The notes below the pieces were generated by a model. It was given only the letters and a program-made list of their open reading frames with translations. It ran no database searches and had not been told where the DNA came from. The translations under genes were made by a program, and so were the position numbers. Of a stretch of 61,736 nucleotides of DNA, positions 1-61,736 are shown piece by piece. Source of the DNA: Jacunavirus JC01 (taxonomy: Duplodnaviria; Heunggongvirae; Uroviricota; Caudoviricetes; Casjensviridae). The stretch is from IMG/VR virus record IMGVR_UViG_2974716774_000001, positions 1 to 61,736 of that record. One strand, 5' to 3'. Positions within the stretch are counted from its first letter, which is position 1, and each line of letters begins with the position of its first letter.

Positions 1-12
1 GGTGCGCAGAGC
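1..12. repeat. Terminal 12-bp direct repeat GGTGCGCAGAGC, left copy (putative cohesive end)
   Basis: Bases 1-12 are identical to bases 61725-61736; a lambda-gpA-like large terminase is encoded at 10651-12723. Confidence 0.6.
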
Positions 13-477
13 CGCGATTCGCGAAAAATTGCCGGTTCCTGTATAGCGCCGCCTTGAAAATCAGCAACTTACGTGGGGCCGCCGGTGGGCTTAGCGTAGC
101 TAACAGGATAATTTTTCAGAAATTCGTCGATAGCCCCGCATTGAAAGTTTTTATTTATCAGCGACTTACAGGCCGCGGTCATCTCGACGGCACAGTGTGT
201 TTCCGGAAACACAGATTTGCCGTATTAAGTGTGTCGGTCAAAAAGCCTTACTGTACAAGGATTTACTATACTCTTAACACACTAACACACAGACACACTT
301 AATGTGTATATAAGGTAAGTAGGTATTGTGTGATGATCGTAATGGCGTTTCACGTTACGTATTATATGTATGTATTAGCGAGTTTTGAGAGTAAGTGTGT
401 CATGGTGAAAGTGCCGAAAAAGTCATGCAGATCATAGGTTTACCCGGCACACCCATTTTTAGCGGAGGGTGTGTCGC

Positions 478-514
478 CCAAAAACCAAAAAACAAAAACG
501 GGGCCGAAGCCCCG
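478..514 (-). terminator. Rho-independent terminator ending the leftward primase operon
   Basis: Hairpin CGGGGC-CGAA-GCCCCG at 499-514; on the minus strand it is followed by a long T-rich run (complement of the A-rich 478-498). Confidence 0.6.
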
Positions 515-548
515 AATTGGATGTGACGCGCGGATCCGCAATGCACTT

Positions 549-3182
549 TTACGCCCACGTATCGGCGACCTCCTTCGCGGCGCAAGACGCGATTTGTTCT
601 TCCAGGTGGAGTTTCATGGCGTCGTAGTCGATGGTGTCTTTGTCCTTCATCCACTTTTCAGGGTGGCGCATCCATACTGATCCACGAACCCCGTTGACGC
701 GCAGCTGAATACGCTTAACCGGCCCTTTCGAGTACCCCAGCGCTGACAGTCGTGATGCCACTCTGCTGTCACTAGGACGTATGTCACGGGGCACGCTGCG
801 CAGTAACAGTCCTGTGTGTATTAGCTCGTCCGTGACGCCCGCCACATCGTCAGACGCAATGGCGTCTTCCACGAAGTTCGTGAAGTCGTCCTGGGCGTTA
901 TCGATCATGTCGCTGGTGGCTTCAGTGAGCGGAGCAATACCGGAAGAGTGGTCGAAGTCCTCGCTGTATTCCCAGTCACGGAACCACAGCCGCAGCTCGC
1001 CAGCGCACGCCTTGAATGCCTTCTCGAAGTCTTTGAAGAAGCCGGGCTTGTCCTTCAGGAAAGCCATCGCGTCTTCCTTACTGCGAAAGCGAGACCGGAC
1101 TATCAGGAAACGACGGTCGCCATTGCTAATCGGCAGCGCGGCGATGTCGTTGGTGTACATCATCCAGCTGGCCGTGTTCACTTCGTCCTGACCTTCGCGG
1201 TTCTTCCTCTCGATGAAAAGCTGCTCGTTAGTGATAGGCTCCTTCAGGGAGTTAATGACGTCATAGCGGTGGCCCGCAACGCTGATTTCCTCGATGACCT
1301 TCAGCATCGACCCGGCCTGCCATCCCGTGAATGGCCGGTGGATAACCTGGTTGTTGACGGTGCCGACGTTTTCGCGGCCCAGCAGGTACGACATGAATTT
1401 CTTGATAATCGTCTTGCCGGAACCCTGGCCGCCGAGAATGACCAGCGAGTACGTCATGCGTTTGTTCGGGTTATTGATAACCCATGCCAGCCAGTCCATC
1501 GCGTGCCGGTACTCTTCCGGGTCGACGAACTGCGTGCGGAAAAAGTCCTGCACAATCTCAACGGCTTTAAGGCCTTTCTTAGAGATTTTCTCCGGCACTC
1601 CCGGCATCGTTTTCGGGTCAAACGTGTTCAGCCAGAGTTTTCCCTGCCACCGGAAAAAGTCTTCGCTTGGCACGCCGACCTCAGGCTTCCATGACGAACC
1701 TGGCATCCGGCCGTGCATGTCCGGGTAGTACATCATGCCGTGGATAATCGGCACCGGCCGCAAAGCGGTGGCGAATTGCTCAGGACTGCAGCCCATAAAT
1801 GCGGTATGCTGCGCCAGCGAGTTATTGAACGCGTGCGGCACCAGCGCAACTTTCGTCTCGCGGTTGATGAAGAGGTTATCTTTCTCGGCGTACACCCACG
1901 GCTCTATCCAGGCTGGCGCATCAAACTGCTTGTGGTCGACAGACAGTGCGTTGCGTTTGGTGGAAGCAGGGATTTTCTTGCCGGTAATACGTTTGTAGTT
2001 ATCACAGGCCAGCTCTACTGCGTGATCGCGAATGGTTCCCCAGACCGGTGTTTCGCGAAGTCGCTCAGCTGCGCGATCCCATTCGTACAGGTCTTCTGCC
2101 TGTTCGAACATCGGGATAACCCGCAGTAAGATGTCCTTTTCCATACGGGCATCCTCCACTTTCTTCACCAGACTTCTGACGGTGAAGGTGGCACCGCCGG
2201 TGCGGCGGAAATTCCCGTTATCCCATTTGTCGTTAAACGCGGCCTCGTCGTAGTTCGACGCGCGCGCTGACCACTCCTGCGCCAGCTCGCGAAACTCATC
2301 CTGCTCGCGCTCAGCGTCTTTGATGGCTGCGATGACCGGGAACCAGGCAGAATAGTCTTCCGCTGGTGGCAGGTCTTCCAGCAGGGCAGCAAACTCGGCG
2401 TACGTGCCGTCCCATTTATCTTTCGCGTCGTCTGCGTCTACCCAGTCGTCCTCGTCCACTTCGCCCAGGGCATCGGAGCGGTCTTCCGGCGCGCCGCCGA
2501 CGATTTTCCCGCGCTGCGGTGGCTCGTACAGCTTGTCGCCAGGCTGGATTTTTTCCCATCCCTGCTCCATCGCATAGCGGTCAAACTCATCCACGATGCG
2601 GCGCGCGTCGGCAAGGCTCAGCACTTCGAGATCCATGTCAGCGTGCATCGTCAGCGGCGTGTCTTTGCTGACCCACTGATACGGCTTCTGGGTGCCCGGG
2701 TGGATACCGAAGGCGACGAACTGCTGGCCAGCACCGAGGATTTCCACGGCGTTCTTCTCGCCGAAGTCATCGACCCAGCTGTGCGACTTCACTTTCGTGA
2801 ACGGTTCGTCAGCGCAGTAGACGAGCAGCGTTTTTGGCGCCCGGCCCACGCGAGCGGGTGCAAACCCCACGTTGGCTTCGATGAAATCGCGCATATGCTT
2901 CGCCGCGTCGACGTCCATGCAGTCAATATCGACCGCTGGCGTGAACCAGGTGCGGATGCCGATGCCGTAGCGGAAATATTTCTTCTGCCATTCCTCCAGC
3001 GCGTCTTCGTTAACTGCAACCGACTCCCAGTTTTTCATGAGCGGCGCTTTACCGGCCGCCTTGAAAGGCACCAGCTCACCGGTCTTTTTGTCGCGGATCT
3101 TCGCGTCAAGAGGGGAGATTGGAATAAAGGCATAGCCGTTTTCTAGCAACGTCCTGCCGTATTGCTGGAGATATCTTTTCAT
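549..3182 (-). CDS. DNA primase/helicase (P-loop NTPase, D5-like)
   Basis: 877-aa ORF; Walker A-like LVILGGQGSGKT; long N-terminal region preceding the NTPase domain; sits beside the polymerase module. Confidence 0.65.
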   Translation of the reverse strand: MKRYLQQYGRTLLENGYAFIPISPLDAKIRDKKTGELVPFKAAGKAPLMKNWESVAVNEDALEEWQKKYFRYGIGIRTWFTPAVDIDCMDVDAAKHMRDFIEANVGFAPARVGRAPKTLLVYCADEPFTKVKSHSWVDDFGEKNAVEILGAGQQFVAFGIHPGTQKPYQWVSKDTPLTMHADMDLEVLSLADARRIVDEFDRYAMEQGWEKIQPGDKLYEPPQRGKIVGGAPEDRSDALGEVDEDDWVDADDAKDKWDGTYAEFAALLEDLPPAEDYSAWFPVIAAIKDAEREQDEFRELAQEWSARASNYDEAAFNDKWDNGNFRRTGGATFTVRSLVKKVEDARMEKDILLRVIPMFEQAEDLYEWDRAAERLRETPVWGTIRDHAVELACDNYKRITGKKIPASTKRNALSVDHKQFDAPAWIEPWVYAEKDNLFINRETKVALVPHAFNNSLAQHTAFMGCSPEQFATALRPVPIIHGMMYYPDMHGRMPGSSWKPEVGVPSEDFFRWQGKLWLNTFDPKTMPGVPEKISKKGLKAVEIVQDFFRTQFVDPEEYRHAMDWLAWVINNPNKRMTYSLVILGGQGSGKTIIKKFMSYLLGRENVGTVNNQVIHRPFTGWQAGSMLKVIEEISVAGHRYDVINSLKEPITNEQLFIERKNREGQDEVNTASWMMYTNDIAALPISNGDRRFLIVRSRFRSKEDAMAFLKDKPGFFKDFEKAFKACAGELRLWFRDWEYSEDFDHSSGIAPLTEATSDMIDNAQDDFTNFVEDAIASDDVAGVTDELIHTGLLLRSVPRDIRPSDSRVASRLSALGYSKGPVKRIQLRVNGVRGSVWMRHPEKWMKDKDTIDYDAMKLHLEEQIASCAAKEVADTWA

Positions 3183-3460
3183 TCAAGCACCTCGCCTTCA
3201 GCATCAAACCGCATGGCTTCCGGCGCCATTAACCAGGTCGCCTTCACTCCCGAACCGCTGGCCGCCGAGGCGAGCGCGGTGGCAACACGGTATGACATGC
3301 GTCCGGCTTCCTGTGCTTTCAGTGCTGTGTGGTAATTCACATCGGCGAGGCGGGATAGTTGCTGCATTGACCCGTCCCGGTGGGCGTAGGCAGACATAAT
3401 CATGCACAGGTACTTCAGTCGCATGTATTTGTCTTTGCGTGCCCAGTCTGGAAAGCGCAT
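3179..3460 (-). CDS. Hypothetical protein, first gene of leftward operon (possible HTH)
   Basis: 93-aa ORF overlapping primase start by 4 nt; segment SMQQLSRLADVNYHTALKAQ looks helix-turn-helix-like. Confidence 0.45.
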   Translation of the reverse strand: MRFPDWARKDKYMRLKYLCMIMSAYAHRDGSMQQLSRLADVNYHTALKAQEAGRMSYRVATALASAASGSGVKATWLMAPEAMRFDAEGEVLE

Positions 3461-3511
3461 AGTGTGTTCCTCAAAAATAAAACCCCACGCACAGGCGCGC
3501 GAGATTTGCAG

Positions 3512-3541
3512 ATACTAGGCCGCCTGACCGGCTCCCGTCAA
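3512..3541 (-). promoter_or_regulatory. Putative sigma70-type promoter for the leftward primase operon
   Basis: On the minus strand TTGACG, 18-nt spacer, TAGTAT, about 45 nt upstream of the 3460 start. Confidence 0.3.
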
Positions 3542-3627
3542 CGCAAATCTTATGGTACCGCCGTAATAAATTTGCATCCGGAAAGTAAGTTTTGATTTCT
3601 GTCACGTAAAAAATTTTAAAATACCGC

Positions 3628-3656
3628 TTGACGCTGGCCCGCCCCACGAATTACAT
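3628..3656 (+). promoter_or_regulatory. Putative sigma70-type promoter for the rightward replication operon
   Basis: TTGACG (3628-3633), 17-nt spacer, TTACAT (3651-3656), upstream of the 3704 start. Confidence 0.35.
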
Positions 3657-3703
3657 TTAGCTCGTCAAAACGACAAACCTACTAACCAATAACGGAGTGA
3701 GAT

Positions 3704-4081
3704 ATGTCTGGTTCTATTGAGCTGTTGATTGAAGCCCTGAATAACTGCACCGCTGCCCTGCAGGCCCACACCGCTGCAAACGGCAACGCCGCTGGCGCCG
3801 CAGCTGATAAATCTGCTTCTGGTGCTAAGAAAAACAACGCCAAACCGGCTAAACCGGAAACCCCGAAAGCAACGAAAACCAAGCAGGAAACCACTGAAGC
3901 GATCGTTGCGCTGAAAGACACCGTTGGCAAAGACGCTGCGGTCGCTCTTCTGAAGAAACACGGCTTTGCTAAGCTCGCGGACATCGCCGAAGATAAATTC
4001 GACGTGCTGTTCGAAGAAGCTACCGCACAGCTGGAAGCGCATAATGCCGCAGGCGACACTCCTGCTGACGACGACTTCTGA
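3704..4081 (+). CDS. Hypothetical Ala/Lys-rich protein with acidic C-terminal tail
   Basis: 125-aa ORF with RBS GGAG upstream; ends ...TPADDDF, reminiscent of SSB-type acidic tails. Confidence 0.55.
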   Translation: MSGSIELLIEALNNCTAALQAHTAANGNAAGAAADKSASGAKKNNAKPAKPETPKATKTKQETTEAIVALKDTVGKDAAVALLKKHGFAKLADIAEDKFDVLFEEATAQLEAHNAAGDTPADDDF

Positions 4082-4089
4082 TTGACCAG

Positions 4090-4110
4090 GCCCGGGCGAC
4101 CGGGCTTTTT
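4090..4110 (+). terminator. Intrinsic terminator/attenuator
   Basis: Hairpin GCCCGG-GCGA-CCGGGC followed by TTTTT, immediately before the RBS of the next gene. Confidence 0.5.
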
Positions 4111-4120
4111 GGAGTAAACA

Positions 4121-5461
4121 ATGCCCGCCAGATCCTTTCTTCTCCGCCTCATGGATGAATTTGGAAACGGCGGGCATTCTATTTTTGCGCCGTCCGGTTC
4201 GGCGATGTGGCTTTACTGTAGCGGAAGCCTTATCGCGAACCTGCTGGAAGATGACGACGGCTCGTACGAGGCTGCCGAAGGAACGGTGGCGCACGAGCTG
4301 GGAGAGCAGTGGCTGAAGTCTGGCGTTAAGCCCGACCATCGGCTCGGTGAGGTCGTCAGCGTCACGGAAGGCGAAGGCAAGCCGGTTTATGAAGTGCCTA
4401 TCGACGAAGTGATGCTGGACTTCGTTGAAGAGTACGTGCTGTGGTGTGAATGGCTCGAAGGCGACCACTTCGTCGAGCAGCGAGTCTATTTTACCGAGCT
4501 GATGCCGTACGCCAATCAGGATGAGATTGAGGAAGACCCGCTGGCGGTGCCGGTGGATTTCGTACCTCAGGGCGGTACCGCCGACCACGTTTGCTGCATG
4601 ATGGGTCTGATGATTATCACGGACTTCAAATACGGCAAGGGGATCTGGGTCGACGCGGTGGGCAACACCCAGGCGATGCTGTATGCGCTGGGATTCTTTT
4701 ACAAATGGGACTGGAAATACCATTTCGAAAAGATAGTTATCCGCATCGCTCAGCCGCGCCTGCATAACTGGGGCGAGTGGGAAATAACGCGCGACGAGCT
4801 ACTGGATTTTGCCGAGTTCGTCCGCGAGCGCGCTGCGAAGGCGTGGCAGATTAACGCGCCGCGCCGGGTGAGTGCCAAAGGCTGTCAGTGGTGCAAAGCG
4901 AAAGACAGTTGCGTCGCGAACGCCGTGGCGCTGGAAAACCTCGTCTACCGCGATTTTGATTTGCTCGCGGAAGAACTGACGGAGCACCATATGTCGATGA
5001 TGAAAGAGAAGCTGCGCGAAGAGTACAAGATGCACCTCGCCAAAGTGGCCGTGCTGGACGAGGCGGACATGGTGCGCATTCTGGAATTTCGTCGGCCCGT
5101 TGAGCAGTGGTTTAAAGCCATCAACGCAAAACTGGAGGCCGCGGCTAACGCTGGCCACACCATTCCCGGCAAGAAGCTGGTGGATGGAAAATCAAATCGC
5201 GTTTTCCGTAACCAGAAAGCGGCGATTGATCATCTGCTGTTCCTCGGCCTTGAGATGGAGGATATCGTCACCGAAGAGGTTATCTCTCCGGCTCAGGCAG
5301 AGGAAAAGTTAAGGAAGGTGGCAAAGCTGGACAGGAAGAGCATCGACGTTGCGCTTCGCAACTACGTGTTCAAGCCTCCCGGAAAACCCACACTTGTCAA
5401 TGACGACGACCCAAGAGTCGCCCTGGGAGACCACGACGAAGGTGCCTGGGACGATGAGTAA
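4121..5461 (+). CDS. DUF2800-like PD-(D/E)XK nuclease (Cas4/RecB-like fold with C-terminal Cys cluster)
   Basis: 446-aa ORF; N-terminal HSIFAPSGSAMWLYCSGS pattern and C-terminal CQWCKAKDSC cluster; typical partner of DUF2815 and PolA in phage replication modules. Confidence 0.6.
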   Translation: MPARSFLLRLMDEFGNGGHSIFAPSGSAMWLYCSGSLIANLLEDDDGSYEAAEGTVAHELGEQWLKSGVKPDHRLGEVVSVTEGEGKPVYEVPIDEVMLDFVEEYVLWCEWLEGDHFVEQRVYFTELMPYANQDEIEEDPLAVPVDFVPQGGTADHVCCMMGLMIITDFKYGKGIWVDAVGNTQAMLYALGFFYKWDWKYHFEKIVIRIAQPRLHNWGEWEITRDELLDFAEFVRERAAKAWQINAPRRVSAKGCQWCKAKDSCVANAVALENLVYRDFDLLAEELTEHHMSMMKEKLREEYKMHLAKVAVLDEADMVRILEFRRPVEQWFKAINAKLEAAANAGHTIPGKKLVDGKSNRVFRNQKAAIDHLLFLGLEMEDIVTEEVISPAQAEEKLRKVAKLDRKSIDVALRNYVFKPPGKPTLVNDDDPRVALGDHDEGAWDDE

Positions 5462-5503
5462 CTCCGTAACTCCGTAACTCCGTAACTCCGTAACTCCGTA
5501 ACC
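5459..5503. repeat. Octanucleotide microsatellite (TAACTCCG) x5 plus partial unit
   Basis: Five perfect tandem copies of TAACTCCG at 5459-5498 plus TAACC; first unit contains the stop codon of the upstream gene. Confidence 0.9.
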
Positions 5504-5510
5504 CGAAAGG

Positions 5511-6155
5511 ATGGCCAAAATGGCTGAGAAACAAAAACTGGTAGTGGCTAAGCGTATGCAGGGCGGTGTCGTTTACACGAACGGCATGATTCGTCTGGAT
5601 GAAGTTATTCTGAGCTATCCGCACCTCGATGAGATGTGGGCAGGCGAAACCGGCGATAAACCGGCGTACAGTGCTGAGTTCCTTGCGCCGAAAGAGACGC
5701 ATCGGGAAATCATCAAAGAGGCGCTCGATATCTGCCGCAAGCTGGCGTCAGAAAAGAAACTTAACATCGCTGGCGACAAGATGTTCGTGAAAGACGGCGA
5801 TAAGTGGTTCGAGCACAAGCCGGAGTGCGCAGGCCGCTTTAAGTTTACTGCCCGCGAACAGACGCACCCTACCGTTCGTCGTGCGGACGGCAGTAAGATG
5901 CACCCTAAGGATGACAAGGCAGAAATCAAAGAGATGTTCTACGGCGGCTGCATTGTATCCGCTCTTATCAACCCCTGGGTGCAGAACAACTCCTACGGCA
6001 AACGTATCAACGCCAACCTGAAAGCTGTGCGCTTCGTGCGTGACGGTGAGCCGTTTGGTGAAGGTCGTGTCGACGACGATGAGGCATGGGATGATGACGT
6101 AGGCGGCGGTGACGACTGGGATTCCGGCGACGCTGGCAGCGATGATGATTTTTAA
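5511..6155 (+). CDS. DUF2815-like single-stranded DNA-binding protein
   Basis: 214-aa ORF with RBS AAAGGA; acidic C-terminus ...DWDSGDAGSDDDF; conserved position between DUF2800 nuclease and PolA. Confidence 0.55.
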   Translation: MAKMAEKQKLVVAKRMQGGVVYTNGMIRLDEVILSYPHLDEMWAGETGDKPAYSAEFLAPKETHREIIKEALDICRKLASEKKLNIAGDKMFVKDGDKWFEHKPECAGRFKFTAREQTHPTVRRADGSKMHPKDDKAEIKEMFYGGCIVSALINPWVQNNSYGKRINANLKAVRFVRDGEPFGEGRVDDDEAWDDDVGGGDDWDSGDAGSDDDF

Positions 6156-6175
6156 AACCGCTACCGCTTAATGCA

Positions 6176-6199
6176 AGCCTGCCTTCGGGCGGGCTTTTT
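6176..6199 (+). terminator. Intrinsic terminator/attenuator upstream of the polymerase gene
   Basis: 8-bp stem AGCCTGCC / GGCGGGCT (one G-U pair), loop TTCG, followed by TTTTT. Confidence 0.45.
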
Positions 6200-6214
6200 C
6201 ATCTGGAGTTAAAA

Positions 6215-8269
6215 ATGCCTGACCACATTCGCCTTGACTATGAATCCCGTAGCCGAACCGACCTGCCCACTGCAGGCCTGGCCCGGTATGTGCGAGACCC
6301 GACCACGCAGGTGCTGATGGCTTCCTGGGAAGAGAACGATTCAGGGAAAATCGACTTCTGGGATATCCGCCAGGGCCGACGGCCGCCAAAACCGCTGATT
6401 GATGCTATCCGCGATCCGAAAGTTATCAAATGGGCCTTCAACGCGCAGTTTGAGCGCAACATGACCGAGCATGTCCTCGGCATAAAAACCCCGTATTCTT
6501 CCTGGCGCTGTACGATGGTGCTGGCGTACATGCTGGGCTTCTCTGGCGACCTCGCAATGATTGGCAGACTGGTAGGCCTGCCCGAAGAGATGCTGAAGAG
6601 CAAAGAGGGTTCGAAGCTCATCTCGCGTTTCTCAAAGCCGCGTAAACCAACAAAGGCCGACCCACGCGAATGGCACGACTGGACGACGCACCCGGAAGAG
6701 TTTGACAGTTTTGGCGGCTATAACCGACAGGACGTGCGCGCGGAGTCCGCTATCGGCCGTCGGCTCGGCAATACGGAGAAATACCCCATTCTGGAAAGCG
6801 AGTGGGATCTCTATGCGCTAGACCAGTACATCAACGACACCGGAGTCACCGTCAACGCCGAATTTGCGCGCATGGCACTTGAGGTGGCCGAGCGCAGGAA
6901 GCCGATCCTTTTTGAAGAGATGCGCGACATTACCGGCCTCAGTAACCCCAACTCCGTGTCTCAGCTGCTGCCCTGGCTGGGAGAACGCGGCTACCACTTC
7001 AGCGACATGCAGTCGGAAACAGTAAAGCAGGCGCTGCGCGAAGCCGATGAGCTGGGTCTTCCGGAAGAAGTTCGTCGCGTGCTGAAGCTGCGCCAGAACG
7101 TCAGCAAGTCGTCGCTCGGCAAATACAACACGATGCTGAGCACCATGACCGAGGAAGATAACAAATACCGCTACTCGCTGCAGATGTGGGGCGCCAGCCG
7201 CACCGGCCGCTGGGCAGGACGCGGCGTTCAGCTGCACAATTTGCCCCGCACGCCAAAAATGCTGGAAGACGAGTACATGCAGGACGTCGCCATTGAGATG
7301 GTGAAAAAAGGCGACATGGAAGGACTGGAGCTGCTGGTCGGCGAGCCGATGGACGCGCTGGTCGGTCTGATCCGCTCTGCCTTCATCCCCACCCCAGGCT
7401 ACCGTTTTGTGGTATCAGACCTGGCATCCATCGAATCGGTCGTTATCGGCTGGCTGACTGACTGCAAATGGTTCATGGACACGCTGCACGCCGGGCGAGA
7501 CCTGTACCGGGCGTTCGCCGCAGAGTGGCTGAAGATACCGTACGAAGAGACAAAACCGCACCGCAGCAAAGCCAAACCGGCAACCCTCGGCGCGGGCTAT
7601 GGTCTCGGCGGCGGCAAATTCGACCCGATTAAGAAAAAGAAAAACGGCCTGTGGGCATACGGCGAAGGTATGGGCGTATTCATGACCCAGCAGGAAGCGC
7701 ACGCGTCCGTGAATGCGTTCCGCGAGCTTTGCCCTGAAATCGTTTCGTACTGGCGCCAGCTGGAAGATGCAGCCAAGACGTGCATCAAAGAGCGCCGGTC
7801 GGTCAAGTGCGGCAAGGTTACTTTCGAGTTTCGTAAGCCGTTCATGGCCATCGTTCTTCCGTCCGGGCGCCGCCTGTATTACTTCAAGCCTTTCCTGAAA
7901 AAGAAAACCGTCGAGTACACGGACAAACACACCGGCGAGATCAAGACGTTCGAAAGCCAGGAGATTCTCTACTACGGGAAAGACGGCCCGAAATGGGGTC
8001 TCCAGCACACCTACGGCGGCAAGCTGGTGGAAAACATCGTACAGGCTATCGCGCGTGACGTGCTGGCCGGTGGGCTGAAACGCGCGCACGAAGACGGCTT
8101 CGGCATACCGTTCCACGTCCACGATGAAATCATCACGGAAGTGCCGGTCGACGACGAAGAGCGAAATCTCGATCGTCTGCGCCAGCACATGACGGCGCCG
8201 ATACCGTGGGCACCAGGTCTACCCCTCGGCGCAGCTGGGTGGGAAGGCTTCCACTACAGGAAAGACTGA
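6215..8269 (+). CDS. DNA polymerase, family A (Pol I-like)
   Basis: 684-aa ORF; motif A-like VVSDLASIESVV, motif B-like RSKAKPATLGAGYGLGG, motif C-like HVHDEIITEV; RBS GGAG upstream. Confidence 0.85.
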   Translation: MPDHIRLDYESRSRTDLPTAGLARYVRDPTTQVLMASWEENDSGKIDFWDIRQGRRPPKPLIDAIRDPKVIKWAFNAQFERNMTEHVLGIKTPYSSWRCTMVLAYMLGFSGDLAMIGRLVGLPEEMLKSKEGSKLISRFSKPRKPTKADPREWHDWTTHPEEFDSFGGYNRQDVRAESAIGRRLGNTEKYPILESEWDLYALDQYINDTGVTVNAEFARMALEVAERRKPILFEEMRDITGLSNPNSVSQLLPWLGERGYHFSDMQSETVKQALREADELGLPEEVRRVLKLRQNVSKSSLGKYNTMLSTMTEEDNKYRYSLQMWGASRTGRWAGRGVQLHNLPRTPKMLEDEYMQDVAIEMVKKGDMEGLELLVGEPMDALVGLIRSAFIPTPGYRFVVSDLASIESVVIGWLTDCKWFMDTLHAGRDLYRAFAAEWLKIPYEETKPHRSKAKPATLGAGYGLGGGKFDPIKKKKNGLWAYGEGMGVFMTQQEAHASVNAFRELCPEIVSYWRQLEDAAKTCIKERRSVKCGKVTFEFRKPFMAIVLPSGRRLYYFKPFLKKKTVEYTDKHTGEIKTFESQEILYYGKDGPKWGLQHTYGGKLVENIVQAIARDVLAGGLKRAHEDGFGIPFHVHDEIITEVPVDDEERNLDRLRQHMTAPIPWAPGLPLGAAGWEGFHYRKD

Positions 8270-8556
8270 TGGCCGCCAAAGTCGTCAAAGAGTCGAAAGT
8301 CGAGAAGGAGATCCGGCAGTACGCTCTCGCGACCGGCTGGTGGGTGGCGAAGTTCGTCGCCCCCGGCAAGCGCGGCGTACCGGATCGCCTGTTCATCAAA
8401 AACGGCTGGCACCTTTTCATGGAGATAAAAAGGCCCGGAGAGGTACCAACCGAACAGCAGTTACTTCGCCACCAGGAGATGCGCAAATATGGGGCTATTG
8501 TCGTATGGGTCGACAGCGTTGAAGAAGCTAAAAGCTGGCTTGATTTCATATGCTGA
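8269..8556 (+). CDS. VRR-NUC domain nuclease
   Basis: About 95 aa from the ATG overlapping the PolA stop (ATGA); residues PDRLFI...EIKRPGE fit the VRR-NUC pattern. Confidence 0.55.
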   Translation: MAAKVVKESKVEKEIRQYALATGWWVAKFVAPGKRGVPDRLFIKNGWHLFMEIKRPGEVPTEQQLLRHQEMRKYGAIVVWVDSVEEAKSWLDFIC

Positions 8557-10072
8557 ATACCGACACCGGAAATTTAAGCTGGTCGCCTATAAGCGGATGC
8601 AGCAGCACAAATACCAGCGAGAGGCCTATGACTTCATCATGGCCACGCCTTTCTGCGGGCTCTTCATCGACATGGGTCTCGGCAAAACAATCACCTCCCT
8701 GACCGCCGCGGTTGACCTGCTGATGAATTTCGAGGTCAGCCGCGTCTTGATCATCGCGCCCCGGCGCGTTGCTCGCAAAACATGGCCGGACGAGATTCTG
8801 GCGTGGGAACACACCTGCATGTTTGAGTTTCAGGTTATTGACGGCTCGGTTAAGCAGCGTCTGGAGGCCATCAAAAACCCGTGCAGCATTCACATTGTCA
8901 GCCGTGATAACGTCGAGTGGCTAACCGAGCAGTGGCGCCAGCGATGGCCATACGACATGGTTATCATTGACGAGAGCAGCTCCTTCAAAGACCACACTAC
9001 CAAACGCTTTAAAGCAATGCGCCGCGTTCGTCCGTACATCAAACGCCTCGTTGAACTGACGGCCACACCGGCGGCAGAGACCTACGAGCATCTTTTTGCC
9101 CAGGTCTATCTGCTGGACAGCGGCGCGCGCTTCGGCAAAAGCATCACGGTCTACCGCGAGCAGTATTTCAACTACAACCGCTGGACGTTCAAATACAAAC
9201 TGCGGGAGGGCTCGGAGCAGCAGATACTGGAGAAAATCGCCGACATCTGCCTGGTCATGCGCGCCGAGGACTATCTCGATCTGAAGCAGCCGGTGTACAT
9301 CAACCGCAAGGTGAAACTCGACCGCAAGCAGTCGAAGCTGTACGCCGAGATGGCTGAGAATTTCATCGTTGAGGTTTATGGCGCCGATGAGCAGCCGGTG
9401 ATGGTCGAGGCGGAGACAGCGGCGTCGCTTTCGGCCAAACTCCTGCAGATGTCCTCCGGCGTGCTATACAACACCTATCTGGACGGCATTAACGAGAAGA
9501 CCGGAAAGCCTATCCAGAAGCGCGACATCTACGAGATCCACACGGCAAAACTTGACATGCTGGAGGAAATCATAGAAGAGTGCGCTGGAGAGAACATTCT
9601 CGTGGCGTACCACTTCCAGTCGTCGCTTGACCGCCTGAAGAAGCGCTTTCCTAAAGCGGTTCAGATGGACAAAGAAGGCGAATGTGTCACGAAGTGGAAC
9701 CAGGGCAAGATAAGCCTGCTGCTGGCGCACCCGCAATCAGCCGGGCATGGTCTGAACCTGCAGAAAGGCGGCCACATCATTGTTTACTACGACATCCCGC
9801 ACTCGCTGGAGCTGTACATGCAGTTTAACGGCAGACTGGCGCGGCAGGGTCAGACGCACGTCGTCAAGATTATCCACCTCATCGCTGAAGGCGAGAAGCA
9901 GGATAAGCGCGGCGAGTGGGTGCCCATGCCGACGGTCGACGTCGGTGTCGTCGAATCCCTCCAGGCCAAAAAGGACGGCCAGGAATGGTTACTGGAAGAA
10001 TTGCTGCGGATACGCCGCCGACGCGCCAACGCGCGCAGGAAGGCACTGGCCGCAGCCGTAGAGGACTTCTGA
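8489..10072 (+). CDS. SNF2/DEAD-like helicase
   Basis: ATP-binding GLGKT motif, DESS (DEAH-like) box, C-terminal helicase region; start ambiguous (8489 overlaps the VRR-NUC gene, alternative ATG at 8597). Confidence 0.7.
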   Translation: MGLLSYGSTALKKLKAGLISYAEYRHRKFKLVAYKRMQQHKYQREAYDFIMATPFCGLFIDMGLGKTITSLTAAVDLLMNFEVSRVLIIAPRRVARKTWPDEILAWEHTCMFEFQVIDGSVKQRLEAIKNPCSIHIVSRDNVEWLTEQWRQRWPYDMVIIDESSSFKDHTTKRFKAMRRVRPYIKRLVELTATPAAETYEHLFAQVYLLDSGARFGKSITVYREQYFNYNRWTFKYKLREGSEQQILEKIADICLVMRAEDYLDLKQPVYINRKVKLDRKQSKLYAEMAENFIVEVYGADEQPVMVEAETAASLSAKLLQMSSGVLYNTYLDGINEKTGKPIQKRDIYEIHTAKLDMLEEIIEECAGENILVAYHFQSSLDRLKKRFPKAVQMDKEGECVTKWNQGKISLLLAHPQSAGHGLNLQKGGHIIVYYDIPHSLELYMQFNGRLARQGQTHVVKIIHLIAEGEKQDKRGEWVPMPTVDVGVVESLQAKKDGQEWLLEELLRIRRRRANARRKALAAAVEDF

Positions 10073-10073
10073 G

Positions 10074-10667
10074 ATGGTGGCGAAAAACAAAAATGCACCG
10101 ATGGCGCTAAGGGCGCGCCGGTCTAACCAGAACGACTCTGAAACCGAGTCGATGATATTCCAGGGCGCGAACATCACGCAGCTCGGGAAACTGTTTCGCA
10201 TGGATCGCCGCGACATCACGCCGAAAATAATGGACGTGGCGCCGTGTGGCGAGCGCGGCGGATACCCCATCTACTACGTCCATGAAGTCGCGCCGCACCT
10301 GGTGAAGCCGATATACGACGTCGAGACCTACCTCAAGCGAATGCACCCGAACGATCTGCCAAAACATCTGACGAAAGAGTTTTGGGGCGGGATGCGCGCC
10401 AAGCAGGAGTACGACAAGGAAGCGGGCAACCTGTGGGAGACGGATAAAGTCATCGCGATAATGAGCGAAGTTTTCAAAGTCCTGCGAATGTCTATCCTGC
10501 TGGCCGGTGACACCGTGGAGCGCGAAATCGCTTTCACCGCTGAACAACGCGAGAAGCTTCGCGTTATTCTCGACGGCGCGCTGCAGGAATGCGCTAACGG
10601 CCTGGTAAACCGCTTCGGCCCTGAGGCTGAGAAAGAGCAGGAGCAGGACGATGACGACGAAATATAA
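10074..10667 (+). CDS. Terminase small subunit (Nu1-like, putative)
   Basis: 197-aa ORF immediately upstream of and overlapping the large terminase; N-terminal region resembles the lambda Nu1 winged-HTH; acidic C-terminus QDDDDEI. Confidence 0.5.
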   Translation: MVAKNKNAPMALRARRSNQNDSETESMIFQGANITQLGKLFRMDRRDITPKIMDVAPCGERGGYPIYYVHEVAPHLVKPIYDVETYLKRMHPNDLPKHLTKEFWGGMRAKQEYDKEAGNLWETDKVIAIMSEVFKVLRMSILLAGDTVEREIAFTAEQREKLRVILDGALQECANGLVNRFGPEAEKEQEQDDDDEI

Positions 10668-12723
10668 AAACCTCGCTGCGATAGTAGCAGACCTGGCGGA
10701 GCAGCTGCGGCCGCCGGAGCGTCTCACCGTTGCCGCTGCCGCCGAGAAATATCGTTTCGTCAACCAGCCGGGTGCCTACATCGGGCCGTGGCTTAATGAG
10801 ACCGCGCCGTACATGGTCGAGCCGATGAACGTCTTCGCCAGCCGCGAGTATAACCGCATGGCGTTCGTCGGCCCGGCGCAGTGCGGCAAAACGGACTCCC
10901 TCATCATTAACGGCGTGGCCTATTCGGTGAAAGTCGACCCGCTGGACACGATGGTTTTCTGCCCCACCAGCAACGCGGCGCGCGACTTCTCGATGCGCCG
11001 TATCGACCGTCTCCACATGCACAGCCCCGAGATCGGGATGATGCTGCGCAAAAGCCGCGACGCCGACAACAAATTCGACAAGCACTATGTAAACGGCATG
11101 ATGCTGACGCTCAGCTTCCCGTCGAAAACGGAGATGGCAGGCCGCCCGGTAGGCCGCATCATCATGACCGACTTCGACCGTATGCCGATGGACGTGGATG
11201 GCGACGGCAACCCGTTTGACCTGGCGTCAAAGCGTACGACGACGTTTAACTCATTCGCCATGTGCTGCGCGGAGTCCTCGCCTTCCCTGCCGCTGACCGA
11301 CCCAAACTGGATAGCCAAAGGCGAGCATGAAGCGCCGCCCTGCGAGGGCATTTTCGCGCTCTACAACCGAGGCGACCGTCGACGCTGGCAGTGGCCATGC
11401 CTGCACTGCTGGACGTGGTTCGAGGGCAAATTCGAACACCTGCAGTGGGATACTCGCGAAGGCCTGTCCAACGCCGAGCGCGGCGAAACCGTACGCATGG
11501 TCTGCCCGCACTGCGGCGTGGAGATCCACCCTGACGAACGTCACGAGATGCAGCAGTGGGGGATGTGGGTGCCGGAAGGATGCCGTGTCAACGAGAAGGG
11601 TCAGCTCACGGGTAAGCGCCCTCGCACGCAGTTCGCGTCTTTCTGGCTGCGCGGCACGGCGGCGGCATTCGCTCAGTGGCGCAGCCTCGTCACCACCTAC
11701 CTCGACGCGCTGGATGAATATGACCGCACGATGTCCGAAGAGGCGCTGAAGAAATTCTGGAACAACGACATGGGCGAAGTCTACCGCCCGAAAAGCCAGG
11801 AGTCTCTGCGCGTACCGGAGGCACTCAAAGCCCGGGCCGAGAAGCTGCCGGAGCAGATGGTACCGAATGGCGTGCGTTTCCTCGTGGCGACCGTCGACGT
11901 CCAGCAGAACCGTTTTGAGGTTATGGTGTCCGGAATAATGCCCGGCCAGCCTTTTGACGTTGTGCCGATTGACCGCTTTAAGATCGCCAAGTCCGAGCGA
12001 CTGGACGTGGACGGCGAGCGCCTGCCCATTAACAGCTCAGCCTACCTTGAGGACTGGCGCCTGCTGGAAGAACGGGTCATCAACGCGTCCTACCCGCTGG
12101 CTGATGGCTCCGGTCGTCGGATGCGCGTCAAGATAACGGGCTGTGACTCCGGCGGTAAAGCCGGTACCACCGACAAGGCGTACGACTTCTGGCGTGAGCA
12201 GCGTGACAAAGGCAACGCTGGCCGATTCATTCTGCTGAAAGGTGAGCCAAACGCTTCGGCGCCGCGTACTCGCGTGGGCTTCCCGGACAGCCAGCGCAAA
12301 GATAATAAATCCGCAGCACGCGGCGATATTCCCGTGTTGTTCATAAACTCTAACATGATGAAGGACAGTCTTAACGGACGACTGGACGTCATGGAGCCCG
12401 GGAAGGGCATGATTCACCTGGCGACGTGGATGCCGGATGCGTTCTTCTCGGAGCTGTGCGCCGAGGTCAGAACGGACAAGGGATGGCAAAACCCGAAAAA
12501 CCTGCGAAACGAAGCGTGGGATTTGCTGTATTATCAGCTCGCTCTCTGCGCTTCGCCCAAGCTGCTGGCTGTCGAGATGATGGACTGGGAGAACCCTGTC
12601 GGCTGGGCGGAAGAGTGGGATAAAAACGACCTCGTATCGCAGCCAGATGAAGGCGAGCGCTTCCAGATGAAGGCGAGCGAGGATAAGATAGATTTCGGCA
12701 AATTCGCCGAGGCGCTTGCGTGA
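10651..12723 (+). CDS. Terminase large subunit (lambda gpA family)
   Basis: 690-aa ORF; Walker A GPAQCGKT; size and organisation as lambda gpA; followed by gpW-like and portal genes. Confidence 0.85.
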   Translation: MTTKYKNLAAIVADLAEQLRPPERLTVAAAAEKYRFVNQPGAYIGPWLNETAPYMVEPMNVFASREYNRMAFVGPAQCGKTDSLIINGVAYSVKVDPLDTMVFCPTSNAARDFSMRRIDRLHMHSPEIGMMLRKSRDADNKFDKHYVNGMMLTLSFPSKTEMAGRPVGRIIMTDFDRMPMDVDGDGNPFDLASKRTTTFNSFAMCCAESSPSLPLTDPNWIAKGEHEAPPCEGIFALYNRGDRRRWQWPCLHCWTWFEGKFEHLQWDTREGLSNAERGETVRMVCPHCGVEIHPDERHEMQQWGMWVPEGCRVNEKGQLTGKRPRTQFASFWLRGTAAAFAQWRSLVTTYLDALDEYDRTMSEEALKKFWNNDMGEVYRPKSQESLRVPEALKARAEKLPEQMVPNGVRFLVATVDVQQNRFEVMVSGIMPGQPFDVVPIDRFKIAKSERLDVDGERLPINSSAYLEDWRLLEERVINASYPLADGSGRRMRVKITGCDSGGKAGTTDKAYDFWREQRDKGNAGRFILLKGEPNASAPRTRVGFPDSQRKDNKSAARGDIPVLFINSNMMKDSLNGRLDVMEPGKGMIHLATWMPDAFFSELCAEVRTDKGWQNPKNLRNEAWDLLYYQLALCASPKLLAVEMMDWENPVGWAEEWDKNDLVSQPDEGERFQMKASEDKIDFGKFAEALA

Positions 12724-12730
12724 GGCAATT

Positions 12731-12985
12731 ATGATCGACACTACAGACCTTAAACTCAAACTGAAAGAGGCGGAGCAGGCCTATCATGACCTCATGACCG
12801 GCGGCTCTGTTCGCGTCTATGTTGACCAGAATGCTGAGCGCATCGAGTACACGGCGGGTAACAAGCAGAACCTGCTGAACTACATCATGCAGCTGCGGGC
12901 AATGATTTGCCGCATTGACCCGACCGACCCGGTATGCTTTATCGGTCTCGGCATCGCGCGCGGCCCGGTAGGAGTCATTTTCTGA
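12731..12985 (+). CDS. Head-tail joining protein, lambda gpW-like
   Basis: Short ORF with AYHDLMTGGSVRV matching the gpW core pattern (AALHDLMTGKRV); RBS GAGG upstream of the ATG at 12731. Confidence 0.6.
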   Translation: MIDTTDLKLKLKEAEQAYHDLMTGGSVRVYVDQNAERIEYTAGNKQNLLNYIMQLRAMICRIDPTDPVCFIGLGIARGPVGVIF

Positions 12986-14637
12986 TGAGCAAGAAAAACA
13001 GCAGCGGAGCCAACCTCGCCGTTATCGATCACCTGAGCGCCATCGCGGCGCCAAAGCAGTCGATGATTGGTGGCGGGCTGGAAGGGGCGAGCCGCACACA
13101 GCGAGAAACGATGAGCTGGAACCCGGCGATAATCTCGCCAGACCAGCAAATCCAGCTGGGCAACAAAGACCTGGCTGATGCCCGTGCGCGCGACATGATT
13201 CAAAACGATGGCTACTCCATCGGCACAATGGCCATTCACCGCGACAGCATCGTCGGCGCGCAGTACCGTCTGAATGCTAAGCCTAACTGGCGGGTGCTGG
13301 GCGTCAACGAAGCGTGGGCGCGCGAGTGGCAGCGAGAGGTAGAGGCGCGGTTTAACCTCGTGGCGGATTCGCCGGAGAACTACTTCGACGCCGCGGGCAT
13401 CAACACGCTGACCGGCATGATTCGTCTGGCCATCAGCAGCGTTTTGATGACCGGAGAGGTCGTGGCTACGGCAGAGTGGCTGCGCCAGGCCAACCGGCCT
13501 TTCAGCACTGCCATCCAGATGATCTCCCCGACCCGCCTGTCTAACCCAGACGGCATGATGGACAACCGCTTCCTGCGCTCCGGCGTTCGTCAGGACATGT
13601 ACGGTCGCCCCATCAGCTACTTCATCAAGAAAACTTTCCCGGGCGCCGAGTATGGCGCGGATGACTGGAAATGGATCGAGGTGCCTGCAACGAAGCCGTG
13701 GGGCCGACGTCAGGTCATCCATATCTACGAGCAGCTGCAGCCAGACCAGTCTCGCGGTGTCAGCGACATGGTGTCGGTGCTCAAGCAAATGCGCATGACC
13801 AAAAACTTCCAGGAGATCGTCCTGCAGAACGCCGTCGTAAACGCGTCGTACGCAGCGGCCATTGAGTCGGAGCTGCCGTCCGAAGTCGTTTTCAGTCAGA
13901 TGGGTCTGGGCCAGAACGGCTTCAAAGAAATGCTTGGCGGCTACATGGGCTCGCTGATGGAGTACATCGCGAGAACCAAAAACATCGCGATAGACGGCGT
14001 TAAGATCCCGCACCTCTTCCCGGGAACGCGCCTGAAGATGCAGCCAATGGGCACCCCTGGCGGCGTGGGCACTGACTATGAAGAGTCACTGCTGCGCAAC
14101 ATCGCCGCTGGCCTCGGGCTTTCGTACGAACAGTTCAGCCGCGACTACACCAAAACCAACTACTCCAGTGCGCGCGCCTCGATGGGCGAGACCTGGAAAT
14201 TCATGAACAGCCGCAAAAAGATGGTGGCTGACCGTTTCGCGAGTCACATCTACTCCCTGTGGCTGGAAGAGGAAATTGCGGCGGGCAATGTTCCGCTGCC
14301 GCCGGGCAAGACGCGCGACTGGTTTTACGCTCCGCTCGTCAAAGACGCGCTGTGCAAAGCCGAGTGGATTGGCGCGAGCCGCGGTCAAATCGACGAGAAG
14401 AAAGAAACCGAAGCTGCTATCCTGCGAATCAAGAACGGGCTGTCGACGTACGAGATTGAAATCGCAAGACTGGGCGGCGACTGGCGAGAAGTGTTTGACC
14501 AGCGCGCCGAAGAAGAGGGTATTATCAGAGAGAAGAAACTTAATTTCTCTGGTCAGCCCGTGCAGGAAGATACTGCGGAAAACGGCAGCGCCGAAGAGAA
14601 GACTACCGCAGAAACCGAGGATGCTACCAATGAGTAA
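12985..14637 (+). CDS. Portal protein (lambda gpB-like)
   Basis: About 550 aa from the ATG overlapping the gpW stop (ATGA); position between gpW and gpC-like genes. Confidence 0.75.
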   Translation: MSKKNSSGANLAVIDHLSAIAAPKQSMIGGGLEGASRTQRETMSWNPAIISPDQQIQLGNKDLADARARDMIQNDGYSIGTMAIHRDSIVGAQYRLNAKPNWRVLGVNEAWAREWQREVEARFNLVADSPENYFDAAGINTLTGMIRLAISSVLMTGEVVATAEWLRQANRPFSTAIQMISPTRLSNPDGMMDNRFLRSGVRQDMYGRPISYFIKKTFPGAEYGADDWKWIEVPATKPWGRRQVIHIYEQLQPDQSRGVSDMVSVLKQMRMTKNFQEIVLQNAVVNASYAAAIESELPSEVVFSQMGLGQNGFKEMLGGYMGSLMEYIARTKNIAIDGVKIPHLFPGTRLKMQPMGTPGGVGTDYEESLLRNIAAGLGLSYEQFSRDYTKTNYSSARASMGETWKFMNSRKKMVADRFASHIYSLWLEEEIAAGNVPLPPGKTRDWFYAPLVKDALCKAEWIGASRGQIDEKKETEAAILRIKNGLSTYEIEIARLGGDWREVFDQRAEEEGIIREKKLNFSGQPVQEDTAENGSAEEKTTAETEDATNE

Positions 14638-15994
14638 AATGGCAACGCAGGCTTTCAAACAGGCGCTGGCCCGTATGCAGCTTCAGCCCATGATGATTGA
14701 GCCGAGCGCAGTTCCGCAAATCGCCGCGTACGCTCAGGCCATGATGGCGGGTGGCGAGCTGCCGGAGGACATGACCGAAGAGCTGCTCAACATGAAGTTT
14801 GACGAGCTGTGCCAGACCTACGGCTACAGCAGCTCAACCCGTGGTAAAAACTTCGCGTTTGCCGACGGCACCGCGATCATTCCGGTGCATGGCTCGCTGA
14901 TTAACCGCTACGGCGGGTATTATTACGGCGACGTCACCGGGTATAACTTCATCCGTCGGCAGCGCGCTGAAGCGATGGCTGACCCGGACGTGGAGCGAAT
15001 TATCTATGACGTTAACAGTAACGGCGGCGAAGCTGCAGGATGCTTTGAACTGTCGGATGAATCGTTTGAAATGCGAGGACAAAAACCGACGCTGGCCGTG
15101 GTCGACTCCAACTGCTATTCGGCGGCGTACGCATTTGCGAGCAGCGCGGATAAAATTTCCGTGACGCCTTCGGGCGGAGCGGGTAGTATCGGCGTCATCT
15201 CGATGCACACGGACATCTCAAAGCTCCTGTCGGATTATGGTGTTAAGATTACACTTATCACCGCCGGGGAGCATAAGGCTGATGGCAACCCGTTTGAGCA
15301 GCTGTCACCGGAAGTGAAGGCGAACATTCAGGCGAGCGTAGACGCAACCCGCGATAAGTTCGTCGCACTGGTGGCGCGAAATCGTGGGATAGACGAGAAG
15401 GCAGTACGTGACACGGAAGCGCGCTGCTTTAACGCCAGTGATGCGCTGGCGCTGAATCTAATTGACGCGGTAGAGACGCCGACACAGGCCATCTCCGCGT
15501 TTATTAACGGGCCATCCGGCTCAACCACTGAGGACGATTCAATGACCAAAGAACAAACCACCAAGCCGGATGGCGCTAATGCGCAGGCACCAGACCCGGC
15601 AAAAATGGAACGCGAACGCATCGCGGGCATTATGAACTGCGAAGCGGCAAAGGGTAAAAGCACTCTCGCTTCTCACCTGGCTTTCAGCACCACGATGAGC
15701 GTGGATGAGGCCAGCGCGATTCTGTCCGCTGCCGCGCCTGAAGCTTCAGCAGCTGCACCGGCAGCGCCAGCTGCACCGGCAGCGCCATCCGCTCCGACTG
15801 CTGCAGCTCCGGGAGCACAGGCAAACGTTCCGGTTGTACCGGCCGCACCGGCTGCACAGACCAACTTCTTCGCTCAGGCCATGAACGCGTCACAGCATCC
15901 GCAAGTCGGCGCGGATGCTCCGGCTGACGGCAAAGGCGAAGAAGTGGACGAGCTGATGGCCAGCTTCACCCTGGCCACTGGCGAAAAGTTTTAA
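14630..15994 (+). CDS. Head maturation protease / scaffold (lambda gpC-like, S49 peptidase family)
   Basis: About 454 aa; ClpP/S49-like core (IIPVHGSLI...YDVNSNGGEA...); Ala/Pro-rich C-terminal region; start overlaps the portal stop. Confidence 0.65.
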   Translation: MSKMATQAFKQALARMQLQPMMIEPSAVPQIAAYAQAMMAGGELPEDMTEELLNMKFDELCQTYGYSSSTRGKNFAFADGTAIIPVHGSLINRYGGYYYGDVTGYNFIRRQRAEAMADPDVERIIYDVNSNGGEAAGCFELSDESFEMRGQKPTLAVVDSNCYSAAYAFASSADKISVTPSGGAGSIGVISMHTDISKLLSDYGVKITLITAGEHKADGNPFEQLSPEVKANIQASVDATRDKFVALVARNRGIDEKAVRDTEARCFNASDALALNLIDAVETPTQAISAFINGPSGSTTEDDSMTKEQTTKPDGANAQAPDPAKMERERIAGIMNCEAAKGKSTLASHLAFSTTMSVDEASAILSAAAPEASAAAPAAPAAPAAPSAPTAAAPGAQANVPVVPAAPAAQTNFFAQAMNASQHPQVGADAPADGKGEEVDELMASFTLATGEKF

Positions 15995-16009
15995 CACGGG
16001 AGCCCGAAA

Positions 16010-16405
16010 ATGCTTATGACTCTGATGGCATCTCTGCCAAACCTGCTCGCAGGTAATTTTGACCTGGGCTCCTGGGAGCCTACCCAGATTCATTCTGGTG
16101 AAGCGGATATCGTGACCGACGGCGAACCTGTCGGCGTGGCGTTCGCGAAATATCAGGTTATCGCTCGTGCTAACGCAGGCGCTAACGCTGGTAAACTCGT
16201 ACCGTGGGATCCGGCGGGCAGTGACGGCGCAGAACTGGCGATCGGCATTGCTAACGAAGCTGGCGTTCCGGGCACTTACGCTCCGTACTACTGCGGTGGG
16301 GTTTTCAACCCTGACGCGATTGTGTGGCCTGCGAGTGTCACCTCCGTTGCGGCCCGCAAAGCAGCATTTGCGCGCACCAACATCCAGATCACCACGCTGT
16401 ACTAA
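16010..16405 (+). CDS. Head decoration protein (lambda gpD-like)
   Basis: 131-aa ORF immediately upstream of the major capsid gene; similar in size and composition to gpD. Confidence 0.55.
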   Translation: MLMTLMASLPNLLAGNFDLGSWEPTQIHSGEADIVTDGEPVGVAFAKYQVIARANAGANAGKLVPWDPAGSDGAELAIGIANEAGVPGTYAPYYCGGVFNPDAIVWPASVTSVAARKAAFARTNIQITTLY

Positions 16406-16416
16406 GGAGACACAGA

Positions 16417-17478
16417 ATGGCTGGACTTTATGATACTTACCGCCTCCTCGCGACGCAGCGTAAGTTTAAACAACTCCCGACGTTCTTCCTGAACTGGTTT
16501 ACCTCTCAGGTTAACTTTCCGGAAGACAAAATTGCCTTCGACAAAGTGTCCACTGACCTGACCCGCATCGCGCCGTTCGTCGCGCCGACTGCGCAGGGTA
16601 AAGTGATCCGCGAAGAAGGCCACACCATGACGGCGTTTAAACCGGCGTACGTTAAGCCGAAACACGTCATCGATCCTAACATGATTATCCCGCGCCAACC
16701 GGGCGAAGCGCTGGCCACCGGCTCGCTGACCATCGATCAGCGTCGTCAGGCGGTCATCGCTTTCCTCCTGCGTAAGCATCGTGCCATGCACGAGAATACC
16801 TGGGAGTGGATGGCGGCGCAGGCGCTGCTGTATGGCTACGTCGACGTCGAAGGTGAGAACTACCCGAAAACCCGCGTGGACTTCGGCCGCGATCCGGCGC
16901 TGACTGGTACGGTTAACTGGGCTGCCGCAGGTTACACCTTCGAGCAGGCGATGGAAGACCTGTACATGATGCGCCGCCTGGCCAACGACAAGTCTGTCAG
17001 CGCAGCTGTGACCGTTGACCACGTTTTCGGTGGCGACGCATGGGCGCAGTTCGCGAAGATCGGCAAGGAAGCGCTGTTCGGCCGCAACGGCCTGATGGAC
17101 ACCACCGTCGGCGGCTCTGAAACGCGCATCACCCGTCTGTGGGATGGCTTCGAAGGTGTCGAATACATGGGCACCATCGCTGGCCTGAACGGCGGCGGTA
17201 AGATTAACGTCTGGGTGAACACGCAGAAATTCCGCGATGAGAAGAACGAGTCGCAGTACCTGATGCCTCAGGATTCTGTGCTCGGCGTTTCTCAGTCAGT
17301 GGACGGCGTTCGCTGCTTCGGCGCGGTACTGGACAAGGCAGCTGGCTATCAGGCTCTCGAATACTTCCCGAAAATGTGGGAGAACGAAGACCCGAGCGTC
17401 GAGTACCTGATGACCCAGGGCGCACCGCTGATGGTTCCGCGTGATCCGAACGCGACCTATCTGCTTAAAGTGCTCTAA
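16417..17478 (+). CDS. Major capsid protein (lambda gpE family)
   Basis: 353 aa from the ATG at 16417 with RBS AAGGAGA; gene order W-B-C-D-E as in lambda. Confidence 0.8.
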   Translation: MAGLYDTYRLLATQRKFKQLPTFFLNWFTSQVNFPEDKIAFDKVSTDLTRIAPFVAPTAQGKVIREEGHTMTAFKPAYVKPKHVIDPNMIIPRQPGEALATGSLTIDQRRQAVIAFLLRKHRAMHENTWEWMAAQALLYGYVDVEGENYPKTRVDFGRDPALTGTVNWAAAGYTFEQAMEDLYMMRRLANDKSVSAAVTVDHVFGGDAWAQFAKIGKEALFGRNGLMDTTVGGSETRITRLWDGFEGVEYMGTIAGLNGGGKINVWVNTQKFRDEKNESQYLMPQDSVLGVSQSVDGVRCFGAVLDKAAGYQALEYFPKMWENEDPSVEYLMTQGAPLMVPRDPNATYLLKVL

Positions 17479-17494
17479 TCGGCACTAATGAACG

Positions 17495-17514
17495 GCCCGG
17501 TTCGCCGGGCGTTT
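17495..17514 (+). terminator. Possible intrinsic terminator after the capsid gene
   Basis: Hairpin GCCCGG-TTCG-CCGGGC followed by a weak T-rich tract GTTTAAAACTTTT. Confidence 0.35.
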
Positions 17515-17537
17515 AAAACTTTTCAGGAGAGAAGGCC

Positions 17538-17942
17538 ATGCCTCAACGTAAAGTAGTCCAGACTGTAGTCCTGCTCCGCGATGGCGAGCGCATTGTGCCG
17601 CCGGTCGGCAAGCCGTTCAACTTCACCGCGGAAGAGCTGAAGCGTATCGAAGAAGTGAATCCGGACGCAGTGGCGAAGATTGTCGACCCGGGCACCGATG
17701 AAGGTAAACTGGTGACGCTGACCCAAGCTGAGATTGATCAGCAGAAGCAGCAGGCGATCGATGATGCCATTGCTAAATTCAAAAAAGAGCAGGGTATCAA
17801 AGATGATGCTGAAAACACCGATGGCGGCGCTGACAAAAACGCTGCTGGCACCACTGCCAGCAAAACGCAGCAGTCCGGCAAAACGCAGCAGTCCGGCAAA
17901 AACGACAAGTCAGCTGCTGATGCAGCGGGCGATGACATCTAA
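17538..17942 (+). CDS. Hypothetical head-associated protein (position of lambda FI)
   Basis: 134-aa ORF with RBS AGGAGAGAAGG; contains an in-frame 18-bp tandem duplication (KTQQSG KTQQSG). Confidence 0.5.
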   Translation: MPQRKVVQTVVLLRDGERIVPPVGKPFNFTAEELKRIEEVNPDAVAKIVDPGTDEGKLVTLTQAEIDQQKQQAIDDAIAKFKKEQGIKDDAENTDGGADKNAAGTTASKTQQSGKTQQSGKNDKSAADAAGDDI

Positions 17943-17944
17943 AA

Positions 17945-18304
17945 ATGTCAAGAATTGCTGAGGTGAAAGCCAAAGCGCGGAGGGCCGTACATTCGGCCTT
18001 CCGTCTTGACGCGACCTATCAGGATGCGTCTCTCGATGCCGCCGTACCTGTCACGGTTCGGTGGCATAACCGTATCGTGATCCAGGGAGATTACGACTCC
18101 AGCGGTTATGCGAACATTATCGACGGCATCGAAAGAATCATCTTCAACCGCGAAGAGCTGGACGCGCTGGGCATCGACCCGCGCAGTGGAGGCGTACTGG
18201 TCATCACTGAGCCCGGCTTTGACAACGCAGTGTTGTATCTCGACGCCCGCGAGCCTATGGTCGGGCCGATAGAAGAGAAATGGTGGGTTAAGCGGAGTTC
18301 CTGA
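17945..18304 (+). CDS. Head-tail connector protein (gpFII-like, putative)
   Basis: 119-aa ORF; C-terminal ...EEKWWVKR resembles the FII ...ENFWVDR pattern; position after the capsid genes. Confidence 0.4.
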   Translation: MSRIAEVKAKARRAVHSAFRLDATYQDASLDAAVPVTVRWHNRIVIQGDYDSSGYANIIDGIERIIFNREELDALGIDPRSGGVLVITEPGFDNAVLYLDAREPMVGPIEEKWWVKRSS

Positions 18305-18306
18305 TT

Positions 18307-18930
18307 ATGTCCGTCACCGTAGTAACCGCAGGATCTAAGGAGCTGATGACTTATCTGGAGACGGTGCCTGAGCTGGCGAAGCGCGCAATGCGCCTGGCCA
18401 TCAACGGTACCGCGAAGGGTAAGGGCATGACCGCCATCAAGCGCCAGATGCTTGACGAGGTGGCCTTCCCGTCCGGATACCTGAACGCCGACCGTCTGCG
18501 CGTCACCCGCCTCGCCTCCGACAACAATCTCGAAGCCACCATCACCGGCCGCAAACGTGCCACCAGCCTTGCGCGCTTTGTCACGGGCAACCCGGTAGTG
18601 GGCTCCGACAAAGGTGGCGGCGTCAGTGTAAGAGTGCAGCGCGGCCGCACGACCTACCTTAAACAAGCCTTCCTCGTGCGACTGAAGCGCGGCGCCAGCT
18701 TGAGCGAGGATAATTACAACCTCGGCCTGGCGGTTCGTCTGAAGCCGGGAGAGAGCCTGACCAACAAACGCACGCAGCATCAGGCATGGCTGGTGCCAAA
18801 CAAGGTGGCGCTGCTTTACGGGCCATCGGTAGACCAGGTATTCTCCGGCGTGATAGAAGAGCTGCGTCCGGTCATTGGTCAGGAGGTGGCCAGTGAGTTC
18901 CACCGACAGTTTGCGAGGCTGAGTAAATAA
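18307..18930 (+). CDS. Tail completion protein (putative)
   Basis: 207-aa ORF between head-tail connector and major tail genes. Confidence 0.4.
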   Translation: MSVTVVTAGSKELMTYLETVPELAKRAMRLAINGTAKGKGMTAIKRQMLDEVAFPSGYLNADRLRVTRLASDNNLEATITGRKRATSLARFVTGNPVVGSDKGGGVSVRVQRGRTTYLKQAFLVRLKRGASLSEDNYNLGLAVRLKPGESLTNKRTQHQAWLVPNKVALLYGPSVDQVFSGVIEELRPVIGQEVASEFHRQFARLSK

Positions 18931-19442
18931 TGGCAGAAGAGCACATCCGGCTTAAAATTCTCAAAGCGCTGACGAAGCACCTGGAAGGCATCAACGGCAT
19001 TGAGCCCTACGTCCACGACATTCGCGGCTCGGTATACCGCGGGCGCGCCATTCTGGGCGATTCCATGCCGCTTCCGTGCGTGTCTATTCTCGAAGGCAAG
19101 GCTACAGACTACGGAGAGTTTGCAGACGAGGAAGAAACTGTTAGAAAAGATAAGTGGCTTCTCTTGATTCAGGGCTGGGTGAAGGACGATCCAGCCAACC
19201 CCACTGACCCGGCGTATGGTCTGCTGGCTGATGTGGAGCTACGGTTATCCGATATTACCGCCAAAGAAGCGGGTGCTCCGAAATTTCCGGACATTCACCT
19301 TCTCGGTGGGTTAATATCCTCGCTGACTCTCGCCGCGCCGGTTGTCCGGCCGCCGGAAGATGCGCTGTCAAGCAAGGCGTTTTTCTACCTGCCGGTACTG
19401 GTAGGTTTGAAATCGGACTTAACTAAACCTGGAGGGCGATAA
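18930..19442 (+). CDS. Tail terminator/completion protein (putative)
   Basis: 170-aa ORF directly upstream of the major tail protein gene; start overlaps the upstream stop. Confidence 0.35.
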   Translation: MAEEHIRLKILKALTKHLEGINGIEPYVHDIRGSVYRGRAILGDSMPLPCVSILEGKATDYGEFADEEETVRKDKWLLLIQGWVKDDPANPTDPAYGLLADVELRLSDITAKEAGAPKFPDIHLLGGLISSLTLAAPVVRPPEDALSSKAFFYLPVLVGLKSDLTKPGGR

Positions 19443-20585
19443 ATGCCTAACTATCAACCGAATTATGTGGTCGGCCGCGGTAGCCTGTATTTCAACAAGT
19501 TTAAGAAAAACTCGAATACCCCGGAAACCGGCGAACTGTATTTCGGCAACACGCCGGAGTTCACCATTACCTCTGACTCAGAAACGCTTGACCACTACTC
19601 TTCGGAGCAGGGTATGCGTAACCTCGATGCGCGCGTGATGCTGGAATACACCCCGGGTGGCAGCTTCACCTGTGATGAAATCAACGCGGATAACCTGGCG
19701 CTGCATTTCCTCGGTGAAAACACCAATATCACCCAGCTGCAGATGACAGACCGCAAAGAGATCATCCCGGTACTGAAGCGTGCTCGCTACTATCAGCTGG
19801 GCATTGATGACGTCACCCCGAGCGGCGTGCGTAACATCAACAACCTGCAGATCGTGGTGGCCAGCGTCGATTCGTCCATCTCTCTGGGCGCAGGCGACGT
19901 GACCAGCATCCCCGGCGCTACCGTGCTTCCGGCGGACAACTACGAAGTGGATCTGGCCAACGGCCGCATCTACATCGAGCCGGACGCCTCGGCTGTCGGC
20001 GCGGAAGGTATGCAGGCGGCGGTGCAGTACGACGTTGACCCGCAGGTGCGAAATATGGTCATCGGCAAAGCGGACATGATTTATGGCTCGCTGCGCTTCA
20101 TCTCCGACAACCCGGTCGGCGGGAACAAGGATTACTTCTTCCCGAAAGTGGCGCTGACGCCGGATGGCGATTATGCTCTCAAAGGTGACGACTGGCAGGT
20201 GATGAGCTTCACCTTCAGCGCGATGAAGCTGAACAGCCGGACGGCGTACATGTACATCGACGTGCGCAGTGGCACCGAGTCTGCGACTGAAGGTACCACC
20301 CGTACCATCACCGCTACCCCGGCGGCCACCAGCTCTACGGTGGGCACTGCAGTCAACGTGACGATTACGGTTCGCGATGGCAGCAACAACCTGGTGCAGA
20401 ACGAAGCCGTTACCCTGACCGCTAACAGCGGCTCAACGGTGACACCGGCCAGCGGCAGCACCAACGCCTCCGGCCAGCTGGTTGTGCAGCTGAACCGCGC
20501 TACGGCGGGCACGGGTACGGTGACGGCTACGCTTGACAGCGGCAAGTCAGTGACCTCGGCTCAGGTGACTTTCGCCGCGGCTTAA
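19443..20585 (+). CDS. Major tail protein with C-terminal Ig-like (Big_2-type) domain
   Basis: 380-aa ORF with RBS GGAGGG; C-terminal about 90 aa is Thr/Ser/Val-rich beta-strand-like (TITVRDGSNNLVQNEAVTLTANSG...) typical of Ig-like decorations; followed by a strong terminator. Confidence 0.7.
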   Translation: MPNYQPNYVVGRGSLYFNKFKKNSNTPETGELYFGNTPEFTITSDSETLDHYSSEQGMRNLDARVMLEYTPGGSFTCDEINADNLALHFLGENTNITQLQMTDRKEIIPVLKRARYYQLGIDDVTPSGVRNINNLQIVVASVDSSISLGAGDVTSIPGATVLPADNYEVDLANGRIYIEPDASAVGAEGMQAAVQYDVDPQVRNMVIGKADMIYGSLRFISDNPVGGNKDYFFPKVALTPDGDYALKGDDWQVMSFTFSAMKLNSRTAYMYIDVRSGTESATEGTTRTITATPAATSSTVGTAVNVTITVRDGSNNLVQNEAVTLTANSGSTVTPASGSTNASGQLVVQLNRATAGTGTVTATLDSGKSVTSAQVTFAAA

Positions 20586-20605
20586 AGCCGAAAGGAAAGC
20601 AAGCG

Positions 20606-20633
20606 AAGCGCCTACGGGCGCTTTTCTTGTTTT
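20606..20633 (+). terminator. Rho-independent terminator after the major tail gene
   Basis: Stem AAGCGCC / GGCGCTT, loop TACG, followed by TTTTCTTGTTTT. Confidence 0.6.
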
Positions 20634-20687
20634 AACGGCATGGCTTTGTGCTAAATTAGCGGTGTTTAGCAAACAGGAGCGTCTACC

Positions 20688-21143
20688 ATGTCATTAGCAG
20701 ATTTTCAACCTGAAACCCGTACCGTTAAAGTCAAGAACGTCACCTTCGAAGTCCGCGGCCTTTCCTTTGCCGACATCTCCAGCCTTATCCGCACGCACAT
20801 GGATGACCTCGAAGCGGTCTTCACCATGTACGAGCGCGAGGCGCAGGGGCTTAACTTCGGCAACTTGGCGATGGCCAGACTGGCCACTGCTCTCATCTCC
20901 GATGCGCCGGGCCTCGTTGCCCACATCATCGCGCTGGCCGCCGACTCTCCGGAGTTCGTCGACAAAGCCGCACGCCTTCCCGCCTTCACGCAGCTTGATG
21001 CACTGAAGAAAATCGGAGCGATGACCTTCGAAGAGGTCGGCGGTGTAAAAAAGCTGCTGGAGATGATCGTCGAGCTGGTGGAAAACCTTCAGCCAGAAAA
21101 AAGCGAGCAGCCGAAGCGGTCGTCTCCGTCCGGGAAAAAATAA
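20688..21143 (+). CDS. Tail assembly chaperone (gpG-like)
   Basis: 151-aa ORF directly upstream of the tape measure gene with RBS AGGAG; ends at GGG AAA AAA TAA. Confidence 0.6.
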   Translation: MSLADFQPETRTVKVKNVTFEVRGLSFADISSLIRTHMDDLEAVFTMYEREAQGLNFGNLAMARLATALISDAPGLVAHIIALAADSPEFVDKAARLPAFTQLDALKKIGAMTFEEVGGVKKLLEMIVELVENLQPEKSEQPKRSSPSGKK

Positions 21144-21382
21144 TCAACTACTACGATGGAATGCGGGAGCAGGTCAGTCTGCTCCTTTCCGAAGGCCACC
21201 CACACGCCCGGCGCTACCCACTGGCGACGCTGTGGCTGGAAGCACAAATCGTAATGCGCCGTCATAACCAAAGATTTGTCACCGAATCCCTGCTGATGCA
21301 GGGCTGTATCGGAACGATAATGAATGGGAAGAAAGGCTCTAAGCATTATCAGGACATGATAAGGAAACTTAGCGATGGCTAA
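20688..21382 (+). CDS. Tail assembly chaperone frameshift product (gpGT-like, predicted -1 frameshift near 21134-21140)
   Basis: The -1 frame is open from the slippery run GGGAAAAAA through 21382 and ends just inside the tape measure gene. Confidence 0.45.
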
Positions 21383-24300
21383 CAATTCATCCCGTGACGT
21401 CGAGCTTAATATCCGGGCGAGAGACTACAGCCAGAAAACGCTGAAGCAGGTAACAGATGCCATCAGCGACATGGCCAAAGCCCAGGATGCCCAGCGCCTT
21501 GCTGCCGAGCGCGGCGAAGTCACCGCCAAAGAGCTGGAGGCGAGCTACCGCAAGCTGGAGAGCGCCGGTCAGGCGCTGCTTAAGCTCAACTCACTGGTTG
21601 AAGTGTATAAGCGACAGACGGCCGCGCTGGAAGCCCAGCAGGTCAAGCTGGAGCAGACCGTCGAGAAGCAGAAGGAGCTGCAGGCCGCGTATGACGGCGC
21701 CGAGAAAGTAACGAAGCGTCAGGAGGCAGCACTGGCCCGCGCTAACCGCGCCGTGGAGAAAGCCACGCAAGGCCTGAGCGACCAGCAGGCTCGCGTATCC
21801 CGTGCGGCCGCGGAGCTGGACAAATACGGCATCTCCACCAACGAGCTGGCCCGGAGCCAGCAGACCATCGTGGCCAACGTCGGGCGCGTTAACGCGGTGC
21901 TGGAGCGCCAGGACAACATTATCCAGCGCGTGCCTGAGGCAGTGAGGAAATACAATCAGGCGTGGGATGAGGCGATCGCGACAAACAACCGTCTCGATAC
22001 GGCGCGCCTGGAAAAATATAACCGCGCGTGGGATGAGGCGATCGCCATCAACAACCGCATGGACGCCGCCGCCAAGCTGACGCAGCAGCGCCTCGAAGAG
22101 CAGGCTTACGCGATCGATAAGGTTATCACAGGCCTGCGGCGCCAGGCGGATGAGGCCATCGCAGCATCGCGCGGCTACCAGACTCTCGGCCGTGTGGTGG
22201 CAGCGACGAACCTGAGCACCGGCGGCCGTCTGGCCACTGACCTGCAGGCCATCGTTACGCCAGCGCAGGCGGCGCGTTCTACTCTGGGCGGGCTGGAGAA
22301 ACAGGTCGACTCGCTCTCCCGGGAAATTGAGGCGGGTGGGAAAAACATCGAGGGCGCAGCCCAGAAGCTGAAAGACCTGCAGGCCGCGCAGCAGGCGGCA
22401 ATCGGCATGGCCCGTCTTATTGACCAGTTCCGGGCACAGACGACTGCCGTGCGTACCGCGCGTGCGGAGTTTCAGGCAGCACGCGCCGACGTCATGCAGC
22501 TGGCCGAGCGTATGCGTGCCGCACAGGCTGACACCGAGGGTCTGGGTCGTGAGATGCAGGCGGCGCAGCAGCGCCTTAATGCCGCGACGCAGGCACTGCG
22601 CACTACCGGCGCGGCAGCGCGACAGACGCAGGCGGCGCTACGGTCAGCCGGTGTCGACACCCGAACGCTGGGCACTGAATCCGATCGCCTGCGCACTACC
22701 GCACAGCGTACGACGACGGCCGTCGATGGGCTGGCGGGCGCAGTTCGTCGCAGCGGGGAGGCAGCACGCGACGGCGCGAAGGCATTCTCCTTCTTCACGG
22801 ACAGCGGCCGTACCACGCTGTCGGCCACACAGCGCCTCAAAGGTGAGATTCTGGCGCTGACCACGACGTACATTGGCTTCCAGGGCGCTATCAACCTGGC
22901 GGGCGGCGCGGTGGATGCGTTCAAGACCCGGCAGCAGGCGCTCATCAAGATCTCGCAGGTCGTCGGCAAAGACCAGAACCGTCTCAACGCCGAGTGGGAG
23001 TACATGGAGGGTCTGGCCAACCGGCTCGGTGTCAAGATTGAGGACGTGGCCCAGGGATACACCTCATTCGCCGTGGCGGCCAAAGCGACAGGCCTCAGCC
23101 TGCAGCAGACGAAGTACGTGTTCGAGAGCATCACCAAAACCGGCCGCGTGTTCCACCTGTCGGCCGATGACATGCAGGGCGTGTTCCGCGCCATGCAGCA
23201 GATGCTGTCGAAGGGTCAGGTCTATGCGGAAGAGCTTACCGGCCAGCTGGGCGAACGTCTCCCGGCGGCGGTGGCGTTGTTCGCTAAAGGCATGGACATG
23301 ACCACGCAGGAGCTGCTGAAGGCGATGCAGAACGGCGAGATCAGCTCGCAGGCCGTCATCAACTTCGCACGCGCCAACGCCAAAGCTATCGACGCCGAAA
23401 TCGAGACCGCCAGCAAAGGCGTGGATGCGATGGAAGCGCGCGCCCAGAATGCCATGTTTAACTTCAAACTGGCGATGGCGGACTCCGGCTTCATCGAGGC
23501 GTACGTCAGGATGCTGGAGCGCCTGACCGAGTTCCTGAACAGCCCTGACGGTGCAGAGGCCGCGAAGAAATTCGGTGATGCTTTCTCCAAAGCCGCAGAC
23601 GCGATCATCTGGTGCGTTGACAACATCGACATTCTGATTAACGCGCTGACCGTTTTCGCAGGCCTGAAGGCGGTGCAGTATGTCGCGGGTCTCGTGCAGG
23701 GGCTGCGCAAGCTGGCGCCGCTGTTCGCGCAGATCGGCAAAATCGGCGATGGCATCCTGTCGTTCTTCAGCAAATTCGCAGCGCGCCTGGCGACAGGCAC
23801 CGGCGCAGTGAAAGGCCTGGGCATCGCGCTTGGCGGGCTGGTGCGCGCCATACCGTACGTGGGCTGGGCGCTGCTGGCCTATGACATCGGGGCCATCTTC
23901 TATGAGCAGTCGCAGACATTCGCCAAAGCGGTCGACGAGGTTATCCGCGACTTCAAGAACCTCGGCAATCAGCTTATCGCACTGGCGGAGACACCGGTGG
24001 CAGCGCTGCGGGATCTGGCGTATGCCATCGTGCGGCCTATCACCACGCTCTTCTCTACCAGCATCACGGCTATCGCGAACTGGATAGCGGATGTCGTCAG
24101 CCTGATCCCGGGCGTTGGTGAAGACCTGGCCAAGTGGACGCGAGACGTGGCGAAGGAGCTGACCAAGCAAAACCGTGACATGTTCCAGAACGTGTCCGGC
24201 ATCTGGGATGACGTCAATGACAAATGGGCCAAGATGAATGACGACATCACCAAAAAATACAGCCAGACGATGAGCGAGGTCGTTCGTCAGACGCTGGCCG

Positions 24301-25883
24301 CTAAAGCCAAAATGCTGCAGACGGATCTCAGCGCGGCGATGGGCTTCCAGTTCACCGAAGACCCGGGCGGCGGGATCAGCAAGCGTGACCGTGAGGTGCA
24401 GGCGCTGACCAAAGAGTTTGAAAAACTGCAGAAGTCCGCCGACAAAGCGAAGAAGTCGGCCAAAGAAGCACTGATGCGTAAAAACCTGCCGGGCCGCCTG
24501 GCGCTGGTCGACGAAGAGTTCGCACCGCAGCTCGCCAGGGCGAAAGCGCTCGGCGGCGATGAAGGGGCCAAGCTGACCAAACAGCTGCAGGGCATCATCG
24601 CTATCCGTAAGCAGGCCGAGACCGACGAGTACAACGCGTCACAGCGTAGTTCGTCCGGCATCGACAAGCGAGCACGCGCGTTGGAGAACCTGACGCAGAA
24701 ATACAAAGAGCTGAAAGACTCTATCCAGCTCAAAGAGGTGCAGCAGGATCCGACGTCTTCGCTGGCTGACCGCACCGCGGCTGCTGTGCAGAAAGCTAAC
24801 ACCGAGATGGATAAATATATCCGTCAGGCTAATAAGCTCGGTGGCGCGGAAGGCAAAGCACTCTCCGACCAGTTTACTGCCCTGAAGACGGTTAACGAGC
24901 AGTACATCACCCAGAAGATGCAGCTGGAGGAAGTGGAGCGCCTGGAGAACAAGGTCAACAATCTGCTGGCCATCCGTAAGTCGCGGATTGAGGAAATCAA
25001 CGCCAAACGTGAAGCGGGCGTTATCAACGAAGACCAGCAGGTCGCAGGCGTCAATCAGGTCAATCAGGAAACGCAGGGGCCGCTTAATGCCGCTCTGGGC
25101 CAGCTGCAAAGCGCGGGGTCACAGGCGCAAAGCATCATGGGGCCGGAGGCATGGGCGCAGCTCCAGGCGAACATCGCTGCGGCAAAAGCCAGTATGCTTG
25201 ACCTGACAGGTACTTTCACCACGATGGACTCTACCGTCGTTAAAGGTGTTCTCGGCGGCTTTGAAGCGGCGATGGACTCTATCTATGACAGCATGGTACA
25301 GCTCATCCGCGGCACGCAGTCTCTCAGTGACGCGTTTTCGAACCTGGGCGTGGCAGTGGCCAAGTTCTTCGCCGACTTCCTGCGTCAAATCGCAATGGCC
25401 ATCCTTCAGCAGATGGTGCTCAATGCGCTTGCGGGAATGGGAGGCGGTATCGGCGCGGCGGCGCAGGCAGCGGGCGGCGTGGCCAAAGGTGCGGCCAAGC
25501 ACAACGGTGGTATCATCGGCAGCTCGACGACCGGAGGTATGCAGACACGTCAGATGCAGACGTCGTGGTTTGCCAACGCTCCGCGCTTCCACACCGGCGG
25601 GCTGCCCGGCCTGAAGTCAGACGAGGTACCAGCCATTCTGCAGAAAGGCGAGCAGGTGCTGTCCAAAGATGACCCGAACAACATCCTGAACCAGCAGCGG
25701 TCTACGTCAGGCGGTGCTGCGTCGCCGCAGATGAATCGCTTCGTGCTGGTGGACGACCGCACCAAGATCCCCGAGGCCATGAACAGCCAGGAAGGGGAGC
25801 AGGTATTCGTGCAGTTCCTTCAGCGCAACGCCGCGACAGTCCGGCAGATTGCGTCACGTAAAACGAGCGGGAGAAACGGATAA
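21375..25883 (+). CDS. Tail tape measure protein
   Basis: 1502-aa ORF, N-terminal coiled-coil-like Ala/Gln/Arg-rich region, central hydrophobic Gly/Ala-rich region; located after the chaperone pair. Confidence 0.85.
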   Translation: MANNSSRDVELNIRARDYSQKTLKQVTDAISDMAKAQDAQRLAAERGEVTAKELEASYRKLESAGQALLKLNSLVEVYKRQTAALEAQQVKLEQTVEKQKELQAAYDGAEKVTKRQEAALARANRAVEKATQGLSDQQARVSRAAAELDKYGISTNELARSQQTIVANVGRVNAVLERQDNIIQRVPEAVRKYNQAWDEAIATNNRLDTARLEKYNRAWDEAIAINNRMDAAAKLTQQRLEEQAYAIDKVITGLRRQADEAIAASRGYQTLGRVVAATNLSTGGRLATDLQAIVTPAQAARSTLGGLEKQVDSLSREIEAGGKNIEGAAQKLKDLQAAQQAAIGMARLIDQFRAQTTAVRTARAEFQAARADVMQLAERMRAAQADTEGLGREMQAAQQRLNAATQALRTTGAAARQTQAALRSAGVDTRTLGTESDRLRTTAQRTTTAVDGLAGAVRRSGEAARDGAKAFSFFTDSGRTTLSATQRLKGEILALTTTYIGFQGAINLAGGAVDAFKTRQQALIKISQVVGKDQNRLNAEWEYMEGLANRLGVKIEDVAQGYTSFAVAAKATGLSLQQTKYVFESITKTGRVFHLSADDMQGVFRAMQQMLSKGQVYAEELTGQLGERLPAAVALFAKGMDMTTQELLKAMQNGEISSQAVINFARANAKAIDAEIETASKGVDAMEARAQNAMFNFKLAMADSGFIEAYVRMLERLTEFLNSPDGAEAAKKFGDAFSKAADAIIWCVDNIDILINALTVFAGLKAVQYVAGLVQGLRKLAPLFAQIGKIGDGILSFFSKFAARLATGTGAVKGLGIALGGLVRAIPYVGWALLAYDIGAIFYEQSQTFAKAVDEVIRDFKNLGNQLIALAETPVAALRDLAYAIVRPITTLFSTSITAIANWIADVVSLIPGVGEDLAKWTRDVAKELTKQNRDMFQNVSGIWDDVNDKWAKMNDDITKKYSQTMSEVVRQTLAAKAKMLQTDLSAAMGFQFTEDPGGGISKRDREVQALTKEFEKLQKSADKAKKSAKEALMRKNLPGRLALVDEEFAPQLARAKALGGDEGAKLTKQLQGIIAIRKQAETDEYNASQRSSSGIDKRARALENLTQKYKELKDSIQLKEVQQDPTSSLADRTAAAVQKANTEMDKYIRQANKLGGAEGKALSDQFTALKTVNEQYITQKMQLEEVERLENKVNNLLAIRKSRIEEINAKREAGVINEDQQVAGVNQVNQETQGPLNAALGQLQSAGSQAQSIMGPEAWAQLQANIAAAKASMLDLTGTFTTMDSTVVKGVLGGFEAAMDSIYDSMVQLIRGTQSLSDAFSNLGVAVAKFFADFLRQIAMAILQQMVLNALAGMGGGIGAAAQAAGGVAKGAAKHNGGIIGSSTTGGMQTRQMQTSWFANAPRFHTGGLPGLKSDEVPAILQKGEQVLSKDDPNNILNQQRSTSGGAASPQMNRFVLVDDRTKIPEAMNSQEGEQVFVQFLQRNAATVRQIASRKTSGRNG

Positions 25884-27583
25884 TGGCACTGACAGGCCTC
25901 CGTCCACTCAAAGAGACCAACACGCTGGGCACCTCCGCTCAGCGCTTTGGACTACTCAATGGGGCGTACGATATTTTCGTGCAGGACACCTACACCGGCG
26001 GCGACGCTGACCAGAACTACTACGCGGCCAAGTGGCTGCGTCTGGCGGCGGGCACCTACCAGCTGCGCTTCATCGGCGATGACTCGGCGACGTTCAGCCT
26101 GAACGGGATGCAGGTGGCGTCCGGCACCTACGACGGCAGCTGGATCACGCCGGTCGTCGAGACGTTCACGGTTGGCGCGGATGACGTATACCGCTGGGAT
26201 ATCGTGAACCACAACGGCCCGGCCAATTCGCCCGCGTTCGTCTCATACGAGCTGAGCAAGGACGGCGTGATTATTGAGGTGTCTCGCGCGCAGGACTTCA
26301 TCGGCGACCTCGTACCGATCCCGGACAAAGCGCTGGGCCCGAAGCCGCCGTACAATAACGATATCCGTCTGAGCTACCCGATCTTCCTGCCGAAGCCAAA
26401 CTGGAAAGACGGCGTTACCGAGCGACTGGAGTGGAAGACCGATGTGCTGGTGTCCGAGACCGGCGCCGAGCAGCGCCGCAAGCTGCGCCAGTACCCCCGC
26501 CGGTCGCTGGAGGCGAGCTTCACCGGGCAGGGCAATTACGCCGCGCTGATCGACAGCTACCTGTCCGGCGTCGGCTACTCCAACGGCCTGGTGCCGCTGT
26601 GGTGGGATGAGACGCCGATTAGTGGCGACGTGGTGGCGGGCGCGGTAGACATCTTCGGCGACTTCAAGTGGCGCGAGTTTAACGCGAACGACGTCGTGAT
26701 TATCCGCAGGCCGGGCCGCGTCACCGACTATGAGCTGAACATTGTGGCCGAGCGCAGCGACACCAAACTGGTGCTGCTCTACGGCCTGCAGGAAGACACG
26801 CGTGCTGGCACCATCACGCCGGTGCGGGTGGCACAAATCCGCGAGCAGCTCTCCGGCACGATCCTGACCGACCGCGTTAAGCAGTACCAGCTGCGCTTCT
26901 TCACGGTGGAAGCCGCGGACTACCCGGCAGAGTGGACTTTCCCGATTTACGAGCGCACCAACCTGCCGATCCTGACGTGGGAGCCGAACTACCGCGAGTC
27001 GCTCGACCTCAACTACGACCGGCAGATCTACACCTGGGATAACGAGGTGGGCAACCCTTACACCGTTGACCCGGGCGGCACGCTGCAGCTGGGCGAGAAA
27101 ATGGGCTTCACGGTGTTCGGACGCGCGGAAATGCACGGCCTCAAGCGCACGCTGTATAAACTGTCTGGCCGGTGGCGCGAGATTCATGTGCCGTCCGGCA
27201 GCGACGAGTTTACGCTGGCCCGCGACATCAATGACAGCGCTGGCGCACTCGTGGTCTACCGCAGTGGCTATAACCAGTACCGGCTCAGCCAGCAGGCCAC
27301 CCGGCGCGACATTCTCGTCGAGCTGTATGACGGGCGCGTCCTGCCTAACACCATCATCTCCAGCCGCGTCGTGGGGGATGAAGAGTGGCTATTTCTGCAG
27401 GAGACGCTGCCGCCTGTTCCCAAAGACCAGGTGCGTCGTATAAGCTACATGCCGAGAAGCCGACTCGATATCGACGCCATCGAAATCAGCAGGCTTACCG
27501 ACGCGGACGGCGCGGCCCAGGTGGCACTGACTTTTAAAGCCATCACTGAAAGAAGGAACGCGCCGCCGATAACTTTCCAGTGA
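25883..27583 (+). CDS. Tail tip protein (distal tail / tip assembly, putative)
   Basis: 566-aa ORF immediately after the tape measure gene (TAATG overlap). Confidence 0.5.
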   Translation: MALTGLRPLKETNTLGTSAQRFGLLNGAYDIFVQDTYTGGDADQNYYAAKWLRLAAGTYQLRFIGDDSATFSLNGMQVASGTYDGSWITPVVETFTVGADDVYRWDIVNHNGPANSPAFVSYELSKDGVIIEVSRAQDFIGDLVPIPDKALGPKPPYNNDIRLSYPIFLPKPNWKDGVTERLEWKTDVLVSETGAEQRRKLRQYPRRSLEASFTGQGNYAALIDSYLSGVGYSNGLVPLWWDETPISGDVVAGAVDIFGDFKWREFNANDVVIIRRPGRVTDYELNIVAERSDTKLVLLYGLQEDTRAGTITPVRVAQIREQLSGTILTDRVKQYQLRFFTVEAADYPAEWTFPIYERTNLPILTWEPNYRESLDLNYDRQIYTWDNEVGNPYTVDPGGTLQLGEKMGFTVFGRAEMHGLKRTLYKLSGRWREIHVPSGSDEFTLARDINDSAGALVVYRSGYNQYRLSQQATRRDILVELYDGRVLPNTIISSRVVGDEEWLFLQETLPPVPKDQVRRISYMPRSRLDIDAIEISRLTDADGAAQVALTFKAITERRNAPPITFQ

Positions 27584-27590
27584 GGCGTGT

Positions 27591-28409
27591 ATGAGCTATA
27601 ACGACAGAGAGTCATCCAACTACGACGGCGAACCCATATACCTGTATGAGTTTCGCCTCAACGATCAATACTGGCGCTACACCTCCGCCGCGACGCGCAT
27701 GTCGCTCGGGGGTCAGGTGTGGGAGCCAATGGGGGTCTCCGACGACGGGATAAAACAGACGGGTGACACATCGGTGGACGCGCTAAACATAACGATGCCC
27801 ATCTCGTCTCCCGTCGTCGGACTTTTCATCGGTACGCCGCCTATCAGCCCAATCTACATCACACTGCGCCGGTTCCACATGGGTGACGATGATGCGGCCG
27901 TCTGCTACGTCGGCGAGGTGATGGAGAGTAACCAGAACAGCCCCGTGTCCGCGGTACTCACCTGCAACACCCTTTCCGCATCTCTCGAACGAAACGGCCT
28001 GCGCCTGTCCTACACGCGCGGCTGCCCGTATTCCCTGTATGACGTCTGCTGCAAGGTGGACAAAGAGCAGTTCCGCTACAACGGCACCATATCCACTGTG
28101 GGCGGCAGCCAGATAACGGTGCCGGGCATCGAGACGTTCGGCGACCGCTGGTTTGCTGGTGGCTATATTGAGTGGGTGGATCCGAAGCGCGGCGTCGACC
28201 GTCGGGCCATTGAGCAGCATACCGGAAACAAGCTGACCATTTTCGGCACGGTCTCCGGCCTGGCCGGTGGGATGATTATCAAAATCTACCCGGGCTGTCC
28301 GCGCACCACGCAGGCCTGCAAAACCAAGTTTAACAACCTGGCCAACTACGGCGGGATCCCGTCGATGCCTGACCGCTCCCCGTTCGACGGCAATCCTATT
28401 TTCAACTAA
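27591..28409 (+). CDS. Tail tip protein with C-terminal Cys cluster (hub-like, putative)
   Basis: 272-aa ORF with RBS GAGG; cysteines in RGCPYSLYDVCC and PGCPRTTQAC suggest a metal or Fe-S site. Confidence 0.5.
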   Translation: MSYNDRESSNYDGEPIYLYEFRLNDQYWRYTSAATRMSLGGQVWEPMGVSDDGIKQTGDTSVDALNITMPISSPVVGLFIGTPPISPIYITLRRFHMGDDDAAVCYVGEVMESNQNSPVSAVLTCNTLSASLERNGLRLSYTRGCPYSLYDVCCKVDKEQFRYNGTISTVGGSQITVPGIETFGDRWFAGGYIEWVDPKRGVDRRAIEQHTGNKLTIFGTVSGLAGGMIIKIYPGCPRTTQACKTKFNNLANYGGIPSMPDRSPFDGNPIFN

Positions 28410-28419
28410 GGAGTACACC

Positions 28420-28650
28420 ATGTGGTTCGCACTGGCGGCACTGGTCATATCCATCATCCTGCAGGTCGCGCTGGCGCCGAAACCGACGCAGCCAAAACCG
28501 GCCACCTTCTCCGACTTCGATATCCCGCAGGCGGAAGAGGGTACACCGCAGGCCGTATGCTTCGGCGAATGCTGGAGTGGTGACTGGCAGGTACTTGCGT
28601 ACGGCAATTTCCGTACGAAGAAAGTCAAAGCTAAGCAGGCTAAAAAATGA
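28420..28650 (+). CDS. Small membrane protein (tail-associated, putative)
   Basis: 76-aa ORF with RBS AAGGAG; N-terminal hydrophobic helix WFALAALVISIILQVALA. Confidence 0.4.
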   Translation: MWFALAALVISIILQVALAPKPTQPKPATFSDFDIPQAEEGTPQAVCFGECWSGDWQVLAYGNFRTKKVKAKQAKK

Positions 28651-28868
28651 CAGATGAACCGCGTATCTACATGCGCCATGCGCGCGCTATGAACATCTGC
28701 GGCCCGGGCGTGGAGCGCATCGCCGAGCGCATGGGGGTCAACCTGATGGACTTCCTGGAGAACGGGTATCCGTGCGCACTGGCCGAGAAGTCCGCTAACC
28801 CGCTGCTGCGCAAGGCCGCGGCAATGGCACGCGAAGAGTGGGAGGCCGCACATGGGAAAGGCCAGTAA
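28647..28868 (+). CDS. Hypothetical protein
   Basis: 73-aa ORF overlapping neighbours by 4 and 17 nt in the tail tip operon. Confidence 0.35.
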   Translation: MTDEPRIYMRHARAMNICGPGVERIAERMGVNLMDFLENGYPCALAEKSANPLLRKAAAMAREEWEAAHGKGQ

Positions 28869-31800
28869 GGTTACAGTCGGCTACAAATATTATATGGGCC
28901 TGCACATGTCGATCTGCCGCGGGCCGGTCGACGAGCTGTGCGAGATTACCGTGGGCGATCGGCAGGCCTGGCAGGGCTCTGTCACCGGCAACACGCAATT
29001 CAGCATCAACAAAAAGAACCTTTTCGGCGGCACCAAAGCGGAAGGTGGCATCGACGGCACGCTGGACGTGATGATGGGCGGCGCTACCCAAACTATGTCG
29101 AGCAAGCTGCGCGCGATGCTGCAGGGCGATCAGCCGGAGTTTCGCGGCCTGATGACGACCTTCTTCGACGGCATGGTCTGCGCCATGTCGCCGTACCCGA
29201 AGGCCTGGAAGTTCCGCGTTCGTCGCATCCTGTCCGGCTGGGATGGCCCGGTGTGGTATCCGCAGAAGGCAACCATTAACCTGACCGGCTATTACGACGA
29301 TGGCTCCAGTCGCCAGATTAAGGCGATGAACCCGGTTCACATCATTTACGAAGCGCTGACTAACCGCGCGTGGGGGCTGGGCCGCGACCGCTCACTCTTC
29401 CTCGATGACGCGTGGCGTAAAGCTGCCGACGACATCTACGACGAAGGCTTCGGTCTGTGTATCCGCTGGGGGCGGCAGGACACGCTGATGTCATTCGTGC
29501 AGACGATTATCGACCACATCGGCTGCGCGGTATACGTGGACAAGTTCACCGGTAAATTCAAGATAAAGCTCATCCGCAACGACTATGACGCGGATTCTCT
29601 GCCCATAGTGGATATGGACTCCGGCCTGCTGTCTATCGACGAGGCGACCAACGCGTCGACGTATAACCTCATCAACGAAGTGATCGTCAACGCGCACAAC
29701 CCTGTCACCAACAAAGACTTTCAGGCCCGTCAGCACAACCTGGCGCTCATCCAGACGCAGGGCGCGCTGAACAGTGACACCCGCGACTACCCGGGCATCC
29801 CGACGCCGGAGCTGGCCATCCGCATCGCCCAGCGTGACCTGAAGGCGGCCTCGACCAACGTCCGGCGCTTCACCGTGACCGCCGACCGTCGGTTGTGGCG
29901 CCTGCAGCCCGGCGATGTCTTCAAGCTGCGTGACCCGCAAAGCCGCGGTATCGAGACTGTGGTCGTGCGCGTTGGCAAGGTGGAAGAGACTAACCAGACT
30001 GACGGCAGTATCAAAATCACTGCAGTGCAGGACGTCTTTGGCGTTGAGCTGAATACCTTCGCTGACGTTCAGCCGCCATCCCACGTCGAGCCGACTTTCG
30101 ACCCGCAGCTGGCCCGTCGTCTGGTTTACGAGTACACCTACGCCGAGCTGGCCCGCCTGCTGCCCACCGGTGAGTTCGAGGCTATCAAACCGGCGGAAGG
30201 CTTTGTCCACGCCCATGCGGAGAAGCCGACGGCCATGTCTGCCGGTGCTGACCTCGCGGTGCGCCCGGAGGGCCAGGCTAACTTCGTCGTTAACGGCACC
30301 ACCGACTTCACGCCACTGGCCGAGCTGCAGAACCAGATTGGCTACCTCGACACGCAGCTGCAGTATTACCGCGAGATTGACTTCGACGATGACGAAGAGG
30401 TGTATGTCGGCATGTCGCTGCTGATCGGCGATGGCCAGAAGAACGAAATAGTGCGTCTCGATGCGCTTGACCGCACCACGAAGACGATGACTATCGCGCG
30501 TGGCTGCTGGGATACTATCCCGCAGCGGCATTTCGGCGGCGCGCTTATCTGGGCTATCGAGGATAACGGCGGCACCGACGCGACGAAGTACCTGTCCGGC
30601 GAGACCGTCGACGTCAAGATCCTCCCGTTCACCCTGCGCGGCGGCAGCTACCCTATCGACGAAGCGCCGATTGACAGCGTGCTCATGCGCCATCGCTTCT
30701 TCCGGCCGTACGCGCCCGGGCTGGTGGAGGTCGAGACAATCGCCCGTGGCAGCAAAGCGCCGTGGTACGTCTCTTTCGACCTGCGGGCTGACGTCGGCTC
30801 AAACGAGGTGCCGGACTTCGCGCTCATCACCTGGGCTCACCGCGATCGCCCGGTGCAGCAGGATAAGCTGATTGACCACATGCAGACCAGCATCGGGCCG
30901 GAACCGGGCACGACGTATCGCCTGCGTGTCTTCAACGCCACTGGCGCGCTGGTACGCACCGAAACCGGCATCACCGGCACGCAGTTCGCCTATACCTACC
31001 AGATGGCCGCTGATGACACGCAGGTGGAGCTGGAAGCCACAGAGTCGACCTTCGGCACCATCTTCCTCGATGCGCAGCGTGACGGCGTGGATTCGTGGAT
31101 GTACTACACGCTGACGTTCACCGTTCACAAGAAGCCGCCGCAAAACGGCGAGGTGGCGCTGCTCTCGATGCAGACGACCGCCGATGACACCGACATGACC
31201 TCCAACCCGGATAACGACCTCTCCGGCGCGCAGGTGTCGAGTATGCAGATGAACGCGACGCAGGATGACTCGGATATCGCGACAGGCGACGACAACACCG
31301 GCGGCCAGGTGGCGCTGATGAGCGAGAACGCCACGCAGACCACGAAGATCCTGCCGACCATCGACTTCTACCTGTACGAAGCGCCCTACCTGACGCTGGC
31401 GCGGGAAGGCCGCGATTTGACGCATTCCCAGATGCTCGGCTTCGTTGCGCGACCGTCTGACCGTGCTACCGATGGCTACGACTTCTGTGACCGCCTGCAG
31501 GGCGAAGAGGCCTGGCACAATAACGGCGCCGCGCCGTGGACTCCGTGGGGCGTGCTGAAGGGCTTCATGGCGCAGCTGACCAACGAGTTTGAAGTCGACC
31601 TGACCAGCGATACTGATGGCGTGCCGATCGGCTCCGTCCAGCAGGGCGACGTGCTGCTCATCGACAACGAGCTGATGGTCGTGCAGTCTGTCGACGGAAA
31701 ACGCTTCACCGTTGGCCGCGGTGCCGTGGATACCGTACCGGCCATCCACTACGCGAAAGTCGTGGTATGGCTGTTTGACCGCGCGCACGCTGCTGCCGAC

Positions 31801-32670
31801 AGGCTTTACGGCGACAACGACGTGGCCAACGCCGTCATCAGGCCACACAGCTTCGCCGAGGCTATCCGCCCTGAGGATATGCCGTTTAAGCAGCTGCAGA
31901 TGCAGTACCGGCCAATCCGGCCATACCCGCCGGGCATGTTGCTGTTTAACGGCCAGCACTGGTTCAAGCGCATCAACGCACTGGCAGACGAGAACTACGA
32001 GAAGCCGCAGGGCAAGCCGGTCATCGTGACCTGGGCGCACCGTAACCGCATCTGGCAGGACGACGAAGCGTACGACCACTACGCCACGGGCATCCCGCCG
32101 GAGCCGGGTGTGGAGTACCGTATCTGGATTGGGTACCGGTACATCGAGAATCGCCAGGAAGTGAAGGTCACTCTCGATACGCTGGTGACGTCGGATGCCG
32201 GTATCACGTTCACCAAAGAGATGGTAGAGCGCTGGGGCGAGAAAGCTGGCCGCTTCCTACAGTCTCCCGGCTTTGTCGGCGTAGAGGTGGCAGTCAACGC
32301 AGTGCGGGATGGCGTGTTTAACTGGCAGGGCTACGGCGCGCAGATGCTGCTGCCGTCTTACCCGCTGAGCCCGGGCGAGAAGCCTGGCGGCGGCACGGTT
32401 CCGCCAGACCCGGAATACCCGCAGCCCGGCGACCCGACGCCTAACCCGAACGACCCGGATCCAAACCCGAACCCGGGCGACGGCAATGGCGACACCGACC
32501 CGCTGCCAGACCCGGGCAACCCAGACCCGAATCCGGATCCGGAAGTGCCGGACACTGACCCACCGGCGCCAGAACCGGAGCCGGAGCCAGACCCGGAGAA
32601 CGTATTCGGCTGGTCGAACAACTGGGATCACGGCTGGGCATCGAAACTGCCTGACCAGAACGGAGAATAA
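28852..32670 (+). CDS. Tail tip central fibre / host specificity protein (lambda gpJ-like)
   Basis: 1272-aa ORF; internal region ELAIRIAQRDL...RRLWRLQPGDVF resembles the gpJ pattern; C-terminal Pro/Asp/Asn-rich low-complexity linker. Confidence 0.65.
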   Translation: MGKASKVTVGYKYYMGLHMSICRGPVDELCEITVGDRQAWQGSVTGNTQFSINKKNLFGGTKAEGGIDGTLDVMMGGATQTMSSKLRAMLQGDQPEFRGLMTTFFDGMVCAMSPYPKAWKFRVRRILSGWDGPVWYPQKATINLTGYYDDGSSRQIKAMNPVHIIYEALTNRAWGLGRDRSLFLDDAWRKAADDIYDEGFGLCIRWGRQDTLMSFVQTIIDHIGCAVYVDKFTGKFKIKLIRNDYDADSLPIVDMDSGLLSIDEATNASTYNLINEVIVNAHNPVTNKDFQARQHNLALIQTQGALNSDTRDYPGIPTPELAIRIAQRDLKAASTNVRRFTVTADRRLWRLQPGDVFKLRDPQSRGIETVVVRVGKVEETNQTDGSIKITAVQDVFGVELNTFADVQPPSHVEPTFDPQLARRLVYEYTYAELARLLPTGEFEAIKPAEGFVHAHAEKPTAMSAGADLAVRPEGQANFVVNGTTDFTPLAELQNQIGYLDTQLQYYREIDFDDDEEVYVGMSLLIGDGQKNEIVRLDALDRTTKTMTIARGCWDTIPQRHFGGALIWAIEDNGGTDATKYLSGETVDVKILPFTLRGGSYPIDEAPIDSVLMRHRFFRPYAPGLVEVETIARGSKAPWYVSFDLRADVGSNEVPDFALITWAHRDRPVQQDKLIDHMQTSIGPEPGTTYRLRVFNATGALVRTETGITGTQFAYTYQMAADDTQVELEATESTFGTIFLDAQRDGVDSWMYYTLTFTVHKKPPQNGEVALLSMQTTADDTDMTSNPDNDLSGAQVSSMQMNATQDDSDIATGDDNTGGQVALMSENATQTTKILPTIDFYLYEAPYLTLAREGRDLTHSQMLGFVARPSDRATDGYDFCDRLQGEEAWHNNGAAPWTPWGVLKGFMAQLTNEFEVDLTSDTDGVPIGSVQQGDVLLIDNELMVVQSVDGKRFTVGRGAVDTVPAIHYAKVVVWLFDRAHAAADRLYGDNDVANAVIRPHSFAEAIRPEDMPFKQLQMQYRPIRPYPPGMLLFNGQHWFKRINALADENYEKPQGKPVIVTWAHRNRIWQDDEAYDHYATGIPPEPGVEYRIWIGYRYIENRQEVKVTLDTLVTSDAGITFTKEMVERWGEKAGRFLQSPGFVGVEVAVNAVRDGVFNWQGYGAQMLLPSYPLSPGEKPGGGTVPPDPEYPQPGDPTPNPNDPDPNPNPGDGNGDTDPLPDPGNPDPNPDPEVPDTDPPAPEPEPEPDPENVFGWSNNWDHGWASKLPDQNGE

Positions 32671-32672
32671 TC

Positions 32673-33410
32673 ATGCCATTAAAAAATGCCCCGAGTCAGG
32701 GGCTTAACTACGGATGGGTGCGCGGCGAGGACTACTGGGGCGGCCCGGTCAACGACGACCTTATCTTCCTCGATACGCTGCTGCACCCTGTCGTCAGGTC
32801 AATGTCTTTCAGCTCGCCACCAGCCGATGCCGTGCCGGGCGACCGCTTCATCGTGGCGGCCAACCCGACAGGCCCGTGGGTGAACCACGCGGGGGATCTG
32901 GCGGCGCTGGTGGAAGGCACATGGGTTTTCTATAAACCGAAGACCGGCTGGCGTCTGCGCCTGCTCTCCACGAATCAGTTCGTCTGGTACAACGGGGATA
33001 ACTGGCAGGATGAGGTGACAGGGGATGACCCGGTTAACCCCGGGCCGGATCCAACGGTCAAGCCGACAGCGTACGACATCGCGGTGACAGTGAGCGACGC
33101 CATGTACCCGGACGAGGCGCTGGTGCATATGCCTCTGCTCGATGCGATGATGCTCCCGGCCAACATGGCAGACAGCTCGCTCGACATGCTACAGTCGTCT
33201 CAGGTTTACGCGCAGATGCGAGTGCAGAGGAACGGCACCAACGTGGGCACCATTACCGTTGAGGCAGGCTCGTACAATGCCACCTTCGCCACGGCCGGTG
33301 GAAACGCCGTTCCCTTCGCCAAAGGGGATCGCCTGACTATCCGTGGCCCGGCAGTCGCGGTGGACGCATTCAAGAATTTTGGATTCGTCATCCGCCTGAA
33401 ATTCGTGTGA
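32673..33410 (+). CDS. Hypothetical tail-associated protein
   Basis: 245-aa ORF with RBS GGAG directly after the gpJ-like gene. Confidence 0.45.
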   Translation: MPLKNAPSQGLNYGWVRGEDYWGGPVNDDLIFLDTLLHPVVRSMSFSSPPADAVPGDRFIVAANPTGPWVNHAGDLAALVEGTWVFYKPKTGWRLRLLSTNQFVWYNGDNWQDEVTGDDPVNPGPDPTVKPTAYDIAVTVSDAMYPDEALVHMPLLDAMMLPANMADSSLDMLQSSQVYAQMRVQRNGTNVGTITVEAGSYNATFATAGGNAVPFAKGDRLTIRGPAVAVDAFKNFGFVIRLKFV

Positions 33411-33417
33411 GGAAAGC

Positions 33418-34371
33418 ATGGCCACCTTTATCGACGGCTTTGAACAGTTTGACGGCGACCGCACTGCGGCGCTGATGCGCATGGCAGGCTACTCCGTCGG
33501 CGGTGTCACCCTGGCGGCGGGCAGGAAGGGCAACAGCCGCTCGGTCAGCTGCTACCGCGCCACGCTCTCCCGGGCATGGTCGATGGTCGACAATCTCCTG
33601 ACGCTGGGCTTCGCGGTCAAATTCGACCAGCGTGGCCCGCTGCTGTCCGTGGGATCCGGCGCGAACCAGCTGTACCTGTGGGTAGACCCGGAGACCGGGC
33701 TGGTTAACCTCGGCACTGGCCTGGCGGCCGGTACGCCGGGATACATCAACCCGCTGAAAAACCGCTGGTACTACTTCGAGCTGCAGCTGGACAAGTCCAC
33801 CAGCAAAGCGACGCTGTTCGTGAATGGCAAACAGGACATCTCGATACCGCTGCCATCCTTCATCACCGGCAACCTGACCGTGCTGCTCAACCCGTTTCAG
33901 CTCTTCGTGGCGCCGAAGGAGGACTACGGCACGCGGCTCTACGACGACCTGTACCTCAACGACGGCCCGCGGCTCGGCCCGATTCAGGTCACGTCGCGTT
34001 TCGCCACGGCGGATGGCAGCAAGACCGGCTGGAGTTTTGACGGTGCTGCTACGCGCTGGCAGGCGGTGTCGCCGCCGATTAACGAGCTGGACAAGTTTAT
34101 CTACACGGCGATCGACGGGAACGAGAACAGCTTCATCTCCGGCACCTCGCTGCCGGACAATAACCCTATCCGGTACCTGCAGCTGGTAACGCTCTTCAGG
34201 AAGGCCACGTCTGACCCGATGAGCCTCGACTTTAACATCGGCAGCCAGGTGAAACGTGAGTCAAACATCAGCCGCGACTGGACGTTCCGATATACGATGA
34301 TGAGCGCGTCGGGGTATGATGCCGACAGCATTAAGGCCGCCGAGTTCGGCGTCAAACTGATTCTGGGGTAA
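33418..34371 (+). CDS. Paralog 1 of a five-member tandem family (putative lectin-like tail fibre/decoration protein)
   Basis: 317 aa; N-terminal M-x-x-F-I-D-G-F-E; internal RWYYFELQL...LFVNGK; RBS GAGGAAAG. Confidence 0.55.
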   Translation: MATFIDGFEQFDGDRTAALMRMAGYSVGGVTLAAGRKGNSRSVSCYRATLSRAWSMVDNLLTLGFAVKFDQRGPLLSVGSGANQLYLWVDPETGLVNLGTGLAAGTPGYINPLKNRWYYFELQLDKSTSKATLFVNGKQDISIPLPSFITGNLTVLLNPFQLFVAPKEDYGTRLYDDLYLNDGPRLGPIQVTSRFATADGSKTGWSFDGAATRWQAVSPPINELDKFIYTAIDGNENSFISGTSLPDNNPIRYLQLVTLFRKATSDPMSLDFNIGSQVKRESNISRDWTFRYTMMSASGYDADSIKAAEFGVKLILG

Positions 34372-34375
34372 ACAC

Positions 34376-35353
34376 ATGCTGATTTTTATGGATGGCTTCG
34401 AGCAGCTGAGAGACACGGTGGCCTCCGGCTCGCCTTCCCCGCTGCTGACAGTTCTCAACGCCTCCGGCTACACCGCCTCAGGCAATATCACCGTTGACCC
34501 AGCGCGCGTTCAGACGTCGCGCTGCCTGACGCTGGTGGACACGGCGACGCTGAAGCGCACCTTCACCTCGACGCAGGGCAAGGTCGTTATCGGCTTTGCG
34601 TACAAAGGCGGCACCCGCACGGATATCACGAATATCACGAACGTCGGCGCGCTGCAGTGGGATGCGACCACGGGCAAGCTGAAGATGGCCAATGGCACCG
34701 GCACGGCCACGGTGCTGCTGGACACGTGGTATTACTACGAGATTGTGATCGACAAGGCGAACCAGCTACTGCAGGTCTTCGTGAATAACGGAAAAGACAT
34801 CGAGGTCGGGCTACCGGCCAGCGCGCAGAACCTGTCGACATTTGAGTGCCTGTGGGCTGGCGCCGCGGCCGATAACAAAGGCGTTGATGACCTGTACTTC
34901 GTCGACAGCGCCACCGGCCGCTACGTTGACCGCATGGGGCCGATAGCCATTACCGCCCGCCTGCCCACGCAGGACGTCGACAAAGAATGGTCGCCTTCCA
35001 GCGGCACCGACCACTGGGATCTCGTCAATAACATGCCGCCGGTCGACGACCAGTATGTCCAGTCAAACACCTCCGGCGCGACTGACACGTACCTCTCGAA
35101 CGTCGGTCTGCCTCAGGGCGCCGCGATCCTGGCCGTCGGCATCACGGCGCTGAATAAGAAGTCCGATATCGACGCCCGGCAGCTGGGGCTGGTCATCGGG
35201 CGCAAGGGCCAGACGCAGAAGGAAAAGGTGGACACTCAGCTCTCCACCAGCCCAAAATACAGTTACGCCGTCTTCGAGACCGCGCCGGACAACACGGCGT
35301 GGACGGATGAAAGCGTGACCTCAGTACCGTTCGGCGTCGTCGTGCGCCCATAA
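34376..35353 (+). CDS. Paralog 2 of the tandem family
   Basis: 325 aa; N-terminal MLIFMDGFEQ; TWYYYEIVID...VFVNNGK; YVQSNTSGATD motif. Confidence 0.55.
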   Translation: MLIFMDGFEQLRDTVASGSPSPLLTVLNASGYTASGNITVDPARVQTSRCLTLVDTATLKRTFTSTQGKVVIGFAYKGGTRTDITNITNVGALQWDATTGKLKMANGTGTATVLLDTWYYYEIVIDKANQLLQVFVNNGKDIEVGLPASAQNLSTFECLWAGAAADNKGVDDLYFVDSATGRYVDRMGPIAITARLPTQDVDKEWSPSSGTDHWDLVNNMPPVDDQYVQSNTSGATDTYLSNVGLPQGAAILAVGITALNKKSDIDARQLGLVIGRKGQTQKEKVDTQLSTSPKYSYAVFETAPDNTAWTDESVTSVPFGVVVRP

Positions 35354-35366
35354 CAGGAGAAACACA

Positions 35367-36392
35367 ATGTCTCTTAAATTTCAGGACGGCTTCGACCACT
35401 ACGCCGCAACCGGAGTTAAGGGCGCGACGCTTCAGCCGTATCTCACCGATAACGGCTACGATGTGCGTAACGCCTCCGACACCACGTTCGCCGTGGTTGA
35501 TGGTCGACGTGCTGGCGCGCGGGCGCTGCAGTTCACCGTGGCGCGAAACTCAACGACGAACGCGTCGCTGTCGTGGGGCTTCACCTATCAGGGCGACTAC
35601 GCCTGCTTCGGCTTTGCGATGAAGGCCAGCGGCTCCCGTATGCGCATCTGCCGCATCGAGAACGTCATCGACGTCGACTGGGATGCCACTACCGGCAAAA
35701 TCAGCGTGGCGGGCCAGCTGGGCGTTAACCCGCTCATCCTGAACGACTGGTACTACTTCGAGATTGAATGCGACTTCACCGCGAATAACGTTAAGATCTG
35801 GGCGAACAACGAACTGCAGCTGACCGTGGATATCTCGTCCGTCGCGAAGCCCGCGAAAGCGACTATCGTGTGGGGCCAGGTAGGCACCGCGCCGGATGCT
35901 GGCGTGCAGATCCTGGATGACTTCTACGCGCTCGATGCCGGTGGCACCTCCAATACCGCACGCCTGTCGCCGATTGAAGTCGTGACCCGTGCGCCGTCAG
36001 CCGACATCACGACCCAGTGGGAGATCGTGAACGCTACGGCAGGCACGCCGCACTACCAGATCGCCGGGCAGCTGGAGCCGAACAAAGCGGGCGCGCCGTA
36101 CCTGCAGTCGAACACCGCTGGCGCCACTGACCTGTTCCGCTCCAACACCGCGCTGCCGACAGACAACACGGTCTTTGCGGTCTCCGTCATCGCGTACGCT
36201 CGCAAGGGCGACGTGGACGACCGCAAACTCGGTCTGCTGATCCAGCCTGAGGGCGGCTCTGAGTCCGAGACGCAGGTGCCGCTGACGGAGGCCTTCAAGT
36301 ATTACCAGCAGACCTTCGATAAAACGCCGAGCGGCGGCGCGTGGAATAAGAACATTGTAGAGTCGCTGCAGTTCGGCATCCGCACGCGCTAA
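35367..36392 (+). CDS. Paralog 3 of the tandem family
   Basis: 341 aa; N-terminal MSLKFQDGFDHYA; DWYYFEIECD...IWANN; YLQSNTAGATD motif; RBS AGGAGAAA. Confidence 0.55.
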   Translation: MSLKFQDGFDHYAATGVKGATLQPYLTDNGYDVRNASDTTFAVVDGRRAGARALQFTVARNSTTNASLSWGFTYQGDYACFGFAMKASGSRMRICRIENVIDVDWDATTGKISVAGQLGVNPLILNDWYYFEIECDFTANNVKIWANNELQLTVDISSVAKPAKATIVWGQVGTAPDAGVQILDDFYALDAGGTSNTARLSPIEVVTRAPSADITTQWEIVNATAGTPHYQIAGQLEPNKAGAPYLQSNTAGATDLFRSNTALPTDNTVFAVSVIAYARKGDVDDRKLGLLIQPEGGSESETQVPLTEAFKYYQQTFDKTPSGGAWNKNIVESLQFGIRTR

Positions 36393-36401
36393 GGAGCCAG
36401 C

Positions 36402-37559
36402 ATGGCCATTCTTTTCGTTGAAGGCTTTACCGGCGTGCCGCGCGTCGCAAACGGCGGGTGGGCAAACACCCATCCGCTGTACGCGCTGGGCTGGACGCTG
36501 AACGCCAAATACAACGGCTCCAGCGCCGTATCTGCGTCCGATGGCAACGTGGTGGCCAGCGTAGAGGCAGACCCGACGTTCGCCACGCGCAGTCAGGTGT
36601 CGCTGCAGAAAACGTCGGCGAATGGTTCGCTGTCGCTGGTGCAGCAGATGACGCAGGCTTTCGACACCTCCGGGTATCAGAAGTACGTCATCGGCGGGAT
36701 GTTCCTGGTGAGCCAGACGGACACCTCAGCGGCAGGCGGCTACGTGGTTATTTCGGGCGCTGTGCAGTTCCCAAGCTCCCAGGGCAGCTTCCCTACGGCT
36801 GACATCCTTGCGCAGTTCTACGTGCCGAATAACGGGGCTGACGGCACCGCGTCTGCGACCATTGTCAGTCAGTCGCTCGTCACGCCGCTGCTGAAGAAGG
36901 ACAAGTGGACGCACTTCGAGGTTTTCGTCGAACAGGACACCGACCGCATTCGCGCCTACCTCGATGGCACGCTGGTGCTGGACTACACCTACACCGGCAC
37001 CTTCGGCTCGGCAACCGGCGGACTCAGCCTGACGGCGTTGCGCTCCACGGCACAGACGGGCGTCTTCACCACGAAATTCTCTAACGTCTACATGCTGGGC
37101 TGCGACGACGTTCATACTGGCCCTCTCGGCCCGGGTGCCCGCGTGCTGGAAGTGGCGCCAGCGGCTGACTTCGCCGTGACGTGGGGCCGTCCTGCCAGCT
37201 TTGCGAGCAACGCCGCGGTGCTGCAGCAGGCCTTCAACGCCGCCGCGCCGTCGTTTCTGACCACGGCCGATACCACGCCAGACCTGTACAAAGGCCCGGA
37301 CGCAGTGGCGGCTAACGCGGCTACGGTGTACGGCGTGGCCATGAAAGTGAACGCGATGACAATGGCCGAGGGCAACCACGCGATCGCGGCCGCCGCGCAG
37401 TACGGCACCAGCAGCTCCGTGGGGCCGCGCAGCTACAACCTGCAGCTGGGTACGCTCAAGCCGCTGGTGCTGGACATCTCGAAGAACCCGGCAACGGCCG
37501 AGCGCTGGACACCTTCGGAAATCACCGCGGCCGGTATCGGCATCAAGATGCTTAACTAA
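36402..37559 (+). CDS. Paralog 4 of the tandem family (more divergent)
   Basis: 385 aa; N-terminal MAILFVEGFTG; KWTHFEVFVEQD...YLDG; RBS context TAAGGAGCCAGCATGG shared with paralog 5. Confidence 0.5.
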   Translation: MAILFVEGFTGVPRVANGGWANTHPLYALGWTLNAKYNGSSAVSASDGNVVASVEADPTFATRSQVSLQKTSANGSLSLVQQMTQAFDTSGYQKYVIGGMFLVSQTDTSAAGGYVVISGAVQFPSSQGSFPTADILAQFYVPNNGADGTASATIVSQSLVTPLLKKDKWTHFEVFVEQDTDRIRAYLDGTLVLDYTYTGTFGSATGGLSLTALRSTAQTGVFTTKFSNVYMLGCDDVHTGPLGPGARVLEVAPAADFAVTWGRPASFASNAAVLQQAFNAAAPSFLTTADTTPDLYKGPDAVAANAATVYGVAMKVNAMTMAEGNHAIAAAAQYGTSSSVGPRSYNLQLGTLKPLVLDISKNPATAERWTPSEITAAGIGIKMLN

Positions 37560-37568
37560 GGAGCCAGC

Positions 37569-38645
37569 ATGGGCGTCACCCTGATGGAAAACTTTGACTG
37601 TGACGTGGGCGCGCTGGTGGAGCGGGGCTGGGTTATGCCCGCCACCACGACGAACGTCTTCACAGCCATTGAGCAGTTCACTGAGAACGGCATCACCCGA
37701 AACTGCTTCCGCCACAGCATGTCGATGAGCTATTACGGCTTCGGCGCGTTCTACCCGTTCCGCATCCCGCTGCCCGCATCGAAAGAGTTTTTCGTGTCAT
37801 TCCGGATGCGCTACCCGAACGCCTCCCGTATCAACTCGTCAACCGCATGGAGCGTCTCTACTAACAGTGGGCGTTCAGCCGCGAACCTGGTGCTGGAGGT
37901 CTACCCGGCCGATGCTTATTCCAGCGTCTACCTGAAGAACAACGGACAGGTGGCGGGGTCTCCCAGCTACCGGTTCAACCATCAGACGTGGGCGACCATT
38001 GAGATGCAGCGCAAAGCGGACGGCTCGACGAAGGTGTGGGTGGACGACATGCTGCTCTACAGCGCAAACGCAAACACCACGGCCTCGGCGGACAACTACC
38101 TGTACATGGGCGTGGTCAATGCCGGGCAGGGCAGCACGATTGATGGATATCAGATAGCCGACGTCGTTGTCATTGACCCGACCACGGCAGGCCTGCAGAA
38201 TCGACCGGGATCCAGTGAGCGCGTATTGTCGCTGGCCGCAAGTGCCGATGTGCTGGCACAATGGACGGCGATCGGCGGCGCCACCGAGCCGCACAACCAG
38301 CTGATGAAAAACTATCCGGCCACGGTGGATACGACGAAAGTGCTGCAGGGCGACACCGCAGGGCAGCGCGAGCAATACAGCCTCGCGGATTTCCCGGCAG
38401 GCTTTGGCACGCAGCTGCTGACGCTCGGCTTTGAGCAGCGCGCGAACAACCCTGGCAGCTCGCCGCACGTCTTCACTACCGAAGTGGATCTGGGTGCCGG
38501 GCCTGTCGGTGTCGCAGATAACACCGTGGCACCCGGCGCAACGTACAGCTATCGCCCGGTGTACGTGGCCTCAAAGCCCGGCGGCGGTACATGGACAGCG
38601 GCGGACATCCCGGCGCTGAAGATAGGCTTCTCCGTTAAGTCATAA
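37569..38645 (+). CDS. Paralog 5 of the tandem family (more divergent)
   Basis: 358 aa; N-terminal MGVTLMENFD; QTWATIEMQRK...VWVDD; same RBS context as paralog 4. Confidence 0.5.
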   Translation: MGVTLMENFDCDVGALVERGWVMPATTTNVFTAIEQFTENGITRNCFRHSMSMSYYGFGAFYPFRIPLPASKEFFVSFRMRYPNASRINSSTAWSVSTNSGRSAANLVLEVYPADAYSSVYLKNNGQVAGSPSYRFNHQTWATIEMQRKADGSTKVWVDDMLLYSANANTTASADNYLYMGVVNAGQGSTIDGYQIADVVVIDPTTAGLQNRPGSSERVLSLAASADVLAQWTAIGGATEPHNQLMKNYPATVDTTKVLQGDTAGQREQYSLADFPAGFGTQLLTLGFEQRANNPGSSPHVFTTEVDLGAGPVGVADNTVAPGATYSYRPVYVASKPGGGTWTAADIPALKIGFSVKS

Positions 38646-38654
38646 GGCGCATAT

Positions 38655-40763
38655 ATGGCCGAAGCTATTAAGATGGCGGGCTACCGACTGGTAAGCCTGT
38701 CCTATAACGGCAAAACGCCGGACAAGCTGGGCGCGGCCACCGCAGGTACGCTATCCATCATCTACGTTGAGGCCGCGATAAACCGCGTCGCCTCTTTTCG
38801 TCTTACCGCCCTGAGCGCAGCTACCCGATCCCCTGACAGAATTGGTGCCGTGTCTGCGGCCACCACGGCCATGATTTACGTCGAAGCGCCGGTCAACCGC
38901 ATGGCCACGTATCGCCTGGTCGGCCTGAGTGCCACGACTCGCCAGCCGGACAAGCTGGCAGTGGCCACTGCAGGTCTCGTGGCGTTCCTGATCCGCCCGC
39001 CTTTCGGCAGCGCGCAGGCCGGGCGCTTCGGCTTCATCATCGAGCAGAAAGAGGTCGGGCCTCCGGCGTACGTGAAAGAGGCACAGCTGCTCGTTACCGC
39101 CGCGCGGCAGGTGCCGCCGGTAAGCCAGGTCATCTCGTACGAGAGCGTGCGCCAGACAGTGATGCTGACGTCCATGCTCTACGGCGCGATGCCGTTCCCG
39201 CTCTCCTACACTCGCGCGAAGCAGCTGCACCAGCTCGTGCTGCAGGCGAAGCCGATCAGCACTATCTCGTACGAGTCCGTGAAGCAGGTGCGCAACCTGG
39301 CGGCGACGCAGTTCAACTACATCATTCCGGGAGACGTCTGGTCGAAGAGCAGCGCCGCCCAGACCGTGATGCTGGTCTGTCAGTCGCTCACCATTCCGTA
39401 TACGCCGACGTCCGGCGAGTACCTCAGGCAGAACCTGATGCTGGTGGCGCTGCAAAGCGCGCCAATGCCCATCCGTATTTCCCGCGTTACCGTGCGGCAG
39501 GAGAGCGTGCTGGTGGCGCTGAAGCGTCCGCAGGAGAGACTGCCACGGTCGATTACCCGCGTGCCGCTGGTGACGACGCTGGCTTCGCAGAGACGCATCG
39601 ATCCGATGCCGCGCTCCGCCGAATTTGTGGGCGCCGTGCTTTCGCAGGCGTCAGTGCCCACGGTAATGCCGGAGCCGCACGGCCCTGACCACGTAGCGCA
39701 GCTGTATTCGCTGGCGCTGGTTCCGACCGTTATGCCCGCAGTCCAGGGCGTGCAGCAGGTTAAACAGGAGCGCGTGCTGGTGTCGCAGGCCCGCCCGGCG
39801 CCGCTACCGATTTCCCGCGAGGCTGTACCTCAGGTTACGCTGCTTGCCTCGCAGGGCACGTCATACCCGGCACCGGGATCCATGTCGAGCCTGCAGGTGA
39901 AACAGGAGCGCACGCTGGCGCTGGTGCAGTCGTCCTATCCGCCGCCGACCCGCATCTCCTATACCGCCGTGCCTCAGGTGGCCATTGCGTTCATGACCCA
40001 CCCTCCAGCGTCTTACTACCCCGACCCGGAAGTGGTGTACGAGCGCTCGCGCTATGACTTCGTGTCGCAGTTCGTCGAGCTGGTGACGATGGGTCGACCG
40101 TTGGCGCTGCCGCTGTCCTATGTGCCGGTGCCGCAGCTGGCCATGCTCACCGCGCAGCACGCGGACTACCTGTCGCCGGAAGAGATGGCTCGCTCCGGTG
40201 CCTTCACCTGGCAGGTCATCGAGAACGTCGCGACCACAGCGGACTACCCTTCCGCCGACGCACCGGCCAGCCGCGTTATCGTGCCGCAGCTCATCGAGCA
40301 CGTTGCGGTGACGGCCGACTACCCTGATGCCCATCTGCCGGTCAATTACGCGATTGTGACGCAGGTCGTGGAGCATACGGCCACGGTTGAGACTTATCCC
40401 GATCCGGGCACCCTTCAGTCAGTGCAGAATGTGTGGCAGGTATCCGAGCAGCTGGCGGTCGAAACTGATTACCCGGACGCTGGTGCGCTACACTCACCTG
40501 TGATAGCTTTGCAGCTTGTTGAGCAGGTCACTTCGTCGGCTAACTACCCGGACAAAGATTTCCCGCAGTCTTTCGTCCGGCTGGCTCAGGCGACACAGCA
40601 GGTGGCCTTCAAAGCAGCTTACCCTAACAAGGACGTTCCACAGTCCTCGGCTCGGGTAAATCAGGTGCTCCAGCATGTTGCCCGGCGCGACCTGACGATG
40701 TATCAGCTACCGGTACCGCCGCGGCGCCACAGAGTGCGGGTCGTGTGCCGATTCGTGTACTGA
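38655..40763 (+). CDS. Repeat-rich protein (putative tail fibre shaft)
   Basis: 702-aa ORF with three types of internal tandem peptide repeats (N-terminal about 38-aa units, central ISYESV-type units, C-terminal about 27-aa units ending in DYPD/TYPD/NYPD). Confidence 0.55.
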   Translation: MAEAIKMAGYRLVSLSYNGKTPDKLGAATAGTLSIIYVEAAINRVASFRLTALSAATRSPDRIGAVSAATTAMIYVEAPVNRMATYRLVGLSATTRQPDKLAVATAGLVAFLIRPPFGSAQAGRFGFIIEQKEVGPPAYVKEAQLLVTAARQVPPVSQVISYESVRQTVMLTSMLYGAMPFPLSYTRAKQLHQLVLQAKPISTISYESVKQVRNLAATQFNYIIPGDVWSKSSAAQTVMLVCQSLTIPYTPTSGEYLRQNLMLVALQSAPMPIRISRVTVRQESVLVALKRPQERLPRSITRVPLVTTLASQRRIDPMPRSAEFVGAVLSQASVPTVMPEPHGPDHVAQLYSLALVPTVMPAVQGVQQVKQERVLVSQARPAPLPISREAVPQVTLLASQGTSYPAPGSMSSLQVKQERTLALVQSSYPPPTRISYTAVPQVAIAFMTHPPASYYPDPEVVYERSRYDFVSQFVELVTMGRPLALPLSYVPVPQLAMLTAQHADYLSPEEMARSGAFTWQVIENVATTADYPSADAPASRVIVPQLIEHVAVTADYPDAHLPVNYAIVTQVVEHTATVETYPDPGTLQSVQNVWQVSEQLAVETDYPDAGALHSPVIALQLVEQVTSSANYPDKDFPQSFVRLAQATQQVAFKAAYPNKDVPQSSARVNQVLQHVARRDLTMYQLPVPPRRHRVRVVCRFVY

Positions 40764-40771
40764 TATGACTA

Positions 40772-40791
40772 ACGGGCTTCGGCCCGTTTTT
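40772..40791 (+). terminator. Rho-independent terminator after the tail fibre region
   Basis: Hairpin ACGGGC-TTCG-GCCCGT followed by TTTTT. Confidence 0.6.
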
Positions 40792-40806
40792 ACTGAAGGG
40801 GTATCT

Positions 40807-41136
40807 ATGTCCAACCAAAATGCAGACGAAGGGGCAAAATCGGGCGTGAAAGTCGACCTGACAATCAACATCCCGACAATGCTGTCTCTGTTCGCGATGG
40901 TCGCGGGATCCATCACCTATGTTAACGGGCAGATCACCGCCATCAACAATCAGCAGCTCGTGACCGTCGGCGACGTGAAAGTGCTGCAGACGCAGGTAGC
41001 GGCACAGGGAGCGGCGCAGACCGCGCTCCGCGCTGACACCGCCACCCAGCTCGCCCAGTTCCGCACCGAAGTCCGGTCAGACCTACGTGACCTGAAAGAA
41101 GGTGTGGATCAACTCAACCGAAATAGTGGACGTTAA
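40807..41136 (+). CDS. Putative holin (single transmembrane segment)
   Basis: About 110 aa from the ATG at 40807 with RBS GAAGGGG; one hydrophobic helix INIPTMLSLFAMVAGSITYV; directly upstream of the lysis genes. Confidence 0.35.
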   Translation: MSNQNADEGAKSGVKVDLTINIPTMLSLFAMVAGSITYVNGQITAINNQQLVTVGDVKVLQTQVAAQGAAQTALRADTATQLAQFRTEVRSDLRDLKEGVDQLNRNSGR

Positions 41137-41138
41137 TC

Positions 41139-41894
41139 ATGCCGAAATATACCGAGTATTTTGGAAACGCCTCTCTGCCTCGTGGGATCCGGAACAACAA
41201 CCCGGGCAACATCGAATGGGGCAGCCCGTGGCAAGGTCTGGCCAAGACCATCGGGCGCAACCGGGATGACCGATTTGCGCAGTTCGTCGACCCGGCCAGT
41301 GGCATCCGCGCCATTGCCGTGACACTCATCACCTACTATGACAAGCGCAAAGCCAAAGACGGCAGCCGCATCGACAGCGTGCGCGAAGTTATCGATCGCT
41401 GGGCACCGCCGGTCGAGAACAACGTGTCCGCCTACGCGAAGCAGGTGGCCGCGGTGCTCAACGTGCGCCCGGAGGATGAAACGCTAAACCTCCACAACTA
41501 CGACACCATGCGCGGGCTGGTGGAGGGCATCATCCGCCACGAAAACGGCGACCCGAAAAAAGCTGGCGTCACTCCGTACAACAACGCAAACCAGTGGTAT
41601 CCGGACGAAGTGATCGACGAGGCTCTCCGCCGCGCCGGTCTGGTAAAGAAGGTCGCCACGGTAGGCTCCGTTCCCGCCACTAAGACGACCGCCGCTGCCG
41701 GTACCGTCGCTGCCATTGGCGTTGGCCAGCTTGCTGAAGTCAGCCAGCCGGTCATTGACGCCGTGCGCAACTCGCAGGACAACATCACCTCAGGTCAATG
41801 GACGCGCATCGCTTTCGGTGTCGTTACCATCGGCATCGGGGCGTGGCTGACGTACCTGCAGTACCGCAAATACAAAGCGGGTCAAGCCGTATGA
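41139..41894 (+). CDS. Putative endolysin / cell-wall hydrolase with C-terminal transmembrane segment
   Basis: 251-aa ORF between the holin candidate and the spanin pair; conserved-looking GIRNNNPGNIEWG segment; C-terminal hydrophobic helix IAFGVVTIGIGAWLTYLQY. Confidence 0.4.
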   Translation: MPKYTEYFGNASLPRGIRNNNPGNIEWGSPWQGLAKTIGRNRDDRFAQFVDPASGIRAIAVTLITYYDKRKAKDGSRIDSVREVIDRWAPPVENNVSAYAKQVAAVLNVRPEDETLNLHNYDTMRGLVEGIIRHENGDPKKAGVTPYNNANQWYPDEVIDEALRRAGLVKKVATVGSVPATKTTAAAGTVAAIGVGQLAEVSQPVIDAVRNSQDNITSGQWTRIAFGVVTIGIGAWLTYLQYRKYKAGQAV

Positions 41895-42178
41895 TGGCCT
41901 TATGGTCACGGATGAAGACGGGCGTCATTCTGGCGCTCGCCTTCGTCGGCATTCTGCTCAGCGTGTGGTTCGGCGGTCGGCGCAGCGGGTCGGTCAAAGA
42001 ACAGTACGAGCGGAAGAAAGACGAGCTGGCGGCCGAGAAGAAGGCTAACCAGCAGCATACCGAAACGCGTCAGGAGGTGAATGATGTCCAGGATGAAACT
42101 AACTCTCTGCCGCCTGGCGAAGCTGAGCGTCGTCTTCGCGATGGCTGGATGCGCGGCTCCGACGACGGTCGAGACTAA
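41891..42178 (+). CDS. i-spanin (Rz-like)
   Basis: Start overlaps the upstream stop (ATGA); N-terminal TM helix GVILALAFVGILLSVWF followed by a charged coiled-coil-like domain. Confidence 0.55.
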   Translation: MMALWSRMKTGVILALAFVGILLSVWFGGRRSGSVKEQYERKKDELAAEKKANQQHTETRQEVNDVQDETNSLPPGEAERRLRDGWMRGSDDGRD

Positions 42179-42341
42179 CCCGCGAGACTTCTGCCTGGTG
42201 GCCAAAGCGATCTACATCGGCGATGGGGATAAGCTGACGGACAAGACGGCGGAGCAGATTTACAGTCACGACTGCACGGGCCAGCGGCTGTGCGGGTGGG
42301 GCGGTAAGAGGGCAGCAGAGGTATGCAGCAGGAAGCGATAA
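42081..42341 (+). CDS. o-spanin (Rz1-like lipoprotein), overlapping the i-spanin gene
   Basis: Signal peptide with lipobox-like FAMAGC, Cys-containing small periplasmic domain; starts inside the i-spanin gene in another frame. Confidence 0.55.
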   Translation: MMSRMKLTLCRLAKLSVVFAMAGCAAPTTVETNPRDFCLVAKAIYIGDGDKLTDKTAEQIYSHDCTGQRLCGWGGKRAAEVCSRKR

Positions 42342-42347
42342 AAATAT

Positions 42348-42378
42348 GCCCGCTGGGCGCCTGAATCACTCAGCGGGC
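42348..42378 (-). terminator. Possible terminator in the convergent intergenic region
   Basis: Inverted repeat GCCCGCTG ... CAGCGGGC with a 15-nt loop; T-rich only on the minus strand side. Confidence 0.35.
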
Positions 42379-42433
42379 AAACATCACACCAACAAACCGT
42401 CATTCCCGTTCTGTTCGCAGTTAAGCACTTCCC

Positions 42434-42916
42434 TCAGCTGGCGTCAACACTCTCTTTCCTGAAGCACATCCAGTGGGTGTCGACACGTTTCCCTGACCGA
42501 TGGCCAAATAACGGAGCCGCATCCACGAGAGTGAGGATTTCGCGTACGCGGTGGCTGGTGTCGTTCCACTTGAAGATTAGCGTTCCACCCGGCCGGAGAA
42601 CGCGGAAGGCTTCGCTAAAACCTTTCCTCAGGTCTTCCCGCCAGGTGTCTTTGTTGAGCACGCCGTATTTGTGGCGCAGCAAGCTGCGCGGCCCAGCGCG
42701 GGATACGTGCGGTGGATCGAAAACGACCATCTCGAAAGTCTCATCGGCGAAAGGCAGCTGGCGGAAATCTGCCTGGACGTCAGGGCGAACTTCGATGGTT
42801 CGGTCGGTCATCTGAAAAGTGCCCACACGGATGTCGCAGAAAACAACGCGCGGGTCTTTCCTGTCGAACCAGAAAACTCGGCTGCCACAGCACATGTCAA
42901 GCACGGTTTTATCCAT
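42434..42916 (-). CDS. Small DNA methyltransferase (N6-adenine or N4-cytosine type)
   Basis: 160-aa ORF; DPPH motif (VVFDPPHV) and Gly-rich SAM-binding-like LDMCCGSRVF. Confidence 0.55.
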   Translation of the reverse strand: MDKTVLDMCCGSRVFWFDRKDPRVVFCDIRVGTFQMTDRTIEVRPDVQADFRQLPFADETFEMVVFDPPHVSRAGPRSLLRHKYGVLNKDTWREDLRKGFSEAFRVLRPGGTLIFKWNDTSHRVREILTLVDAAPLFGHRSGKRVDTHWMCFRKESVDAS

Positions 42917-43343
42917 CGAGGTTCGCTCCGTGCCACAGGGCGTTATCCGCGTCTCTCTTTTTCATCAGTGCCATCAGGCTATCGGTGTAGCCGCGGACGT
43001 CTATGAGCCCGCCAGCTAGTTTTTTGTTAAGCAGATCCAGCTCCTGCTGATAGGTCATGCAGTGGTCTCCAGGCATGAACAGCATGTGCTTTTTATCCGG
43101 CACGCCGCCGTGCGGCACCATCGCTTCCGAGGCACTGATGATAAGCGCCCGCGCGTGGAAGAACGGCCAGCGGCTGTCCTCAAAGTACATGGCCGGGATG
43201 CTGACGCTTTGGGTGTGAAAGACACCCATTTTGTCGCCTTTCCACTGCCACTGGATCTTCACTGACGAACCTGTGCGCTGGATGTCCACGCGCGCTGCCA
43301 TGTTGGCCGCGTTTGCATAATCGAGAAGTCGAGTCACGTTCAT
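42909..43343 (-). CDS. Hypothetical protein
   Basis: 144-aa ORF overlapping neighbours by 4-8 nt in the leftward operon. Confidence 0.45.
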   Translation of the reverse strand: MNVTRLLDYANAANMAARVDIQRTGSSVKIQWQWKGDKMGVFHTQSVSIPAMYFEDSRWPFFHARALIISASEAMVPHGGVPDKKHMLFMPGDHCMTYQQELDLLNKKLAGGLIDVRGYTDSLMALMKKRDADNALWHGANLDG

Positions 43344-43651
43344 GGCTGTTCACCTTTGCTGATGATTTCAAGGCCGTACTCGCGTATCGCCCGGATGAAC
43401 ACCTTATGCGGGATACGACGAGTGTTTTTGTGTTTCAGGCTGCGCGCCACCACTTCGCCCAGCTCCGGCGAATGGCTCACCACAACGGCACGGAACGCGG
43501 CATCCCGGCGAGGATAATCGTTCAGTATAAACTGGGTGCCGACAGGCAGCTGCGCTTTAAACTCGTTGGCCAGGTTAAGGGCTGCTACGCGCGCCGTGGC
43601 TTCTTTGACCAGCAGCGCGCGGCCGGTGGATGTGTTGGCTTTCACAATCAT
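43340..43651 (-). CDS. Hypothetical protein
   Basis: 103-aa ORF, 4-nt overlaps with both neighbours. Confidence 0.45.
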   Translation of the reverse strand: MIVKANTSTGRALLVKEATARVAALNLANEFKAQLPVGTQFILNDYPRRDAAFRAVVVSHSPELGEVVARSLKHKNTRRIPHKVFIRAIREYGLEIISKGEQP

Positions 43652-44025
43652 TTCAGTTCCTCCGCGATTTGTCTGGCGATGTGGTACAACGGGGCGACTT
43701 TGTTTGGAGCAATGCGCATTGCCGTTTCGAGGCAGCGCGGGATCGGGTCTTCACGACGCGCTTTGGGCCAGTACCACACGTATCCGTGAATGCGCGCTTC
43801 CCAGTAGCAATAGCGCAACGATTGGAGCTGGCTAATAATGCTGCTGTAAGACCGACCGAGCAGCAACGTCATGCGCTCAATGCTGTCGCCGCGCATCACA
43901 CACTTGATGAGGTATTCACGTTCGGCGTCGCTCCAGCGCGTCCGGGCACGCGGTGCAGGCCGTGGCGCGGTTAAGTAGACTGGCTCCAGCGGATAGTCAT
44001 CAAACAGTGAGTTTCTGGCTTTCAC
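43648..44025 (-). CDS. Hypothetical protein with possible HTH (candidate regulator)
   Basis: 125-aa ORF; segment WSDAEREYLIKCVMRGDSIERMTLLLGRSYSSIISQL looks helix-turn-helix-like. Confidence 0.4.
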   Translation of the reverse strand: MKARNSLFDDYPLEPVYLTAPRPAPRARTRWSDAEREYLIKCVMRGDSIERMTLLLGRSYSSIISQLQSLRYCYWEARIHGYVWYWPKARREDPIPRCLETAMRIAPNKVAPLYHIARQIAEELK

Positions 44026-44351
44026 TTCAGATCCTCCGCGGTGAGGTTAAAAGACTTTTTGCAAGACAGCGAGTACACAAGCTCGTCATGCCGCAAGGAT
44101 ACGGTAAGGCATCCCATGACCTCGGAACCGTTCATGACTACAGAGTATTTGGACTCAGCGCCGTTTTTCTCAAAAACGGTGTTAAAAGAAGCGCCGGGAT
44201 AAAGGCGGCGCGATTCTCTCATGACCTTAATCAAGATGTTCGATATTTTTCGGGCGTGCTGTTCACGGATGGCATCGGCAATGCTTTCTGCAAATGCGCC
44301 TACATCACCATCTTTCACTTCAAAGGAGAAACGTGGCGGGATGTTTTTCAT
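44022..44351 (-). CDS. Hypothetical protein
   Basis: 109-aa ORF directly downstream of a promoter. Confidence 0.45.
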   Translation of the reverse strand: MKNIPPRFSFEVKDGDVGAFAESIADAIREQHARKISNILIKVMRESRRLYPGASFNTVFEKNGAESKYSVVMNGSEVMGCLTVSLRHDELVYSLSCKKSFNLTAEDLK

Positions 44352-44385
44352 AAAAAATGCTCCGGTAGTGTGGGTCTACAGGAGC

Positions 44386-44414
44386 ATTATGATTATACAC
44401 TTCATGTGTGTCAA
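44386..44414 (-). promoter_or_regulatory. Sigma70-type promoter with embedded dyad (family member)
   Basis: Minus strand TTGACA-CACATGAAGTGTATAAT-CATAAT; 17-nt spacer contains ACAC-N5-GTGT. Confidence 0.45.
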
Positions 44415-44421
44415 ACAGTTT

Positions 44422-44631
44422 TTACTTGATTTTCGAAAAGTCCATTTTCTGCGCTTCACGCCAGGCCTGATTCTTTGCCTGTCGAACAGACATTCCGGTC
44501 GCACGTAATTCCTCCACGCGGGTCTTTTGCCAGTCGATGTAATGGTACTGCGCCCAGGCCGGTGTCCGGCGGGCTACTGCTTCAAGCCTCTCGACGCGCT
44601 CTTCAAGAGTACGGCCCATTGCTCTCTCCAC
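44422..44631 (-). CDS. Hypothetical protein
   Basis: 69-aa ORF, basic/acidic helical composition. Confidence 0.4.
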   Translation of the reverse strand: MERAMGRTLEERVERLEAVARRTPAWAQYHYIDWQKTRVEELRATGMSVRQAKNQAWREAQKMDFSKIK

Positions 44632-44948
44632 TATTTCTGTTTAGCCACCCAGTCCGCGTTAATTGAAAAGCGGACGAACCCTTCTTTGTCCGGCGCTGAG
44701 CCGACGTCTACGGCTCGCAGGCGTCGCCACCCAAGATATTTCGCCGGAACGAAATGCGTATTAAAGCCGGGAAGCAGGTGCATGTAGTAATGCACGGGCT
44801 TAAACGGCACTTCGAGCACCGGCATGTCGTGATACGACATCTCCCGGTATGCCCGCTTCGCCTCTTTGTAGGCAAGAGCGAACAACATGTGGCGACGCTT
44901 GAGCTGTTCCACGTAGTTAAACCGTCTTATCTGAGCTGCGCTAAACAT
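44631..44948 (-). CDS. Hypothetical protein
   Basis: 105-aa ORF downstream of a family promoter. Confidence 0.45.
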   Translation of the reverse strand: MFSAAQIRRFNYVEQLKRRHMLFALAYKEAKRAYREMSYHDMPVLEVPFKPVHYYMHLLPGFNTHFVPAKYLGWRRLRAVDVGSAPDKEGFVRFSINADWVAKQK

Positions 44949-44982
44949 AAAAATCCCCTCGTTGGATTAACCTTCAAGGGGA

Positions 44983-45011
44983 ATATAGATTACACACTAG
45001 AGGTGTGTCAA
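44983..45011 (-). promoter_or_regulatory. Sigma70-type promoter with embedded dyad (family member)
   Basis: Minus strand TTGACA-CACCTCTAGTGTGTAAT-CTATAT. Confidence 0.45.
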
Positions 45012-45217
45012 CGACTTTCTCGGCTGTTCCACGGCTGCGAGATGTCAGAGTCAACAACGCATCCGGTAAACGGCGCCCAGGACGTGCGGGTCTGCTGGTT
45101 GATGCCTGTGGTAGTGCAGATTGAGGACGATACTGCCGACCACAGATAGAACACAAAGAGAACCGCGAGAACGATAGTCACTGCAGCGCCAACGCCTTTG
45201 GTATGATTGATTACCAT
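45008..45217 (-). CDS. Small membrane protein (putative)
   Basis: About 69 aa from the ATG at 45217 preceded by RBS GGAGG; one hydrophobic helix AAVTIVLAVLFVFYLW. Confidence 0.35.
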   Translation of the reverse strand: MVINHTKGVGAAVTIVLAVLFVFYLWSAVSSSICTTTGINQQTRTSWAPFTGCVVDSDISQPWNSRESR

Positions 45218-45313
45218 AGCTGGCCTCCGTCTGGTTTGGTGTATCACCGCTTTCAAAATACCAGAGCGCCACTGCCTTCCTCTTCAGATTAGTCTGCTTA
45301 ATGTAAATCTGCT

Positions 45314-46021
45314 TTACAGATCCTCCCACCTTCTGAACCACGCTTCCCGATCGAAATGCTTCTTCGCCGCCAGTGGCATCCCGATCTCCATCAGCTCTTC
45401 CCGGCGGACGTACTCTTCTGGCGCGCGGCTGGTGCTGAGGCCATCGAAGATAATCAGCGACGCGCCGAAGCCTGCGGTAGAGGCATCAGAAGACATGGCG
45501 TCTGGTCTGTACCAGCGAGGCAGGTCGAAAGCGATACGCCCTTTGATGTGGATAATCTTCGAGCATTCGCCGTCCGGCCACCAGCTCTCCGACGTCGCCG
45601 ACTTCACCAGCCAGAAAGATGGCGTGCCTTTCCGGTGCTCTTCGTACGCCTTCTTCATGATGTGCTGCATACCGGTGACGTGGGGCGCCCGACGGCCGCG
45701 CCCGGCGCGCTTGATGCTGTAAGGTGGATTGCCGAAGCATTTGACCGGCTCAGCGTCATCCGCACCCGCCAGCTCGGCACCTTTGCGCAGCGCTGCGCTC
45801 CAGTCCTGCGTCAGCGCGTTATCATCTGCCGTGAAGAACACCGGGCACTTCGCATTGGGGCCGTCACTGAACAGGTCGACGACGAACGGGCCATACAGCT
45901 CATCCAGCGCCAGGTAGAGCCAGTCCGGCGTACACCACTGGTCGCCTATCTCGTTCGGCAGGTGGGTCTGCTGGGCCTGCAGTTGCTGCAGAGCACGCAC
46001 GTACTCATTGCTCATCGGCAT
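45314..46021 (-). CDS. DNA N6-adenine methyltransferase (phage Dam-like)
   Basis: 235-aa ORF; NPPY catalytic motif (CFGNPPYS) and W-C-T-P-D-W segment. Confidence 0.65.
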   Translation of the reverse strand: MPMSNEYVRALQQLQAQQTHLPNEIGDQWCTPDWLYLALDELYGPFVVDLFSDGPNAKCPVFFTADDNALTQDWSAALRKGAELAGADDAEPVKCFGNPPYSIKRAGRGRRAPHVTGMQHIMKKAYEEHRKGTPSFWLVKSATSESWWPDGECSKIIHIKGRIAFDLPRWYRPDAMSSDASTAGFGASLIIFDGLSTSRAPEEYVRREELMEIGMPLAAKKHFDREAWFRRWEDL

Positions 46022-46490
46022 CCCCTTTGAGATACGGCGGGATGAATCCGTGTACCTGGTCTCCCTCGCGCAGCAGGCGGATCATCATTGCAAGCACGTC
46101 AACCATTTCCGACTCAACCCGGTGCCAGCTGCCTCGTCCTTCGAGATAATGGACGCATTCCTTTGTGACCTCGCCAGCCTCTTCCCCGAATTTGGTCAGC
46201 ACATAGTTGGGCTGGGGGAATTTCTGCATGGCTGCCTCAGCGCGCTCCATCGCGTCGTCCACCAGCTTGAGGAAGAGCTGCTGGCCTCTGTCCTTGTTGC
46301 TGGACAGCGCATGGAACTCATCGGTGTGGATGAAATAGTGCTTGATGGTTCCCGCGATATTAGGCGTGTGACGGCTGGTGTCGTGTCCAGCGTGGAAAGC
46401 CCAGCTGAAAAAGTCCAGCATCTGCTCGGTGGTAAAAGTCAGCGTCTTGCCTTTCTGCTCGCTGATAATTTCGTCAAATGTCTTGCTCAT
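46005..46490 (-). CDS. MazG-like nucleotide pyrophosphohydrolase (putative)
   Basis: About 161 aa; acidic motif pattern FGEEAGEVTKE...ESEMVDVLAMM resembles the EExxE...E..D metal-binding signature. Confidence 0.4.
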   Translation of the reverse strand: MSKTFDEIISEQKGKTLTFTTEQMLDFFSWAFHAGHDTSRHTPNIAGTIKHYFIHTDEFHALSSNKDRGQQLFLKLVDDAMERAEAAMQKFPQPNYVLTKFGEEAGEVTKECVHYLEGRGSWHRVESEMVDVLAMMIRLLREGDQVHGFIPPYLKGDADEQ

Positions 46491-46864
46491 TTGTATCCCC
46501 ATGATTTAACAATGTGAATCACCCGGCGGCACTGCTTGATGCTGAAGTGTCCAATGTGGCAGCGGCCCACGGAAATGCGCATGGCGCGGGCCAGCATCCT
46601 GTATGCAACGTCGCGGGAGTGCCTGCCATTGCGCCACACCTGGTCGAACAGGCGGTGCGCTTCGCTCCTGACGGCGCGCAGGTTTTTATTGGCCAGCGTT
46701 CCCATTGGGGCTTCTGTTCCCCTGTGGCAGCCGACATAGGCGTCACATGGCACGCAACGCCAGAACTTCTTGTCGGCGAGGTCTTCGCGGTGCGGATACA
46801 GGTCTGTGCCGCTGGCCAGCTCCGCAGGTTTTCCGCAGTATGTACATTTAACTTGAGATGGCAT
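46487..46864 (-). CDS. Zinc-finger protein (phage-associated CxxC...CxxC)
   Basis: 125-aa ORF; Cys pairs CTYCGKP and CVPCDAYVGCH. Confidence 0.45.
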   Translation of the reverse strand: MPSQVKCTYCGKPAELASGTDLYPHREDLADKKFWRCVPCDAYVGCHRGTEAPMGTLANKNLRAVRSEAHRLFDQVWRNGRHSRDVAYRMLARAMRISVGRCHIGHFSIKQCRRVIHIVKSWGYK

Positions 46865-46890
46865 TAAACTGCTCCCATGCTAATCGGTTT

Positions 46891-47931
46891 CTATAAATCG
46901 CTTCGTTCAGTCTCATAAGCTGCGATAACAGTTGCGCTGACGAACCGGGCAGCGATTTGAGGTACGATGGCGTTACCATATCCTTTGAGTAGCCCCACGC
47001 GGCCGGGTACCCCATGAGCCAGCGGGAATGTTCCGGGTTCAACGGGCCTGAAGCATCCATCCCGGCAGAAGAGCCAGTCAGCACTTCCCCAGTCTCCGTG
47101 ATCCGCACTGGGCAATCCGGCATAACCAGCTGCGCGGCAACGTCCAGTCTGTCCACTGACAGTTTGCCGTTGCGTATCCGTCCTCCCTGATAGCCGCCCT
47201 TGTGATCCGTCGCGCTCGATGTTGGCCATATCGCCAGCTTCGCCTCCCCGCCCAGCTTCAGGATTTTCCGGCCCGCCGATGTGCTGTAGTCGCTGCCCTT
47301 CGCATCGTTCGCTATCGCCGTATGCCAGCTGGTCATCTTCGCCTGCTGCGCCAGCGAGCTGCCCGTCATGTTGGCCGTGATGCCCGACCAACCGCGCCGC
47401 CCGTCCGAGTGACTCGGTGTCGTCCAGGCGAAAGGCCGCGAAAAATAATCGGTCGCGTTTGTGCGGAGCGCCGACGCCTGCAGCTGGCAGTACATGCGCT
47501 GCGCAGGCGTAACCTTCCTCTTCCAGCTCAATGAGTAAAGCGTCAAGCCAGTGGTCTTTTTTAACTGCCGCTGCAACCTGCTCGCCGAAGAGCATTGGAG
47601 GACGACACTCTGCGATGAGATCGAGAAGGGCCGGAGCCAAGTGACGTGAATCTCTTGCCCCGAGGCCTGCTCCAGCCACGCTGAAAGGCTGGCACGGAGG
47701 ACTACCCGTCCACAGCGGGAGATCGTCCGGGAGCCCGGCGAGTCGCAGGGCAAGCGGCCATCCGGCGATGCCTGCGAAGAAGTGGCACTGGGTGAAGCCA
47801 CGGAGGTCTTGTGGTCTGACATCTAAAATGCTCCGCGTGTCTACGATGCCCATCGGGATAAGCCCGGCGTCAATGAGAAGCCGCAGCCTTTCAGCTGCGA
47901 CCGGATCGTACTCGTTATAGTAATTCATCAC
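46891..47931 (-). CDS. DNA cytosine-5 methyltransferase, reading frame apparently interrupted by two frameshifts
   Basis: Frame A (46891-47931) carries motif I (FFAGIAGW), motif IV (GSPPCQPFSVAG), motif VIII (HKRDRLFF) and C-terminal motif X (GNAIVPQIAARF); the target-recognition region and motif IX (RWLMGYP) are in the overlapping +1 frame (ORF 46848-47822). Confidence 0.55.
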   Translation of the reverse strand: MMNYYNEYDPVAAERLRLLIDAGLIPMGIVDTRSILDVRPQDLRGFTQCHFFAGIAGWPLALRLAGLPDDLPLWTGSPPCQPFSVAGAGLGARDSRHLAPALLDLIAECRPPMLFGEQVAAAVKKDHWLDALLIELEEEGYACAAHVLPAAGVGAPHKRDRLFFAAFRLDDTESLGRAARLVGHHGQHDGQLAGAAGEDDQLAYGDSERCEGQRLQHIGGPENPEAGRGGEAGDMANIERDGSQGRLSGRTDTQRQTVSGQTGRCRAAGYAGLPSADHGDWGSADWLFCRDGCFRPVEPGTFPLAHGVPGRVGLLKGYGNAIVPQIAARFVSATVIAAYETERSDL

Positions 47932-48506
47932 AGACGCCAGGAAGCCGGTGATACGACGTTAAGCCGAGATGTGTTTTTGGCGATGCGCAGGGTCAGCGGA
48001 TTGGCCTCGCAGTAGGAGCTGAGGCCGCGCGCATATTGATCCATTGCACCGATGCGGCGGATTTCGAGGTCGGCGCGCTTCGTCATCGCCTCGACATACC
48101 GGCGGGCGCTGTTTTTGTCCGGCGCATAGACCAGCATCGCGCGTTGCATCGTCTCGTCATTGACGACGAACGCTTGCAAAATCCCGCTCAGTGGCGGTGT
48201 GGGCCAGGCACCACTGGCGACGTGGGCGAGCACCCGATTCTCAAGCTCATCATATGCCTGGGCGACCAATGGGGCGTTGCCGACTACTTTCTCCCGTATC
48301 CGATTAACTTCTTCCTGCACGCGATTTGAACGCGGAATTATTCGGTGCATCGGGAGGCCGCTGGAAAGATGCGGGCGGGAAACGCCTTTTCTTGCGGTCG
48401 GCGAGCACTCAGGCGGGTCTTTATCGTCCACAGCCCATGTTTTACCGCATACCTTGCATGAATATTCGTCGTTCATGCGTACGACGTCTTTATGCTCAAG
48501 AGACAT
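47928..48506 (-). CDS. Hypothetical protein with N-terminal zinc-ribbon-like CxxC
   Basis: 192-aa ORF; CKVCGK ... ECSP near the N-terminus; 4-nt overlap with the methyltransferase start. Confidence 0.45.
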   Translation of the reverse strand: MSLEHKDVVRMNDEYSCKVCGKTWAVDDKDPPECSPTARKGVSRPHLSSGLPMHRIIPRSNRVQEEVNRIREKVVGNAPLVAQAYDELENRVLAHVASGAWPTPPLSGILQAFVVNDETMQRAMLVYAPDKNSARRYVEAMTKRADLEIRRIGAMDQYARGLSSYCEANPLTLRIAKNTSRLNVVSPASWRL

Positions 48507-48515
48507 AGCTACCTC

Positions 48516-48710
48516 TCATTTCTTCCGCGCTTCGATGGCTTTCACCATGTCGCAGATCGCGGTGTAGTCCAGCGCGACTCGCGTCCCGCTGGGCAGTTCC
48601 AGTGACATGACGTCCAGGTCTTCGTCGACCCGCACCTCAAATGAGGCCCGCTCAGGCTCGGGCTGCCAGATTTGCCGTATGGCGCCGGGAATGATGCGGA
48701 CAGTGACCAT
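48516..48710 (-). CDS. Hypothetical small protein
   Basis: 64-aa ORF packed between neighbours. Confidence 0.35.
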   Translation of the reverse strand: MVTVRIIPGAIRQIWQPEPERASFEVRVDEDLDVMSLELPSGTRVALDYTAICDMVKAIEARKK

Positions 48711-48712
48711 TG

Positions 48713-49216
48713 TTAAAATCCTACGCCGTCAGCTTTACGTTTAGGTGGGATTCTGCGTGGCTCAGGCTCCTGAATCTCCGGCTGAACCTCTTCGCGGAAC
48801 TCATTGGCGGTTTTGATGACTTCGCGCATACCCTCTTCGCTCAGCCTGCCGTAGTCCTTCTCATTGACGTGGATGCCAATGGAGTTAGTGACTGCCCGAT
48901 TGACGATGCTGGTCACGAGCGTGGTTCCCGGGAACACGCCACCCGCAGAGAAGCCTGCCTGGTAGAGCGCATCGGCGGCGTCGCGGATATAATCACGGCA
49001 CGCGGCGCCGGACTCCGGTTTAACCAGCGCCAGCAGAATGGCGGCATAACGTTCGTCCACGACGGACACGTCGTCGCTGCACAGGATTTCCAGCTTGTCT
49101 TTCTGGCTGCAGCGCGCGACAACCTGATCGCCGTTGACCAGCTCGACGGCCAGAATGCGCGGGAACTTCGGAGCATCGGTAACGACCAGCTGGCCGGTTT
49201 GAATTAATTTAGTCAT
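48713..49216 (-). CDS. Hypothetical protein
   Basis: 167-aa ORF, 1-nt overlap with the upstream gene. Confidence 0.45.
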   Translation of the reverse strand: MTKLIQTGQLVVTDAPKFPRILAVELVNGDQVVARCSQKDKLEILCSDDVSVVDERYAAILLALVKPESGAACRDYIRDAADALYQAGFSAGGVFPGTTLVTSIVNRAVTNSIGIHVNEKDYGRLSEEGMREVIKTANEFREEVQPEIQEPEPRRIPPKRKADGVGF

Positions 49217-49965
49217 CAGATTGATTCCTCATCGGTTATTAACTGGAAGGCATCACCGCGCACAGACCACGGCTGCCAGACATCCACTACAAGACACCCG
49301 CCGAAGCCAGCGTCAAAACAATTCTGCACCTGCACCCAGAAGCGTACGCGGGAGCTGCCAGCGCAGCCCTGCAGCGGCCAGTCCCAGCTGTGCGGGGCGA
49401 TGACCGGGAAACGCAGGATGGGTGAGGGCACAGAGTAAGGGTTTGCCGCGCCCATGCGGATCAGCGCGCGCTTCAGGTCTGCCCGGCGCTGCCACATATC
49501 CACGGTGTCGGCACCGCGCAGGAAGTGGTCGTACGGCATGTGGGCGATAATCATGGCGGCCACGTCTTCCGCCGGTGCTGGCCATTCCGGGTCAAAGCAC
49601 CAGTCGGCCATCAGCGAGCGCAGCTTATCGGCACGGCCGCCGTTGTCTTTGTCGTACAGCATGGCGTCGAACGCGTGCCACGGGAAATTAACCTGCACGC
49701 CATTGCGGGTGAATCGCGGATTGGGCTCGCTGTAGAGCGACGAGTAGAGTTTCCTGAACTCATCTTCCAGCGCCAGCGAAAAGCCGTTCAGCGACGTTCC
49801 TGTGGCGTCTCCGGCGGTGTCGTAGACATGGATTTCAGTGCCGTTGGTGACAACGATGACTCGCTGCCCGTCAGGCCAGGGGAAAGGATAGAGGGTAACT
49901 TTGTCCGGGTCGCGCTGGTCAAACGGGCGGATCCGCGGAACGGGTTTGCTCAGTTTCATAGTCAT
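49216..49965 (-). CDS. Hypothetical protein
   Basis: 249-aa ORF directly downstream of a family promoter. Confidence 0.5.
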   Translation of the reverse strand: MTMKLSKPVPRIRPFDQRDPDKVTLYPFPWPDGQRVIVVTNGTEIHVYDTAGDATGTSLNGFSLALEDEFRKLYSSLYSEPNPRFTRNGVQVNFPWHAFDAMLYDKDNGGRADKLRSLMADWCFDPEWPAPAEDVAAMIIAHMPYDHFLRGADTVDMWQRRADLKRALIRMGAANPYSVPSPILRFPVIAPHSWDWPLQGCAGSSRVRFWVQVQNCFDAGFGGCLVVDVWQPWSVRGDAFQLITDEESI

Positions 49966-49988
49966 ATCTCACTGTGGTGGCAATGAGA

Positions 49989-50017
49989 ATACTAATTACA
50001 CACTCTGCGTGTGTCAA
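49989..50017 (-). promoter_or_regulatory. Sigma70-type promoter with embedded dyad (family member)
   Basis: Minus strand TTGACA-CACGCAGAGTGTGTAAT-TAGTAT. Confidence 0.45.
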
Positions 50018-50030
50018 GAAGAATCTGGGC

Positions 50031-50061
50031 AAAAGAAAAGCCCGGGTGACTAATCCGGGCT
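50031..50061 (-). terminator. Rho-independent terminator (leftward)
   Basis: Stem AGCCCGG / CCGGGCT with 9-nt loop; on the minus strand followed by TTTTCTTTT. Confidence 0.55.
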
Positions 50062-50115
50062 TTGGGTGATGCACTTACCAGTGAGTGTGATACGTCGGAG
50101 CTGGAATGCAGTAAA

Positions 50116-50385
50116 TCATATATCCGGGTTCTCGTAAATAAGTTTCCACCAGTTATATGCCTCCAGATCTATCTCGACGACGAGCGGGTCATCGAGGTAC
50201 GACATGCAGGTGCCGACGTCTTCCACCATCAGGCAGCAGCTCTCCGGGTGGTGGAGCAGACGCACCTGGCGGAACGTCTTGCGCCACAGCTCATCGCGCT
50301 CCAGGCCTGCCGGGCATTCGATAATCTGGCCAGTGCCCTTGTCCTGCCAGTATTCGGTTTCGAGGCTGACGTATCTGCCCATCAC
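50116..50385 (-). CDS. Hypothetical acidic small protein
   Basis: 89-aa ORF. Confidence 0.4.
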   Translation of the reverse strand: MMGRYVSLETEYWQDKGTGQIIECPAGLERDELWRKTFRQVRLLHHPESCCLMVEDVGTCMSYLDDPLVVEIDLEAYNWWKLIYENPDI

Positions 50386-50603
50386 GATACCCTCTTGATC
50401 CGCGTGCCGGTCTTGCCGTAAATCTCGTCGCGCTCGACGAACCGGAAAGCCAGCCTCAGGTTGAGTTTATAGCCCAGCTTGCGCAGGTACGTGCAGTGCT
50501 TGGGCAGGACGTTCTCCAGGAAGAACGAGTCGCCGATGGCCAGTCGCGCCAGCAGCTCCTCGTGCTTCTGCCTGGTCTCAGGGGAGATGTCAGATATCGT
50601 CAT
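50382..50603 (-). CDS. Hypothetical small protein
   Basis: About 73 aa from the ATG at 50603, overlapping the RdgC-like C-terminus by 14 nt. Confidence 0.4.
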   Translation of the reverse strand: MTISDISPETRQKHEELLARLAIGDSFFLENVLPKHCTYLRKLGYKLNLRLAFRFVERDEIYGKTGTRIKRVS

Positions 50604-51816
50604 CGTCGTCTTCGCTCTCTTCTTCGCCGAGATCCCACTCGTCATCCACCATGTCCTCTTCGCTTTCCGGCAGCGGCTCGCCGCCTTTCGCCTTAGCCTT
50701 CGATTCTTTGGCCACCGCGATATCGTCGCCGTCCGCGTAGTCCTCCAGCGCCGAGCGGTTAACGGTGACGCCGGTGCGATACATCGCGGTGCTGAAGGCA
50801 ACGATGGCGCGACGCATGACCCACAGCTCGCTCATCCACAGCTGGAAAGCATTGTCACCGCGATCATATTCCTGCCCGAAGTCCACGTCATCGCTCTCGG
50901 CGCTGGTGGAGAACGCTTTTACGTCGCCGTTGTGGTTCATCTTCGCCCAGATGTTCTCCATGCCAGGCAGATTGGACATGAAGCGGAACTCCATTTCCGT
51001 CGGGAAGAAGCCGGACGCCAGCAGATCGCGGTAGCGCGGCTCAGCCAGCTCGCCGTCTTTGACCGAGATGGTCTCTTTCTCATCGTTCACGAGTTTCAGG
51101 TGGCTGCCCAGCAGGAAAAGGTCTGCCACATCGGAGTGACGGAGCAGGATGCTGCGGAAGAAGCGCTGCATGGCGCCCTGGTCGACGTACGCGGGCACCG
51201 TAGGGAGCGAGCTGAACGCCTTGCGGATGAGCGCCGTGACATCTTCTGCTGCCTTCTGGCTGCCGGTGAAGACATACAGGTCAAGCCCGTCGATCATGAC
51301 GTAAATGCGGCTGCGGCGGATGGGCGCGGTGGTCAGCAGCTGCGCCGTCACCTCGTCTTTCAGGATGGCGTAGTCTTTGCGGTTCAGCTCGCGCTCTTCG
51401 CGTGCCTTCATCTCGGCGGCGCGCTCAAACAGCTTGTCGTTGATGGAGCTGGACGGCAGCACGCGCTCGCGCTTCTCGATGCACATTACCAGGGAATTGC
51501 ATTCGTGGATCTCGACGACCAGCGGCTGCACATATTTATCTTCGCCGTCTTCTTTACCCGCGTACATGTCTTCCGGCACCGCGTAGTGCGGAGGTACGAA
51601 GCCCCAGGTGCGCCACTGGCCGTGCGCCGGGTCTTTGGCCGGGTGCTCTTTCAGGCGGTCGTGGATGAGCTGAATGGCGGACTCGTGGTCGATTTCGCCT
51701 TCGTGCAGATCCAGAATGGTCAGCAGCGCCGCCGCCACGTCTTTGCCTTCGCGGACGTTCTCGGCGATCTTATCGAGGTAGTAGTGCTGGAACTTATCGA
51801 AGTGCTTCAGTTTCAT
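50590..51816 (-). CDS. Recombination-associated protein RdgC-like
   Basis: 408-aa ORF; AAEDVTALIRKAFSSLPTVP and NSLVMCIEKRERVLPSS match the RdgC pattern ([37 protein letters not shown]); acidic C-terminal tail EEESEDDDDDI. Confidence 0.6.
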   Translation of the reverse strand: MKLKHFDKFQHYYLDKIAENVREGKDVAAALLTILDLHEGEIDHESAIQLIHDRLKEHPAKDPAHGQWRTWGFVPPHYAVPEDMYAGKEDGEDKYVQPLVVEIHECNSLVMCIEKRERVLPSSSINDKLFERAAEMKAREERELNRKDYAILKDEVTAQLLTTAPIRRSRIYVMIDGLDLYVFTGSQKAAEDVTALIRKAFSSLPTVPAYVDQGAMQRFFRSILLRHSDVADLFLLGSHLKLVNDEKETISVKDGELAEPRYRDLLASGFFPTEMEFRFMSNLPGMENIWAKMNHNGDVKAFSTSAESDDVDFGQEYDRGDNAFQLWMSELWVMRRAIVAFSTAMYRTGVTVNRSALEDYADGDDIAVAKESKAKAKGGEPLPESEEDMVDDEWDLGEEESEDDDDDI

Positions 51817-52157
51817 TGGAATGTCTCCGGTGTCACGTTAATGAAGGTTTTCTCCTGCGCGCCCGGCACAACCGCCTTGCGGACATGCGTCAGCGCTTCG
51901 GTCATGCGCTCCCGTGCGGCCTGCAGGCTGGCGCACTGGCGGGAATACTGCTTATCGAGGTCATTAAACAGCGCCTCGTCTTCGGGGTTCGTCGACTCGG
52001 CCAGCTCATTCAGAAGCACCGGGTAGAAGGCGTGCAGCTCTTCCTCGATCTGCGTGAGCCACAGCTCCATGTCGGTGTCCATCCGGGTCAGGCGGTCATA
52101 GTGGGCCGCCATCGTTCTGCGGTGCTGCTTGCCCGCAACGTTAGGGTTATTCGACAT
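51813..52157 (-). CDS. Hypothetical protein
   Basis: 114-aa ORF, 4-nt overlap with the RdgC-like start. Confidence 0.4.
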   Translation of the reverse strand: MSNNPNVAGKQHRRTMAAHYDRLTRMDTDMELWLTQIEEELHAFYPVLLNELAESTNPEDEALFNDLDKQYSRQCASLQAARERMTEALTHVRKAVVPGAQEKTFINVTPETFQ

Positions 52158-52407
52158 CTTTGCTCTCCGCCTGTTTCAGTCCGTACGCCAGGTCGTTAAT
52201 AACCTGCGCCGCTGACATGCCCACGTAGCCGTGCTTGTTTGAGGCCTCCATCGCTTCTTCGTACCACTCTTTGTAGTCTTCGAGGTAGTCAATGCGAGAG
52301 AGGATCTTGCGAACCTGCCCGATATCTACCGATACGCCATCGAGACCTTGCTGCGATGCGATGCGCAAGGCCTGCAGAATCTCTTCAATGCTCAAGTTAT
52401 TCGACAT
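52147..52407 (-). CDS. Hypothetical protein
   Basis: 86-aa ORF. Confidence 0.4.
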   Translation of the reverse strand: MSNNLSIEEILQALRIASQQGLDGVSVDIGQVRKILSRIDYLEDYKEWYEEAMEASNKHGYVGMSAAQVINDLAYGLKQAESKDVE

Positions 52408-52630
52408 TACCTGGCTCCCCCAGCACTTCCAGAATCTCGTGTTGCGTTACCGCCCACTGCACTTCCGGGCTCTCAGCGTGGCCGCTGATATGCACGAGAT
52501 GGTGGACGAGGTAGACCCGCATGTCCGGGCGAGACATCGGGTGATGCGATTTAACAAGACCGCGATAGACGCGGTTGTTATAGCTGTCGCGAAAACGAAT
52601 TTCGCAGCCGATCAGATTGCAGTTCCGCAT
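52397..52630 (-). CDS. Hypothetical protein
   Basis: 77-aa ORF. Confidence 0.35.
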   Translation of the reverse strand: MRNCNLIGCEIRFRDSYNNRVYRGLVKSHHPMSRPDMRVYLVHHLVHISGHAESPEVQWAVTQHEILEVLGEPGNVE

Positions 52631-52652
52631 GGTTATCTCCTGCGGTAAGAGG

Positions 52653-53009
52653 TTATTGTCCGTACAGCCAGCCTTTGTGTTGCTGAAGCAGCTCAGTCGG
52701 GTAGTGCGTGCAGCACCAGCGCAGCAGCATGTACGCGTAGGCGCGCTGCTGGGCGCACTGCTCGTGCCCTACGGCTTTGGCCGGGGTGTAGCGGCCCTTC
52801 TCAAACACGACGTCGCCGTCGCGCTCGGCGATAACGCCTGTCCAGCTCAGGCGGATCTTGAGCCCGTGGCGGCGCTCCAGATCGTTAAACAGCGGTGCGA
52901 TGGCCACGCTTACCGGGGCCACCAGCGTGTTGATGGCCATTGCCGTTTTCGTTGGCACGGCGCCGAGCTTCCACGCCTCGTCTGACACGTTAACCTTGCT
53001 CATCTTCAT
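52653..53009 (-). CDS. Hypothetical protein
   Basis: About 118 aa from the ATG at 53009 preceded by RBS AAGGGG. Confidence 0.4.
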   Translation of the reverse strand: MKMSKVNVSDEAWKLGAVPTKTAMAINTLVAPVSVAIAPLFNDLERRHGLKIRLSWTGVIAERDGDVVFEKGRYTPAKAVGHEQCAQQRAYAYMLLRWCCTHYPTELLQQHKGWLYGQ

Positions 53010-53376
53010 CCCCTTTGGTCGGTAGTTCCACGCTGTAAAGCAGGCGGCTAAGGTCAGCCCGAGCATCCTTCACGCCGCGCACGTATTCTTTCAGGTACTG
53101 CTCGCCGTTCTTCTCGGCCTGCCCGTTGTACTGCGCCATCAGCTGCTCTTTGATGCTGGTGGACAGTGCCGTGTTCGCGCCGCCGCTGCGCACATGGCTG
53201 TCAAACACGGCATAGCGGCCCTGCAGGTAGGCGTTGATGGCCATCTGGCGGCGGAAGCGCGTGTGGTAGCGCCAGGTGTTGAACGCCATGTACACCAGCG
53301 GCGCGCAGATAAGCAGATTGCCGAACCACGCGATCGCGGTCAGCTCCGCCCGGTGCTGCAATATCCAGTCAAGCAT
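52990..53376 (-). CDS. Hypothetical membrane protein
   Basis: 128-aa ORF; N-terminal hydrophobic helix LTAIAWFGNLLICAPLVYMAF. Confidence 0.4.
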   Translation of the reverse strand: MLDWILQHRAELTAIAWFGNLLICAPLVYMAFNTWRYHTRFRRQMAINAYLQGRYAVFDSHVRSGGANTALSTSIKEQLMAQYNGQAEKNGEQYLKEYVRGVKDARADLSRLLYSVELPTKGDEDEQG

Positions 53377-54034
53377 CGTTGTCCTCCACCAGCTCGTAGA
53401 CGAGGAAGCCCGGAACTTCGGTGATGCGCATGGGCCGCGATTCGACCAGCGTTTTCAGCACCTCAGCCGTGTTGATGCGCAGCTCGGTCATGCCGTTGCC
53501 GATCATGATTTGACGAACCGTGGCTTCAAAGAAGGCGTTGAACTCTTCTCCGTGGCGCTCTTCCATCTTGTCCATCAGCGCACGAAGCAGTTCATTTTCG
53601 TCGAGCAGATCCCACTGCTTCTGGAGGCGCTCAACCTCGGCCTGCGCCTTCTCGCGGGTGTCGATGACGTCGCGACCGGCCAGCGATTCAAACTGAGCGG
53701 CGCTGGTGTCGGTTTCAGCCGCCTGCACAGGGGAATACTTAACCTCTTTTAAATCCTCCGCCATCTTGTCATAAGGCGCAGCAAATGCAGCGTACGAACC
53801 CGGCTGGCGGCCCTGCGGCGCCACGGTGGAGTTATAGGCATAGCCTGCCACCTTCGTGCCGTTAAGCAGCACGTTCAGGCGCGCCGCCACCGCGTCATAG
53901 AGCGACGGGTTGAGGTCTTTAATCCGCACTGCCACACCGCCGTTAAGCTCGGCGATAATGCTTTTGATCGGCGATACACCGTCAAATTTGTTAGCCACAG
54001 CCACGGCCAGGTTCATCAGTTCTTTCTGTTCCAT
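53369..54034 (-). CDS. Hypothetical protein
   Basis: About 221 aa from the ATG at 54034 preceded by RBS AAGGA. Confidence 0.45.
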   Translation of the reverse strand: MEQKELMNLAVAVANKFDGVSPIKSIIAELNGGVAVRIKDLNPSLYDAVAARLNVLLNGTKVAGYAYNSTVAPQGRQPGSYAAFAAPYDKMAEDLKEVKYSPVQAAETDTSAAQFESLAGRDVIDTREKAQAEVERLQKQWDLLDENELLRALMDKMEERHGEEFNAFFEATVRQIMIGNGMTELRINTAEVLKTLVESRPMRITEVPGFLVYELVEDNDA

Positions 54035-54044
54035 GTTGGTGTCC

Positions 54045-54581
54045 TTAAATCTTGTCACGGAGCCACTGGATCCCAGCGGACATGTATTTGACCTGATGAA
54101 TCGCATCATCGAGGGCGTTGTGGAATGTGCCTTCTCGTTCGAACTTCAACGGGTTTATGCCTGCCAGATCTACCGCCGTACGAACGTCGCGGATATTCCA
54201 GAATTTCCACGGTGTCGGAAGATGCAGCTGAGCGAACCACGCTTCCAGAATAGTGATGTCGAACACGGATCCGTTGCCCCAAACGAGGTCATTACCGTCC
54301 AGCCACTGAATGAATTTAAGGGCACTCTCGCGCGGGTTGTCGCTGCCATTAAACGCGTCCTGCTTAGCGGCGTCTGACTGTTTCTGCCACCATTCCAGGG
54401 TGTCGGGGTCAACGTGCCCGAAGGCGCGGGCATTTTCGTAGCCCATGCAGCAGTAGAACGTCTCACCGATCTCGCCCGTGTAGCGGTCGAAAGCCACGGC
54501 GCCGATGGACAGCACCGAACAGCCCGGGCTACGGCCGAGCGTCTCAATGTCGATCATTACGTCACGATGTTTCTTTTTCAC
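54045..54581 (-). CDS. DEDDh-type 3'-5' exonuclease (DnaQ-like)
   Basis: 178-aa ORF; Exo I IDIETLG, Exo III HNALDDA. Confidence 0.6.
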   Translation of the reverse strand: MKKKHRDVMIDIETLGRSPGCSVLSIGAVAFDRYTGEIGETFYCCMGYENARAFGHVDPDTLEWWQKQSDAAKQDAFNGSDNPRESALKFIQWLDGNDLVWGNGSVFDITILEAWFAQLHLPTPWKFWNIRDVRTAVDLAGINPLKFEREGTFHNALDDAIHQVKYMSAGIQWLRDKI

Positions 54582-55450
54582 CAGTCTTCTCCGAAAGGAT
54601 TACACTCTTCAGTGCAGTTACCCGGCGCATCTTCATACAACGGCCGGTAGTCATTATCGACTTCACTAAACGTCGCTATCAGGTCAGCGGCGCTACGGAA
54701 GCCCCGGTACATCTTGCGTGGCCCTTCGACCACATTTGGCCCGACGTCACCACAGCTTTTCTCCATTTCCGCCGCGGCGTGGAAGTATTCCGGATTGTCC
54801 TGGAAGGCCCGGAGCAGCTTCGCGTCAGACTTTTTAAAGCAGAAAACGCAGTTTCCGCAGTGCTCAGGTATCCCCAGGTCAAACGGCATAAACTCCCACC
54901 AGTCGAGCACATCTTCTTTCGTGGTTGGCCACCAGTGCGCCAGCGGGTACACCTTGTTTTGCCGGGTCTGGCGGTCAGGCTTTTTAGGCTTGATGCGCCG
55001 TGGTTCGTCAATGCGCATACCGACGGCTGTCAGGTATTCCCCTTTGGCCCAGCCCAGCGCCTCCCACAGATACCCGTGGATCGGTATCTCTTTCAGCTCC
55101 CGCGTGCAGTGCAGGTAGTTGGTGTTCGGTAGCCCATACTTCCGGCACATCTCGATGTAGGGCTCACCTTTGCGGCTGGCGGTCTCGTACGTCACTACCT
55201 TCCAGCCGGTGCGCACGCCTTTCTGCTCGTGCGTTATCGCCTCCACCCACACGGTATTGAAGCCCAGCTGAACGTCGCAGTTATGCACGAAGTCCAGCGT
55301 GGCCGGGTGCTCAAAGCCAGTGTTGGCGAAAAGCACTTTAATGTCGTACTCGTCTGACTTCTCCTGCAGCAGCCGGTACGTCATGTGCGCCGAGGTTCGG
55401 CCACCGGACATGGCGGCCACCAGCCGTGGTTTCATTTGTGATGCCCGCAC
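54578..55450 (-). CDS. PP-loop ATP pyrophosphatase superfamily protein (PAPS-reductase-like)
   Basis: 290-aa ORF; PP-loop-like AAMSGGRTSA near the N-terminus; cysteine pairs HCGNCVFC and NCTEEC. Confidence 0.55.
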   Translation of the reverse strand: MRASQMKPRLVAAMSGGRTSAHMTYRLLQEKSDEYDIKVLFANTGFEHPATLDFVHNCDVQLGFNTVWVEAITHEQKGVRTGWKVVTYETASRKGEPYIEMCRKYGLPNTNYLHCTRELKEIPIHGYLWEALGWAKGEYLTAVGMRIDEPRRIKPKKPDRQTRQNKVYPLAHWWPTTKEDVLDWWEFMPFDLGIPEHCGNCVFCFKKSDAKLLRAFQDNPEYFHAAAEMEKSCGDVGPNVVEGPRKMYRGFRSAADLIATFSEVDNDYRPLYEDAPGNCTEECNPFGEDW

Positions 55451-56208
55451 TTTGAACAGACCAGATAATCTTCCTGGTAGATGTCGGGACAGGAATGAGG
55501 AACCCAGTTGTGCTCACAGGGCTTCGTCTTTTCGCGGTCGATCCCGAGCGTCAGCGGGGCGATTTCATTCGGCATTATCTGGAAGTGGTTAGTCAGCGCG
55601 CCTGCGATGGCCATGCCTTCTTCCCGATCGATGCGTGTTTCGATGCGGGTCAGCAAGCCCTGCTGGAAGATGAATGAGGTTTCGCCCTGCACGTCGTCCA
55701 GCTGAATGACGCGAGGCATCTGATTGAGGTCGGGCAGCTTAAAGCTGGTGGTTTTTCCGCTGCCCTGCTGGCCGACACCGATGACGTCAGGACGGGATTT
55801 CCCCTGTTCCGGTGCGGCGGGCTTATATTGTCGATTCTCCATGCCGAGAAGCTTGAGTGCCTCATCGAAGAACATGATTTCCACCGAAAATCCCTCTGAC
55901 TCCAGTTTGTCGCGGGTTTTAGTGAGTTTTTCCTGACGTGCAACGTTCGTCAGAACCAGAAAGCGCCAGCCCAAAAGGGAGGTTTCGACCTGTTTGCCTG
56001 CAGCTCTGCACCGCGCAGCGAAAGAAGTCATGTTAATCAGATCCCGGAAATTTCCATCCCAGCTGTCGAGGACGCTTTTGCATTTAAGCTTCTCCTTAAG
56101 CGCATAGGCGTAGGTGGTTTTTCCGCAGCCCTGCGGGCCGACAACGATGACGAACGTCGGTCGGTCGCTGGTGACGGGAGGGATGGTGCTGCCATTATGT
56201 CGAATCAT
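55432..56208 (-). CDS. P-loop NTPase with two Walker-A motifs and C-terminal Cys/His zinc-ribbon-like tail
   Basis: 258-aa ORF; VGPQGCGKTT and VGQQGSGKTT; VIQLDD Walker-B-like; C-terminal CEHNWVPHSCP...CSKCGHH. Confidence 0.5.
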   Translation of the reverse strand: MIRHNGSTIPPVTSDRPTFVIVVGPQGCGKTTYAYALKEKLKCKSVLDSWDGNFRDLINMTSFAARCRAAGKQVETSLLGWRFLVLTNVARQEKLTKTRDKLESEGFSVEIMFFDEALKLLGMENRQYKPAAPEQGKSRPDVIGVGQQGSGKTTSFKLPDLNQMPRVIQLDDVQGETSFIFQQGLLTRIETRIDREEGMAIAGALTNHFQIMPNEIAPLTLGIDREKTKPCEHNWVPHSCPDIYQEDYLVCSKCGHHK

Positions 56209-56273
56209 TTCTCTGCTCCGGTTGGGGTGGTACGCCCGGCGAAGAGGTGCCGGGCCTATGGGTGCGCTGGCGG

Positions 56274-56684
56274 TCAGGCCGTGCGCGTTACGATGACCTG
56301 CACGTATACCACGCCGCTCGGCGTGATGGTGGCGTTGGTCTCCATTGTGAAGTTACGGTTGTCGACGCTCTTCGCGTGACGGATGGACTGATTCAGCGAC
56401 TGGCGCAGCTGGCGCTTCCATTCGTTCATGTTCTGACGAACCTCGGCCAGCGTCATGTCGTCCGGCATTTTCAGGCTGCGCGAGTAGTTTCCGCCAGGCT
56501 TGAGAGACAGCAGGTTGGAGATGGCGCTGCCCGGGCGGCCGTTGCCCGGCAGGTCTACGTCCGGCTCGGCAGACAGCAGGGCTGCGGTGATAGCCTGCGC
56601 AGTAAGGCTGGTGGCTGTGTTGCCGCCGGTCGGCGCGTCCACATCATCAGGCAGATCCCATACGTCGTCGTGCTCGTTTGACAT
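56274..56684 (-). CDS. Hypothetical protein, first gene of the long leftward accessory operon
   Basis: About 137 aa from the ATG at 56684 preceded by RBS GGAG; the longer upstream ORF extension runs through the direct repeats and is rejected. Confidence 0.5.
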   Translation of the reverse strand: MSNEHDDVWDLPDDVDAPTGGNTATSLTAQAITAALLSAEPDVDLPGNGRPGSAISNLLSLKPGGNYSRSLKMPDDMTLAEVRQNMNEWKRQLRQSLNQSIRHAKSVDNRNFTMETNATITPSGVVYVQVIVTRTA

Positions 56685-56717
56685 TTTATTACTCCGTGTG
56701 TCGTTTGAAGATGTGAG

Positions 56718-56747
56718 AAAGATATAACTACACTTCGGATGTGTCAA
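56718..56747 (-). promoter_or_regulatory. Sigma70-type promoter with embedded dyad (family member) driving the leftward operon
   Basis: Minus strand TTGACA-CATCCGAAGTGTAG...TATATC about 30 nt upstream of the 56684 start. Confidence 0.45.
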
Positions 56748-56771
56748 ACTTTTTCTGGGCGCTCGGGGGCA

Positions 56772-57024
56772 GGCTGACTTTCTGAAGTAAGGCGGCGCGG
56801 CATGGCGTTCGTCACGGAAAACCGACAGCCGGGTAACTTTTTGAAGTAAGGAAACGCCGTGGCGCCGCGCGACAACCGGCTGACTTTTTGAAGTAAGGAA
56901 GTCATTCAAAAATTTTGGAAGCGAGCGACAGCCGGGTAACTTTTTGAAGTAAGCCGGGGATTTTCCTGAACAGCCGCAAAACCTCGTCGGCTCGATCGAC
57001 AGCCGGGTAACTTTTTGAAGTAAG
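56772..57024. repeat. Array of five direct repeats (core CTTTTTGAAGTAAG; long form CGACAGCCGGGTAACTTTTTGAAGTAAG)
   Basis: Copies at about 56772-56792 (degenerate), 56823-56850, 56873-56898 (degenerate), 56926-56953 and 56997-57024. Confidence 0.85.
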
Positions 57025-57293
57025 CCCCGCGGGCGGCGCGCCTCGCGCGTATATAAAGAGGGCCGTGGCGCCGGGCGGCCCAGGGTGGCGCCGAAAACGT
57101 GTGAAAATACGCGATTTTTGCTTTTTCTATGTGAATCAAGCACTTATCGAATTTTCAGCGCCCTGGGCGGCGTGGTTTTCTTGTGAATCAATGGCTTACG
57201 AGGTGGGCGGCGCGCCCTGGTGGGCCGGGCCGTTCTGGATTTCCATATAAACCAGGCATTTAGCGAATCTGTGAAAATTTTTGTAGAAAGTCT

Positions 57294-57322
57294 TTGACAC
57301 ACTCCGGGTGTATCACTACTAT
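57294..57322 (+). promoter_or_regulatory. Sigma70-type promoter with embedded dyad (family member) driving rightward genes
   Basis: TTGACA-CACTCCGGGTGTATCAC-TACTAT. Confidence 0.45.
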
Positions 57323-57372
57323 TCATCTCATCGGGGCAGCGGCCCCCATCTAAAAACTGATGAGGCGAAAAT

Positions 57373-57633
57373 ATGGAAAAGGTCTATCACACGCTCAAAG
57401 GCGAAACCCTTCAACACTGGCTCACCATTGCCATTATCCGCGATGTTTCCGGCGATGCACGTGTTGAAACGCGCAGCACGATCCATGTTAATAAAGTCTC
57501 CCCCGTCTCCTTCACCTGGGGCGCAGATTTTACCGACGCTGACATCCTGAATGATGGCGACCTTCTGCGCGTAGTTTACCAGCGCTACGGTCGTGACATT
57601 TTCACCGGTAAATATACCCGCGATTTTAATTAA
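57373..57633 (+). CDS. Hypothetical protein
   Basis: 86-aa ORF with RBS GAGG upstream. Confidence 0.4.
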   Translation: MEKVYHTLKGETLQHWLTIAIIRDVSGDARVETRSTIHVNKVSPVSFTWGADFTDADILNDGDLLRVVYQRYGRDIFTGKYTRDFN

Positions 57634-57643
57634 GGAGATCATC

Positions 57644-58165
57644 ATGCAAACTATTCAAACTAAATATAGCAATGGTCGAGTACGTGCCGCGTGCTGGAAT
57701 GGCTCCTGTCGTATTGATGCAGACCCGGCGCTGTCCAGTGAGGCTAATCATCGTGCCGCCGCTGAAAAATTGGTCGCTAAATTAAACGCTAATCGTAACG
57801 TTTTATGGGGGATCGTATGCAGCGCGCCATCGGTGGGCGACGGCTGGACTTTCATTATTGACTACGTGCCGGATATTCGCCCGCTTAATATGTCCATCAC
57901 GGTTAAATTCATGCCCGCGACTAATACCGGCCCGGCTTATATGCGTGTTTATTCATGGTTAAAACCAAAAGGAATTAAGGTGCATTATTCGCCGAAAGTC
58001 GCGGACGGTTGCGATATTCAAGGGCACGCGTTGTATGCGGCAAATATAATGCTGGATGAAATAAACCGCCAGTGTGAGGAAACGCGCGCGGGTATCAAAT
58101 ACGGCATTAGCGAATACGTTATGACCTACGACGGCGATCGCCTGTTCACCGTCAAAGCTGAATAA
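57644..58165 (+). CDS. Hypothetical protein
   Basis: About 173 aa from the ATG at 57644 preceded by RBS AAGGAG. Confidence 0.45.
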   Translation: MQTIQTKYSNGRVRAACWNGSCRIDADPALSSEANHRAAAEKLVAKLNANRNVLWGIVCSAPSVGDGWTFIIDYVPDIRPLNMSITVKFMPATNTGPAYMRVYSWLKPKGIKVHYSPKVADGCDIQGHALYAANIMLDEINRQCEETRAGIKYGISEYVMTYDGDRLFTVKAE

Positions 58166-58277
58166 TATTTAATTCTGGCCTTTCCGCCGTCGAAATATGA
58201 AAGCCCCGCGGGCCGTGAGTAGCGGCGGAAAAGGTTTTAATTAAGTGTTAATCCGAATAACTGAAAGGGGAATTATT

Positions 58278-58901
58278 ATGCGTGCCATTAGTCTGTCTGA
58301 ATCCGCTTCTTACCGTGTCCTGTACACTTCCCTTGCGCATGTGTCGCCTGCGGATCTTGCCAACCTTAAATCTATGTGTGAGGCCGGATATTATTTCGTT
58401 CACAACGTGGAAAATGATTTTTCCGGTATTATTTGCCGCTATGGTGCCGTAACGCCTGAAAGCGATGTCGGGGAAGTGATGATCGGCGATTATGGGTTTT
58501 CTGAATCTTTCGGCGAAATGATCGCGCAGTTCAAAGACGCCGGTTTTGATGCGGTGCATTTTGACGTTGACGGGGATTTAGTGGAGGGCGTCACCTGGTA
58601 CACGGAAAATAATACTCGTGTACAGCCCATTGCTTACGGCTGTGAAATATTAACATGGTGGGATCTGGCCGTTGAGCATCAGCTCACCGCAACGGATGAA
58701 TACGGGGATGACGGCGACGCGGATTTAAAATATTTTTTGGCGGATGGCGTGCTGTACTGCCTCGATAATTTCATGCGAGTAACTGATGGCGAAATGCAGG
58801 AGATGGGCTTTCACGCGAGCGCCGGTGAATCAAACGGCAGCGCCATCTGCATTACGCTCTCGGATAATAGTGATTTTGTCGACGTGGCGCGCGTATCATG
58901 A
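58278..58901 (+). CDS. Hypothetical strongly acidic protein
   Basis: About 207 aa from the ATG at 58278 with RBS AAGGGG; very high Asp/Glu content. Confidence 0.45.
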   Translation: MRAISLSESASYRVLYTSLAHVSPADLANLKSMCEAGYYFVHNVENDFSGIICRYGAVTPESDVGEVMIGDYGFSESFGEMIAQFKDAGFDAVHFDVDGDLVEGVTWYTENNTRVQPIAYGCEILTWWDLAVEHQLTATDEYGDDGDADLKYFLADGVLYCLDNFMRVTDGEMQEMGFHASAGESNGSAICITLSDNSDFVDVARVS

Positions 58902-59104
58902 CCGGCCCGGCAAAACGTGCGGCGGTTAAATTTACCGTATGCGCCGCGCTTGCTGTATTCGGTGGAGTGGCGATCCCGTTTGCCGGGTCGCCGTATAAGG
59001 TTTTTCTTTATGTCCTGGCTATCGGCGTATGCGTTAAACTCGCATGGCCCAGCCAGGAGGAGGGCGAGGCGCTGATTAAGGCGGTAGACGATGAGAAGCG
59101 TTAA
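58898..59104 (+). CDS. Small membrane protein
   Basis: 68-aa ORF; two hydrophobic segments. Confidence 0.4.
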   Translation: MTGPAKRAAVKFTVCAALAVFGGVAIPFAGSPYKVFLYVLAIGVCVKLAWPSQEEGEALIKAVDDEKR

Positions 59105-59279
59105 GATTGAAACGCGCGGCGGCATGTTGCTACGCGCGCCGCTCGATGCGATATCCGTTATCGAGGAAACCGGATCGTTGCGCGCTGAATGGGACATGCG
59201 GCATGTGTTGATTCATAATCCGCGCTTCCTGTACACGGTCAGGCCCGGCGATATCAAATCAATTCAGTATTCCCAATAG
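59091..59279 (+). CDS. Hypothetical small protein
   Basis: 62-aa ORF overlapping the upstream gene; followed by a terminator. Confidence 0.35.
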   Translation: MRSVKIETRGGMLLRAPLDAISVIEETGSLRAEWDMRHVLIHNPRFLYTVRPGDIKSIQYSQ

Positions 59280-59303
59280 CCCGCATCGCGGGCTTTTTTA
59301 TTT
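59278..59303 (+). terminator. Rho-independent terminator
   Basis: Stem AGCCCGC / GCGGGCT, loop ATC, followed by TTTTTTATTT. Confidence 0.65.
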
Positions 59304-59372
59304 CCGATCCGCGACGAACGCCCTAGTTTTGGATAGCTCGCTAACTATCACATCACGAAAATAAATGATTGT

Positions 59373-59401
59373 TTGACACACTTCAGGTGTATCATTAATA
59401 T
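59373..59401 (+). promoter_or_regulatory. Sigma70-type promoter with embedded dyad (family member)
   Basis: TTGACA-CACTTCAGGTGTATCAT-TAATAT. Confidence 0.45.
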
Positions 59402-59447
59402 TCTCTTATCAGGCCGATTCCCGGCCCCCACTGATGAGGTTGTGATT

Positions 59448-59840
59448 ATGGATCGTACGAAACTTGCCGCTGATTTCACCCAGGGCTATATCGAGGCGCT
59501 GTTATTCTCTTCCACTGTCGAGATCAACGGCGAAACGGTGAGCGCCGATCTGGTGGGATATGTTTCAACCGCTGCGATCGGCTCATGCACTGCGGATTGT
59601 AACGATTTCCTGTCAAAGCATAAGCCGCTGGTAAAACAGGCCGCACGCATTGAAGGCTACAGCGCATCACAGGCGGGCCATGATTTCGCGCTCACCCGCA
59701 ACGGTCACGGCGCTGGATTCTGGGATCGCGAGGTGTTGCCCCAGGAGCTGCGCGACGCGCTCACAGCCGCATCACAGGCTTTCGGTGAGGTCAGCGCATA
59801 CGTGAATGATGCCGGTGAGGTCGAATTAGCCAACGCCTGA
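59448..59840 (+). CDS. Hypothetical protein
   Basis: About 130 aa from the ATG at 59448 with RBS GAGG. Confidence 0.45.
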   Translation: MDRTKLAADFTQGYIEALLFSSTVEINGETVSADLVGYVSTAAIGSCTADCNDFLSKHKPLVKQAARIEGYSASQAGHDFALTRNGHGAGFWDREVLPQELRDALTAASQAFGEVSAYVNDAGEVELANA

Positions 59841-59846
59841 AAGTGT

Positions 59847-59876
59847 TTGACACACTCGGTGTATGTCATGTATATT
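59847..59876 (+). promoter_or_regulatory. Sigma70-type promoter with embedded dyad (family member)
   Basis: TTGACA-CACTCGGTGTATGTCATG-TATATT. Confidence 0.4.
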
Positions 59877-59904
59877 CACCACATCAACTGGTGAGAGGTG
59901 ACAC

Positions 59905-60102
59905 ATGAAAACGATTTTCCTGATTTGCGGCCTGCTGGCGCTGGCTTTACTGGCTCTGAATGTTGAGTTTATCGGCGTGGCGGTCTTTGTGGTTGTCGCT
60001 GGTGCAATCGCAGCTGGTGGCGCGGCAATGATTCTTCTCCCGCTGTTCATCATGGCGCGTGACATCTGCCGCGCAGTGAGTAAGGCGGTGAGCCGTGGCT
60101 AA
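59905..60102 (+). CDS. Small hydrophobic membrane protein (two TM segments)
   Basis: 65-aa ORF with RBS GAGAGG; almost entirely hydrophobic. Confidence 0.45.
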   Translation: MKTIFLICGLLALALLALNVEFIGVAVFVVVAGAIAAGGAAMILLPLFIMARDICRAVSKAVSRG

Positions 60103-60346
60103 TAAATTCCTGATGGCCATGCGCCAGGCGGACACGTATCGCGGCCATCTGCGCGCTAAAGGCTTTACCCGCAAGGCTGGATCGGGCGACCTGATTTTCA
60201 CGCGTGGCGACGCCGATCTGCGCTATGACGGCGACGCCGATCGCTGGGTGTGTGATGTGTTCACCGTTGTTGATGGCGAGCGCGCCGTGCTGTTTACCCG
60301 CAAGGCCGCGCCCATGCTCTTAACCGTTTTGAAATCTGTTCTGTGA
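60095..60346 (+). CDS. Hypothetical protein
   Basis: 83-aa ORF overlapping the upstream stop. Confidence 0.4.
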   Translation: MANKFLMAMRQADTYRGHLRAKGFTRKAGSGDLIFTRGDADLRYDGDADRWVCDVFTVVDGERAVLFTRKAAPMLLTVLKSVL

Positions 60347-60356
60347 GGTGCTGATT

Positions 60357-60620
60357 ATGTCAATTGCTCTTATCCTGGCGGTGTGTACGCCGCTTATTTC
60401 CGGCGGTGATGAATGCACGCATCACTATGTGAAAATGTACGACACTCCCGCGCAGTGTGTGGCTGTGATGGATCGAAACCAGCAAAAGCTTGATGACCGC
60501 TATCTGGCCTGTCAAAGCGCCGATGCTATGTGGCTCATCGACCGCACCAACGGGCGCAGCGCAGAGCAAATCATCGCTGACCTTAACGCCAGCATTCCGT
60601 ATCAGGGCGGCGCTAAATGA
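60357..60620 (+). CDS. Hypothetical secreted/lipoprotein-like protein
   Basis: About 87 aa from the ATG at 60357 with RBS GAGGTG; N-terminal signal-like MSIALILAVCTPLISGG. Confidence 0.4.
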   Translation: MSIALILAVCTPLISGGDECTHHYVKMYDTPAQCVAVMDRNQQKLDDRYLACQSADAMWLIDRTNGRSAEQIIADLNASIPYQGGAK

Positions 60621-60707
60621 TGCGCCTGTTCTGTTTCGCGCTTTCCGGCGCGTATCTCGCTATCCTGGTGGCGCTGTTAGCCGCCGTATTCCTTCAGTGG
60701 TGACGCC

Positions 60708-61115
60708 ATGTCTATTGCAACTATCCCCCGTTACTATGTGCGCCTTGTGCGCCCGCATCGCCTGGAGCCGGGCCAGAAAATCATGGTTGAGGTCAAAACG
60801 CTGGTGCCGCTTGAGCCAATGACGCTAAACCGTCGTACCGTGTCGCGGTCTGACTGGCGCGTCGTTACCGTGGATGACGTGGAGTTTTTCGGCTCGCATG
60901 TCCTGGTGAATTGGTCGTATGACGATGAGCGCTACAACCGGGAAACCGAAAGATTTGATCCGCGCGTCAAATACGGCGCTATCCGCTACGATGCCGTGGA
61001 GCAATACGCGCCGCTCGTGCTTGCCTGGATCGAGGGCACCGAAAAAGAAAAACGCATCTGCATAGAAAATCGCGAGGCAAAGTACGGCATCTTTCCGCGT
61101 GACCGCTTCCGATAG
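60708..61115 (+). CDS. Hypothetical protein
   Basis: 135-aa ORF, last rightward gene before the terminal non-coding region. Confidence 0.45.
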   Translation: MSIATIPRYYVRLVRPHRLEPGQKIMVEVKTLVPLEPMTLNRRTVSRSDWRVVTVDDVEFFGSHVLVNWSYDDERYNRETERFDPRVKYGAIRYDAVEQYAPLVLAWIEGTEKEKRICIENREAKYGIFPRDRFR

Positions 61116-61156
61116 CTGATATCCATTCCTTCCCGTCTCTCATCCGGCCCGCCCTG

Positions 61157-61183
61157 CGCGGGCTTTTTTATTTCCGCTATTCC
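61157..61183 (+). terminator. Rho-independent terminator
   Basis: Stem GCCCGC / GCGGGC, loop CCTGC, followed by TTTTTTATTT; near-copy of the 59278-59303 terminator. Confidence 0.65.
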
Positions 61184-61343
61184 GCCACGCTTTGACCTTT
61201 ATCCGACTTGTGCGACGAACGCCCTGGTTTTGGATTCAATTCTAATTATCACGCATGTTATTAGTTAGCCGTGCCCGTTGCCACGTTGCAGCGTGCGCCC
61301 TGCGATGCGCCCTGTAAGCGGGCCTGTGATACGGGCCAGTGCT

Positions 61344-61445
61344 CACACACTTCGGATGTGTCATGGGTGGCTGTGGTGCTGACACTTCGGATGTATCAAA
61401 GGCGCGGTGTGATTGTGACACGTTGATACACATGGAATGTGTCAT
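61344..61445. promoter_or_regulatory. Cluster of TGACAC/GTGTCA dyad elements (operator-like or packaging-recognition sites)
   Basis: CACACACTTCGGATGTGTCA (61344-61363), TGACACTTCGGATGTATCA (about 61380-61398), GTGACACGTTGATACACA and AATGTGTCATG (about 61412-61445). Confidence 0.4.
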
Positions 61446-61724
61446 GCCTGCGGCTGTGCTGTGGTACGGATGATGCCGCGTGCCCTGGTGTGGTGGGCTG
61501 GTGGATAGCCCTGATAATACCCTTTCTCCTGATGTTCTGTGATGCGGTGTGACAACCGCACTATCTGATGCCCATAGAAGGCCGATAAACGAGGCTGTGC
61601 GGGCCGATCTATGCTGTGCCTATGATACCCTATTGCTTCTGTGCTTGCGTGGCGTGTGGTGCGCGCTGTGCGTTATTCCGCGAAAGCCGAAAAGGTACTT
61701 CCCCGGCCAGGCCGGAAAGCCGGG

Positions 61725-61736
61725 GGTGCGCAGAGC
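61725..61736. repeat. Terminal 12-bp direct repeat GGTGCGCAGAGC, right copy (putative cohesive end)
   Basis: Exact copy of bases 1-12 at the last 12 positions of the window. Confidence 0.6.

Follow-up and report, generated by a model that had tools for sequence, protein, structure and literature searches.

Results

The stretch of DNA analysed here (61,736 nucleotides, hereafter the window) is almost certainly the complete linear virion genome of a chi-like siphophage, JC01 (Casjensviridae), opened at its cos site, with the cosN core GGTGCGCAGAGC written out at both ends. A string search of the whole window found this 12-mer exactly at positions 1-12 and 61725-61736, both times on the plus strand, and a search of both strands allowing up to one mismatch found no further copy in the 61,736 bases. 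The two terminal copies are thus exact and lack a third, as the preliminary description had reported when it pointed to identical 12-nt sequences at the window ends. The longest prefix of the window that is also its suffix is exactly 12 nt: beyond that length the match breaks, with CGC following the left copy where the right copy meets the end of the sequence, and GGG preceding the right copy. A shuffle test scored occurrence of the 12-mer anywhere; the relevant point is that both copies lie at the extreme ends, and the chance that the last 12 bases of the window equal its first 12 is about 1e-7.

The left cohesive end (1..12, plus strand) has exactly the sequence of the overhang measured in the phages chi, Utah and Siskin, and in virion DNA these bases would form a single-stranded 5′ extension of the top strand, which would become the cosN core once the ends are joined. 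The right copy (61725..61736) repeats this cosN core, and its minus strand, 5'-GCTCTGCGCACC, would be the 5′ extension of the right end. The 12 terminal bases should accordingly count once, not twice.

Chi-type cohesive ends in published phages

These termini are already known, having been published for JC01 and measured in its relatives. Of ten papers listed for the 12-mer in a full-text search, nine deal with chi-like phages. In the Salmonella phage chi, GGTGCGCAGAGC was measured as a 12-nt 5′ overhang by primer extension (PMC4342425), and in the E. coli phage Utah the same overhang was measured by run-off sequencing (PMC5374247). The position of the 12-mer end was confirmed for Siskin by ligation PCR/sequencing of ligated DNA and by run-off sequencing (PMC6498227), and PhageTerm placed SeF2 in the class Cos (5′), Lambda type, with the same sequence (PMC9409062). 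The same ends have been reported for Seifer and for chi-like phages of Proteus and Klebsiella. The belief that chi-like phages have 12-nt cohesive ends, which the preliminary description had offered as unverified, is therefore correct: the chi, Utah and Siskin data all give this 12-mer. Public records agree, with the 12-mer annotated as a cos overhang or as cohesive ends in those of Enc34, Utah and Seifer; the Enc34 record carries a 'cos overhang' at both ends, the right-end one on the minus strand, which is the convention also followed in the window. One-base variants of the 12-mer occur in distant members of the family, namely Redjac (GGTGCGGAGAGC) and pEp_SNUABM_08 (GGGGCGCAGAGC).

The genome of Cronobacter phage JC01 was published as 61,736 bp without tRNA genes and with GGTGCGCAGAGC at both ends (PMC9759504), and the window likewise has 61,736 bp and no tRNA. 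Among phages it matches a Chi-like Salmonella phage best, at 73.6% identity, as the JC01 paper also reports, and megablast searches with both window ends found no relatives above ~74% identity. Length, termini and these similarity values are the basis on which we take the window to be JC01. We computed a GC content of 58.52% for the window vs 58.9% in the JC01 paper; length and termini agree exactly.

JC01 was sequenced by Illumina and its ends were inferred by comparison with chi-like phages (PMC9759504). The single-strandedness, polarity and exact length that we ascribe to the JC01 overhang are accordingly presumed from homology. One alternative is that the duplication is editorial, the cos site being real and the second copy having been added by analogy, with JC01 ends that differ slightly in position, length or polarity. 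The reliance of the JC01 paper on chi-like phages for the terminal sequence (PMC9759504) would fit such a course of events, as would the one-base variants seen in Redjac and pEp_SNUABM_08, but we consider it very unlikely: the 12-mer, the CGGG before it and the CGC after it are those of phages with measured ends, the large terminase is 64% identical to that of chi, and the nearest uncurated relatives of the window end exactly at the 12-mer.

Packaging genes and the proposed cleavage at cos

The lambda-gpA-family large terminase that the preliminary description had named is borne out by domain searches, in which the product of 10651..12723 (plus strand) matched both GpA_ATPase (N-terminal; Pfam PF05876, 217 bits) and GpA_nuclease (C-terminal; PF20454, 213 bits), with scores far above the cut-offs. 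Full-length comparison of this TerL gave 64% identity with chi TerL and 23% with lambda gpA (E=7e-15), and as a member of the gpA family the enzyme is predicted to make staggered nicks at cos. The small terminase, TerS (10074..10667, plus strand), belongs to the DUF1441 family (PF07278) and is 60% identical to chi TerS gp11; its ORF overlaps that of TerL (10651-12723). DUF1441 was the only domain match obtained for TerS, with no detectable similarity to lambda Nu1. Since TerS is not of the Nu1 family, the cosB logic of lambda may not transfer. The two terminase subunits are orthologues of chi gp11 and gp12, and they are accompanied by a portal of the lambda family and a capsid of the E family.

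The gene order is that of chi: cos, primase (minus strand), DUF2800, PolA, helicase, TerS and TerL. The primase (549-3182, minus strand) and PolA (6215-8269) lie between the left end and the terminase genes, the helicase (8489-10072) ends just before TerS begins at 10074, and the terminase genes are thereby placed >10 kb from the left cos end, in the position typical of chi (PMC4342425).

We propose the following course of events, which has been shown for relatives. Replicating circular or concatemeric DNA would hold one 12-bp copy between the present right-end and left-end sequences. TerL (10651-12723), positioned by TerS (10074-10667), would introduce one nick in the top strand, 5′ of G1, and a second in the bottom strand, 12 bp further along, and strand separation would then leave 12-nt 5′ extensions, 5'-GGTGCGCAGAGC on the left and its complement on the right. 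After injection the ends would anneal and be ligated into a circle. Judging from the conserved blocks around cos, packaging would start on the left-end side, where a ATAGCCCCGC box and an IHF-consensus site occur twice in a cosB-like arrangement, and would end at the next cos with the help of a cosQ-like AAGGTACTT box ~31 nt upstream of the nick.

A 12-bp direct terminal repeat that is double-stranded, both copies being duplex in each virion, would produce the same assembly ends and the same single copy in a collapsed circle as a filled-in 5′ overhang. It is nevertheless extremely improbable, given that chi and Utah show single-stranded 5′ extensions of 12 bases (PMC4342425, PMC5374247), that Siskin DNA was ligated end to end with a junction fitting the model of a 12-nt overhang (PMC6498227), and that the terminase is of the gpA type, the nicks made by the lambda enzyme being staggered 12 bp apart (PMC9026076).

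Joined ends and assemblies of relatives

Joining the window ends with one copy of the 12-mer yields, in searches of a phage collection, one continuous match to dozens of circularly permuted chi-like records. The junctions of chi, Utah, KNP7, KPN N137, Enc34, Redjac and pEp_SNUABM_08 align gaplessly with that of the window, and the cos flanks are contiguous on one-copy joining in a gapless alignment of 19 junctions that spans genera. Because the one-copy junction matches permuted relatives as a single piece, we conclude that replicating DNA holds one copy of the 12-mer and, therefore, that the unique length of the genome is 61,724 bp. The two ends should be handled as neighbours in genome comparisons. 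In the same searches, two records labelled Staphylococcus phage (OR850235.1 and GU169904.1) were found to contain a chi-like cos segment, which suggests that these public records are mislabelled or chimeric.

We scanned IMG/VR twice, with the 12-mer plus its right flank and with the 12-mer plus its left flank, for chi-like contigs from uncurated metagenome assemblies. Three contigs start exactly at G1 (L043, L059 and L082) and three others one base earlier (L070, L084 and L086), and five stop exactly at C12 (L111, L116, L119, L120 and L122). The contigs nearest to the window, at ~72% nucleotide identity and closer to it than chi, belong to those that end at the site. The 12-mer stands at both ends of four contigs (58.6-61.2 kb), as it does in the window, which is the result expected because 5′ overhangs are filled in during library end repair; 3′ overhangs, unlike these, would be trimmed. 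In the window, the depositor may also have chosen deliberately to write the ends in this way. In a public chi-like isolate genome of 59.6 kb (L026, IMGVR_UViG_2974711357_000001), G1 is joined directly to 23 bases of Illumina adapter, CCTACACGACGCTCTTCCGATCT; the adapter is contamination of the record, yet it is also incidental proof of a physical DNA end.

These contig ends all but rule out an arbitrary assembly break and make cos ends very likely in the lineage of the window. The preliminary description had raised as its alternative a circular-assembly overlap, in which the 12 bases would be a leftover at an arbitrary opening point unrelated to the physical ends, and although many chi-like records are permuted with cos internal and one Proteus chi-like phage was 'circularized upon assembly', this explanation is highly improbable and finds no support here, given that the break falls to the base on the measured chi and Utah end, the cos position of the family (about 1 in 61,724 for an arbitrary break), that relatives assembled independently and without curation are opened at exactly this base too, at both ends, and that assembler overlaps have k-mer length, typically at least 21 rather than 12. 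The primary proposal of that description, a cos overhang written at both ends of a complete linear genome, is instead supported by the gpA terminase, the ends of the chi family and the JC01 paper.

Three other contigs, all from uncultured viruses, L100, L106 (11814-11829) and L117 (8027-8042), contain CGGG followed by GGTGCGCAGAGC, and ~30 nt upstream GGGTCCC or GGGTCCT replaces AGGTACT. One of them, L100, stops exactly at C12. These contigs may represent a further phage group that combines a chi-type overhang with a lambda-type box.

Conserved blocks flanking cos

Alignment of the cos flanks across 19 junctions (mean identity 56%) revealed several conserved blocks around the nick. On the upstream side, a AAGGTACT box at −31/−30 occurs in 19/19 aligned junctions; in the window the corresponding block is AAAAGGTACTTCCCC (61690..61704, plus strand), which lies ~31 nt before the nick, at the place that cosQ has in lambda, and may signal packaging termination. 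CCGGG (61720..61724, plus strand), the left flank of cosN, stands directly 5′ of the top-strand nick, and CGGG at −4..−1 is conserved in at least 90% of the 19 junctions. The right cosN flank is CGC (13..15, plus strand), directly after the overhang, as it is in lambda.

Further downstream, the conserved box ATAGCGCCGC (43..52, plus strand) has a fixed position at +43: a box of the WTAGCCCCGC type lies at position 43 in 13/14 left ends examined and is also conserved in the 19-way alignment. It is a candidate binding site for the small terminase, possibly equivalent to an R3-like cosB element. It is followed by an IHF-like site, AATCAGCAACTTA (59..71, plus strand), which departs from the IHF consensus WATCAANNNNTTR at one base; chi, Utah, Enc34, Redjac and several metagenome contigs carry a perfect match there, and the site may bend DNA in the manner of lambda I1. 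A second module of box and IHF-like site (123..169, plus strand), with ATAGCCCCGC at 130-139 and TATCAGCGACTTA at 156-168, forms direct repeats (D1, D2 and D4) and is a candidate second cosB element. Second copies of WTAGCCCCGC lie at ~+146 to +169 in chi, Utah, Enc34, KPN N137, Redjac and L026, and most relatives have one.

Between the two modules, at ~+90 from the left end, the window has TTAGCGTAGCTAA (88-100), and several metagenome relatives carry TAGCGTAGCTA or TAGCATAGCTA. At that place chi, Utah, Enc34 and the Klebsiella phages have CCCGTAGGG. The sequence at 88-100 is another conserved element near cos, specific to a subgroup.

On the strength of these conserved positions we put forward, tentatively and at slightly less than an even chance, a three-part cos that would be read by the DUF1441 protein and would consist of a AAGGTACTT box ~30 nt upstream, cosN, and two direct ATAGCCCCGC boxes, each with an IHF-consensus site. 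Included in this tentative reading are a homology of the upstream box with lambda cosQ and the apparent novelty of the arrangement for Casjensviridae, for which it seems undescribed; our literature search found no paper analysing cosQ or cosB subsites in chi-like phages.

Palindromes, junction ORF and repeats near cos

The preliminary description had also noted loose rotational symmetry in the sequences flanking the 12-mer. The palindromes concerned, CCGGCCAGGCCGG at 61703-61715 and CGCGATTCGCG at 13-23, are both present, but they are specific to JC01 and unconserved in 19-21 related junctions. Hairpin potential of the spacer between upstream box and nick shows no consistent excess among relatives (mean z −0.2). 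We therefore rejected CCGGCCAGGCCGG and CGCGATTCGCG as cos features, on the grounds that they are unconserved and that the spacer lacks a hairpin tendency. Twofold symmetry around the overhang itself is partial, with 12/22 positions in JC01, 10/22 in chi and 10/22 in lambda.

The Utah record annotates an 84-codon ORF (Utah_01) that exists only across the joined ends (L011 1-150 plus L012 396-500). The same frame in the window (61641-61724 plus 1-57) holds only a 46-codon ORF with a GTG start. Start codons vary among relatives and stops range from +19 to +301, and a conserved gene across the joined ends was rejected on that basis. Because neither start nor stop of the ORF is conserved, the conservation around cos is at the DNA level.

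Repeats of the type GTGTGTC/ACAC were considered as terminase-binding sites and rejected, since a related 17-nt palindrome also occurs 2-5 kb from cos, at −35 boxes; the repeats look regulatory rather than packaging-related. This 17-nt near-palindrome, ACACTTCGGATGTGTCA, has six copies in the window (56730-56746, 57299-57315, 59378-59394, 61347-61363, 61382-61398 and 61428-61444) vs 0.09 expected. In three copies the element overlaps a perfect −35 box (TTGACA) of a sigma-70-like promoter, at 56747 (minus strand), 57294 (plus) and 59373 (plus); the remaining three are arrayed 290-390 bp upstream of cos. The element looks like an operator for a phage regulator.

At the non-coding left end (190-480), GTGTGTC/GACACAC occurs at 229, 292 (minus strand), 395 and 469, in company with a perfect 18-nt palindrome, TGTGTTTCCGGAAACACA, at 196-213 and an AT-rich segment (~240-400), and the region adjoins the primase-helicase gene. 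Relatives have other iterated motifs at this place, GTTACAA in chi and GGGAC in pEp_SNUABM_08. The region may serve as an origin or in regulation, with iterons that are specific to the phage. Two strong hairpins resembling intrinsic terminators, each followed by a T run, lie on either side of the cos region. One at 499-514 (minus strand, CGGGGCTTCGGCCCCG) closes the minus-strand primase operon, and the other at 61146-61164 (plus strand, GGCCCGCCCTGCGCGGGCT) closes the plus-strand right-arm genes; when the ends are joined, cos falls within the ~1.1 kb of non-coding sequence that the two hairpins delimit.

Discussion

The window is almost certainly a complete and correctly opened genome with a cos packaging mechanism; the finding of its cohesive ends is correct but ordinary. 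Generalised transduction of the kind seen with headful packagers is not expected from phages with fixed cos ends, which matters here since JC01 has been put forward for biocontrol. What is mildly new is confined to the map of conserved subsites, a modest addition that places packaging signals of the chi-like family in a form open to testing.

Within the chi-like cluster of Casjensviridae (Chivirus, Yonseivirus, Enchivirus and others), the window shares an identical GGTGCGCAGAGC with CGGG before and CGC after it, the upstream AAGGTACTT box, the downstream ATAGCCCCGC box and the IHF-consensus site. As in chi, a long non-coding region holds cos, with terS and terL >10 kb downstream. The window differs from chi in a genome ~2 kb longer, with nucleotide identity to Chivirus of about 68-74%, in a AAGGTACTT box one base further from the nick, in a second cosB-like module at +130 vs ~+147, and in lacking the chi gp1 (HTH) gene between cos and the primase gene.

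In lambda, cos is made up of three parts: cosQ, which serves termination, cosN, which is nicked, and cosB, whose R sites and IHF site serve initiation (PMC4669245, PMC9026076). The lambda overhang, GGGCGGCGACCT (as defined in PMC4669245), shares 4/12 bases with GGTGCGCAGAGC; TerL is only 23% identical to gpA, and TerS belongs to DUF1441 rather than to the Nu1 family. Nu1 starts at bp 191 in lambda, whereas the terminase genes of the window are >10 kb from cos, and lambda has three R sites with R2 inverted (PMC4669245), in contrast to the direct repeats formed by the repeated boxes of the window.

The two systems are alike in having a 12-nt 5′ overhang (in the window, a presumed one), a gpA-family TerL with ATPase and nuclease domains, a lambda-family portal and an E-family capsid, and both have a candidate protein-binding box and an IHF-consensus site within 75 nt downstream of the overhang. 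The ends of lambda (NC_001416) also show GGGTCCT at the same upstream distance as the chi-type AGGTACT, and the overhang is followed by CGC. When lambda and chi are aligned from the nick, 22/45 positions over −45..−1 are identical. Local alignment of the lambda cos with those of chi and Enc34 was not significant; with only the nick-anchored identity raised, homology between the lambda and chi cos sites is therefore suggestive and not shown. We take the GGGTCCT upstream of the lambda nick to be cosQ sequence, and if the upstream box of chi-like phages is its homologue, the termination signal would co-evolve with gpA-type large terminases over a wide range. From its conserved blocks, the chi-type cos may share the three-part logic of lambda, with cosQ, cosN and cosB plus an IHF site, and work with a different small subunit.

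Follow-up and report, generated by a model that had tools for sequence, protein, structure and literature searches.

The alpha protein of phage P4 is a single polypeptide with primase and SF3 helicase activities and, at its C-terminus, a domain for origin binding; it recognises octamers repeated in direct and inverted orientation. Phage lambda has its ori within the O gene, and its O protein brings in the host DnaB by way of P; its cosB, built as R3-I1-R2-R1, is situated beside cosN. The primase of P4 alpha is of the Toprim type (PMC4234260). Origins of the SaPIs are found immediately downstream of rep, with iterons in opposite directions flanking an AT-rich region; the reader of these iterons is an SF3 helicase, which in SaPI5 also carries a fused primase, and it binds them with a winged-helix domain at its C-terminus (PMC9371898). 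The origin of pRN1 lies just 3' of orf904, which encodes a prim/pol domain, an SF3 helicase and a C-terminal winged helix, and is preceded by a terminator (PMC4234260).

Chi-like phages (Casjensviridae) are widely isolated and have been proposed for biocontrol and therapy, Cronobacter phage JC01 included. Our literature search found no paper describing an origin of replication or a cos recognition region of these phages. The DNA analysed here (the window, 61,736 nt) is the complete 61.7 kb genome of JC01, a Chi-like cos phage with a genome GC of 0.585; the gene annotation was taken from the supplement of the JC01 paper. With a probability of roughly 60%, we read positions 13-548 at its left end as three cis-acting modules that encode no protein, namely a cosB-like region (13 to ~190), a replication origin (~190-480) and a terminator (478-514). 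The kinds of element involved are all known already; their assignment to the Chi-like phage family is new.

Comparison of the left end with related genomes

A DNA similarity search of the left end against the phage collection returned matches limited to 481-668, and relatives were therefore retrieved via the primase protein. Positions 13-548 were then compared with those of ~20 relatives, and the layout was tabulated for 17 lineages from eight named genera, including Chivirus, Jacunavirus, Cenphatecvirus, Yonseivirus and Newforgelanevirus, together with unclassified contigs; Gwanakrovirus, whose record stops at the tandem repeats, was counted in part. Such a comparison had been recommended as a check in the initial annotation, and it split 13-548 into the three modules whose elements are listed in Table 1.

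Table 1. Elements at the left end of the JC01 genome, ordered from cos to the primase-helicase gene.
Feature	Position	Strand	Basis or remark
cosN, 12-nt cohesive end GGTGCGCAGAGC	1-12, again 61725-61736	none	both genome ends identical
cosB-like module: two direct units of ATAGCNCCGC, then TTGAAA and IHF consensus	13-190	+	repeats, conservation
R-like element 1, ATAGCGCCGC	43-52	+	TAGCNCCNC at position 44 in nearly all relatives, including Chi
IHF consensus match 1, AATCAGCAACTTA	59-71	+	at position 59/60 in most relatives
Palindrome TTAGC-GTA-GCTAA between the two units	91-103	none	invariant TAGCTAyGCTA block in alignment A3
R-like element 2, ATAGCCCCGC	130-139	+	repeat analysis, comparison with relatives
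IHF consensus match 2, TATCAGCGACTTA	156-168	+	second site inverted in Chi-type phages
Outer iterons, cos side: AGTGTGTT 194-201 (+) inside palindrome TGTGTTTCC/GGAAACACA 196-213; TAAGTGTGTC 226-235 (+)	194-235		
Purine-rich element, minus strand AAGAGTATAGTAAATCCTTGTACAGTAAGG, beside the tandem iterons	246-275	-	conserved
Three tandem 8-bp iterons, minus strand AGTGTGTC TGTGTGTT AGTGTGTT	276-299	-	repeat analysis
AT-rich core, candidate DNA-unwinding element	300-391	none	lowest duplex stability in genome
Within the core: dyad right arm; GTATTATATGTATGTATT run; conserved GAGTTTTGAGAG	304-309; 359-376; 380-391		
Inner iteron TAAGTGTGTC, primase side	392-401	+	inverted relative to 292-301
Long-spaced inverted pair CGGCACACCC ... 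GGGTGTGTCG, weaker iterons	445-476	none	inverted repeat I16; L010 equivalent GACACACC...GGTGTGTC
Intrinsic terminator of the gp3-primase operon: stem-loop 499-514, U-tract 498-478	478-514	-	structure and position
Palindrome GCGGATCCGC between primase stop and terminator	530-539	none	invariant in JC01 and L010-L013
Primase-helicase, 877 aa: Prim-Pol, PriCT_2, DUF5906/SF3-like P-loop, ~180-aa C-terminal domain	549-3182	-	Pfam, PHROG matches

Architecture of the candidate replication origin

The AT-rich block reported initially at 230-420 is real. In 100-nt windows GC is 0.33-0.41 across ~200-450, extreme for this genome, and the least stable 100-150 bp of the whole sequence lie at 238-400 (nearest-neighbour dG -1.20 against a mean of -1.52, more than 4 sd). 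The dyad ACACACTTAATGTGTAT at 293-309 and the repeat GTATTATATGTATGTATT were likewise found where they had been described. Repeats are concentrated in and around this block. Within the 291 bp of 190-480 lie 6 of the 11 exact genomic copies of WGTGTGTY (binomial P ~5e-12), and all three exact copies of TAAGTGTGTC are located within 226-401. The minus-strand triplet at 276-299 and further copies at 194, 206 and 228 occupy the cos side, and plus-strand copies at 394 and 468 the primase side, the first repeats being placed 73 nt past the primase stop codon. An inverted repeat (I1) has its arms at 280-301 and 392-413 with 90 nt between them. The initial annotation did not include this inverted repeat array, which surrounds an AT-rich core and borders the 3' end of the primase-helicase gene.

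The region combines several attributes of an origin of the SaPI Rep or P4 alpha type: location 3' of the initiator gene, opposed flanking repeats, an easily melted centre and element-specific repeats. Judging from this architecture and position, ~190-480 is probably the phage replication origin. The purine-rich element beside the tandem iterons is a candidate loading or priming site. No DnaA boxes were found in the region. As single-stranded DNA, the iteron-flanked core folds no more stably than shuffled sequence (z = 0.14), and a stem-loop origin of the pRN1 type was discarded for this reason.

One layout is common to the 17 lineages and consists of iterons, ~100 nt at 60-77% A+T, two to three tandem iterons and a purine-rich element. 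It accommodates at least 12 repeat types across the family (GTGTGTY, GTGTGAC, CAGTGCAA, GTGTGCC, TTGTAAC, TTGTTAC, TTCTTAC, CTGTTAC, CTGTAAC, TTGTAAT, CTTAGGG and ATGGGAC). The tandem iterons have the same position in every relative and a lineage-specific sequence; they are followed in the 17 lineages by an RGTAGTAR-type purine-rich stretch, irrespective of the iteron sequence, and the inverted arrangement is also present in relatives. The AT-rich core keeps its composition and length while its sequence is poorly conserved. The origin-like module is always found directly 3' of a Prim-Pol/SF3-type primase gene, with an HTH gene inserted between the two in some relatives.

Iterons replaced together with the primase C-terminal domain

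An exchange of the repeats can be followed by comparing YSD1 with FSL SP-030. Their gp3 proteins and their TerS proteins are 100% identical, and the six other left-arm proteins compared show 94-99% identity. The primases are 94-100% identical to ~residue 700, after which identity drops to 82, 62, 68 and 33%. At the DNA level identity is 32-72% from the primase C-terminal domain to ~200 nt before cos and returns to 94-99% thereafter. In the swapped segment only the primase C-terminal domain, the variable HTH gene and the repeats change, the iterons from TTGTAAC in YSD1 to CTGTTAC in FSL SP-030. These sequence data suggest that the C-terminal domain and the repeats move jointly, as a cassette that sets specificity; because the two adjoin, their co-replacement is confounded by linkage. 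The correlation is not one-to-one, as the C-terminal domains of Chi and YSD1 are ~70% identical and both phages carry TTGTAAC.

We propose that the primase-helicase is the initiator and that it would read the iterons, most likely through its C-terminal domain. An AlphaFold2 model of this domain has a pLDDT of 82.6 and rests on a 15-sequence alignment, because a large protein database yielded only two matches to the domain. The structural neighbours of the model are mostly winged-helix DNA binders, with weak matches, and a sequence search with the domain returned nothing in the PDB.

Three further proteins were considered as readers of the repeats and rejected. The gp3-like "transcriptional regulator" is identical in YSD1 and FSL SP-030 despite their different repeats, and the same holds for TerS. 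Chi and L020 encode different HTH proteins in the gp1 slot although their iterons are the same and their primases 99% identical, and JC01 has no such protein.

A region that is indeed an origin might still have its iterons read by a different phage protein, for example a right-arm-encoded one, which would then recruit the primase-helicase. Such a division of labour would fit the imperfect correlation between C-terminal domain and iterons, the weak winged-helix assignment and the presence of thirty-odd right-arm genes without known function; another variable protein could be the iteron binder, given that the comparison of YSD1 with FSL SP-030 covered left-arm proteins. We nevertheless consider a separate reader unlikely, since the specificity determinant can be none of gp3, TerS, the gp1-slot HTH or the replication proteins of the left arm, the swapped module begins at the primase domain boundary, and self-loading primase-helicases have precedent.

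Relation of the repeats to the early promoter dyads

The dyad at 293-309 had been assigned to the same half-site family as the promoter operators. The genome contains eight good sites of the 21-bp form TGAYACAC-N5-GTGTRTCA with at most two mismatches, against 0.03 expected by chance, and six genomic operator dyads embed TTGACA and precede a TAnnnT hexamer. A weak resemblance to this family is borne out, positions 291-311 fitting the 21-bp dyad with three mismatches, only one of them outside the right arm. The assignment itself was not upheld. The site at 291-311 exceeds two mismatches, does not overlap a sigma-70 -35/-10 pair and is not conserved in position; the right arm, which falls in the AT-rich block, is not kept in the closest relatives and is missing in L010, L011 and L012, and a sigma-70 scan of both strands of 1-1200 predicted no promoter. 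A leftward promoter built on TATAGT (261-266, minus strand) was considered separately and discarded for want of an acceptable -35.

The repeats might alternatively serve the regulator of the early-promoter dyads, as orphan operators, as a titration sink or in the control of a weak leftward promoter with the -10-like TATAGT. This would account for the fact that the JC01 iteron core GACACAC is also the core of the operator half-site, being shared by the origin repeats, by the dyads overlapping six early promoters and by three promoter-less dyads, true copies of the motif, across cos at 61343-61444. JC01, Chi, L020 and L021 also have a TATAGT or TATAGA hexamer after their tandem repeats. Apart from the absence of any predicted promoter and the missing right arm, however, this explanation is made improbable by the relatives: several of them, Chi and L013 included, carry left-end repeats unlike their own operator dyads, which remain JC01-type (the TTGTAAC repeats of Chi are unrelated to its promoter dyads), and the repeats follow the swapped primase-end segment rather than a conserved regulator. 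The sequence at 293-309 marks where the repeat array ends and is not a conserved operator.

The core shared in JC01-type phages leaves room for one protein that reads both the origin repeats and the promoter dyads, coupling an early transcription-to-replication switch at the circularised cos junction, an idea that we regard as doubtful. If it were true, either the primase-helicase would also shut off the early promoters (compare SV40 T-antigen) or an early repressor would gate origin firing.

The cosB-like module next to cosN

The 12 bases of the cohesive end are those determined experimentally for phage Chi (PMC4342425) and reported for JC01 (PMC9759504). The first ~190 bp form a separate conserved module, which does not figure in the initial annotation. 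Its direct-repeat families D1/D2/D4 show a spacing of 87-97 nt, and its blocks are kept both in the alignment of JC01 with L010-L013 and family-wide. The whole genome has only four perfect WATCARNNNNTTR matches; IHF-site prediction, also suggested earlier as a check, placed two of them here (59-71 and 156-168), and the one near position 59 is conserved across the family. As in a lambda-type cosB, an IHF site and repeated elements thus lie less than ~200 bp from cosN. A Nu1-family small terminase gene was not found beside cos; TerS (10074-10667) matches DUF1441 and phrog_141 and is not of the Nu1 family, and its gene is 10 kb from cos. From the conservation and the lambda model, we infer that 13 to ~190 would be a terminase recognition region of the cosB kind.

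It is quite unlikely that the whole of 13-480 is one extended packaging signal, in which the GTGTGT repeats and the AT-rich bend would be extra sites for terminase or a packaging accessory. The closeness of 13-480 to cosN is compatible with such a signal, lambda cosB likewise pairs repeats with an IHF bend, and lineage-specific repeats are seen when the cosB sites of lambda and phage 21 are compared. Yet the iterons change across the family, in which the ATAGCNCCGC elements, cosN and the IHF match stay constant, and YSD1 and FSL SP-030 differ in their iterons despite 100% identical TerS, the replaced segment ending ~200 nt before cos. Moreover, the repeats reach 190-480 bp from the end, past the usual span of cosB.

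Terminator and coding potential

The strong leftward terminator described at 478-514 proved to be real, and its position is conserved in all relatives. It begins 35 nt past the primase stop at 549. On the minus strand the stem CGGGGC-UUCG-GCCCCG (499-514), with 6 bp that are all GC and a UUCG loop, is followed by GUUUUUGUUUUUUGGUUUUU to 478. It has the features of a rho-independent terminator, a GC hairpin and a U-tract after the last gene of the operon, conserved in position and structure. Every lineage has a hairpin and a T-run after the primase stop, with differing stems such as GGGGCTTCGGCCCC, GGGCCTTCGGGCCC, GGCCGGGAAATCCGGCC and GGGGAGCGAAAAGCTCCC. An Rfam search gave a sub-threshold istR match over the terminator only (17.5 bits, threshold 45) and no RNA gene.

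The initial view that the region lacks convincing genes was confirmed. ORF 54-302 starts with TTG, has no Shine-Dalgarno sequence upstream and shows a flat GC by codon position of 0.45/0.42/0.46, as compared with ~0.60/0.40/0.73 in real genes; neither it nor gp1 gave Pfam or PHROG matches. A product encoded here, be it from ORF 54-302, from the deposited gp1 (333-437, 34 aa) or a small RNA, is highly improbable, for although both ORFs exist mechanically, gp1 is annotated in the JC01 record and tblastn of ORF 54-302 gives weak similarity in L010-L012, this similarity falls on conserved DNA elements, codon-position GC is flat, ORF 54-302 is not kept open in L010, L012 and L021, and gp1 has a best match in relatives of E = 0.17 and no BLAST match in the table of the JC01 authors. 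ORF 54-302 is not a gene, and the deposited gp1 very probably is not one either, which corrects the annotation. The deposited gp1 lies within the AT-rich core.

Discussion

The elements described here suggest how the left end may function. The primase-helicase, encoded immediately upstream, would bind the iterons, most likely via its C-terminal domain, assemble on each flank, melt the ~90-bp AT-rich core and prime DNA synthesis, in the manner of SaPI Rep/PriRep and P4 alpha. On the cos side, the small terminase subunit, placed on the two units of ATAGCNCCGC and IHF site and aided by an IHF-induced bend, may position the large subunit on cosN. The terminator would end the leftward gp3-primase transcript and so shield the origin and cos from transcription.

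Such a map would account for the frequent mosaic exchange at the left end. Knowing where the origin and cosB lie would also be useful for engineering, by pointing to safe insertion sites and by offering a basis for minimal replicons, cosmids and transducing vectors. JC01 offers a testable example of a putative self-loading Prim-Pol/SF3 initiator in a lytic enterobacterial phage.

Among known systems, the lambdoid ori/O pair is similar in having iterons beside an AT-rich region with purine/pyrimidine strand asymmetry and, as may hold for the Chi-like phages, in exchanging iteron and initiator specificities as modules among relatives; unlike it, the JC01 origin candidate lies between genes, with the primase-helicase encoded by the phage itself. 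The resemblance to lambda cosB lies in repeated site candidates interleaved with the IHF consensus, within ~170 bp of the nick and on one side of cosN. The differences are that TerS of JC01 belongs to DUF1441/phrog_141, with its gene 10 kb off instead of adjacent, and that there are two IHF matches instead of one principal site.

P4 alpha shares with the JC01 candidate a primase and an SF3 helicase in one protein and octamer repeats in both orientations. It differs in its Toprim-type primase and in the two separate repeat regions of P4, ori and crr, and no sequence similarity to P4 alpha was detected. The orf56/orf904 region of pRN1 parallels the arrangement proposed for JC01 in its order of a small regulator gene, a primase-helicase gene, a terminator and an origin within ~170 bp downstream (PMC4234260). 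The origin of this archaeal plasmid is a ~100-nt stem-loop without iterons, whereas the JC01 core has no excess of single-stranded folding (z = 0.14).

Compared with the SaPI/PICI Rep and PriRep systems, JC01 is a lytic cos siphovirus and not a satellite, its primase domain is of the Prim-Pol/PriCT_2 kind and its candidate origin abuts cosB; its iterons measure 7-8 bp, with a block of two to three in tandem on one flank only. The SaPI iterons are bound by a winged-helix C-terminal domain, the JC01 counterpart of which is a putative winged helix with weak fold matches. Common to the SaPI origins and the JC01 candidate are a location 3' of the known or proposed initiator gene, opposed iterons around an AT centre, element-specific iterons and an initiator of the SF3 helicase type, in JC01 identified from an SF3-like P-loop.

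Layout of the left end

The sequence GGTGCGCAGAGC, present at both the start and the end of the 61,736-base window, is the experimentally determined 12-base cohesive end of Salmonella phage Chi (PMC4342425). In length, in cos sequence and in the positions of primase and of gp3, the small gene upstream of it, the window agrees with Cronobacter phage JC01 (MT330372; PMC9759504 and supplement), in whose annotation the sole entry for the left cos-proximal end is gp1 (34 aa, without database match; PMC9759504). The closest record, Salmonella phage BAU.Micro_SLP-22 (Jacunavirus; about 71% identity), matches only rightwards from position 481. Left ends of relatives, designated L0xx where unnamed, were found via the primase protein among IMG/VR contigs and GenBank phages from several genera; several of them reach or cross cos.

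The left ends compared share one common layout. From the primase stop they carry a terminator (hairpin and T-run), in some lineages only an additional HTH gene on the opposite strand, at least one short repeat, about 90–100 bp of 60–77% A+T, the same repeat inverted in two or three tandem copies, an RGTAGTAR-type purine-rich stretch, more repeats (often dyads), a family-wide conserved block with ATAGCCCCGC and ATCAAYRACTTAC twice, and lastly cosN. Pectobacterium phage MA12 keeps the module, but its different sequence at the cos position (…GAGGCTCCGCGCCCCC…) suggests another cohesive end. Aeromonas phage 13AC503A has further same-strand replication genes after primase in place of the origin/cos module. 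The SLP-22 record (OR699283.2), labelled a complete genome, lacks the cos sequence, and its first base lies inside the left-end repeat module and its last inside an operator dyad; apparently, then, the record either lacks its cos-proximal segments or has been assembled in permuted order.

In JC01, 13–548 is made up of ordinary kinds of cis-element: a cosB-like cluster, an iteron/AT-rich putative origin beside the primase-helicase gene, and an intrinsic terminator. These are known kinds, of which we found no earlier description in the literature on Casjensviridae. We infer the origin function and all protein–DNA contacts in this region. The observations of the initial annotation hold throughout, and its interpretation is supported in part.

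Positions of features in the JC01 genome
Feature	Position	Strand	Remark
cosB-like cluster	13 to about 190		resembles cosB
IHF consensus matches	59–71; 156–168		perfect
Conserved palindrome	91–103		within cosB-like module
Putative origin	about 190–480		
Purine-rich element	246–275	−	RGTAGTAR core
Dyad ACACACTTAATGTGTAT	293–309		
gp1	333–437		probable mis-call
Repeat GTATTATATGTATGTATT	359–376		in AT-rich block
Leftward terminator	478–514	−	hairpin 499–514, U-tracts to 478
Palindrome GCGGATCCGC	530–539		10 bp
Primase	549–3182		
gp3	3179–3460		
Sigma-70-like promoters with dyad	44393; 44990; 49996; 57295; 59374; 59848		six, strong
Rightward terminator	61146–61164	+	
Promoter-less dyads	61343–61444		TCACACAC-TTCGG-ATGTGTCA; TGACAC-TTCGG-ATGTATCA; TGATACAC-ATGGA-ATGTGTCA
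GC-rich dyad CCCCGGCCAGGCCGGAAAGCCGGGG	61700–61724		candidate cosQ or cosN-flank element

Coding potential

The earlier view that the region lacks convincing genes is borne out. ORF 54–302 has a TTG start without ribosome-binding site and a flat GC content by codon position (0.45/0.42/0.46, against about 0.60/0.40/0.73 in real genes). Comparison with relatives for conservation as a protein showed that the ORF is not maintained in L010, L012 or L021, and its weak tblastn similarity falls on conserved DNA blocks. Neither ORF 54–302 nor gp1 has a family in Pfam or PHROG, and no homologue or counterpart of gp1, which lies inside the AT-rich core, was found in the relatives; the deposited gp1 is therefore probably a mis-call. 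An Rfam search of the left end gave nothing above threshold.

A cosB-like cluster beside cosN

The IHF-site prediction proposed earlier yielded two perfect matches: the conserved ATCARYRACTTA fits the IHF consensus WATCARNNNNTTR, which has four matches genome-wide, two of them in this segment. The one near 59, with TAGCNCCNC ahead of it at 44, is kept in most relatives including Chi. Together with two ATAGCNCCGC elements and the palindrome, these matches follow a logic similar to that of lambda cosB, and the segment resembles a cosB-like cluster of presumptive protein-binding sites. Unlike in the lambda family, the small terminase is of the DUF1441/phrog_141 type and its gene lies 10 kb distant. 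About 25 nt from cosN, GGATCCGG recurs in relatives where JC01 has GGAACCGG. Directly left of the right cos end, the GC-rich dyad is preceded by AAAAGGTACTTCCCCGG, conserved in Chi and L013.

A putative origin with lineage-specific iterons

GC content falls to 33–41% in 100-nt windows over about 200–450, against 58.5% for the genome, and 238–400 is the genome's least stable 100–150 bp by nearest-neighbour stability (>4 sd off the mean). The AT-rich block, the dyad ACACACTTAATGTGTAT and the repeat GTATTATATGTATGTATT lie where first described. Short repeats far exceed chance: six of the 11 exact genomic copies of WGTGTGTY lie in 190–480 (P about 5e-12), as do all three of TAAGTGTGTC (226–401). 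In Chi, 9/17 genomic GTTACA/TGTAAC copies lie at 226–503.

The repeat varies with lineage: GTGTGTY (JC01, L010, L011, L012), GTGTGAC (L013), CAGTGCAA (L014), GTGTGCC (Proteus phage Saba), TTGTAAC (Chi, YSD1, L018–L020), TTGTTAC (L016), TTCTTAC (L023), CTGTTAC (FSL SP-030), CTGTAAC (L021), TTGTAAT (Klebsiella phage N98), CTTAGGG (MA12) and ATGGGAC (Erwinia phage pEp_SNUABM_08). Position and architecture of the module are constant, which together with the changing repeat points to a sequence reader that the phage encodes and that evolves fast. The purine-rich element follows the tandem iterons in 17/17 lineages, whatever the iteron sequence, and may serve the conserved catalytic part of the primase as a conserved site of priming or helicase loading. 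Inverted repeats flank an easily melted core directly 3' of a gene with Prim-Pol, PriCT_2 and SF3-like P-loop regions, and we read the segment as an origin of replication with a probability of about 0.6.

The initial annotation had placed the dyad at 293–309 in the family of the promoter operators. The 21-bp operator dyad, TGAYACAC-N5-GTGTRTCA, has eight genomic copies at ≤2 mismatches (0.03 expected); six overlap TTGACA...TAnnnT promoters in the 44–60 kb region, spanning the -35 hexamer and spacer, which implies that one putative repressor controls early or right-arm transcription units. Chi and SLP-22 retain dyads of this type. The stretch 291–311 matches it with three mismatches, a genuine resemblance. 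The explanation that fits best is that the final tandem iteron here passes into the AT-rich block: L010, L011 and L012 do not conserve the right arm, a promoter is absent, and the promoter dyads of Chi and L013 stay JC01-type while their left-end repeats differ. Cross-talk between the repeat and operator systems in JC01-type phages is conceivable but unlikely.

Left of the right cos end, two dyads and a partial third stand without promoters; the right end of Chi has four such orphans, and L013 and SLP-22 each have at least two. Candidate roles are a sink, a roadblock ahead of cos, or part of a packaging or replication zone.

Candidate readers of the repeats

A natural module swap distinguishes YSD1 (TTGTAAC) from FSL SP-030 (CTGTTAC; 100% identical to L017), which were compared over the primase and left-arm proteins. 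The primase is 94–100% identical to about residue 700, and its last ~160 residues 82/62/68/33% in successive 50-residue windows, the final one shorter. The DNA from this C-terminal domain to ~200 nt before cos is 32–72% identical and the final ~200 nt 94–99%; six further left-arm proteins are 94–99% identical. Judged by these identities, what has been exchanged is precisely the primase C-terminal domain together with the HTH gene and the repeat/AT-rich module, and the swap ends at the cosB boundary.

That the primase C-terminal domain reads the repeats has, in our estimate, an even chance. It adjoins them, so linkage alone could account for the co-replacement, and Chi and YSD1 have the same repeats with C-terminal domains only about 70% identical. 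The gp3-like protein and TerS are each 100% identical between YSD1 and FSL SP-030 while the repeats differ, and thus do not set the specificity. The HTH gene was rejected as reader: it is absent from JC01, and its protein differs between Chi and L020, whose repeats are the same and whose primases are 99% identical.

The HTH gene, itself highly variable, occupies an opposite-strand slot between primase terminator and iterons in Chi-type phages (L007, 614–901; equivalents in L017, L018, L020, L023 and L029), encodes Cro/CI or HTH_37-type proteins of 95, 110, 113 or 189 aa by phage, and looks like an exchangeable accessory regulator. The slot is empty in JC01-type phages, L016, L021 and N98.

The terminator

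The strong leftward terminator noted earlier is a canonical intrinsic terminator, with six all-GC pairs and a UUCG loop, beginning 35 nt past the primase stop. It acts leftward only, the plus strand having no T-run, and its position is kept in every lineage with differing stems. Together with the rightward terminator it insulates the cos/origin zone, on which gene blocks converge from both sides, against transcription. Between primase stop and terminator, the palindrome GCGGATCCGC does not vary among JC01 and four relatives.

Comparison with known origins

A stem-loop origin of the pRN1 kind is unsupported in JC01. The order of elements in pRN1, namely regulator gene, prim/pol-helicase-winged-helix gene, terminator and origin (PMC4234260), is nevertheless paralleled by the JC01 left end. 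SaPI origins lie directly downstream of rep, with iterons oppositely oriented on either side of an AT-rich centre and read by a C-terminal winged-helix domain; SaPI5 carries a primase–Rep fusion (PMC9371898). The inverted repeats of JC01, their meltable core and their position 3' of the primase-helicase gene reproduce this SaPI arrangement.

Follow-up and report, generated by a model that had tools for sequence, protein, structure and literature searches.

Organization of the replication module

The window, a stretch of 61,736 bp, comprises the entire genome of JC01, a Cronobacter phage of the genus Jacunavirus (Casjensviridae) that has already been published and annotated, and the region at positions 549-10072 is the DNA replication/recombination module of this chi-like siphovirus. 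The sequences of the polymerase (PolA) and orf125 are identical to those of JC01, and length, GC content and cos sequence agree with the published description. Very probably the region works as a T7-like replication/recombination module, which is expressed from two divergent promoters with read-through at two intrinsic terminators. Two back-to-back sigma-70-type promoters in a control region of 243 bp (3461-3703) would drive both arms. The leftward transcript would encode a Cro-like helix-turn-helix (HTH) protein and a PrimPol-SF3 primase-helicase translationally coupled to the HTH gene. The rightward transcript would encode orf125, a Cas4-like DUF2800 exonuclease and a gp2.5-type ssDNA-binding and annealing protein (SSB), followed by a proofreading family-A polymerase (PolA), a VRR-NUC branch nuclease and an SNF2 translocase. 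The exonuclease and the SSB are expected to act as a two-component recombinase, and PolA, VRR-NUC and SNF2 are predicted to be translationally coupled to one another and to the terminase genes. The terminators after orf125 and after the SSB gene most likely step expression down from orf125 to exonuclease and SSB and further to the polymerase and the later genes. We infer promoter use, partial termination and this division of labour among the enzymes. No replication origin was identified for the module.

The replication block of JC01 is ordinary in kind and represents a cassette that is already known. A preliminary description had called it a recognised phage replication cassette, which agrees with the duf2800-gp2.5-polA module named in the literature (PMC8093625), the described Enc34 replication module and SSB structure (PMC5686142) and the published JC01 annotation. 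The genes it had named are all present where it had placed them and every domain assignment was reproduced or strengthened by domain and profile searches. Two genes within 549-10072, orf93 and orf125, had been overlooked, as had an 8-nt tandem repeat and the continuation of the operon beyond 10072. Jacunavirus, Chivirus, Lavrentievavirus and Sharonstreetvirus share this gene order, its core is found as well in Streptococcus phage P9, and relatives of PolA are present in 1,708 phage records. For the conserved regulatory signals and a “tail tag” shared by several of the proteins no description was found anywhere.

Genes of the two arms

The first leftward gene is orf93 (3179-3460, minus strand; phrog_7401), which encodes a small Cro/XRE-like HTH protein and overlaps the start of the primase gene by 4 nt. 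Its family profile matches Cro (3bd1, E = 1.2e-4) as well as XRE/LacI HTH domains, and all top Foldseek matches of the AF2 model (pLDDT 96.9) are Cro/XRE proteins. The primase-helicase (549-3182, minus strand; 877 aa), identified by Pfam and PHROG (phrog_1156, ‘DNA primase’), consists of AEP Prim-Pol, PriCT-2 and DUF5906/D5-type SF3 helicase domains, and the residues D85, D87, H161, the Walker A motif G584..G589-K590 and E631-E632 are conserved in 41 relatives. The terminator scan detected an intrinsic-terminator-like hairpin (499-514, minus strand; CGGGGC-TTCG-GCCCCG with a T-run) 35 nt beyond the primase-helicase stop codon, which ends the orf93/primase operon.

On the plus strand, orf125 (3704-4081; phrog_7721) is the first gene. 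According to alignment and model its product is composed of an N-terminal helix, a low-complexity linker rich in K, T and A, a three-helix domain of about 55 aa and an acidic tail (...PADDDF). The family comprises 385 cluster representatives at E <= 1e-10; the AF2 model (pLDDT 70) had no Foldseek match, Pfam gave none either and no function could be assigned. The following DUF2800 protein (4121-5461) is a PD-(D/E)XK exonuclease (Pfam E = 7e-68; phrog_69 ‘exonuclease’) with a Cas4/AddB-type four-cysteine signature, and C33, C255, C258, C264, D155, D168, K170, Q184 and Y188 are conserved in 68 sequences. The SSB (DUF2815, 5511-6155; Pfam Enc34_ssDNA-bd E = 1.6e-18; phrog_112) is of the Enc34/T7-gp2.5 type and its acidic tail ends ...GSDDDF. 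Its translation probably starts at the ATG at 5520 rather than at 5511, since AAGGA is located 8 nt upstream and this position aligns with the starts of relatives.

The family-A DNA polymerase (6215-8269; Pfam DNA_pol_A; phrog_17) carries an N-terminal DnaQ-like 3'-5' exonuclease domain and its profile matches Klenow (4e-18) across motifs A, B and C. The exonuclease motifs I-III are invariant (D8, E10, N76, F79, E80, Y169, D173), as are D402, E407, R450, K454, H636 and D637. For the VRR-NUC nuclease (8269-8556; 95 aa; phrog_93) no Pfam match was obtained, and the assignment is based on the solved VRR-NUC proteins 4qbo (6e-11) and 4qbn (3e-6); P38-D39 and E52-x-K54 are conserved in 61 sequences, and the true start is most likely the ATG at 8269 and not the GTG at 8206. 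The SNF2-family helicase/translocase (8489-10072; Pfam SNF2-rel_dom and Helicase_C; phrog_62) has a start ATG and N-terminus that are kept in relatives, conserved DESS and R..RQGQ motifs and the C-terminus ...AAVEDF. For the enzymes of the module, catalytic residues are conserved in 33-68 relatives. Judged by family and position, VRR-NUC and SNF2 may function in replication restart or in concatemer resolution before packaging.

The genes had been described as tightly linked with overlapping stops and starts, which applies only from PolA onward: PolA and VRR-NUC overlap by 1 nt (TGATG), VRR-NUC and SNF2 by 68 nt, and SNF2 is separated by a 1-nt gap from the small terminase gene terS (10074-10667; DUF1441, phrog_141), whose product TerS ends ...QDDDDEI. 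The earlier junctions contain spacers of 39 nt (orf125/DUF2800), 49-58 nt (DUF2800/SSB) and 59 nt (SSB/PolA). Since terS begins directly behind the SNF2 stop codon, the operon runs beyond 10072, unbroken into the terminase genes.

Control region and probable intrinsic terminators

The divergent layout with a shared promoter region, as proposed earlier, is borne out by -35 and -10 elements conserved in both directions. The leftward sigma-70-like promoter (3512-3541, minus strand) consists of TTGACG, an 18-nt spacer and TAGTAT, and its -35 element, GTCAA on the plus strand, is kept in five of six aligned relatives. The rightward one (3607-3657 including an A/T tract, plus strand) consists of TTGACG (3628-3633), an 18-nt spacer and TACATT (3652-3657). 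It is preceded by the A/T tract (3607-3623), which is conserved in six relatives, and TTGAC of the -35 element is invariant in six relatives. The promoter scan found four promoter-like sites overall with 5.2 expected, which is not above chance. At the 5' end of the leftward leader a hairpin followed by a U-run (3480-3507, minus strand) was detected, the significance of which is uncertain: its fold is weak (z = -1.04) and the alignment fold comprises nine pairs, three with compensatory changes, with a covariation term of only -0.19.

Both hairpin-T-run sites of the rightward arm are real in terms of sequence and folding. T1 (4090-4110, plus strand) is a 6-bp GC hairpin (GCCCGG-GCGA-CCGGGC) followed by T5, with a fold z of -2.96 and one of 200 shuffles folding as well. 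T2 (6175-6199, plus strand) is a 9-bp hairpin with a TTCG loop (AAGCCTGCC-TTCG-GGCGGGCTT) and a T-run, whose fold exceeds shuffles in stability to a modest degree only (z = -1.68). These fold energies are modest and the conservation of position is the stronger evidence. Of 47 unique relatives, 30 have a hairpin with T-run behind their orf125 homologue, and 35 of 51 have one behind the SSB gene, compared with 10.5% of random windows; it was not detectable in about a third of the relatives at each site, and the stems at both positions differ among relatives. The T-run of T1 ends at 4110, with the DUF2800 Shine-Dalgarno sequence beginning at 4111 and the ATG at 4121, and the T-run of T2 ends at 6199, 16 nt before the PolA ATG at 6215. 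No promoter fits into the gap between T1 and DUF2800 or between T2 and PolA. Because the terminators abut the ribosome-binding site of the next gene and leave no room for a promoter, the downstream genes can be reached only via read-through.

The earlier reading of both sites as attenuators thereby gains comparative and logical support and appears plausible. Alternatively, T1 and T2 could terminate efficiently and be overridden by a dedicated antitermination mechanism of the phage, or act as 3' stabilisers of processed mRNA, instead of grading expression. The operon would then be switched temporally, with only orf125 expressed early and everything later, and there would be no fixed expression gradient. 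The strong GC hairpin and T5 run of T1 favour an efficient terminator, and where the rightward transcript is predicted to begin there is a conserved 12-nt box (CGTCAAAACGAC), which could have a regulatory role. Moreover, the structural genes share an uninterrupted transcription unit with PolA-SNF2-TerS, which means that transcription of the late genes has to get past T1 and T2 as well. On the other hand, the T-runs are short (T5), a feature that favours leakiness in intrinsic terminators, Pfam and PHROG revealed no known antiterminator among the module proteins, and no Rfam element was detected in positions 1-11000. We regard this alternative as rather unlikely and prefer terminators that would step expression down.

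A tandem repeat in the SSB leader

The spacer between the DUF2800 and SSB genes is filled by a tandem repeat of GTAACTCC (5458-5502, plus strand; 5.6 copies, 100% identical; TRF), which reads GUAACUCC as RNA and represents a candidate translational operator or enhancer. If the repeat is an operator, the SSB would bind it cooperatively with one monomer per unit of about 8 nt and, similar to T4 gene 32, repress translation of its own mRNA when free ssDNA has become saturated; we hold this tentative reading to be somewhat less likely than not. It is consistent with the perfect array, which has the highest TRF score (90) in the whole window and whose exact unit is absent elsewhere in the window, with a last unit adjoining the SSB Shine-Dalgarno sequence and with an unstructured leader (MFE -1.7 kcal/mol; 200 of 200 shuffles fold at least as well). 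Relatives with SSBs of 35-65% identity carry GTAAACC-, CGAAACC-, GTAGACC- or CTAAAA-type repeats, mostly of period 8, in the same place. Periodicity reached z > 2 in only 20 of 52 leaders of relatives, 16 of these 20 with lag 8. Both gp2.5 and the Enc34 SSB have a site size of 7-8 nt (PMC10359462, PMC5686142), and in T4 the gp32 operator spans more than 40 unstructured nt, including the ribosome-binding site and UUAAA/UAAA repeats essential for repression (PMC535899).

Several points stand against an operator. Neither folding nor Rfam revealed a pseudoknot or other nucleation structure in the leader, an unstructured A/C-rich leader might simply enhance translation passively or serve as a ribosome standby site, its repeats originating from slippage, and a role at the DNA level is possible. 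To our knowledge, autoregulation is not known for gp2.5-type SSBs.

Acidic tails with a hydrophobic last residue

Acidic tails with one hydrophobic terminal residue are carried by SSB, orf125, TerS and an RdgC-like protein, often by primase-helicase and exonuclease and sometimes by SNF2, amounting to up to 6-10 tailed DNA-handling proteins per genome. Among unique C-termini they were counted in 56/63 SSBs, 16/16 orf125 and 28/36 TerS proteins, in 28/54 primase-helicases, 26/64 DUF2800 and 5/59 SNF2 proteins, compared with 1/57 for VRR-NUC, 0/43 for PolA, 0/20 for orf93 and 16/931 background ORFs. Within genomes, the last residue agrees in 83 of 98 protein pairs (permutation: 37.6 +/- 4.7; 0 of 5000 reached 83), although the 36 compared lineages are related and their independence is thus overstated. 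Of the best 150 of the 385 orf125-family representatives, 148 terminate in L, I, M or V. In phage A18P4 four of 60 proteins outside the module are tailed and all end in I, as do the A18P4 module proteins. Gene conversion was rejected as source of the agreement, as codons and stop codons differ between the tails of one genome.

The agreement of the last residue within a genome suggests one shared docking site. The tails may thus be a common docking tag, each inserting into one phage-encoded receptor, which would organise the replisome and connect it to packaging; we give this reading an even chance. The likeliest candidates for the receptor would be the polymerase, by analogy to the T7 gp2.5 and gp4 tails on gp5, or the DNA-binding groove of the SSB. 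In T7, where only gp2.5 and gp4 have such tails, the gp2.5 tail has been modelled anchoring to the front basic patch of the polymerase, and the solved polymerase structure 6P7E contains a DTDF peptide that mimics the gp4 tail (PMC12339929). Crystals of the Enc34 SSB show the tail in the groove of a neighbouring molecule (PMC5686142). However, the acidic tails could also be independent self-inhibitory DNA mimics, one per DNA-binding protein, and the last residues of the tails in the JC01 window are mixed (F, F, I, I), with atypical tails on primase (...ADTWA), exonuclease (...GAWDDE) and SNF2 (...VEDF).

Comparison with known systems

Enc34 and the chi-like/‘Nazgul-like’ phages (Casjensviridae) have the same gene set and order as JC01 (PMC5686142), namely primase, putative transcription factor, hypothetical proteins, DUF2815 SSB, PolA, VRR-NUC and helicase. 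Both genomes are of the cos type, and Enc34 ORF6 gave its name to the Pfam family of the JC01 SSB. Between JC01 and other genera the proteins are only 45-74% identical, and there is no difference in kind from the Enc34-type module. Streptococcus phage P9, of the duf2800-gp2.5-polA type present in phages of Firmicutes and Gram-negatives (PMC8093625), shares the exonuclease-SSB-PolA core followed by VRR-NUC and SNF2, and its VRR-NUC is the solved structure 4qbo matched by the JC01 protein. In contrast to JC01, P9 has its primase and helicase genes between PolA and VRR-NUC, on the same strand as these, and has neither the orf125 family nor acidic-hydrophobic tails on DUF2800, SNF2 and VRR-NUC.

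The SSB leader resembles the T4 gene 32 operator (PMC535899) in that both are unstructured leaders of 40-50 nt with repeated UAA(A)-type units, are gene-specific and run into the SSB ribosome-binding site. However, the JC01 SSB has a gp2.5 fold and is unrelated to gp32, and its leader, a putative operator only, has longer (8 nt) and exactly tandem repeats, with no 5' pseudoknot found.

The likeness to T7 (PMC12339929) comprises an SSB of the gp2.5 fold whose acidic tail has an aromatic or hydrophobic last residue, a family-A polymerase (gp5) with proofreading domain, a primase-helicase fusion (gp4) whose tail resembles that of the SSB, and an exonuclease (gp6) and junction nuclease (gp3 endonuclease I) with recombination-dependent concatemer formation. 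The enzymes differ in type, with AEP and SF3 domains in the JC01 primase-helicase versus TOPRIM and SF4 in T7, a Cas4-like versus a FEN-like exonuclease and VRR-NUC versus endonuclease I, and unlike T7 the JC01 module contains no phage RNA polymerase. The tail tag occurs on two of 52 proteins in T7 and on up to 6-10 proteins per genome in JC01-type phages.

Identity of the Genome and Known Status of the Replication Cassette

The same 12-mer, GGTGCGCAGAGC, was present at both ends of the window (positions 1-12 and 61725-61736), and since a chi-type cohesive end is thereby written twice, the window represents a complete linear genome. By exact sequence match its family A DNA polymerase (PolA) is YP_009998556.1 and the product of orf125, the first gene of the rightward operon, is YP_009998553.1 of Cronobacter phage JC01, which according to the taxonomy record is the type of the species Jacunavirus JC01 within the Casjensviridae. 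The published JC01 genome has 61,736 bp, a GC content of 58.9% and a terminal 12-mer identical to that of the window (PMC9759504). For the assignment to this family and species we considered a genome of about 60 kb, the 12-nt cos GGTGCGCAGAGC, a terminase of the lambda gpA type, the present replication module and exact identity to the type genome, all of which were found; the window terminase carries GpA_ATPase and nuclease domains in Pfam. Megablast of the region retrieved no near-identical record from the phage collection; the best match was Salmonella phage BAU.Micro_SLP-22 (Jacunavirus), with 74.8% identity at 32% coverage.

The preliminary description called the module a recognised phage replication cassette. 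This is correct, as it is annotated in the JC01 genome paper and was found across >1,700 phage records; the finding as stated therefore brings nothing new. The gene list of that paper comprises a DNA primase, a DNA-binding protein, a family A Pol I, a VRR-NUC protein and a helicase, as well as a methyltransferase and a recombination-associated protein (PMC9759504).

Genes and Conserved Domains

A primase/helicase gene had been described as divergent from an operon encoding nuclease, SSB, PolA, VRR-NUC and SNF2 proteins. The observation is largely correct and its interpretation is supported: all ORF coordinates were borne out by the ORF calls, and Pfam and PHROG searches agree with the functions named. 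The catalytic residues are kept in all six enzymes (33-68 relatives). The primase-helicase (549-3182, minus strand) contains Prim-Pol, PriCT-2 and DUF5906 domains, each above its Pfam cut-off. It displays the features of an AEP PrimPol and SF3 (D5-like) primase-helicase, that is, the AEP motifs DxD and sxH, the PriCT-2 linker domain and the Walker A, Walker B and C motifs of SF3 helicases, with residues D85, D87, H161, G584-x4-G589-K590, E631-E632 and N669 conserved in 41 sequences.

Two genes were absent from the preliminary description. The start of the primase gene is overlapped by 4 nt by orf93 (3179-3460, minus strand), whose product is a Cro/XRE-type HTH protein: its profile matches Cro 3bd1 (1.2e-4), the AF2 model reaches a pLDDT of 96.9 and the top fold matches are all Cro/XRE. 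The gene opening the rightward operon, orf125 (3704-4081, plus strand), belongs to no Pfam family, and its AF2 model (pLDDT 70) gave no Foldseek PDB match better than E = 2.

The ORF at 4121-5461 encodes a predicted DUF2800 Cas4-like PD-(D/E)XK exonuclease (Pfam E = 7e-68, 229.9 bits vs. a cut-off of 21). Besides the Pfam match, this class is recognized by the motifs D...D/ExK and QxxxY and by an N-terminal Cys combined with CX2CX5C, the iron-sulfur signature of Cas4/AddB. All were found, including the four cysteines, and D155, D168, K170, Q184, Y188, C33, C255, C258 and C264 are at least 99% conserved among 68 sequences. The following gene (5511-6155) encodes an SSB of the Enc34/T7 gp2.5 type, as judged from matches to Enc34_ssDNA-bd (formerly DUF2815; 67.5 bits vs. 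a cut-off of 26) and phrog_112 (2.6e-40); its C-terminal tail reads ...DDDVGGGDDWDSGDAGSDDDF. Translation of the SSB probably starts at ATG 5520, giving 211 instead of 214 aa, because the Shine-Dalgarno (SD) motif AAGGA directly adjoins ATG 5511 and lies 8 nt upstream of ATG 5520, and because ATG 5520 lines up with the MAEK... starts of the relatives' SSBs.

PolA (6215-8269; Pfam DNA_pol_A, 50.1 bits vs. a cut-off of 34.3) has a Klenow-like polymerase domain with the three motifs of family A, namely A (D..E), B (R...K......YG) and C (HDE). D402/E407, R450/K454 and H636/D637 do not vary among 33 relatives and align to the Klenow motifs with E = 4e-18. Residues 1-200, N-terminal to motifs A, B and C, stand where Klenow has its exonuclease domain. 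No exonuclease-domain sequence match was obtained for PolA in Pfam or PDB; of the DnaQ-like 3'-5' exonuclease signature (Exo I DxE, Exo II Nx2-3[FY]D, Exo III Yx3D), D8-x-E10, N76-x2-F79-E80, with E replacing D, and Y169-x3-D173 are invariant. For the VRR-NUC protein Pfam had no VRR-NUC match even at E = 10; the assignment was settled with solved structures of the family, as the protein matches 4qbo (E = 6e-11) and 4qbn (3e-6) and its PD...ExK residues align with theirs. VRR-NUC proteins are recognized by homology to known members and by a domain of roughly 90 aa built on a PD-(D/E)XK core (GxPD ... ExK). The window protein has both features, P38-D39 and E52-x-K54 being conserved across 61 sequences. 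Finally, the product of 8489-10072 is a SNF2 family ATPase with a SNF2-related N-lobe containing DExx (SNF2-rel_dom, 53.5 bits), a Helicase_C lobe (28.3 bits) and motif VI (R..R.GQ); D161-E162-S-S and R449..R452-Q-G-Q455 are conserved in 63 sequences.

Judging from T7 and from what is known about these protein families, the fork machinery would consist of primase-helicase and polymerase, while the gp2.5-type SSB would coat the lagging strand and, with the Cas4-like exonuclease, act as an exonuclease/annealase pair producing concatemers. The VRR-NUC and SNF2 proteins, translationally coupled to the terminase, would most likely process branched DNA ahead of cos cutting. All of these roles are inferred.

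Gene Junctions and Intergenic Hairpins

The genes of the rightward operon had been described as linked by overlapping stops and starts. This applies to PolA/VRR-NUC, which have one base in common (TGATG at 8267-8271), and to VRR-NUC/SNF2, with an overlap of 68 nt; relatives keep the ATG and N-terminus of SNF2. It does not apply to orf125/DUF2800, DUF2800/SSB and SSB/PolA, which are separated by spacers of 39, 49-58 and 59 nt, each containing a signal. With a gap of 1 nt between SNF2 and the small terminase gene (TerS) and an overlap of 17 nt between TerS and the large terminase gene (TerL), the operon continues into the packaging genes. Not all members of the family have a divergent primase gene: in Aeromonas phage A18P4 the primase-helicase is encoded on the strand of the polymerase operon, which leaves the small Cro-like gene as the sole divergent one.

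Both hairpin-T-run sites reported previously were found, T1 (4090-4110) after orf125 and T2 (6175-6199) after the SSB gene. Their fold energies (z = -2.96 and -1.68, respectively) are unremarkable alone, and the comparative evidence is stronger. In a comparison drawing on 85 related loci, a GC hairpin with T-run followed the orf125 homolog in 30 of 47 unique sequences and the SSB gene in 35 of 51, with a detector that fires in 10.5% of random windows; the stem sequences vary between lineages. T1 and T2 thus combine conserved positions with the sequence pattern of an intrinsic (rho-independent) terminator or attenuator, a GC-rich stem-loop with a U-run directly behind it on the transcribed strand. 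Each T-run stops at or a few bases before the SD of the next gene, which leaves no room for a promoter, and transcripts reaching DUF2800 or PolA must consequently read through. This logic supports T1 and T2 as candidate attenuators, at which termination would be partial and read-through would serve the downstream genes; regulated antitermination at the two sites is equally possible.

Control Region and Left End

Although the promoter scan as a whole was not above chance, its two hits inside 3461-3703 coincide with elements conserved in six relatives. These elements comprise -10-like hexamers, a -35 whose TTGAC is invariant for either direction and, preceding the rightward -35, an A/T tract. 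The box CGTCAAAACGAC (3663-3674), just past the rightward -10 at the predicted transcript start, is conserved in five of the six aligned relatives. It may serve as a leader element or as an operator, in the latter case perhaps bound by the Cro-like orf93 product. GGTACC palindromes recur between both promoters in relatives. An 8-nt inverted repeat flanking the leftward promoter (3502-3509/3543-3550) was rejected as an operator, as it is not conserved in relatives. At the 5' extremity of the leftward mRNA, between promoter and orf93 start codon, a terminator-like hairpin with U-run was found (3480-3507, minus strand), for which we claim no function in view of its weak energy (z = -1.04) and little covariation. 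Rfam detected no element in 1-11000 at E <= 1.

The leftward operon ends at a terminator, located by a terminator scan at 499-514 and adjoined by three copies of CCAAAAA (478-499). Another 8-nt tandem repeat, TAACACAC x 3.1, occupies 275-299 in the non-coding left end near cos.

Tandem Repeat in the SSB Leader

The spacer between DUF2800 and SSB consists of GTAACTCC x 5.6 with 100% identity and is the highest-scoring tandem repeat of the genome; the exact unit was found nowhere else in the window. Five units read (GUAACUCC)5 as RNA. The leader is less structured than 200 of 200 shuffles, and its final unit adjoins the SD of the probable start ATG 5520. At the same place, relatives have repeats of the GTAAACC-, CGAAACC-, GTAGACC- or CTAAAA- type, and periodicity exceeded z = 2 in 20 of 52 SSB leaders, 16 of the 20 with a lag of 8.

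The site size of gp2.5 and of the Enc34 SSB is 7-8 nt (PMC10359462, PMC5686142). In T4, the gene 32 operator is composed of unstructured UUAAA/UAAA repeats and includes the ribosome binding site (PMC535899), and the JC01 leader resembles it in being unstructured, in its repeated UAA(A)-type units and in including the ribosome binding site. No counterpart of the 5' nucleating pseudoknot of the T4 operator was found: no structure was predicted in 5459-5513 and no Rfam match was obtained. The leader may be an autogenous translational operator through which SSB represses its own synthesis, a candidate function that we put forward tentatively and with some doubt; a passive unstructured enhancer is about equally likely. 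The leader of T7 gene 2.5 (9107-9160) reads GAGAAACCAAACGAAACCUAAAGGAG, with two to three AAACC-type units before the SD. It has GAGAAACCAAACGAAACC in this position and resembles the SSB leaders of Casjensviridae, yet other T7-like phages have no repeat array in the corresponding leader and the parallel is therefore weak. If the SSB leader is autoregulatory, gp32-style feedback would have arisen independently in an unrelated SSB family.

A Shared C-terminal Tail

Many proteins of the module end in an acidic run followed by one hydrophobic last residue. Among unique C-termini this tail was found in 56/63 SSBs, 16/16 orf125 products, 28/36 TerS, 28/54 primase-helicases and 26/64 DUF2800 proteins; it was rarer in SNF2 (5/59), VRR-NUC (1/57), PolA (0/43), orf93 (0/20) and background ORFs (16/931). 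L, I, M or V is the last residue in 148 of the best 150 members of the wider orf125 family, for which 385 representatives passed E <= 1e-10. Within genomes the last residue is shared: 83 of 98 pairs from 36 lineage representatives, which are related to one another, had the same one, compared to 37.6 +/- 4.7 after permutation (0 of 5000 reached 83). There are genomes in which six proteins share a terminal I, or a terminal L. Gene conversion was ruled out as the source of the matching tails, since the tails within a single genome use different codons and stop codons.

Of 60 proteins encoded outside the module in phage A18P4, just 4 have the tail, each with a terminal I; an RdgC-like protein and a methyltransferase are among them. 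In the window, the SSB, orf125 and TerS products end in ...GSDDDF, ...PADDDF and ...DDDDEI, and the RdgC-domain protein (50590-51816, minus strand) has a tail of the same type, ...SEDDDDDI. As caveats, the last residues within the window itself differ (F, F, I, I), and the ends of three of its module proteins are atypical. Two further window proteins, at 49216-49965 (minus strand) and in the head module at 17538-17942, end in ...TDEESI and ...AAGDDI.

In T7 such tails occur on two proteins only, gp2.5 and gp4. The gp2.5 tail has been modelled as anchoring to the front basic patch of the polymerase, and DTDF, a peptide mimicking the gp4 tail, is part of the solved T7 polymerase structure 6P7E (PMC12339929). 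Compared with this two-protein system, up to 6-10 DNA-handling proteins per genome are tagged here. The simplest reading is a phage receptor shared by all tails, for which we see an even chance; candidates are the polymerase or the groove of SSB as in Enc34 crystal packing. The tag may be carried by SSB, orf125, TerS, primase-helicase, the Cas4-like exonuclease, SNF2, the RdgC-like protein and the methyltransferase. Taken together, a genome-specific tail tag docking to one receptor and an SSB-autoregulating leader with UAA(A)-type units in an 8-nt period would be two undescribed "codes", a joint reading that we rate a little short of an even chance. If true, the tail hub would extend the T7 gp2.5/gp4 system to a hub reaching from replisome to packaging. 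If the tail marks a common docking site, it would also allow replisome-associated proteins of these phages to be recognized by a simple rule from their sequence, uncharacterized ones like those of the widespread orf125 family included, and would offer a handle on the physical coupling of replication, recombination and packaging.

Further Genes of the JC01 Genome

The leftward early region includes genes for a Dam-type methyltransferase (45314-46021), a PAPS-reductase-domain protein (54578-55450) and a P-loop ATPase (55432-56208), all on the minus strand. Downstream of the large tail protein, three consecutive paralogs of 317, 325 and 341 aa (33418-36392; phrog_2448) share a mutual identity of 23-32%. 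They are followed by two ORFs of similar size, one of which (36402-37559) weakly matches phrog_2448.

Follow-up and report, generated by a model that had tools for sequence, protein, structure and literature searches.

A phased 8-nt repeat array 5' of the SSB gene of Cronobacter phage JC01 is a conserved leader element of chi-like phages and a candidate autogenous operator

Between the stop codon of its DUF2800 nuclease gene and the start of its single-stranded DNA-binding protein (SSB) gene, Cronobacter phage JC01 carries a perfect tandem array of octanucleotides, which is the JC01 version of a leader element conserved across chi-like phages (Casjensviridae). The element is strand-specific, is phased with the Shine-Dalgarno (SD) sequence and repeats with a period that equals the footprint of one SSB monomer. 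By analogy with gene 32 of phage T4, we tentatively propose that this leader may be a phased autogenous translational operator for the SSB, a reading that we hold as possible rather than probable.

Results

A perfect octanucleotide array within the replication gene cluster

The window analysed is the complete 61,736-bp genome of Cronobacter phage JC01, a chi-like siphovirus with a chi-type cos end (PMC9759504). The paper describing this genome (PMC9759504) makes no mention of the repeat, and nothing relevant on intergenic repeats of Casjensviridae was found in the literature searched. Positions 5459-5503 of the + strand consist of TAACTCCG repeated five times and a partial unit (in context, gatgag, then TAACTCCG x5, then TAACCCGAAAGGATGGCCAAAATGGCT), so that the sequence and Tandem Repeats Finder (TRF) both bear out a sequence-only reading that had described such an array as starting from the stop codon of the DUF2800-like gene. 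TRF places the repeat at 5458-5502 with period 8, 5.6 copies and 100% matches, and its score of 90 is the top one of the 24 rows for the window. When a two-unit pattern with up to 2 mismatches is searched for, all four overlapping matches fall on the array, against 0.02 expected from 100 shuffles. The base composition of the array is skewed towards C (0.35) over G (0.14), with 50% A+U. The exact three-unit pattern was also searched for in IMG/VR, where it occurs in one AT-rich contig (L001), within a super-repeat of 26 nt that precedes a tRNA gene; this match was judged coincidental and not homologous.

The array is embedded in a cluster of replication genes (primase, nuclease, SSB and polymerase; Table 1), within a three-gene operon that comprises a small ORF (3704-4081), the nuclease gene and the SSB gene. 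A consensus scan of the + strand over 3000-6500 found a sole promoter-like site, upstream of this operon, and none in, near or spanning the array. At the other end of the operon, a GC-rich hairpin 3' of the SSB gene is present in JC01 as well as in 13 of the 13 annotated relatives that were folded, followed in most cases by a T-run.

Table 1. Features of the JC01 genome around the repeat array, with positions in the 61,736-bp window.
Feature	Position	Strand	Basis and remarks
Candidate sigma-70-like promoter, TTGACG-18-TACATT	3628..3657	+	Consensus match only
DUF2800 (PD-(D/E)XK/Cas4-like) nuclease gene, 446 aa	4121..5461	+	ORF list; PF10926 on a 97%-identical Logan homologue; NCBI name exonuclease/DUF2800
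Core array, five perfect TAACTCCG units	5459..5498	+	Sequence, TRF and pattern search
Sixth, degenerate boundary unit, TAACCCG	5499..5505	+	Sequence; differs among close relatives
SD sequence AAAGGA, 8 nt before ATG 5520, where a further 8-nt unit would fall	5506..5511	+	Read from sequence
Gp2.5-like/DUF2815 ssDNA-binding protein gene, 211 aa	5520..6155	+	100% identical to JC01 'DNA binding protein'; PF10991
Intrinsic-terminator-like GC hairpin and T-run	6175..6201	+	Directly after the SSB stop, before the DNA polymerase gene (6215)

The 5' edge of the array is set by the nuclease stop codon, whose TAA (5459-5461) opens the first repeat unit. The distance from the 3' edge to the SSB gene depends on the start codon, as the ORF list allows two, ATG 5511 and ATG 5520. 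The latter was taken because it agrees with the deposited 211-aa protein and with the MAE(K/A)... N-terminus of the relatives, and because AAAGGA precedes it by 8 nt; ATG 5511 is without usable SD spacing. Measured to ATG 5520, the distance from the end of the array to the likely SSB start is 17 nt; the 8 nt given in the sequence-only reading is the distance to ATG 5511. That reading's suggestion that a change in copy number would shift the downstream register does not hold either, since an array that lies between a stop codon and an SD sequence has no reading frame to shift; likewise, the proposed change in ribosome-binding site (RBS) spacing is not expected, the gap between SD and ATG being downstream of the array and unaffected by it.

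The array belongs to a family of nuclease-SSB spacers

To place the JC01 array among its relatives, spacers were defined as the gap from the stop codon of the DUF2800 nuclease gene to the start of the Gp2.5-like SSB gene and collected from 13 annotated Casjensviridae and from 80 IMG/VR loci identified by means of an SSB alignment, giving an analysed set of 40 unique spacers of 28-100 nt from chi-like phages. At least two repeat units occur in 34 of these 40 (usually 2-10; 0-10 per spacer overall), with the coding-strand consensus T-A-A-A-Y-C-S-R. A position weight matrix (PWM) refined iteratively from 136 units, with JC01 left out, reads T.80 A.91 A.92 A.86 [C/T/A] C.87 [C/G/A] [G/A]. Successive units are spaced by 8 nt (n=56), 9 nt (n=20) or 7 nt (n=4), and the base autocorrelation of the 40 unique spacers rises from a background of about 0.2 to 0.53 at lag 8 and 0.47 at lag 16. 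What had been taken for an unusual, one-off microsatellite is thus the local version of a family-wide leader element, as both the lag-8 period and the PWM of the 40 spacers indicate.

In the nearest annotated relative, Salmonella phage SLP-22 (66.5% DNA identity), the corresponding spacer holds taaaccgaGTAAacccGTAAgtgtatgacgGTAAatccGTAAatcgagagga..ATG, and two IMG/VR relatives have spacers similar to that of SLP-22. Similar units are found in Chi, KPN N137, Stilesk, BUCT551, BcepNazgul, phiAxp-2, MA12 and many IMG/VR contigs, and the SSBs of these array-bearing phages are 37-65% identical to that of JC01. The spacer of Chi reads, unit by unit, TAAACCCG TAAAACCG TAGAAAG TAAACCCG TAAAACAG TAAACCGAGGA. 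Elsewhere the units are lineage-specific: TAACTCCG in JC01; TAAAACMG, repeated 8-9 times, in the 79-nt gap of locus L023, all nine units of which are of the type TAAAWCMG; GAAAACCRC/GAAACC in the 7 units of MA12; TAGACCYG, with a G+C content of about 62%, in the roughly 6 units of BcepNazgul; and CGAAnnn in the 7 units of Xylella phage Salvo. By contrast, the array is absent or trivial in JS26 and SNUABM08, whose spacers span 15-20 nt, and weak in Enc34 (about 2 units); outside Casjensviridae, no array was found 5' of the DUF2815 genes of PHS21, Wes44 and Xfas53.

The earlier view of the array as a slippage-prone site is supported at the evolutionary scale, at which slippage or unequal exchange appears to have left units homogenised by lineage and copy numbers of 0-10 among relatives, and falls with respect to the mechanism by register or RBS spacing through which it was thought to act; an effect of the array on SSB expression nevertheless remains plausible. 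Persistence of the motif need not be due entirely to selection for a binding site: common descent together with concerted evolution could account for part of it.

Within individual genomes, the element marks a single gene. The relatives' PWM finds 6 consecutive matches in JC01 from 5459, corresponding to the five perfect units and the next one, and no cluster of more than 2 elsewhere on either strand of the 61.7-kb genome (maximum of 3 in 200 shuffles); no inverted copies of the array were detected on the other JC01 strand by the same scan. In the whole genome of Chi, scanned with a PWM made without Chi and JC01, 5 hits fall within the 45-nt leader and at most 3 cluster elsewhere. The JC01 unit TAACTCCG fits the family PWM except at position 4, where it has C in place of the family A, so that its units read UAAC.

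The arrays are also fitted to the translation signals on either side. Of the 34 spacers with units, 20 use the upstream stop codon as their first unit, 25 have a last unit whose start is 17-21 nt 5' of the ATG, and 23 show an SD-like tetramer beginning 6-9 nt 3' of the start of the last unit, which places the SD in the slot of a 'next unit'. Every one of the three frames contains a stop codon in 26 of the 34, and ATG is rarer than expected, with 11 occurrences against 31.2 +/- 5.3. The mean composition of the 40 spacers is A 0.40, U 0.21, C 0.21 and G 0.18, and in most relatives the A+T content of the array exceeds that of the phage's own genome. Closure of the three frames was considered as the sole function of the units, which mostly start with TAA, TAG or TGA; it was rejected, as MA12 and Salvo use GAA and CGAA instead and 9-nt spacings are common.

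The repeat unit is retained in strains related to JC01

At the DNA level, no close relative of JC01 was found in the phage collection searched, the best match being SLP-22, and a search of 5.8 billion proteins returned no JGI protein with more than 66% identity. Cluster look-ups in Logan assemblies, on the other hand, recovered JC01-like proteins on eight contigs from six runs, which fall into three blocks of SRA accession numbers and two groups, A (SRR10605997 and SRR33991138/39/44; 96.9-98.2% identity to JC01) and B (SRR21707704/05; 86-93% identity). Both groups carry the same TAACTCCG unit in the same place as JC01.

All eight Logan contigs break in the array after exactly 30 nt of it, as contigs assembled with k=31 would, from which the structure of the k=31 graph implies that the array is at least 39 nt long in each strain, or about five or more units. 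A practical consequence is that assemblies made with k=31 are fragmented by the repeat, as seen in all Logan contigs of JC01-like phages. The 3' boundary unit of the array is TAACCCG in JC01, TAACTCG in group A and TAGACCG in group B, and at the 5' edge group B carries an additional TAAG; the core stays perfect and only boundary units differ. Given a flank divergence of 14% in group B, the calculated probability that 39 neutral sites would remain unchanged is about 0.003, and comparison of these sequences therefore points to constraint on the array, continuing homogenisation, or both.

The leader is predicted to be free of structure

As RNA, the region 5440-5560 folds worse than 200 of 200 dinucleotide shuffles (z=+2.91). 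The 64-nt window that begins at 5459 has a minimum free energy (MFE) of -2.9 kcal/mol and, despite a G+C content of 50%, is the 28th least structured of 30,836 windows covering both strands of the whole genome. The spacers of the relatives behave similarly, lying at a median percentile of 2.3 of their own loci for lack of predicted structure. A 5' nucleation structure was not detected in the 130 nt upstream, which fold no better than shuffles (z=-0.77), a weak negative in that pseudoknots are outside the model of the folding tool; and against Rfam, the region 5000-6400 gave chance-level matches only (E >=0.47), none of which overlaps the array. Pairing between the CUCC of the JC01 unit and the SD was considered and rejected on two grounds: the MFE predicted for the whole leader does not go beyond -2.9 kcal/mol, and the relatives do not share the motif.

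The period of the array matches the footprint of a homologous SSB

Judged by its sequence, the JC01 SSB is a PF10991/DUF2815 protein of the T7 gp2.5 type and not a member of the gp32 family. It matches the structure of the Enc34 ORF6 SSB (5ODJ; E=8e-51) and keeps the Enc34 contact and stacking residues W150, N154, Y156, R112 and Y30. In the crystal complex of Enc34 ORF6, a single monomer accommodates 8 ordered nucleotides and a ninth phosphate and makes hydrogen bonds that are base-specific; a contiguous filament has been modelled from neighbouring complexes (PMC5686142). The site size of T7 gp2.5 is 7-8 nt (PMC10359462). Because an Enc34 monomer covers 8 nt and one of T7 gp2.5 7-8 nt, the period of the array equals the footprint of an SSB monomer. 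Two other properties of these proteins are relevant to the interpretation below, namely the preference of T7 gp2.5 for GC-rich ssDNA (PMC10359462) and the weak cooperativity of Gp2.5 binding (PMC5686142). Nothing on RNA binding or autoregulation by any SSB of the Gp2.5/DUF2815 type was found in the literature searched.

Discussion

A possible autogenous operator built on a monomer-sized lattice

In T4, the gene 32 protein (gp32) acts as a translational repressor of its own mRNA: it coats a leader of >40 nt that lacks structure, carries several UUAAA/UAAA repeats and includes the RBS (PMC535899). The chi-like leader resembles the gene 32 operators of T4, RB69 and RB49 in being located directly 5' of a phage SSB gene and in reaching the RBS; like that of T4, it is an unstructured leader of >=40 nt, although here by prediction only, and consists of repeated UAAA-type elements, each position of the U-A-A-A core of the family unit being conserved at 80-92%. 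The proposed logic, in which surplus SSB, beyond what the ssDNA takes up, would coat the leader of its own mRNA, would also be shared. The two systems differ in the protein, which in chi-like phages is of the Gp2.5/DUF2815 type and not gp32; in the period, 8-9 nt and equal to the monomer footprint in chi-like phages as opposed to elements of 4-5 nt in T4; in the 5' pseudoknot, which is not predicted for the chi-like array; and in the 5' boundary, the chi-like array beginning at the stop codon of the upstream gene. Within the T4-like phages, RB49 has itself been reported to be without a 5' pseudoknot (PMC535899).

On this analogy, each unit of about 8 nt, of the UAAA type, would hold one SSB monomer. 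As long as it is unoccupied, the leader, unstructured and free of ATG, would offer the ribosome easy access and give a high SSB output; once free SSB exceeds the available ssDNA, each of the five or six units would be taken by a monomer, and the resulting SSB filament would extend over the adjacent SD and AUG, so that SSB translation would be repressed. The copy number of the units, changed by slippage over evolution, would set the repression threshold. We infer that the leader may set SSB output and that the SSB may bind and repress its own mRNA. The properties of the array that argue for such an operator are its conservation (retention in the close relatives included), strand specificity, phasing with the SD, restriction to one gene, predicted freedom from structure and a period that matches the footprint of homologous SSBs. 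Against it stand the failure of the literature searches to turn up RNA binding or autoregulation by a Gp2.5/DUF2815-type SSB; the A-richness of the family motif, given that T7 gp2.5 prefers GC-rich ssDNA; the weak cooperativity of Gp2.5; the lack of a predicted equivalent of the pseudoknot; the lack of the array in some members of the family and in the DUF2815 phages examined outside it; the possible contribution of common descent to motif persistence; and the departure of the JC01 unit from the consensus at position 4 (C, not A).

A broader formulation, which we consider more doubtful, is that the leader may exemplify an operator class that has not been described, in which each 8-nt UAAA-type repeat docks one weakly cooperative Gp2.5-type SSB monomer, phasing and avidity take the place of the pseudoknot and high cooperativity of T4 gp32, and the number of units (0-10 among relatives), as changed by slippage, tunes the SSB set-point. 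Two other systems bear comparison. TRAP binds (G/U)AG triplets separated by spacers of 2-3 nt as a preformed 11-mer ring, and is alike in concept in that one subunit per regularly spaced short RNA repeat gives avid and specific binding to a leader; it differs in that the proposed binder in chi-like phages would be a linear filament of monomers. In filamentous phages f1 and M13, the gene V protein, an ssDNA-binding protein, represses the gene II mRNA via an unstructured leader, a case to which PMC535899 alludes; there, however, the target is the mRNA of another gene, no tandem repeat array is involved, and both the protein fold and the type of phage are different.

Alternative explanations

The main rival, which we regard as unlikely on balance although a serious contender, is that the array is a passive translational enhancer or ribosome standby site: single-stranded, A-rich, devoid of start codons and closed by stops in every frame, it would allow 30S subunits (via S1), or ribosomes coming from termination at the nuclease stop codon, to load efficiently, yielding a large stoichiometric output of SSB with no need for a repressor, and the 8-nt period would be the legacy of a duplicated unit. 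A/U-rich unstructured leaders are known to enhance translation in E. coli. The extremely low predicted structure of the leader in JC01 and its relatives fits this explanation well, as do the composition of the spacers (A 0.40, U 0.21), the depletion of ATG and the three-frame stops in 26 of 34 spacers; moreover, SSB is needed at high copy number, and the conserved terminator after its gene suggests that SSB dosage is set apart from that of the polymerase. Like the array, the S1-dependent enhancers and standby sites of E. coli and phages are unstructured, A-rich leaders placed directly 5' of the SD in highly expressed genes. They are, however, without a conserved phased 8-nt motif and are not specific to a gene family, and while the family tract is A/U-rich, the array of JC01 itself is 50% A+U. 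Passive enhancement also leaves unexplained why conservation stays at 80-92% for five of the eight unit positions between genera with SSBs of about 40% identity, why the period keeps to 8-9 nt and the array and the SD are in phase, and why a cluster of the motif is found at no other JC01 gene.

It is improbable that the array is a simple sequence repeat of the contingency type, whose copy number would change frequently in phage populations so as to switch or tune SSB expression. As in phase-variable repeats, the tract is perfect (5.6 copies, 100% matches, five perfect 8-bp copies) and its copy number changes in evolution; lineage-specific homogenisation and the 0-10 units found among relatives imply repeated expansion and contraction, and the boundary units vary among close strains around a perfect core. 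Units of 8 nt are, however, atypical of phase-variable repeats, and the JC01 array is neither in an ORF nor in the spacer between promoter elements, and leaves the SD-to-ATG spacing unaffected. Furthermore, strains 86-98% identical to JC01, from six runs and three SRA accession blocks, keep at least 39 nt of the array with no short alleles seen, and an essential replication protein would be an unlikely ON/OFF target.

A role at the level of DNA, with the one spacer left free in the replication module serving as an origin-associated zone of unwinding or primase initiation, or as a set of iterons, appears very improbable. Repeats are typical of origins, and the array is surrounded by replication genes and in most relatives exceeds the genome in A+T. 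A period of 8-9 bp, on the other hand, does not hold sites on one face of duplex DNA; A+T-richness is not conserved (the G+C content of the unit is 50% in JC01 and about 62% in BcepNazgul); no inverted copies are present on the other strand; and the bounds formed by stop codon and SD, the phasing with the latter, and the avoidance of ATG and of RNA structure are features of a transcript.

Least credible of all is the binding of another RNA factor, be it host Hfq, a cold-shock protein, Rho or a phage translational repressor, for although a conserved single-stranded motif with regular spacing would suit such a factor and the composition of the JC01 array (C 0.35, G 0.14) is like that of a Rho utilisation (rut) site, this skew is specific to JC01 and a rut site was rejected as a conserved property on the composition of the 40 spacers (family mean C 0.21 vs G 0.18), Hfq binds (ARN)n triplets that the 8-nt period does not fit, no GGA motifs are present for CsrA, and an element found at one gene only, in JC01 as in Chi, is not the operator of a regulon.

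Implications

For the annotation of Casjensviridae, the array is a landmark of the SSB genes and of their true start codons. If the proposed operator is correct, autogenous control by an SSB, for which the paradigm has so far been T4 gp32 and the filamentous phages, would extend to the large Gp2.5/DUF2815 family of SSBs, and would do so by a different route to mRNA specificity, namely a lattice of repeats fitted to the footprint of the protein. The leaders of chi-like phages would then provide a compact natural system, with an operator whose length is easily varied, for the competition between an SSB filament and the ribosome.

The octamer array in related phages and assemblies

Six more public sequencing runs contain JC01-like phages, at 86–98% identity. 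In every case the k=31 contigs of these phages end precisely at the octamer array; the repeat therefore systematically fragments such assemblies. The leader of Xylella phage Salvo, whose SSB homologue is annotated as 'ligase', carries a different short unit that occupies the same stop-to-SD position as in other array leaders, and this suggests that leader architecture is more strictly conserved than the exact motif. The octamer of JC01 also recurs within a 26-nt super-repeat of an unrelated, AT-rich viral contig (L001). Downstream of it there lie an AT-rich, promoter-like stretch and a tRNA gene with a duplicate some 730 nt away; this sharing of the octamer is probably a coincidence.

Locations and sequence details of the features described
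Feature	Source	Position	Details
Repeat boxes	JC01	180–480	ACACAC/GTGTGT, both orientations
Tandem repeat	JC01	275–299	(TAACACAC) x3
Nuclease acidic tail	JC01	5403–5458	ends ...DDDPRVALGDHDEGAWDDE
SSB acidic tail	JC01	6090–6152	...DDDEAWDDD...DDDF
Post-SSB hairpin	JC01	6175–6201	GC-rich
Tandem duplications	JC01	15750–15787, 17860–17901	18 nt, perfect, ~2.1–2.3 copies
Leader repeat	Salvo (L108)	534–601	CGAAnnn, ~7 copies, period 6–8
Octamer repeat	L001 (IMGVR_UViG_3300034357_001399)	~880–1000, − strand	(CATAACTCCGTAACTCCGTAACTCCG) x4
JC01-like Logan contigs	L017, L098–L104		runs SRR10605997, SRR33991138/39/44, SRR21707704/05

Other repeats in the JC01 genome

ACACAC/GTGTGT boxes, a threefold tandem repeat among them, crowd the non-coding left end near cos, which also includes the least-structured windows of the genome; this region may be a site of terminase, IHF or regulator binding. 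Two tandem duplications lie in the structural-gene region and, if that region is coding, would be in-frame six-codon repeats.

Boundaries of the SSB gene and its transcription unit

Mechanical ORF calling in the window yields a 214-aa SSB from the ATG at 5511; we favour instead the ATG at 5520, which agrees with the deposited 211-aa annotation, with the N-termini of homologues and with the spacing to the SD. At its other end the protein has an acidic C-terminus, to which the acidic, aromatic-containing tail of the nuclease is similar, and relatives keep a nuclease ending in ...WD(D/E)E/D. Such a tail may be a motif, shared by the two proteins, that docks onto the SSB cleft or onto the polymerase.

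Folding of JC01 and of annotated relatives gave a GC-rich hairpin in JC01 and in 13 of 13 relatives, in the gap that separates the SSB stop codon from the start of DNA polymerase; in most of these genomes a T-run follows it, an arrangement resembling an intrinsic terminator. The SSB gene appears either to close a conserved transcription unit or to lie just ahead of an attenuator that acts on expression of the polymerase.
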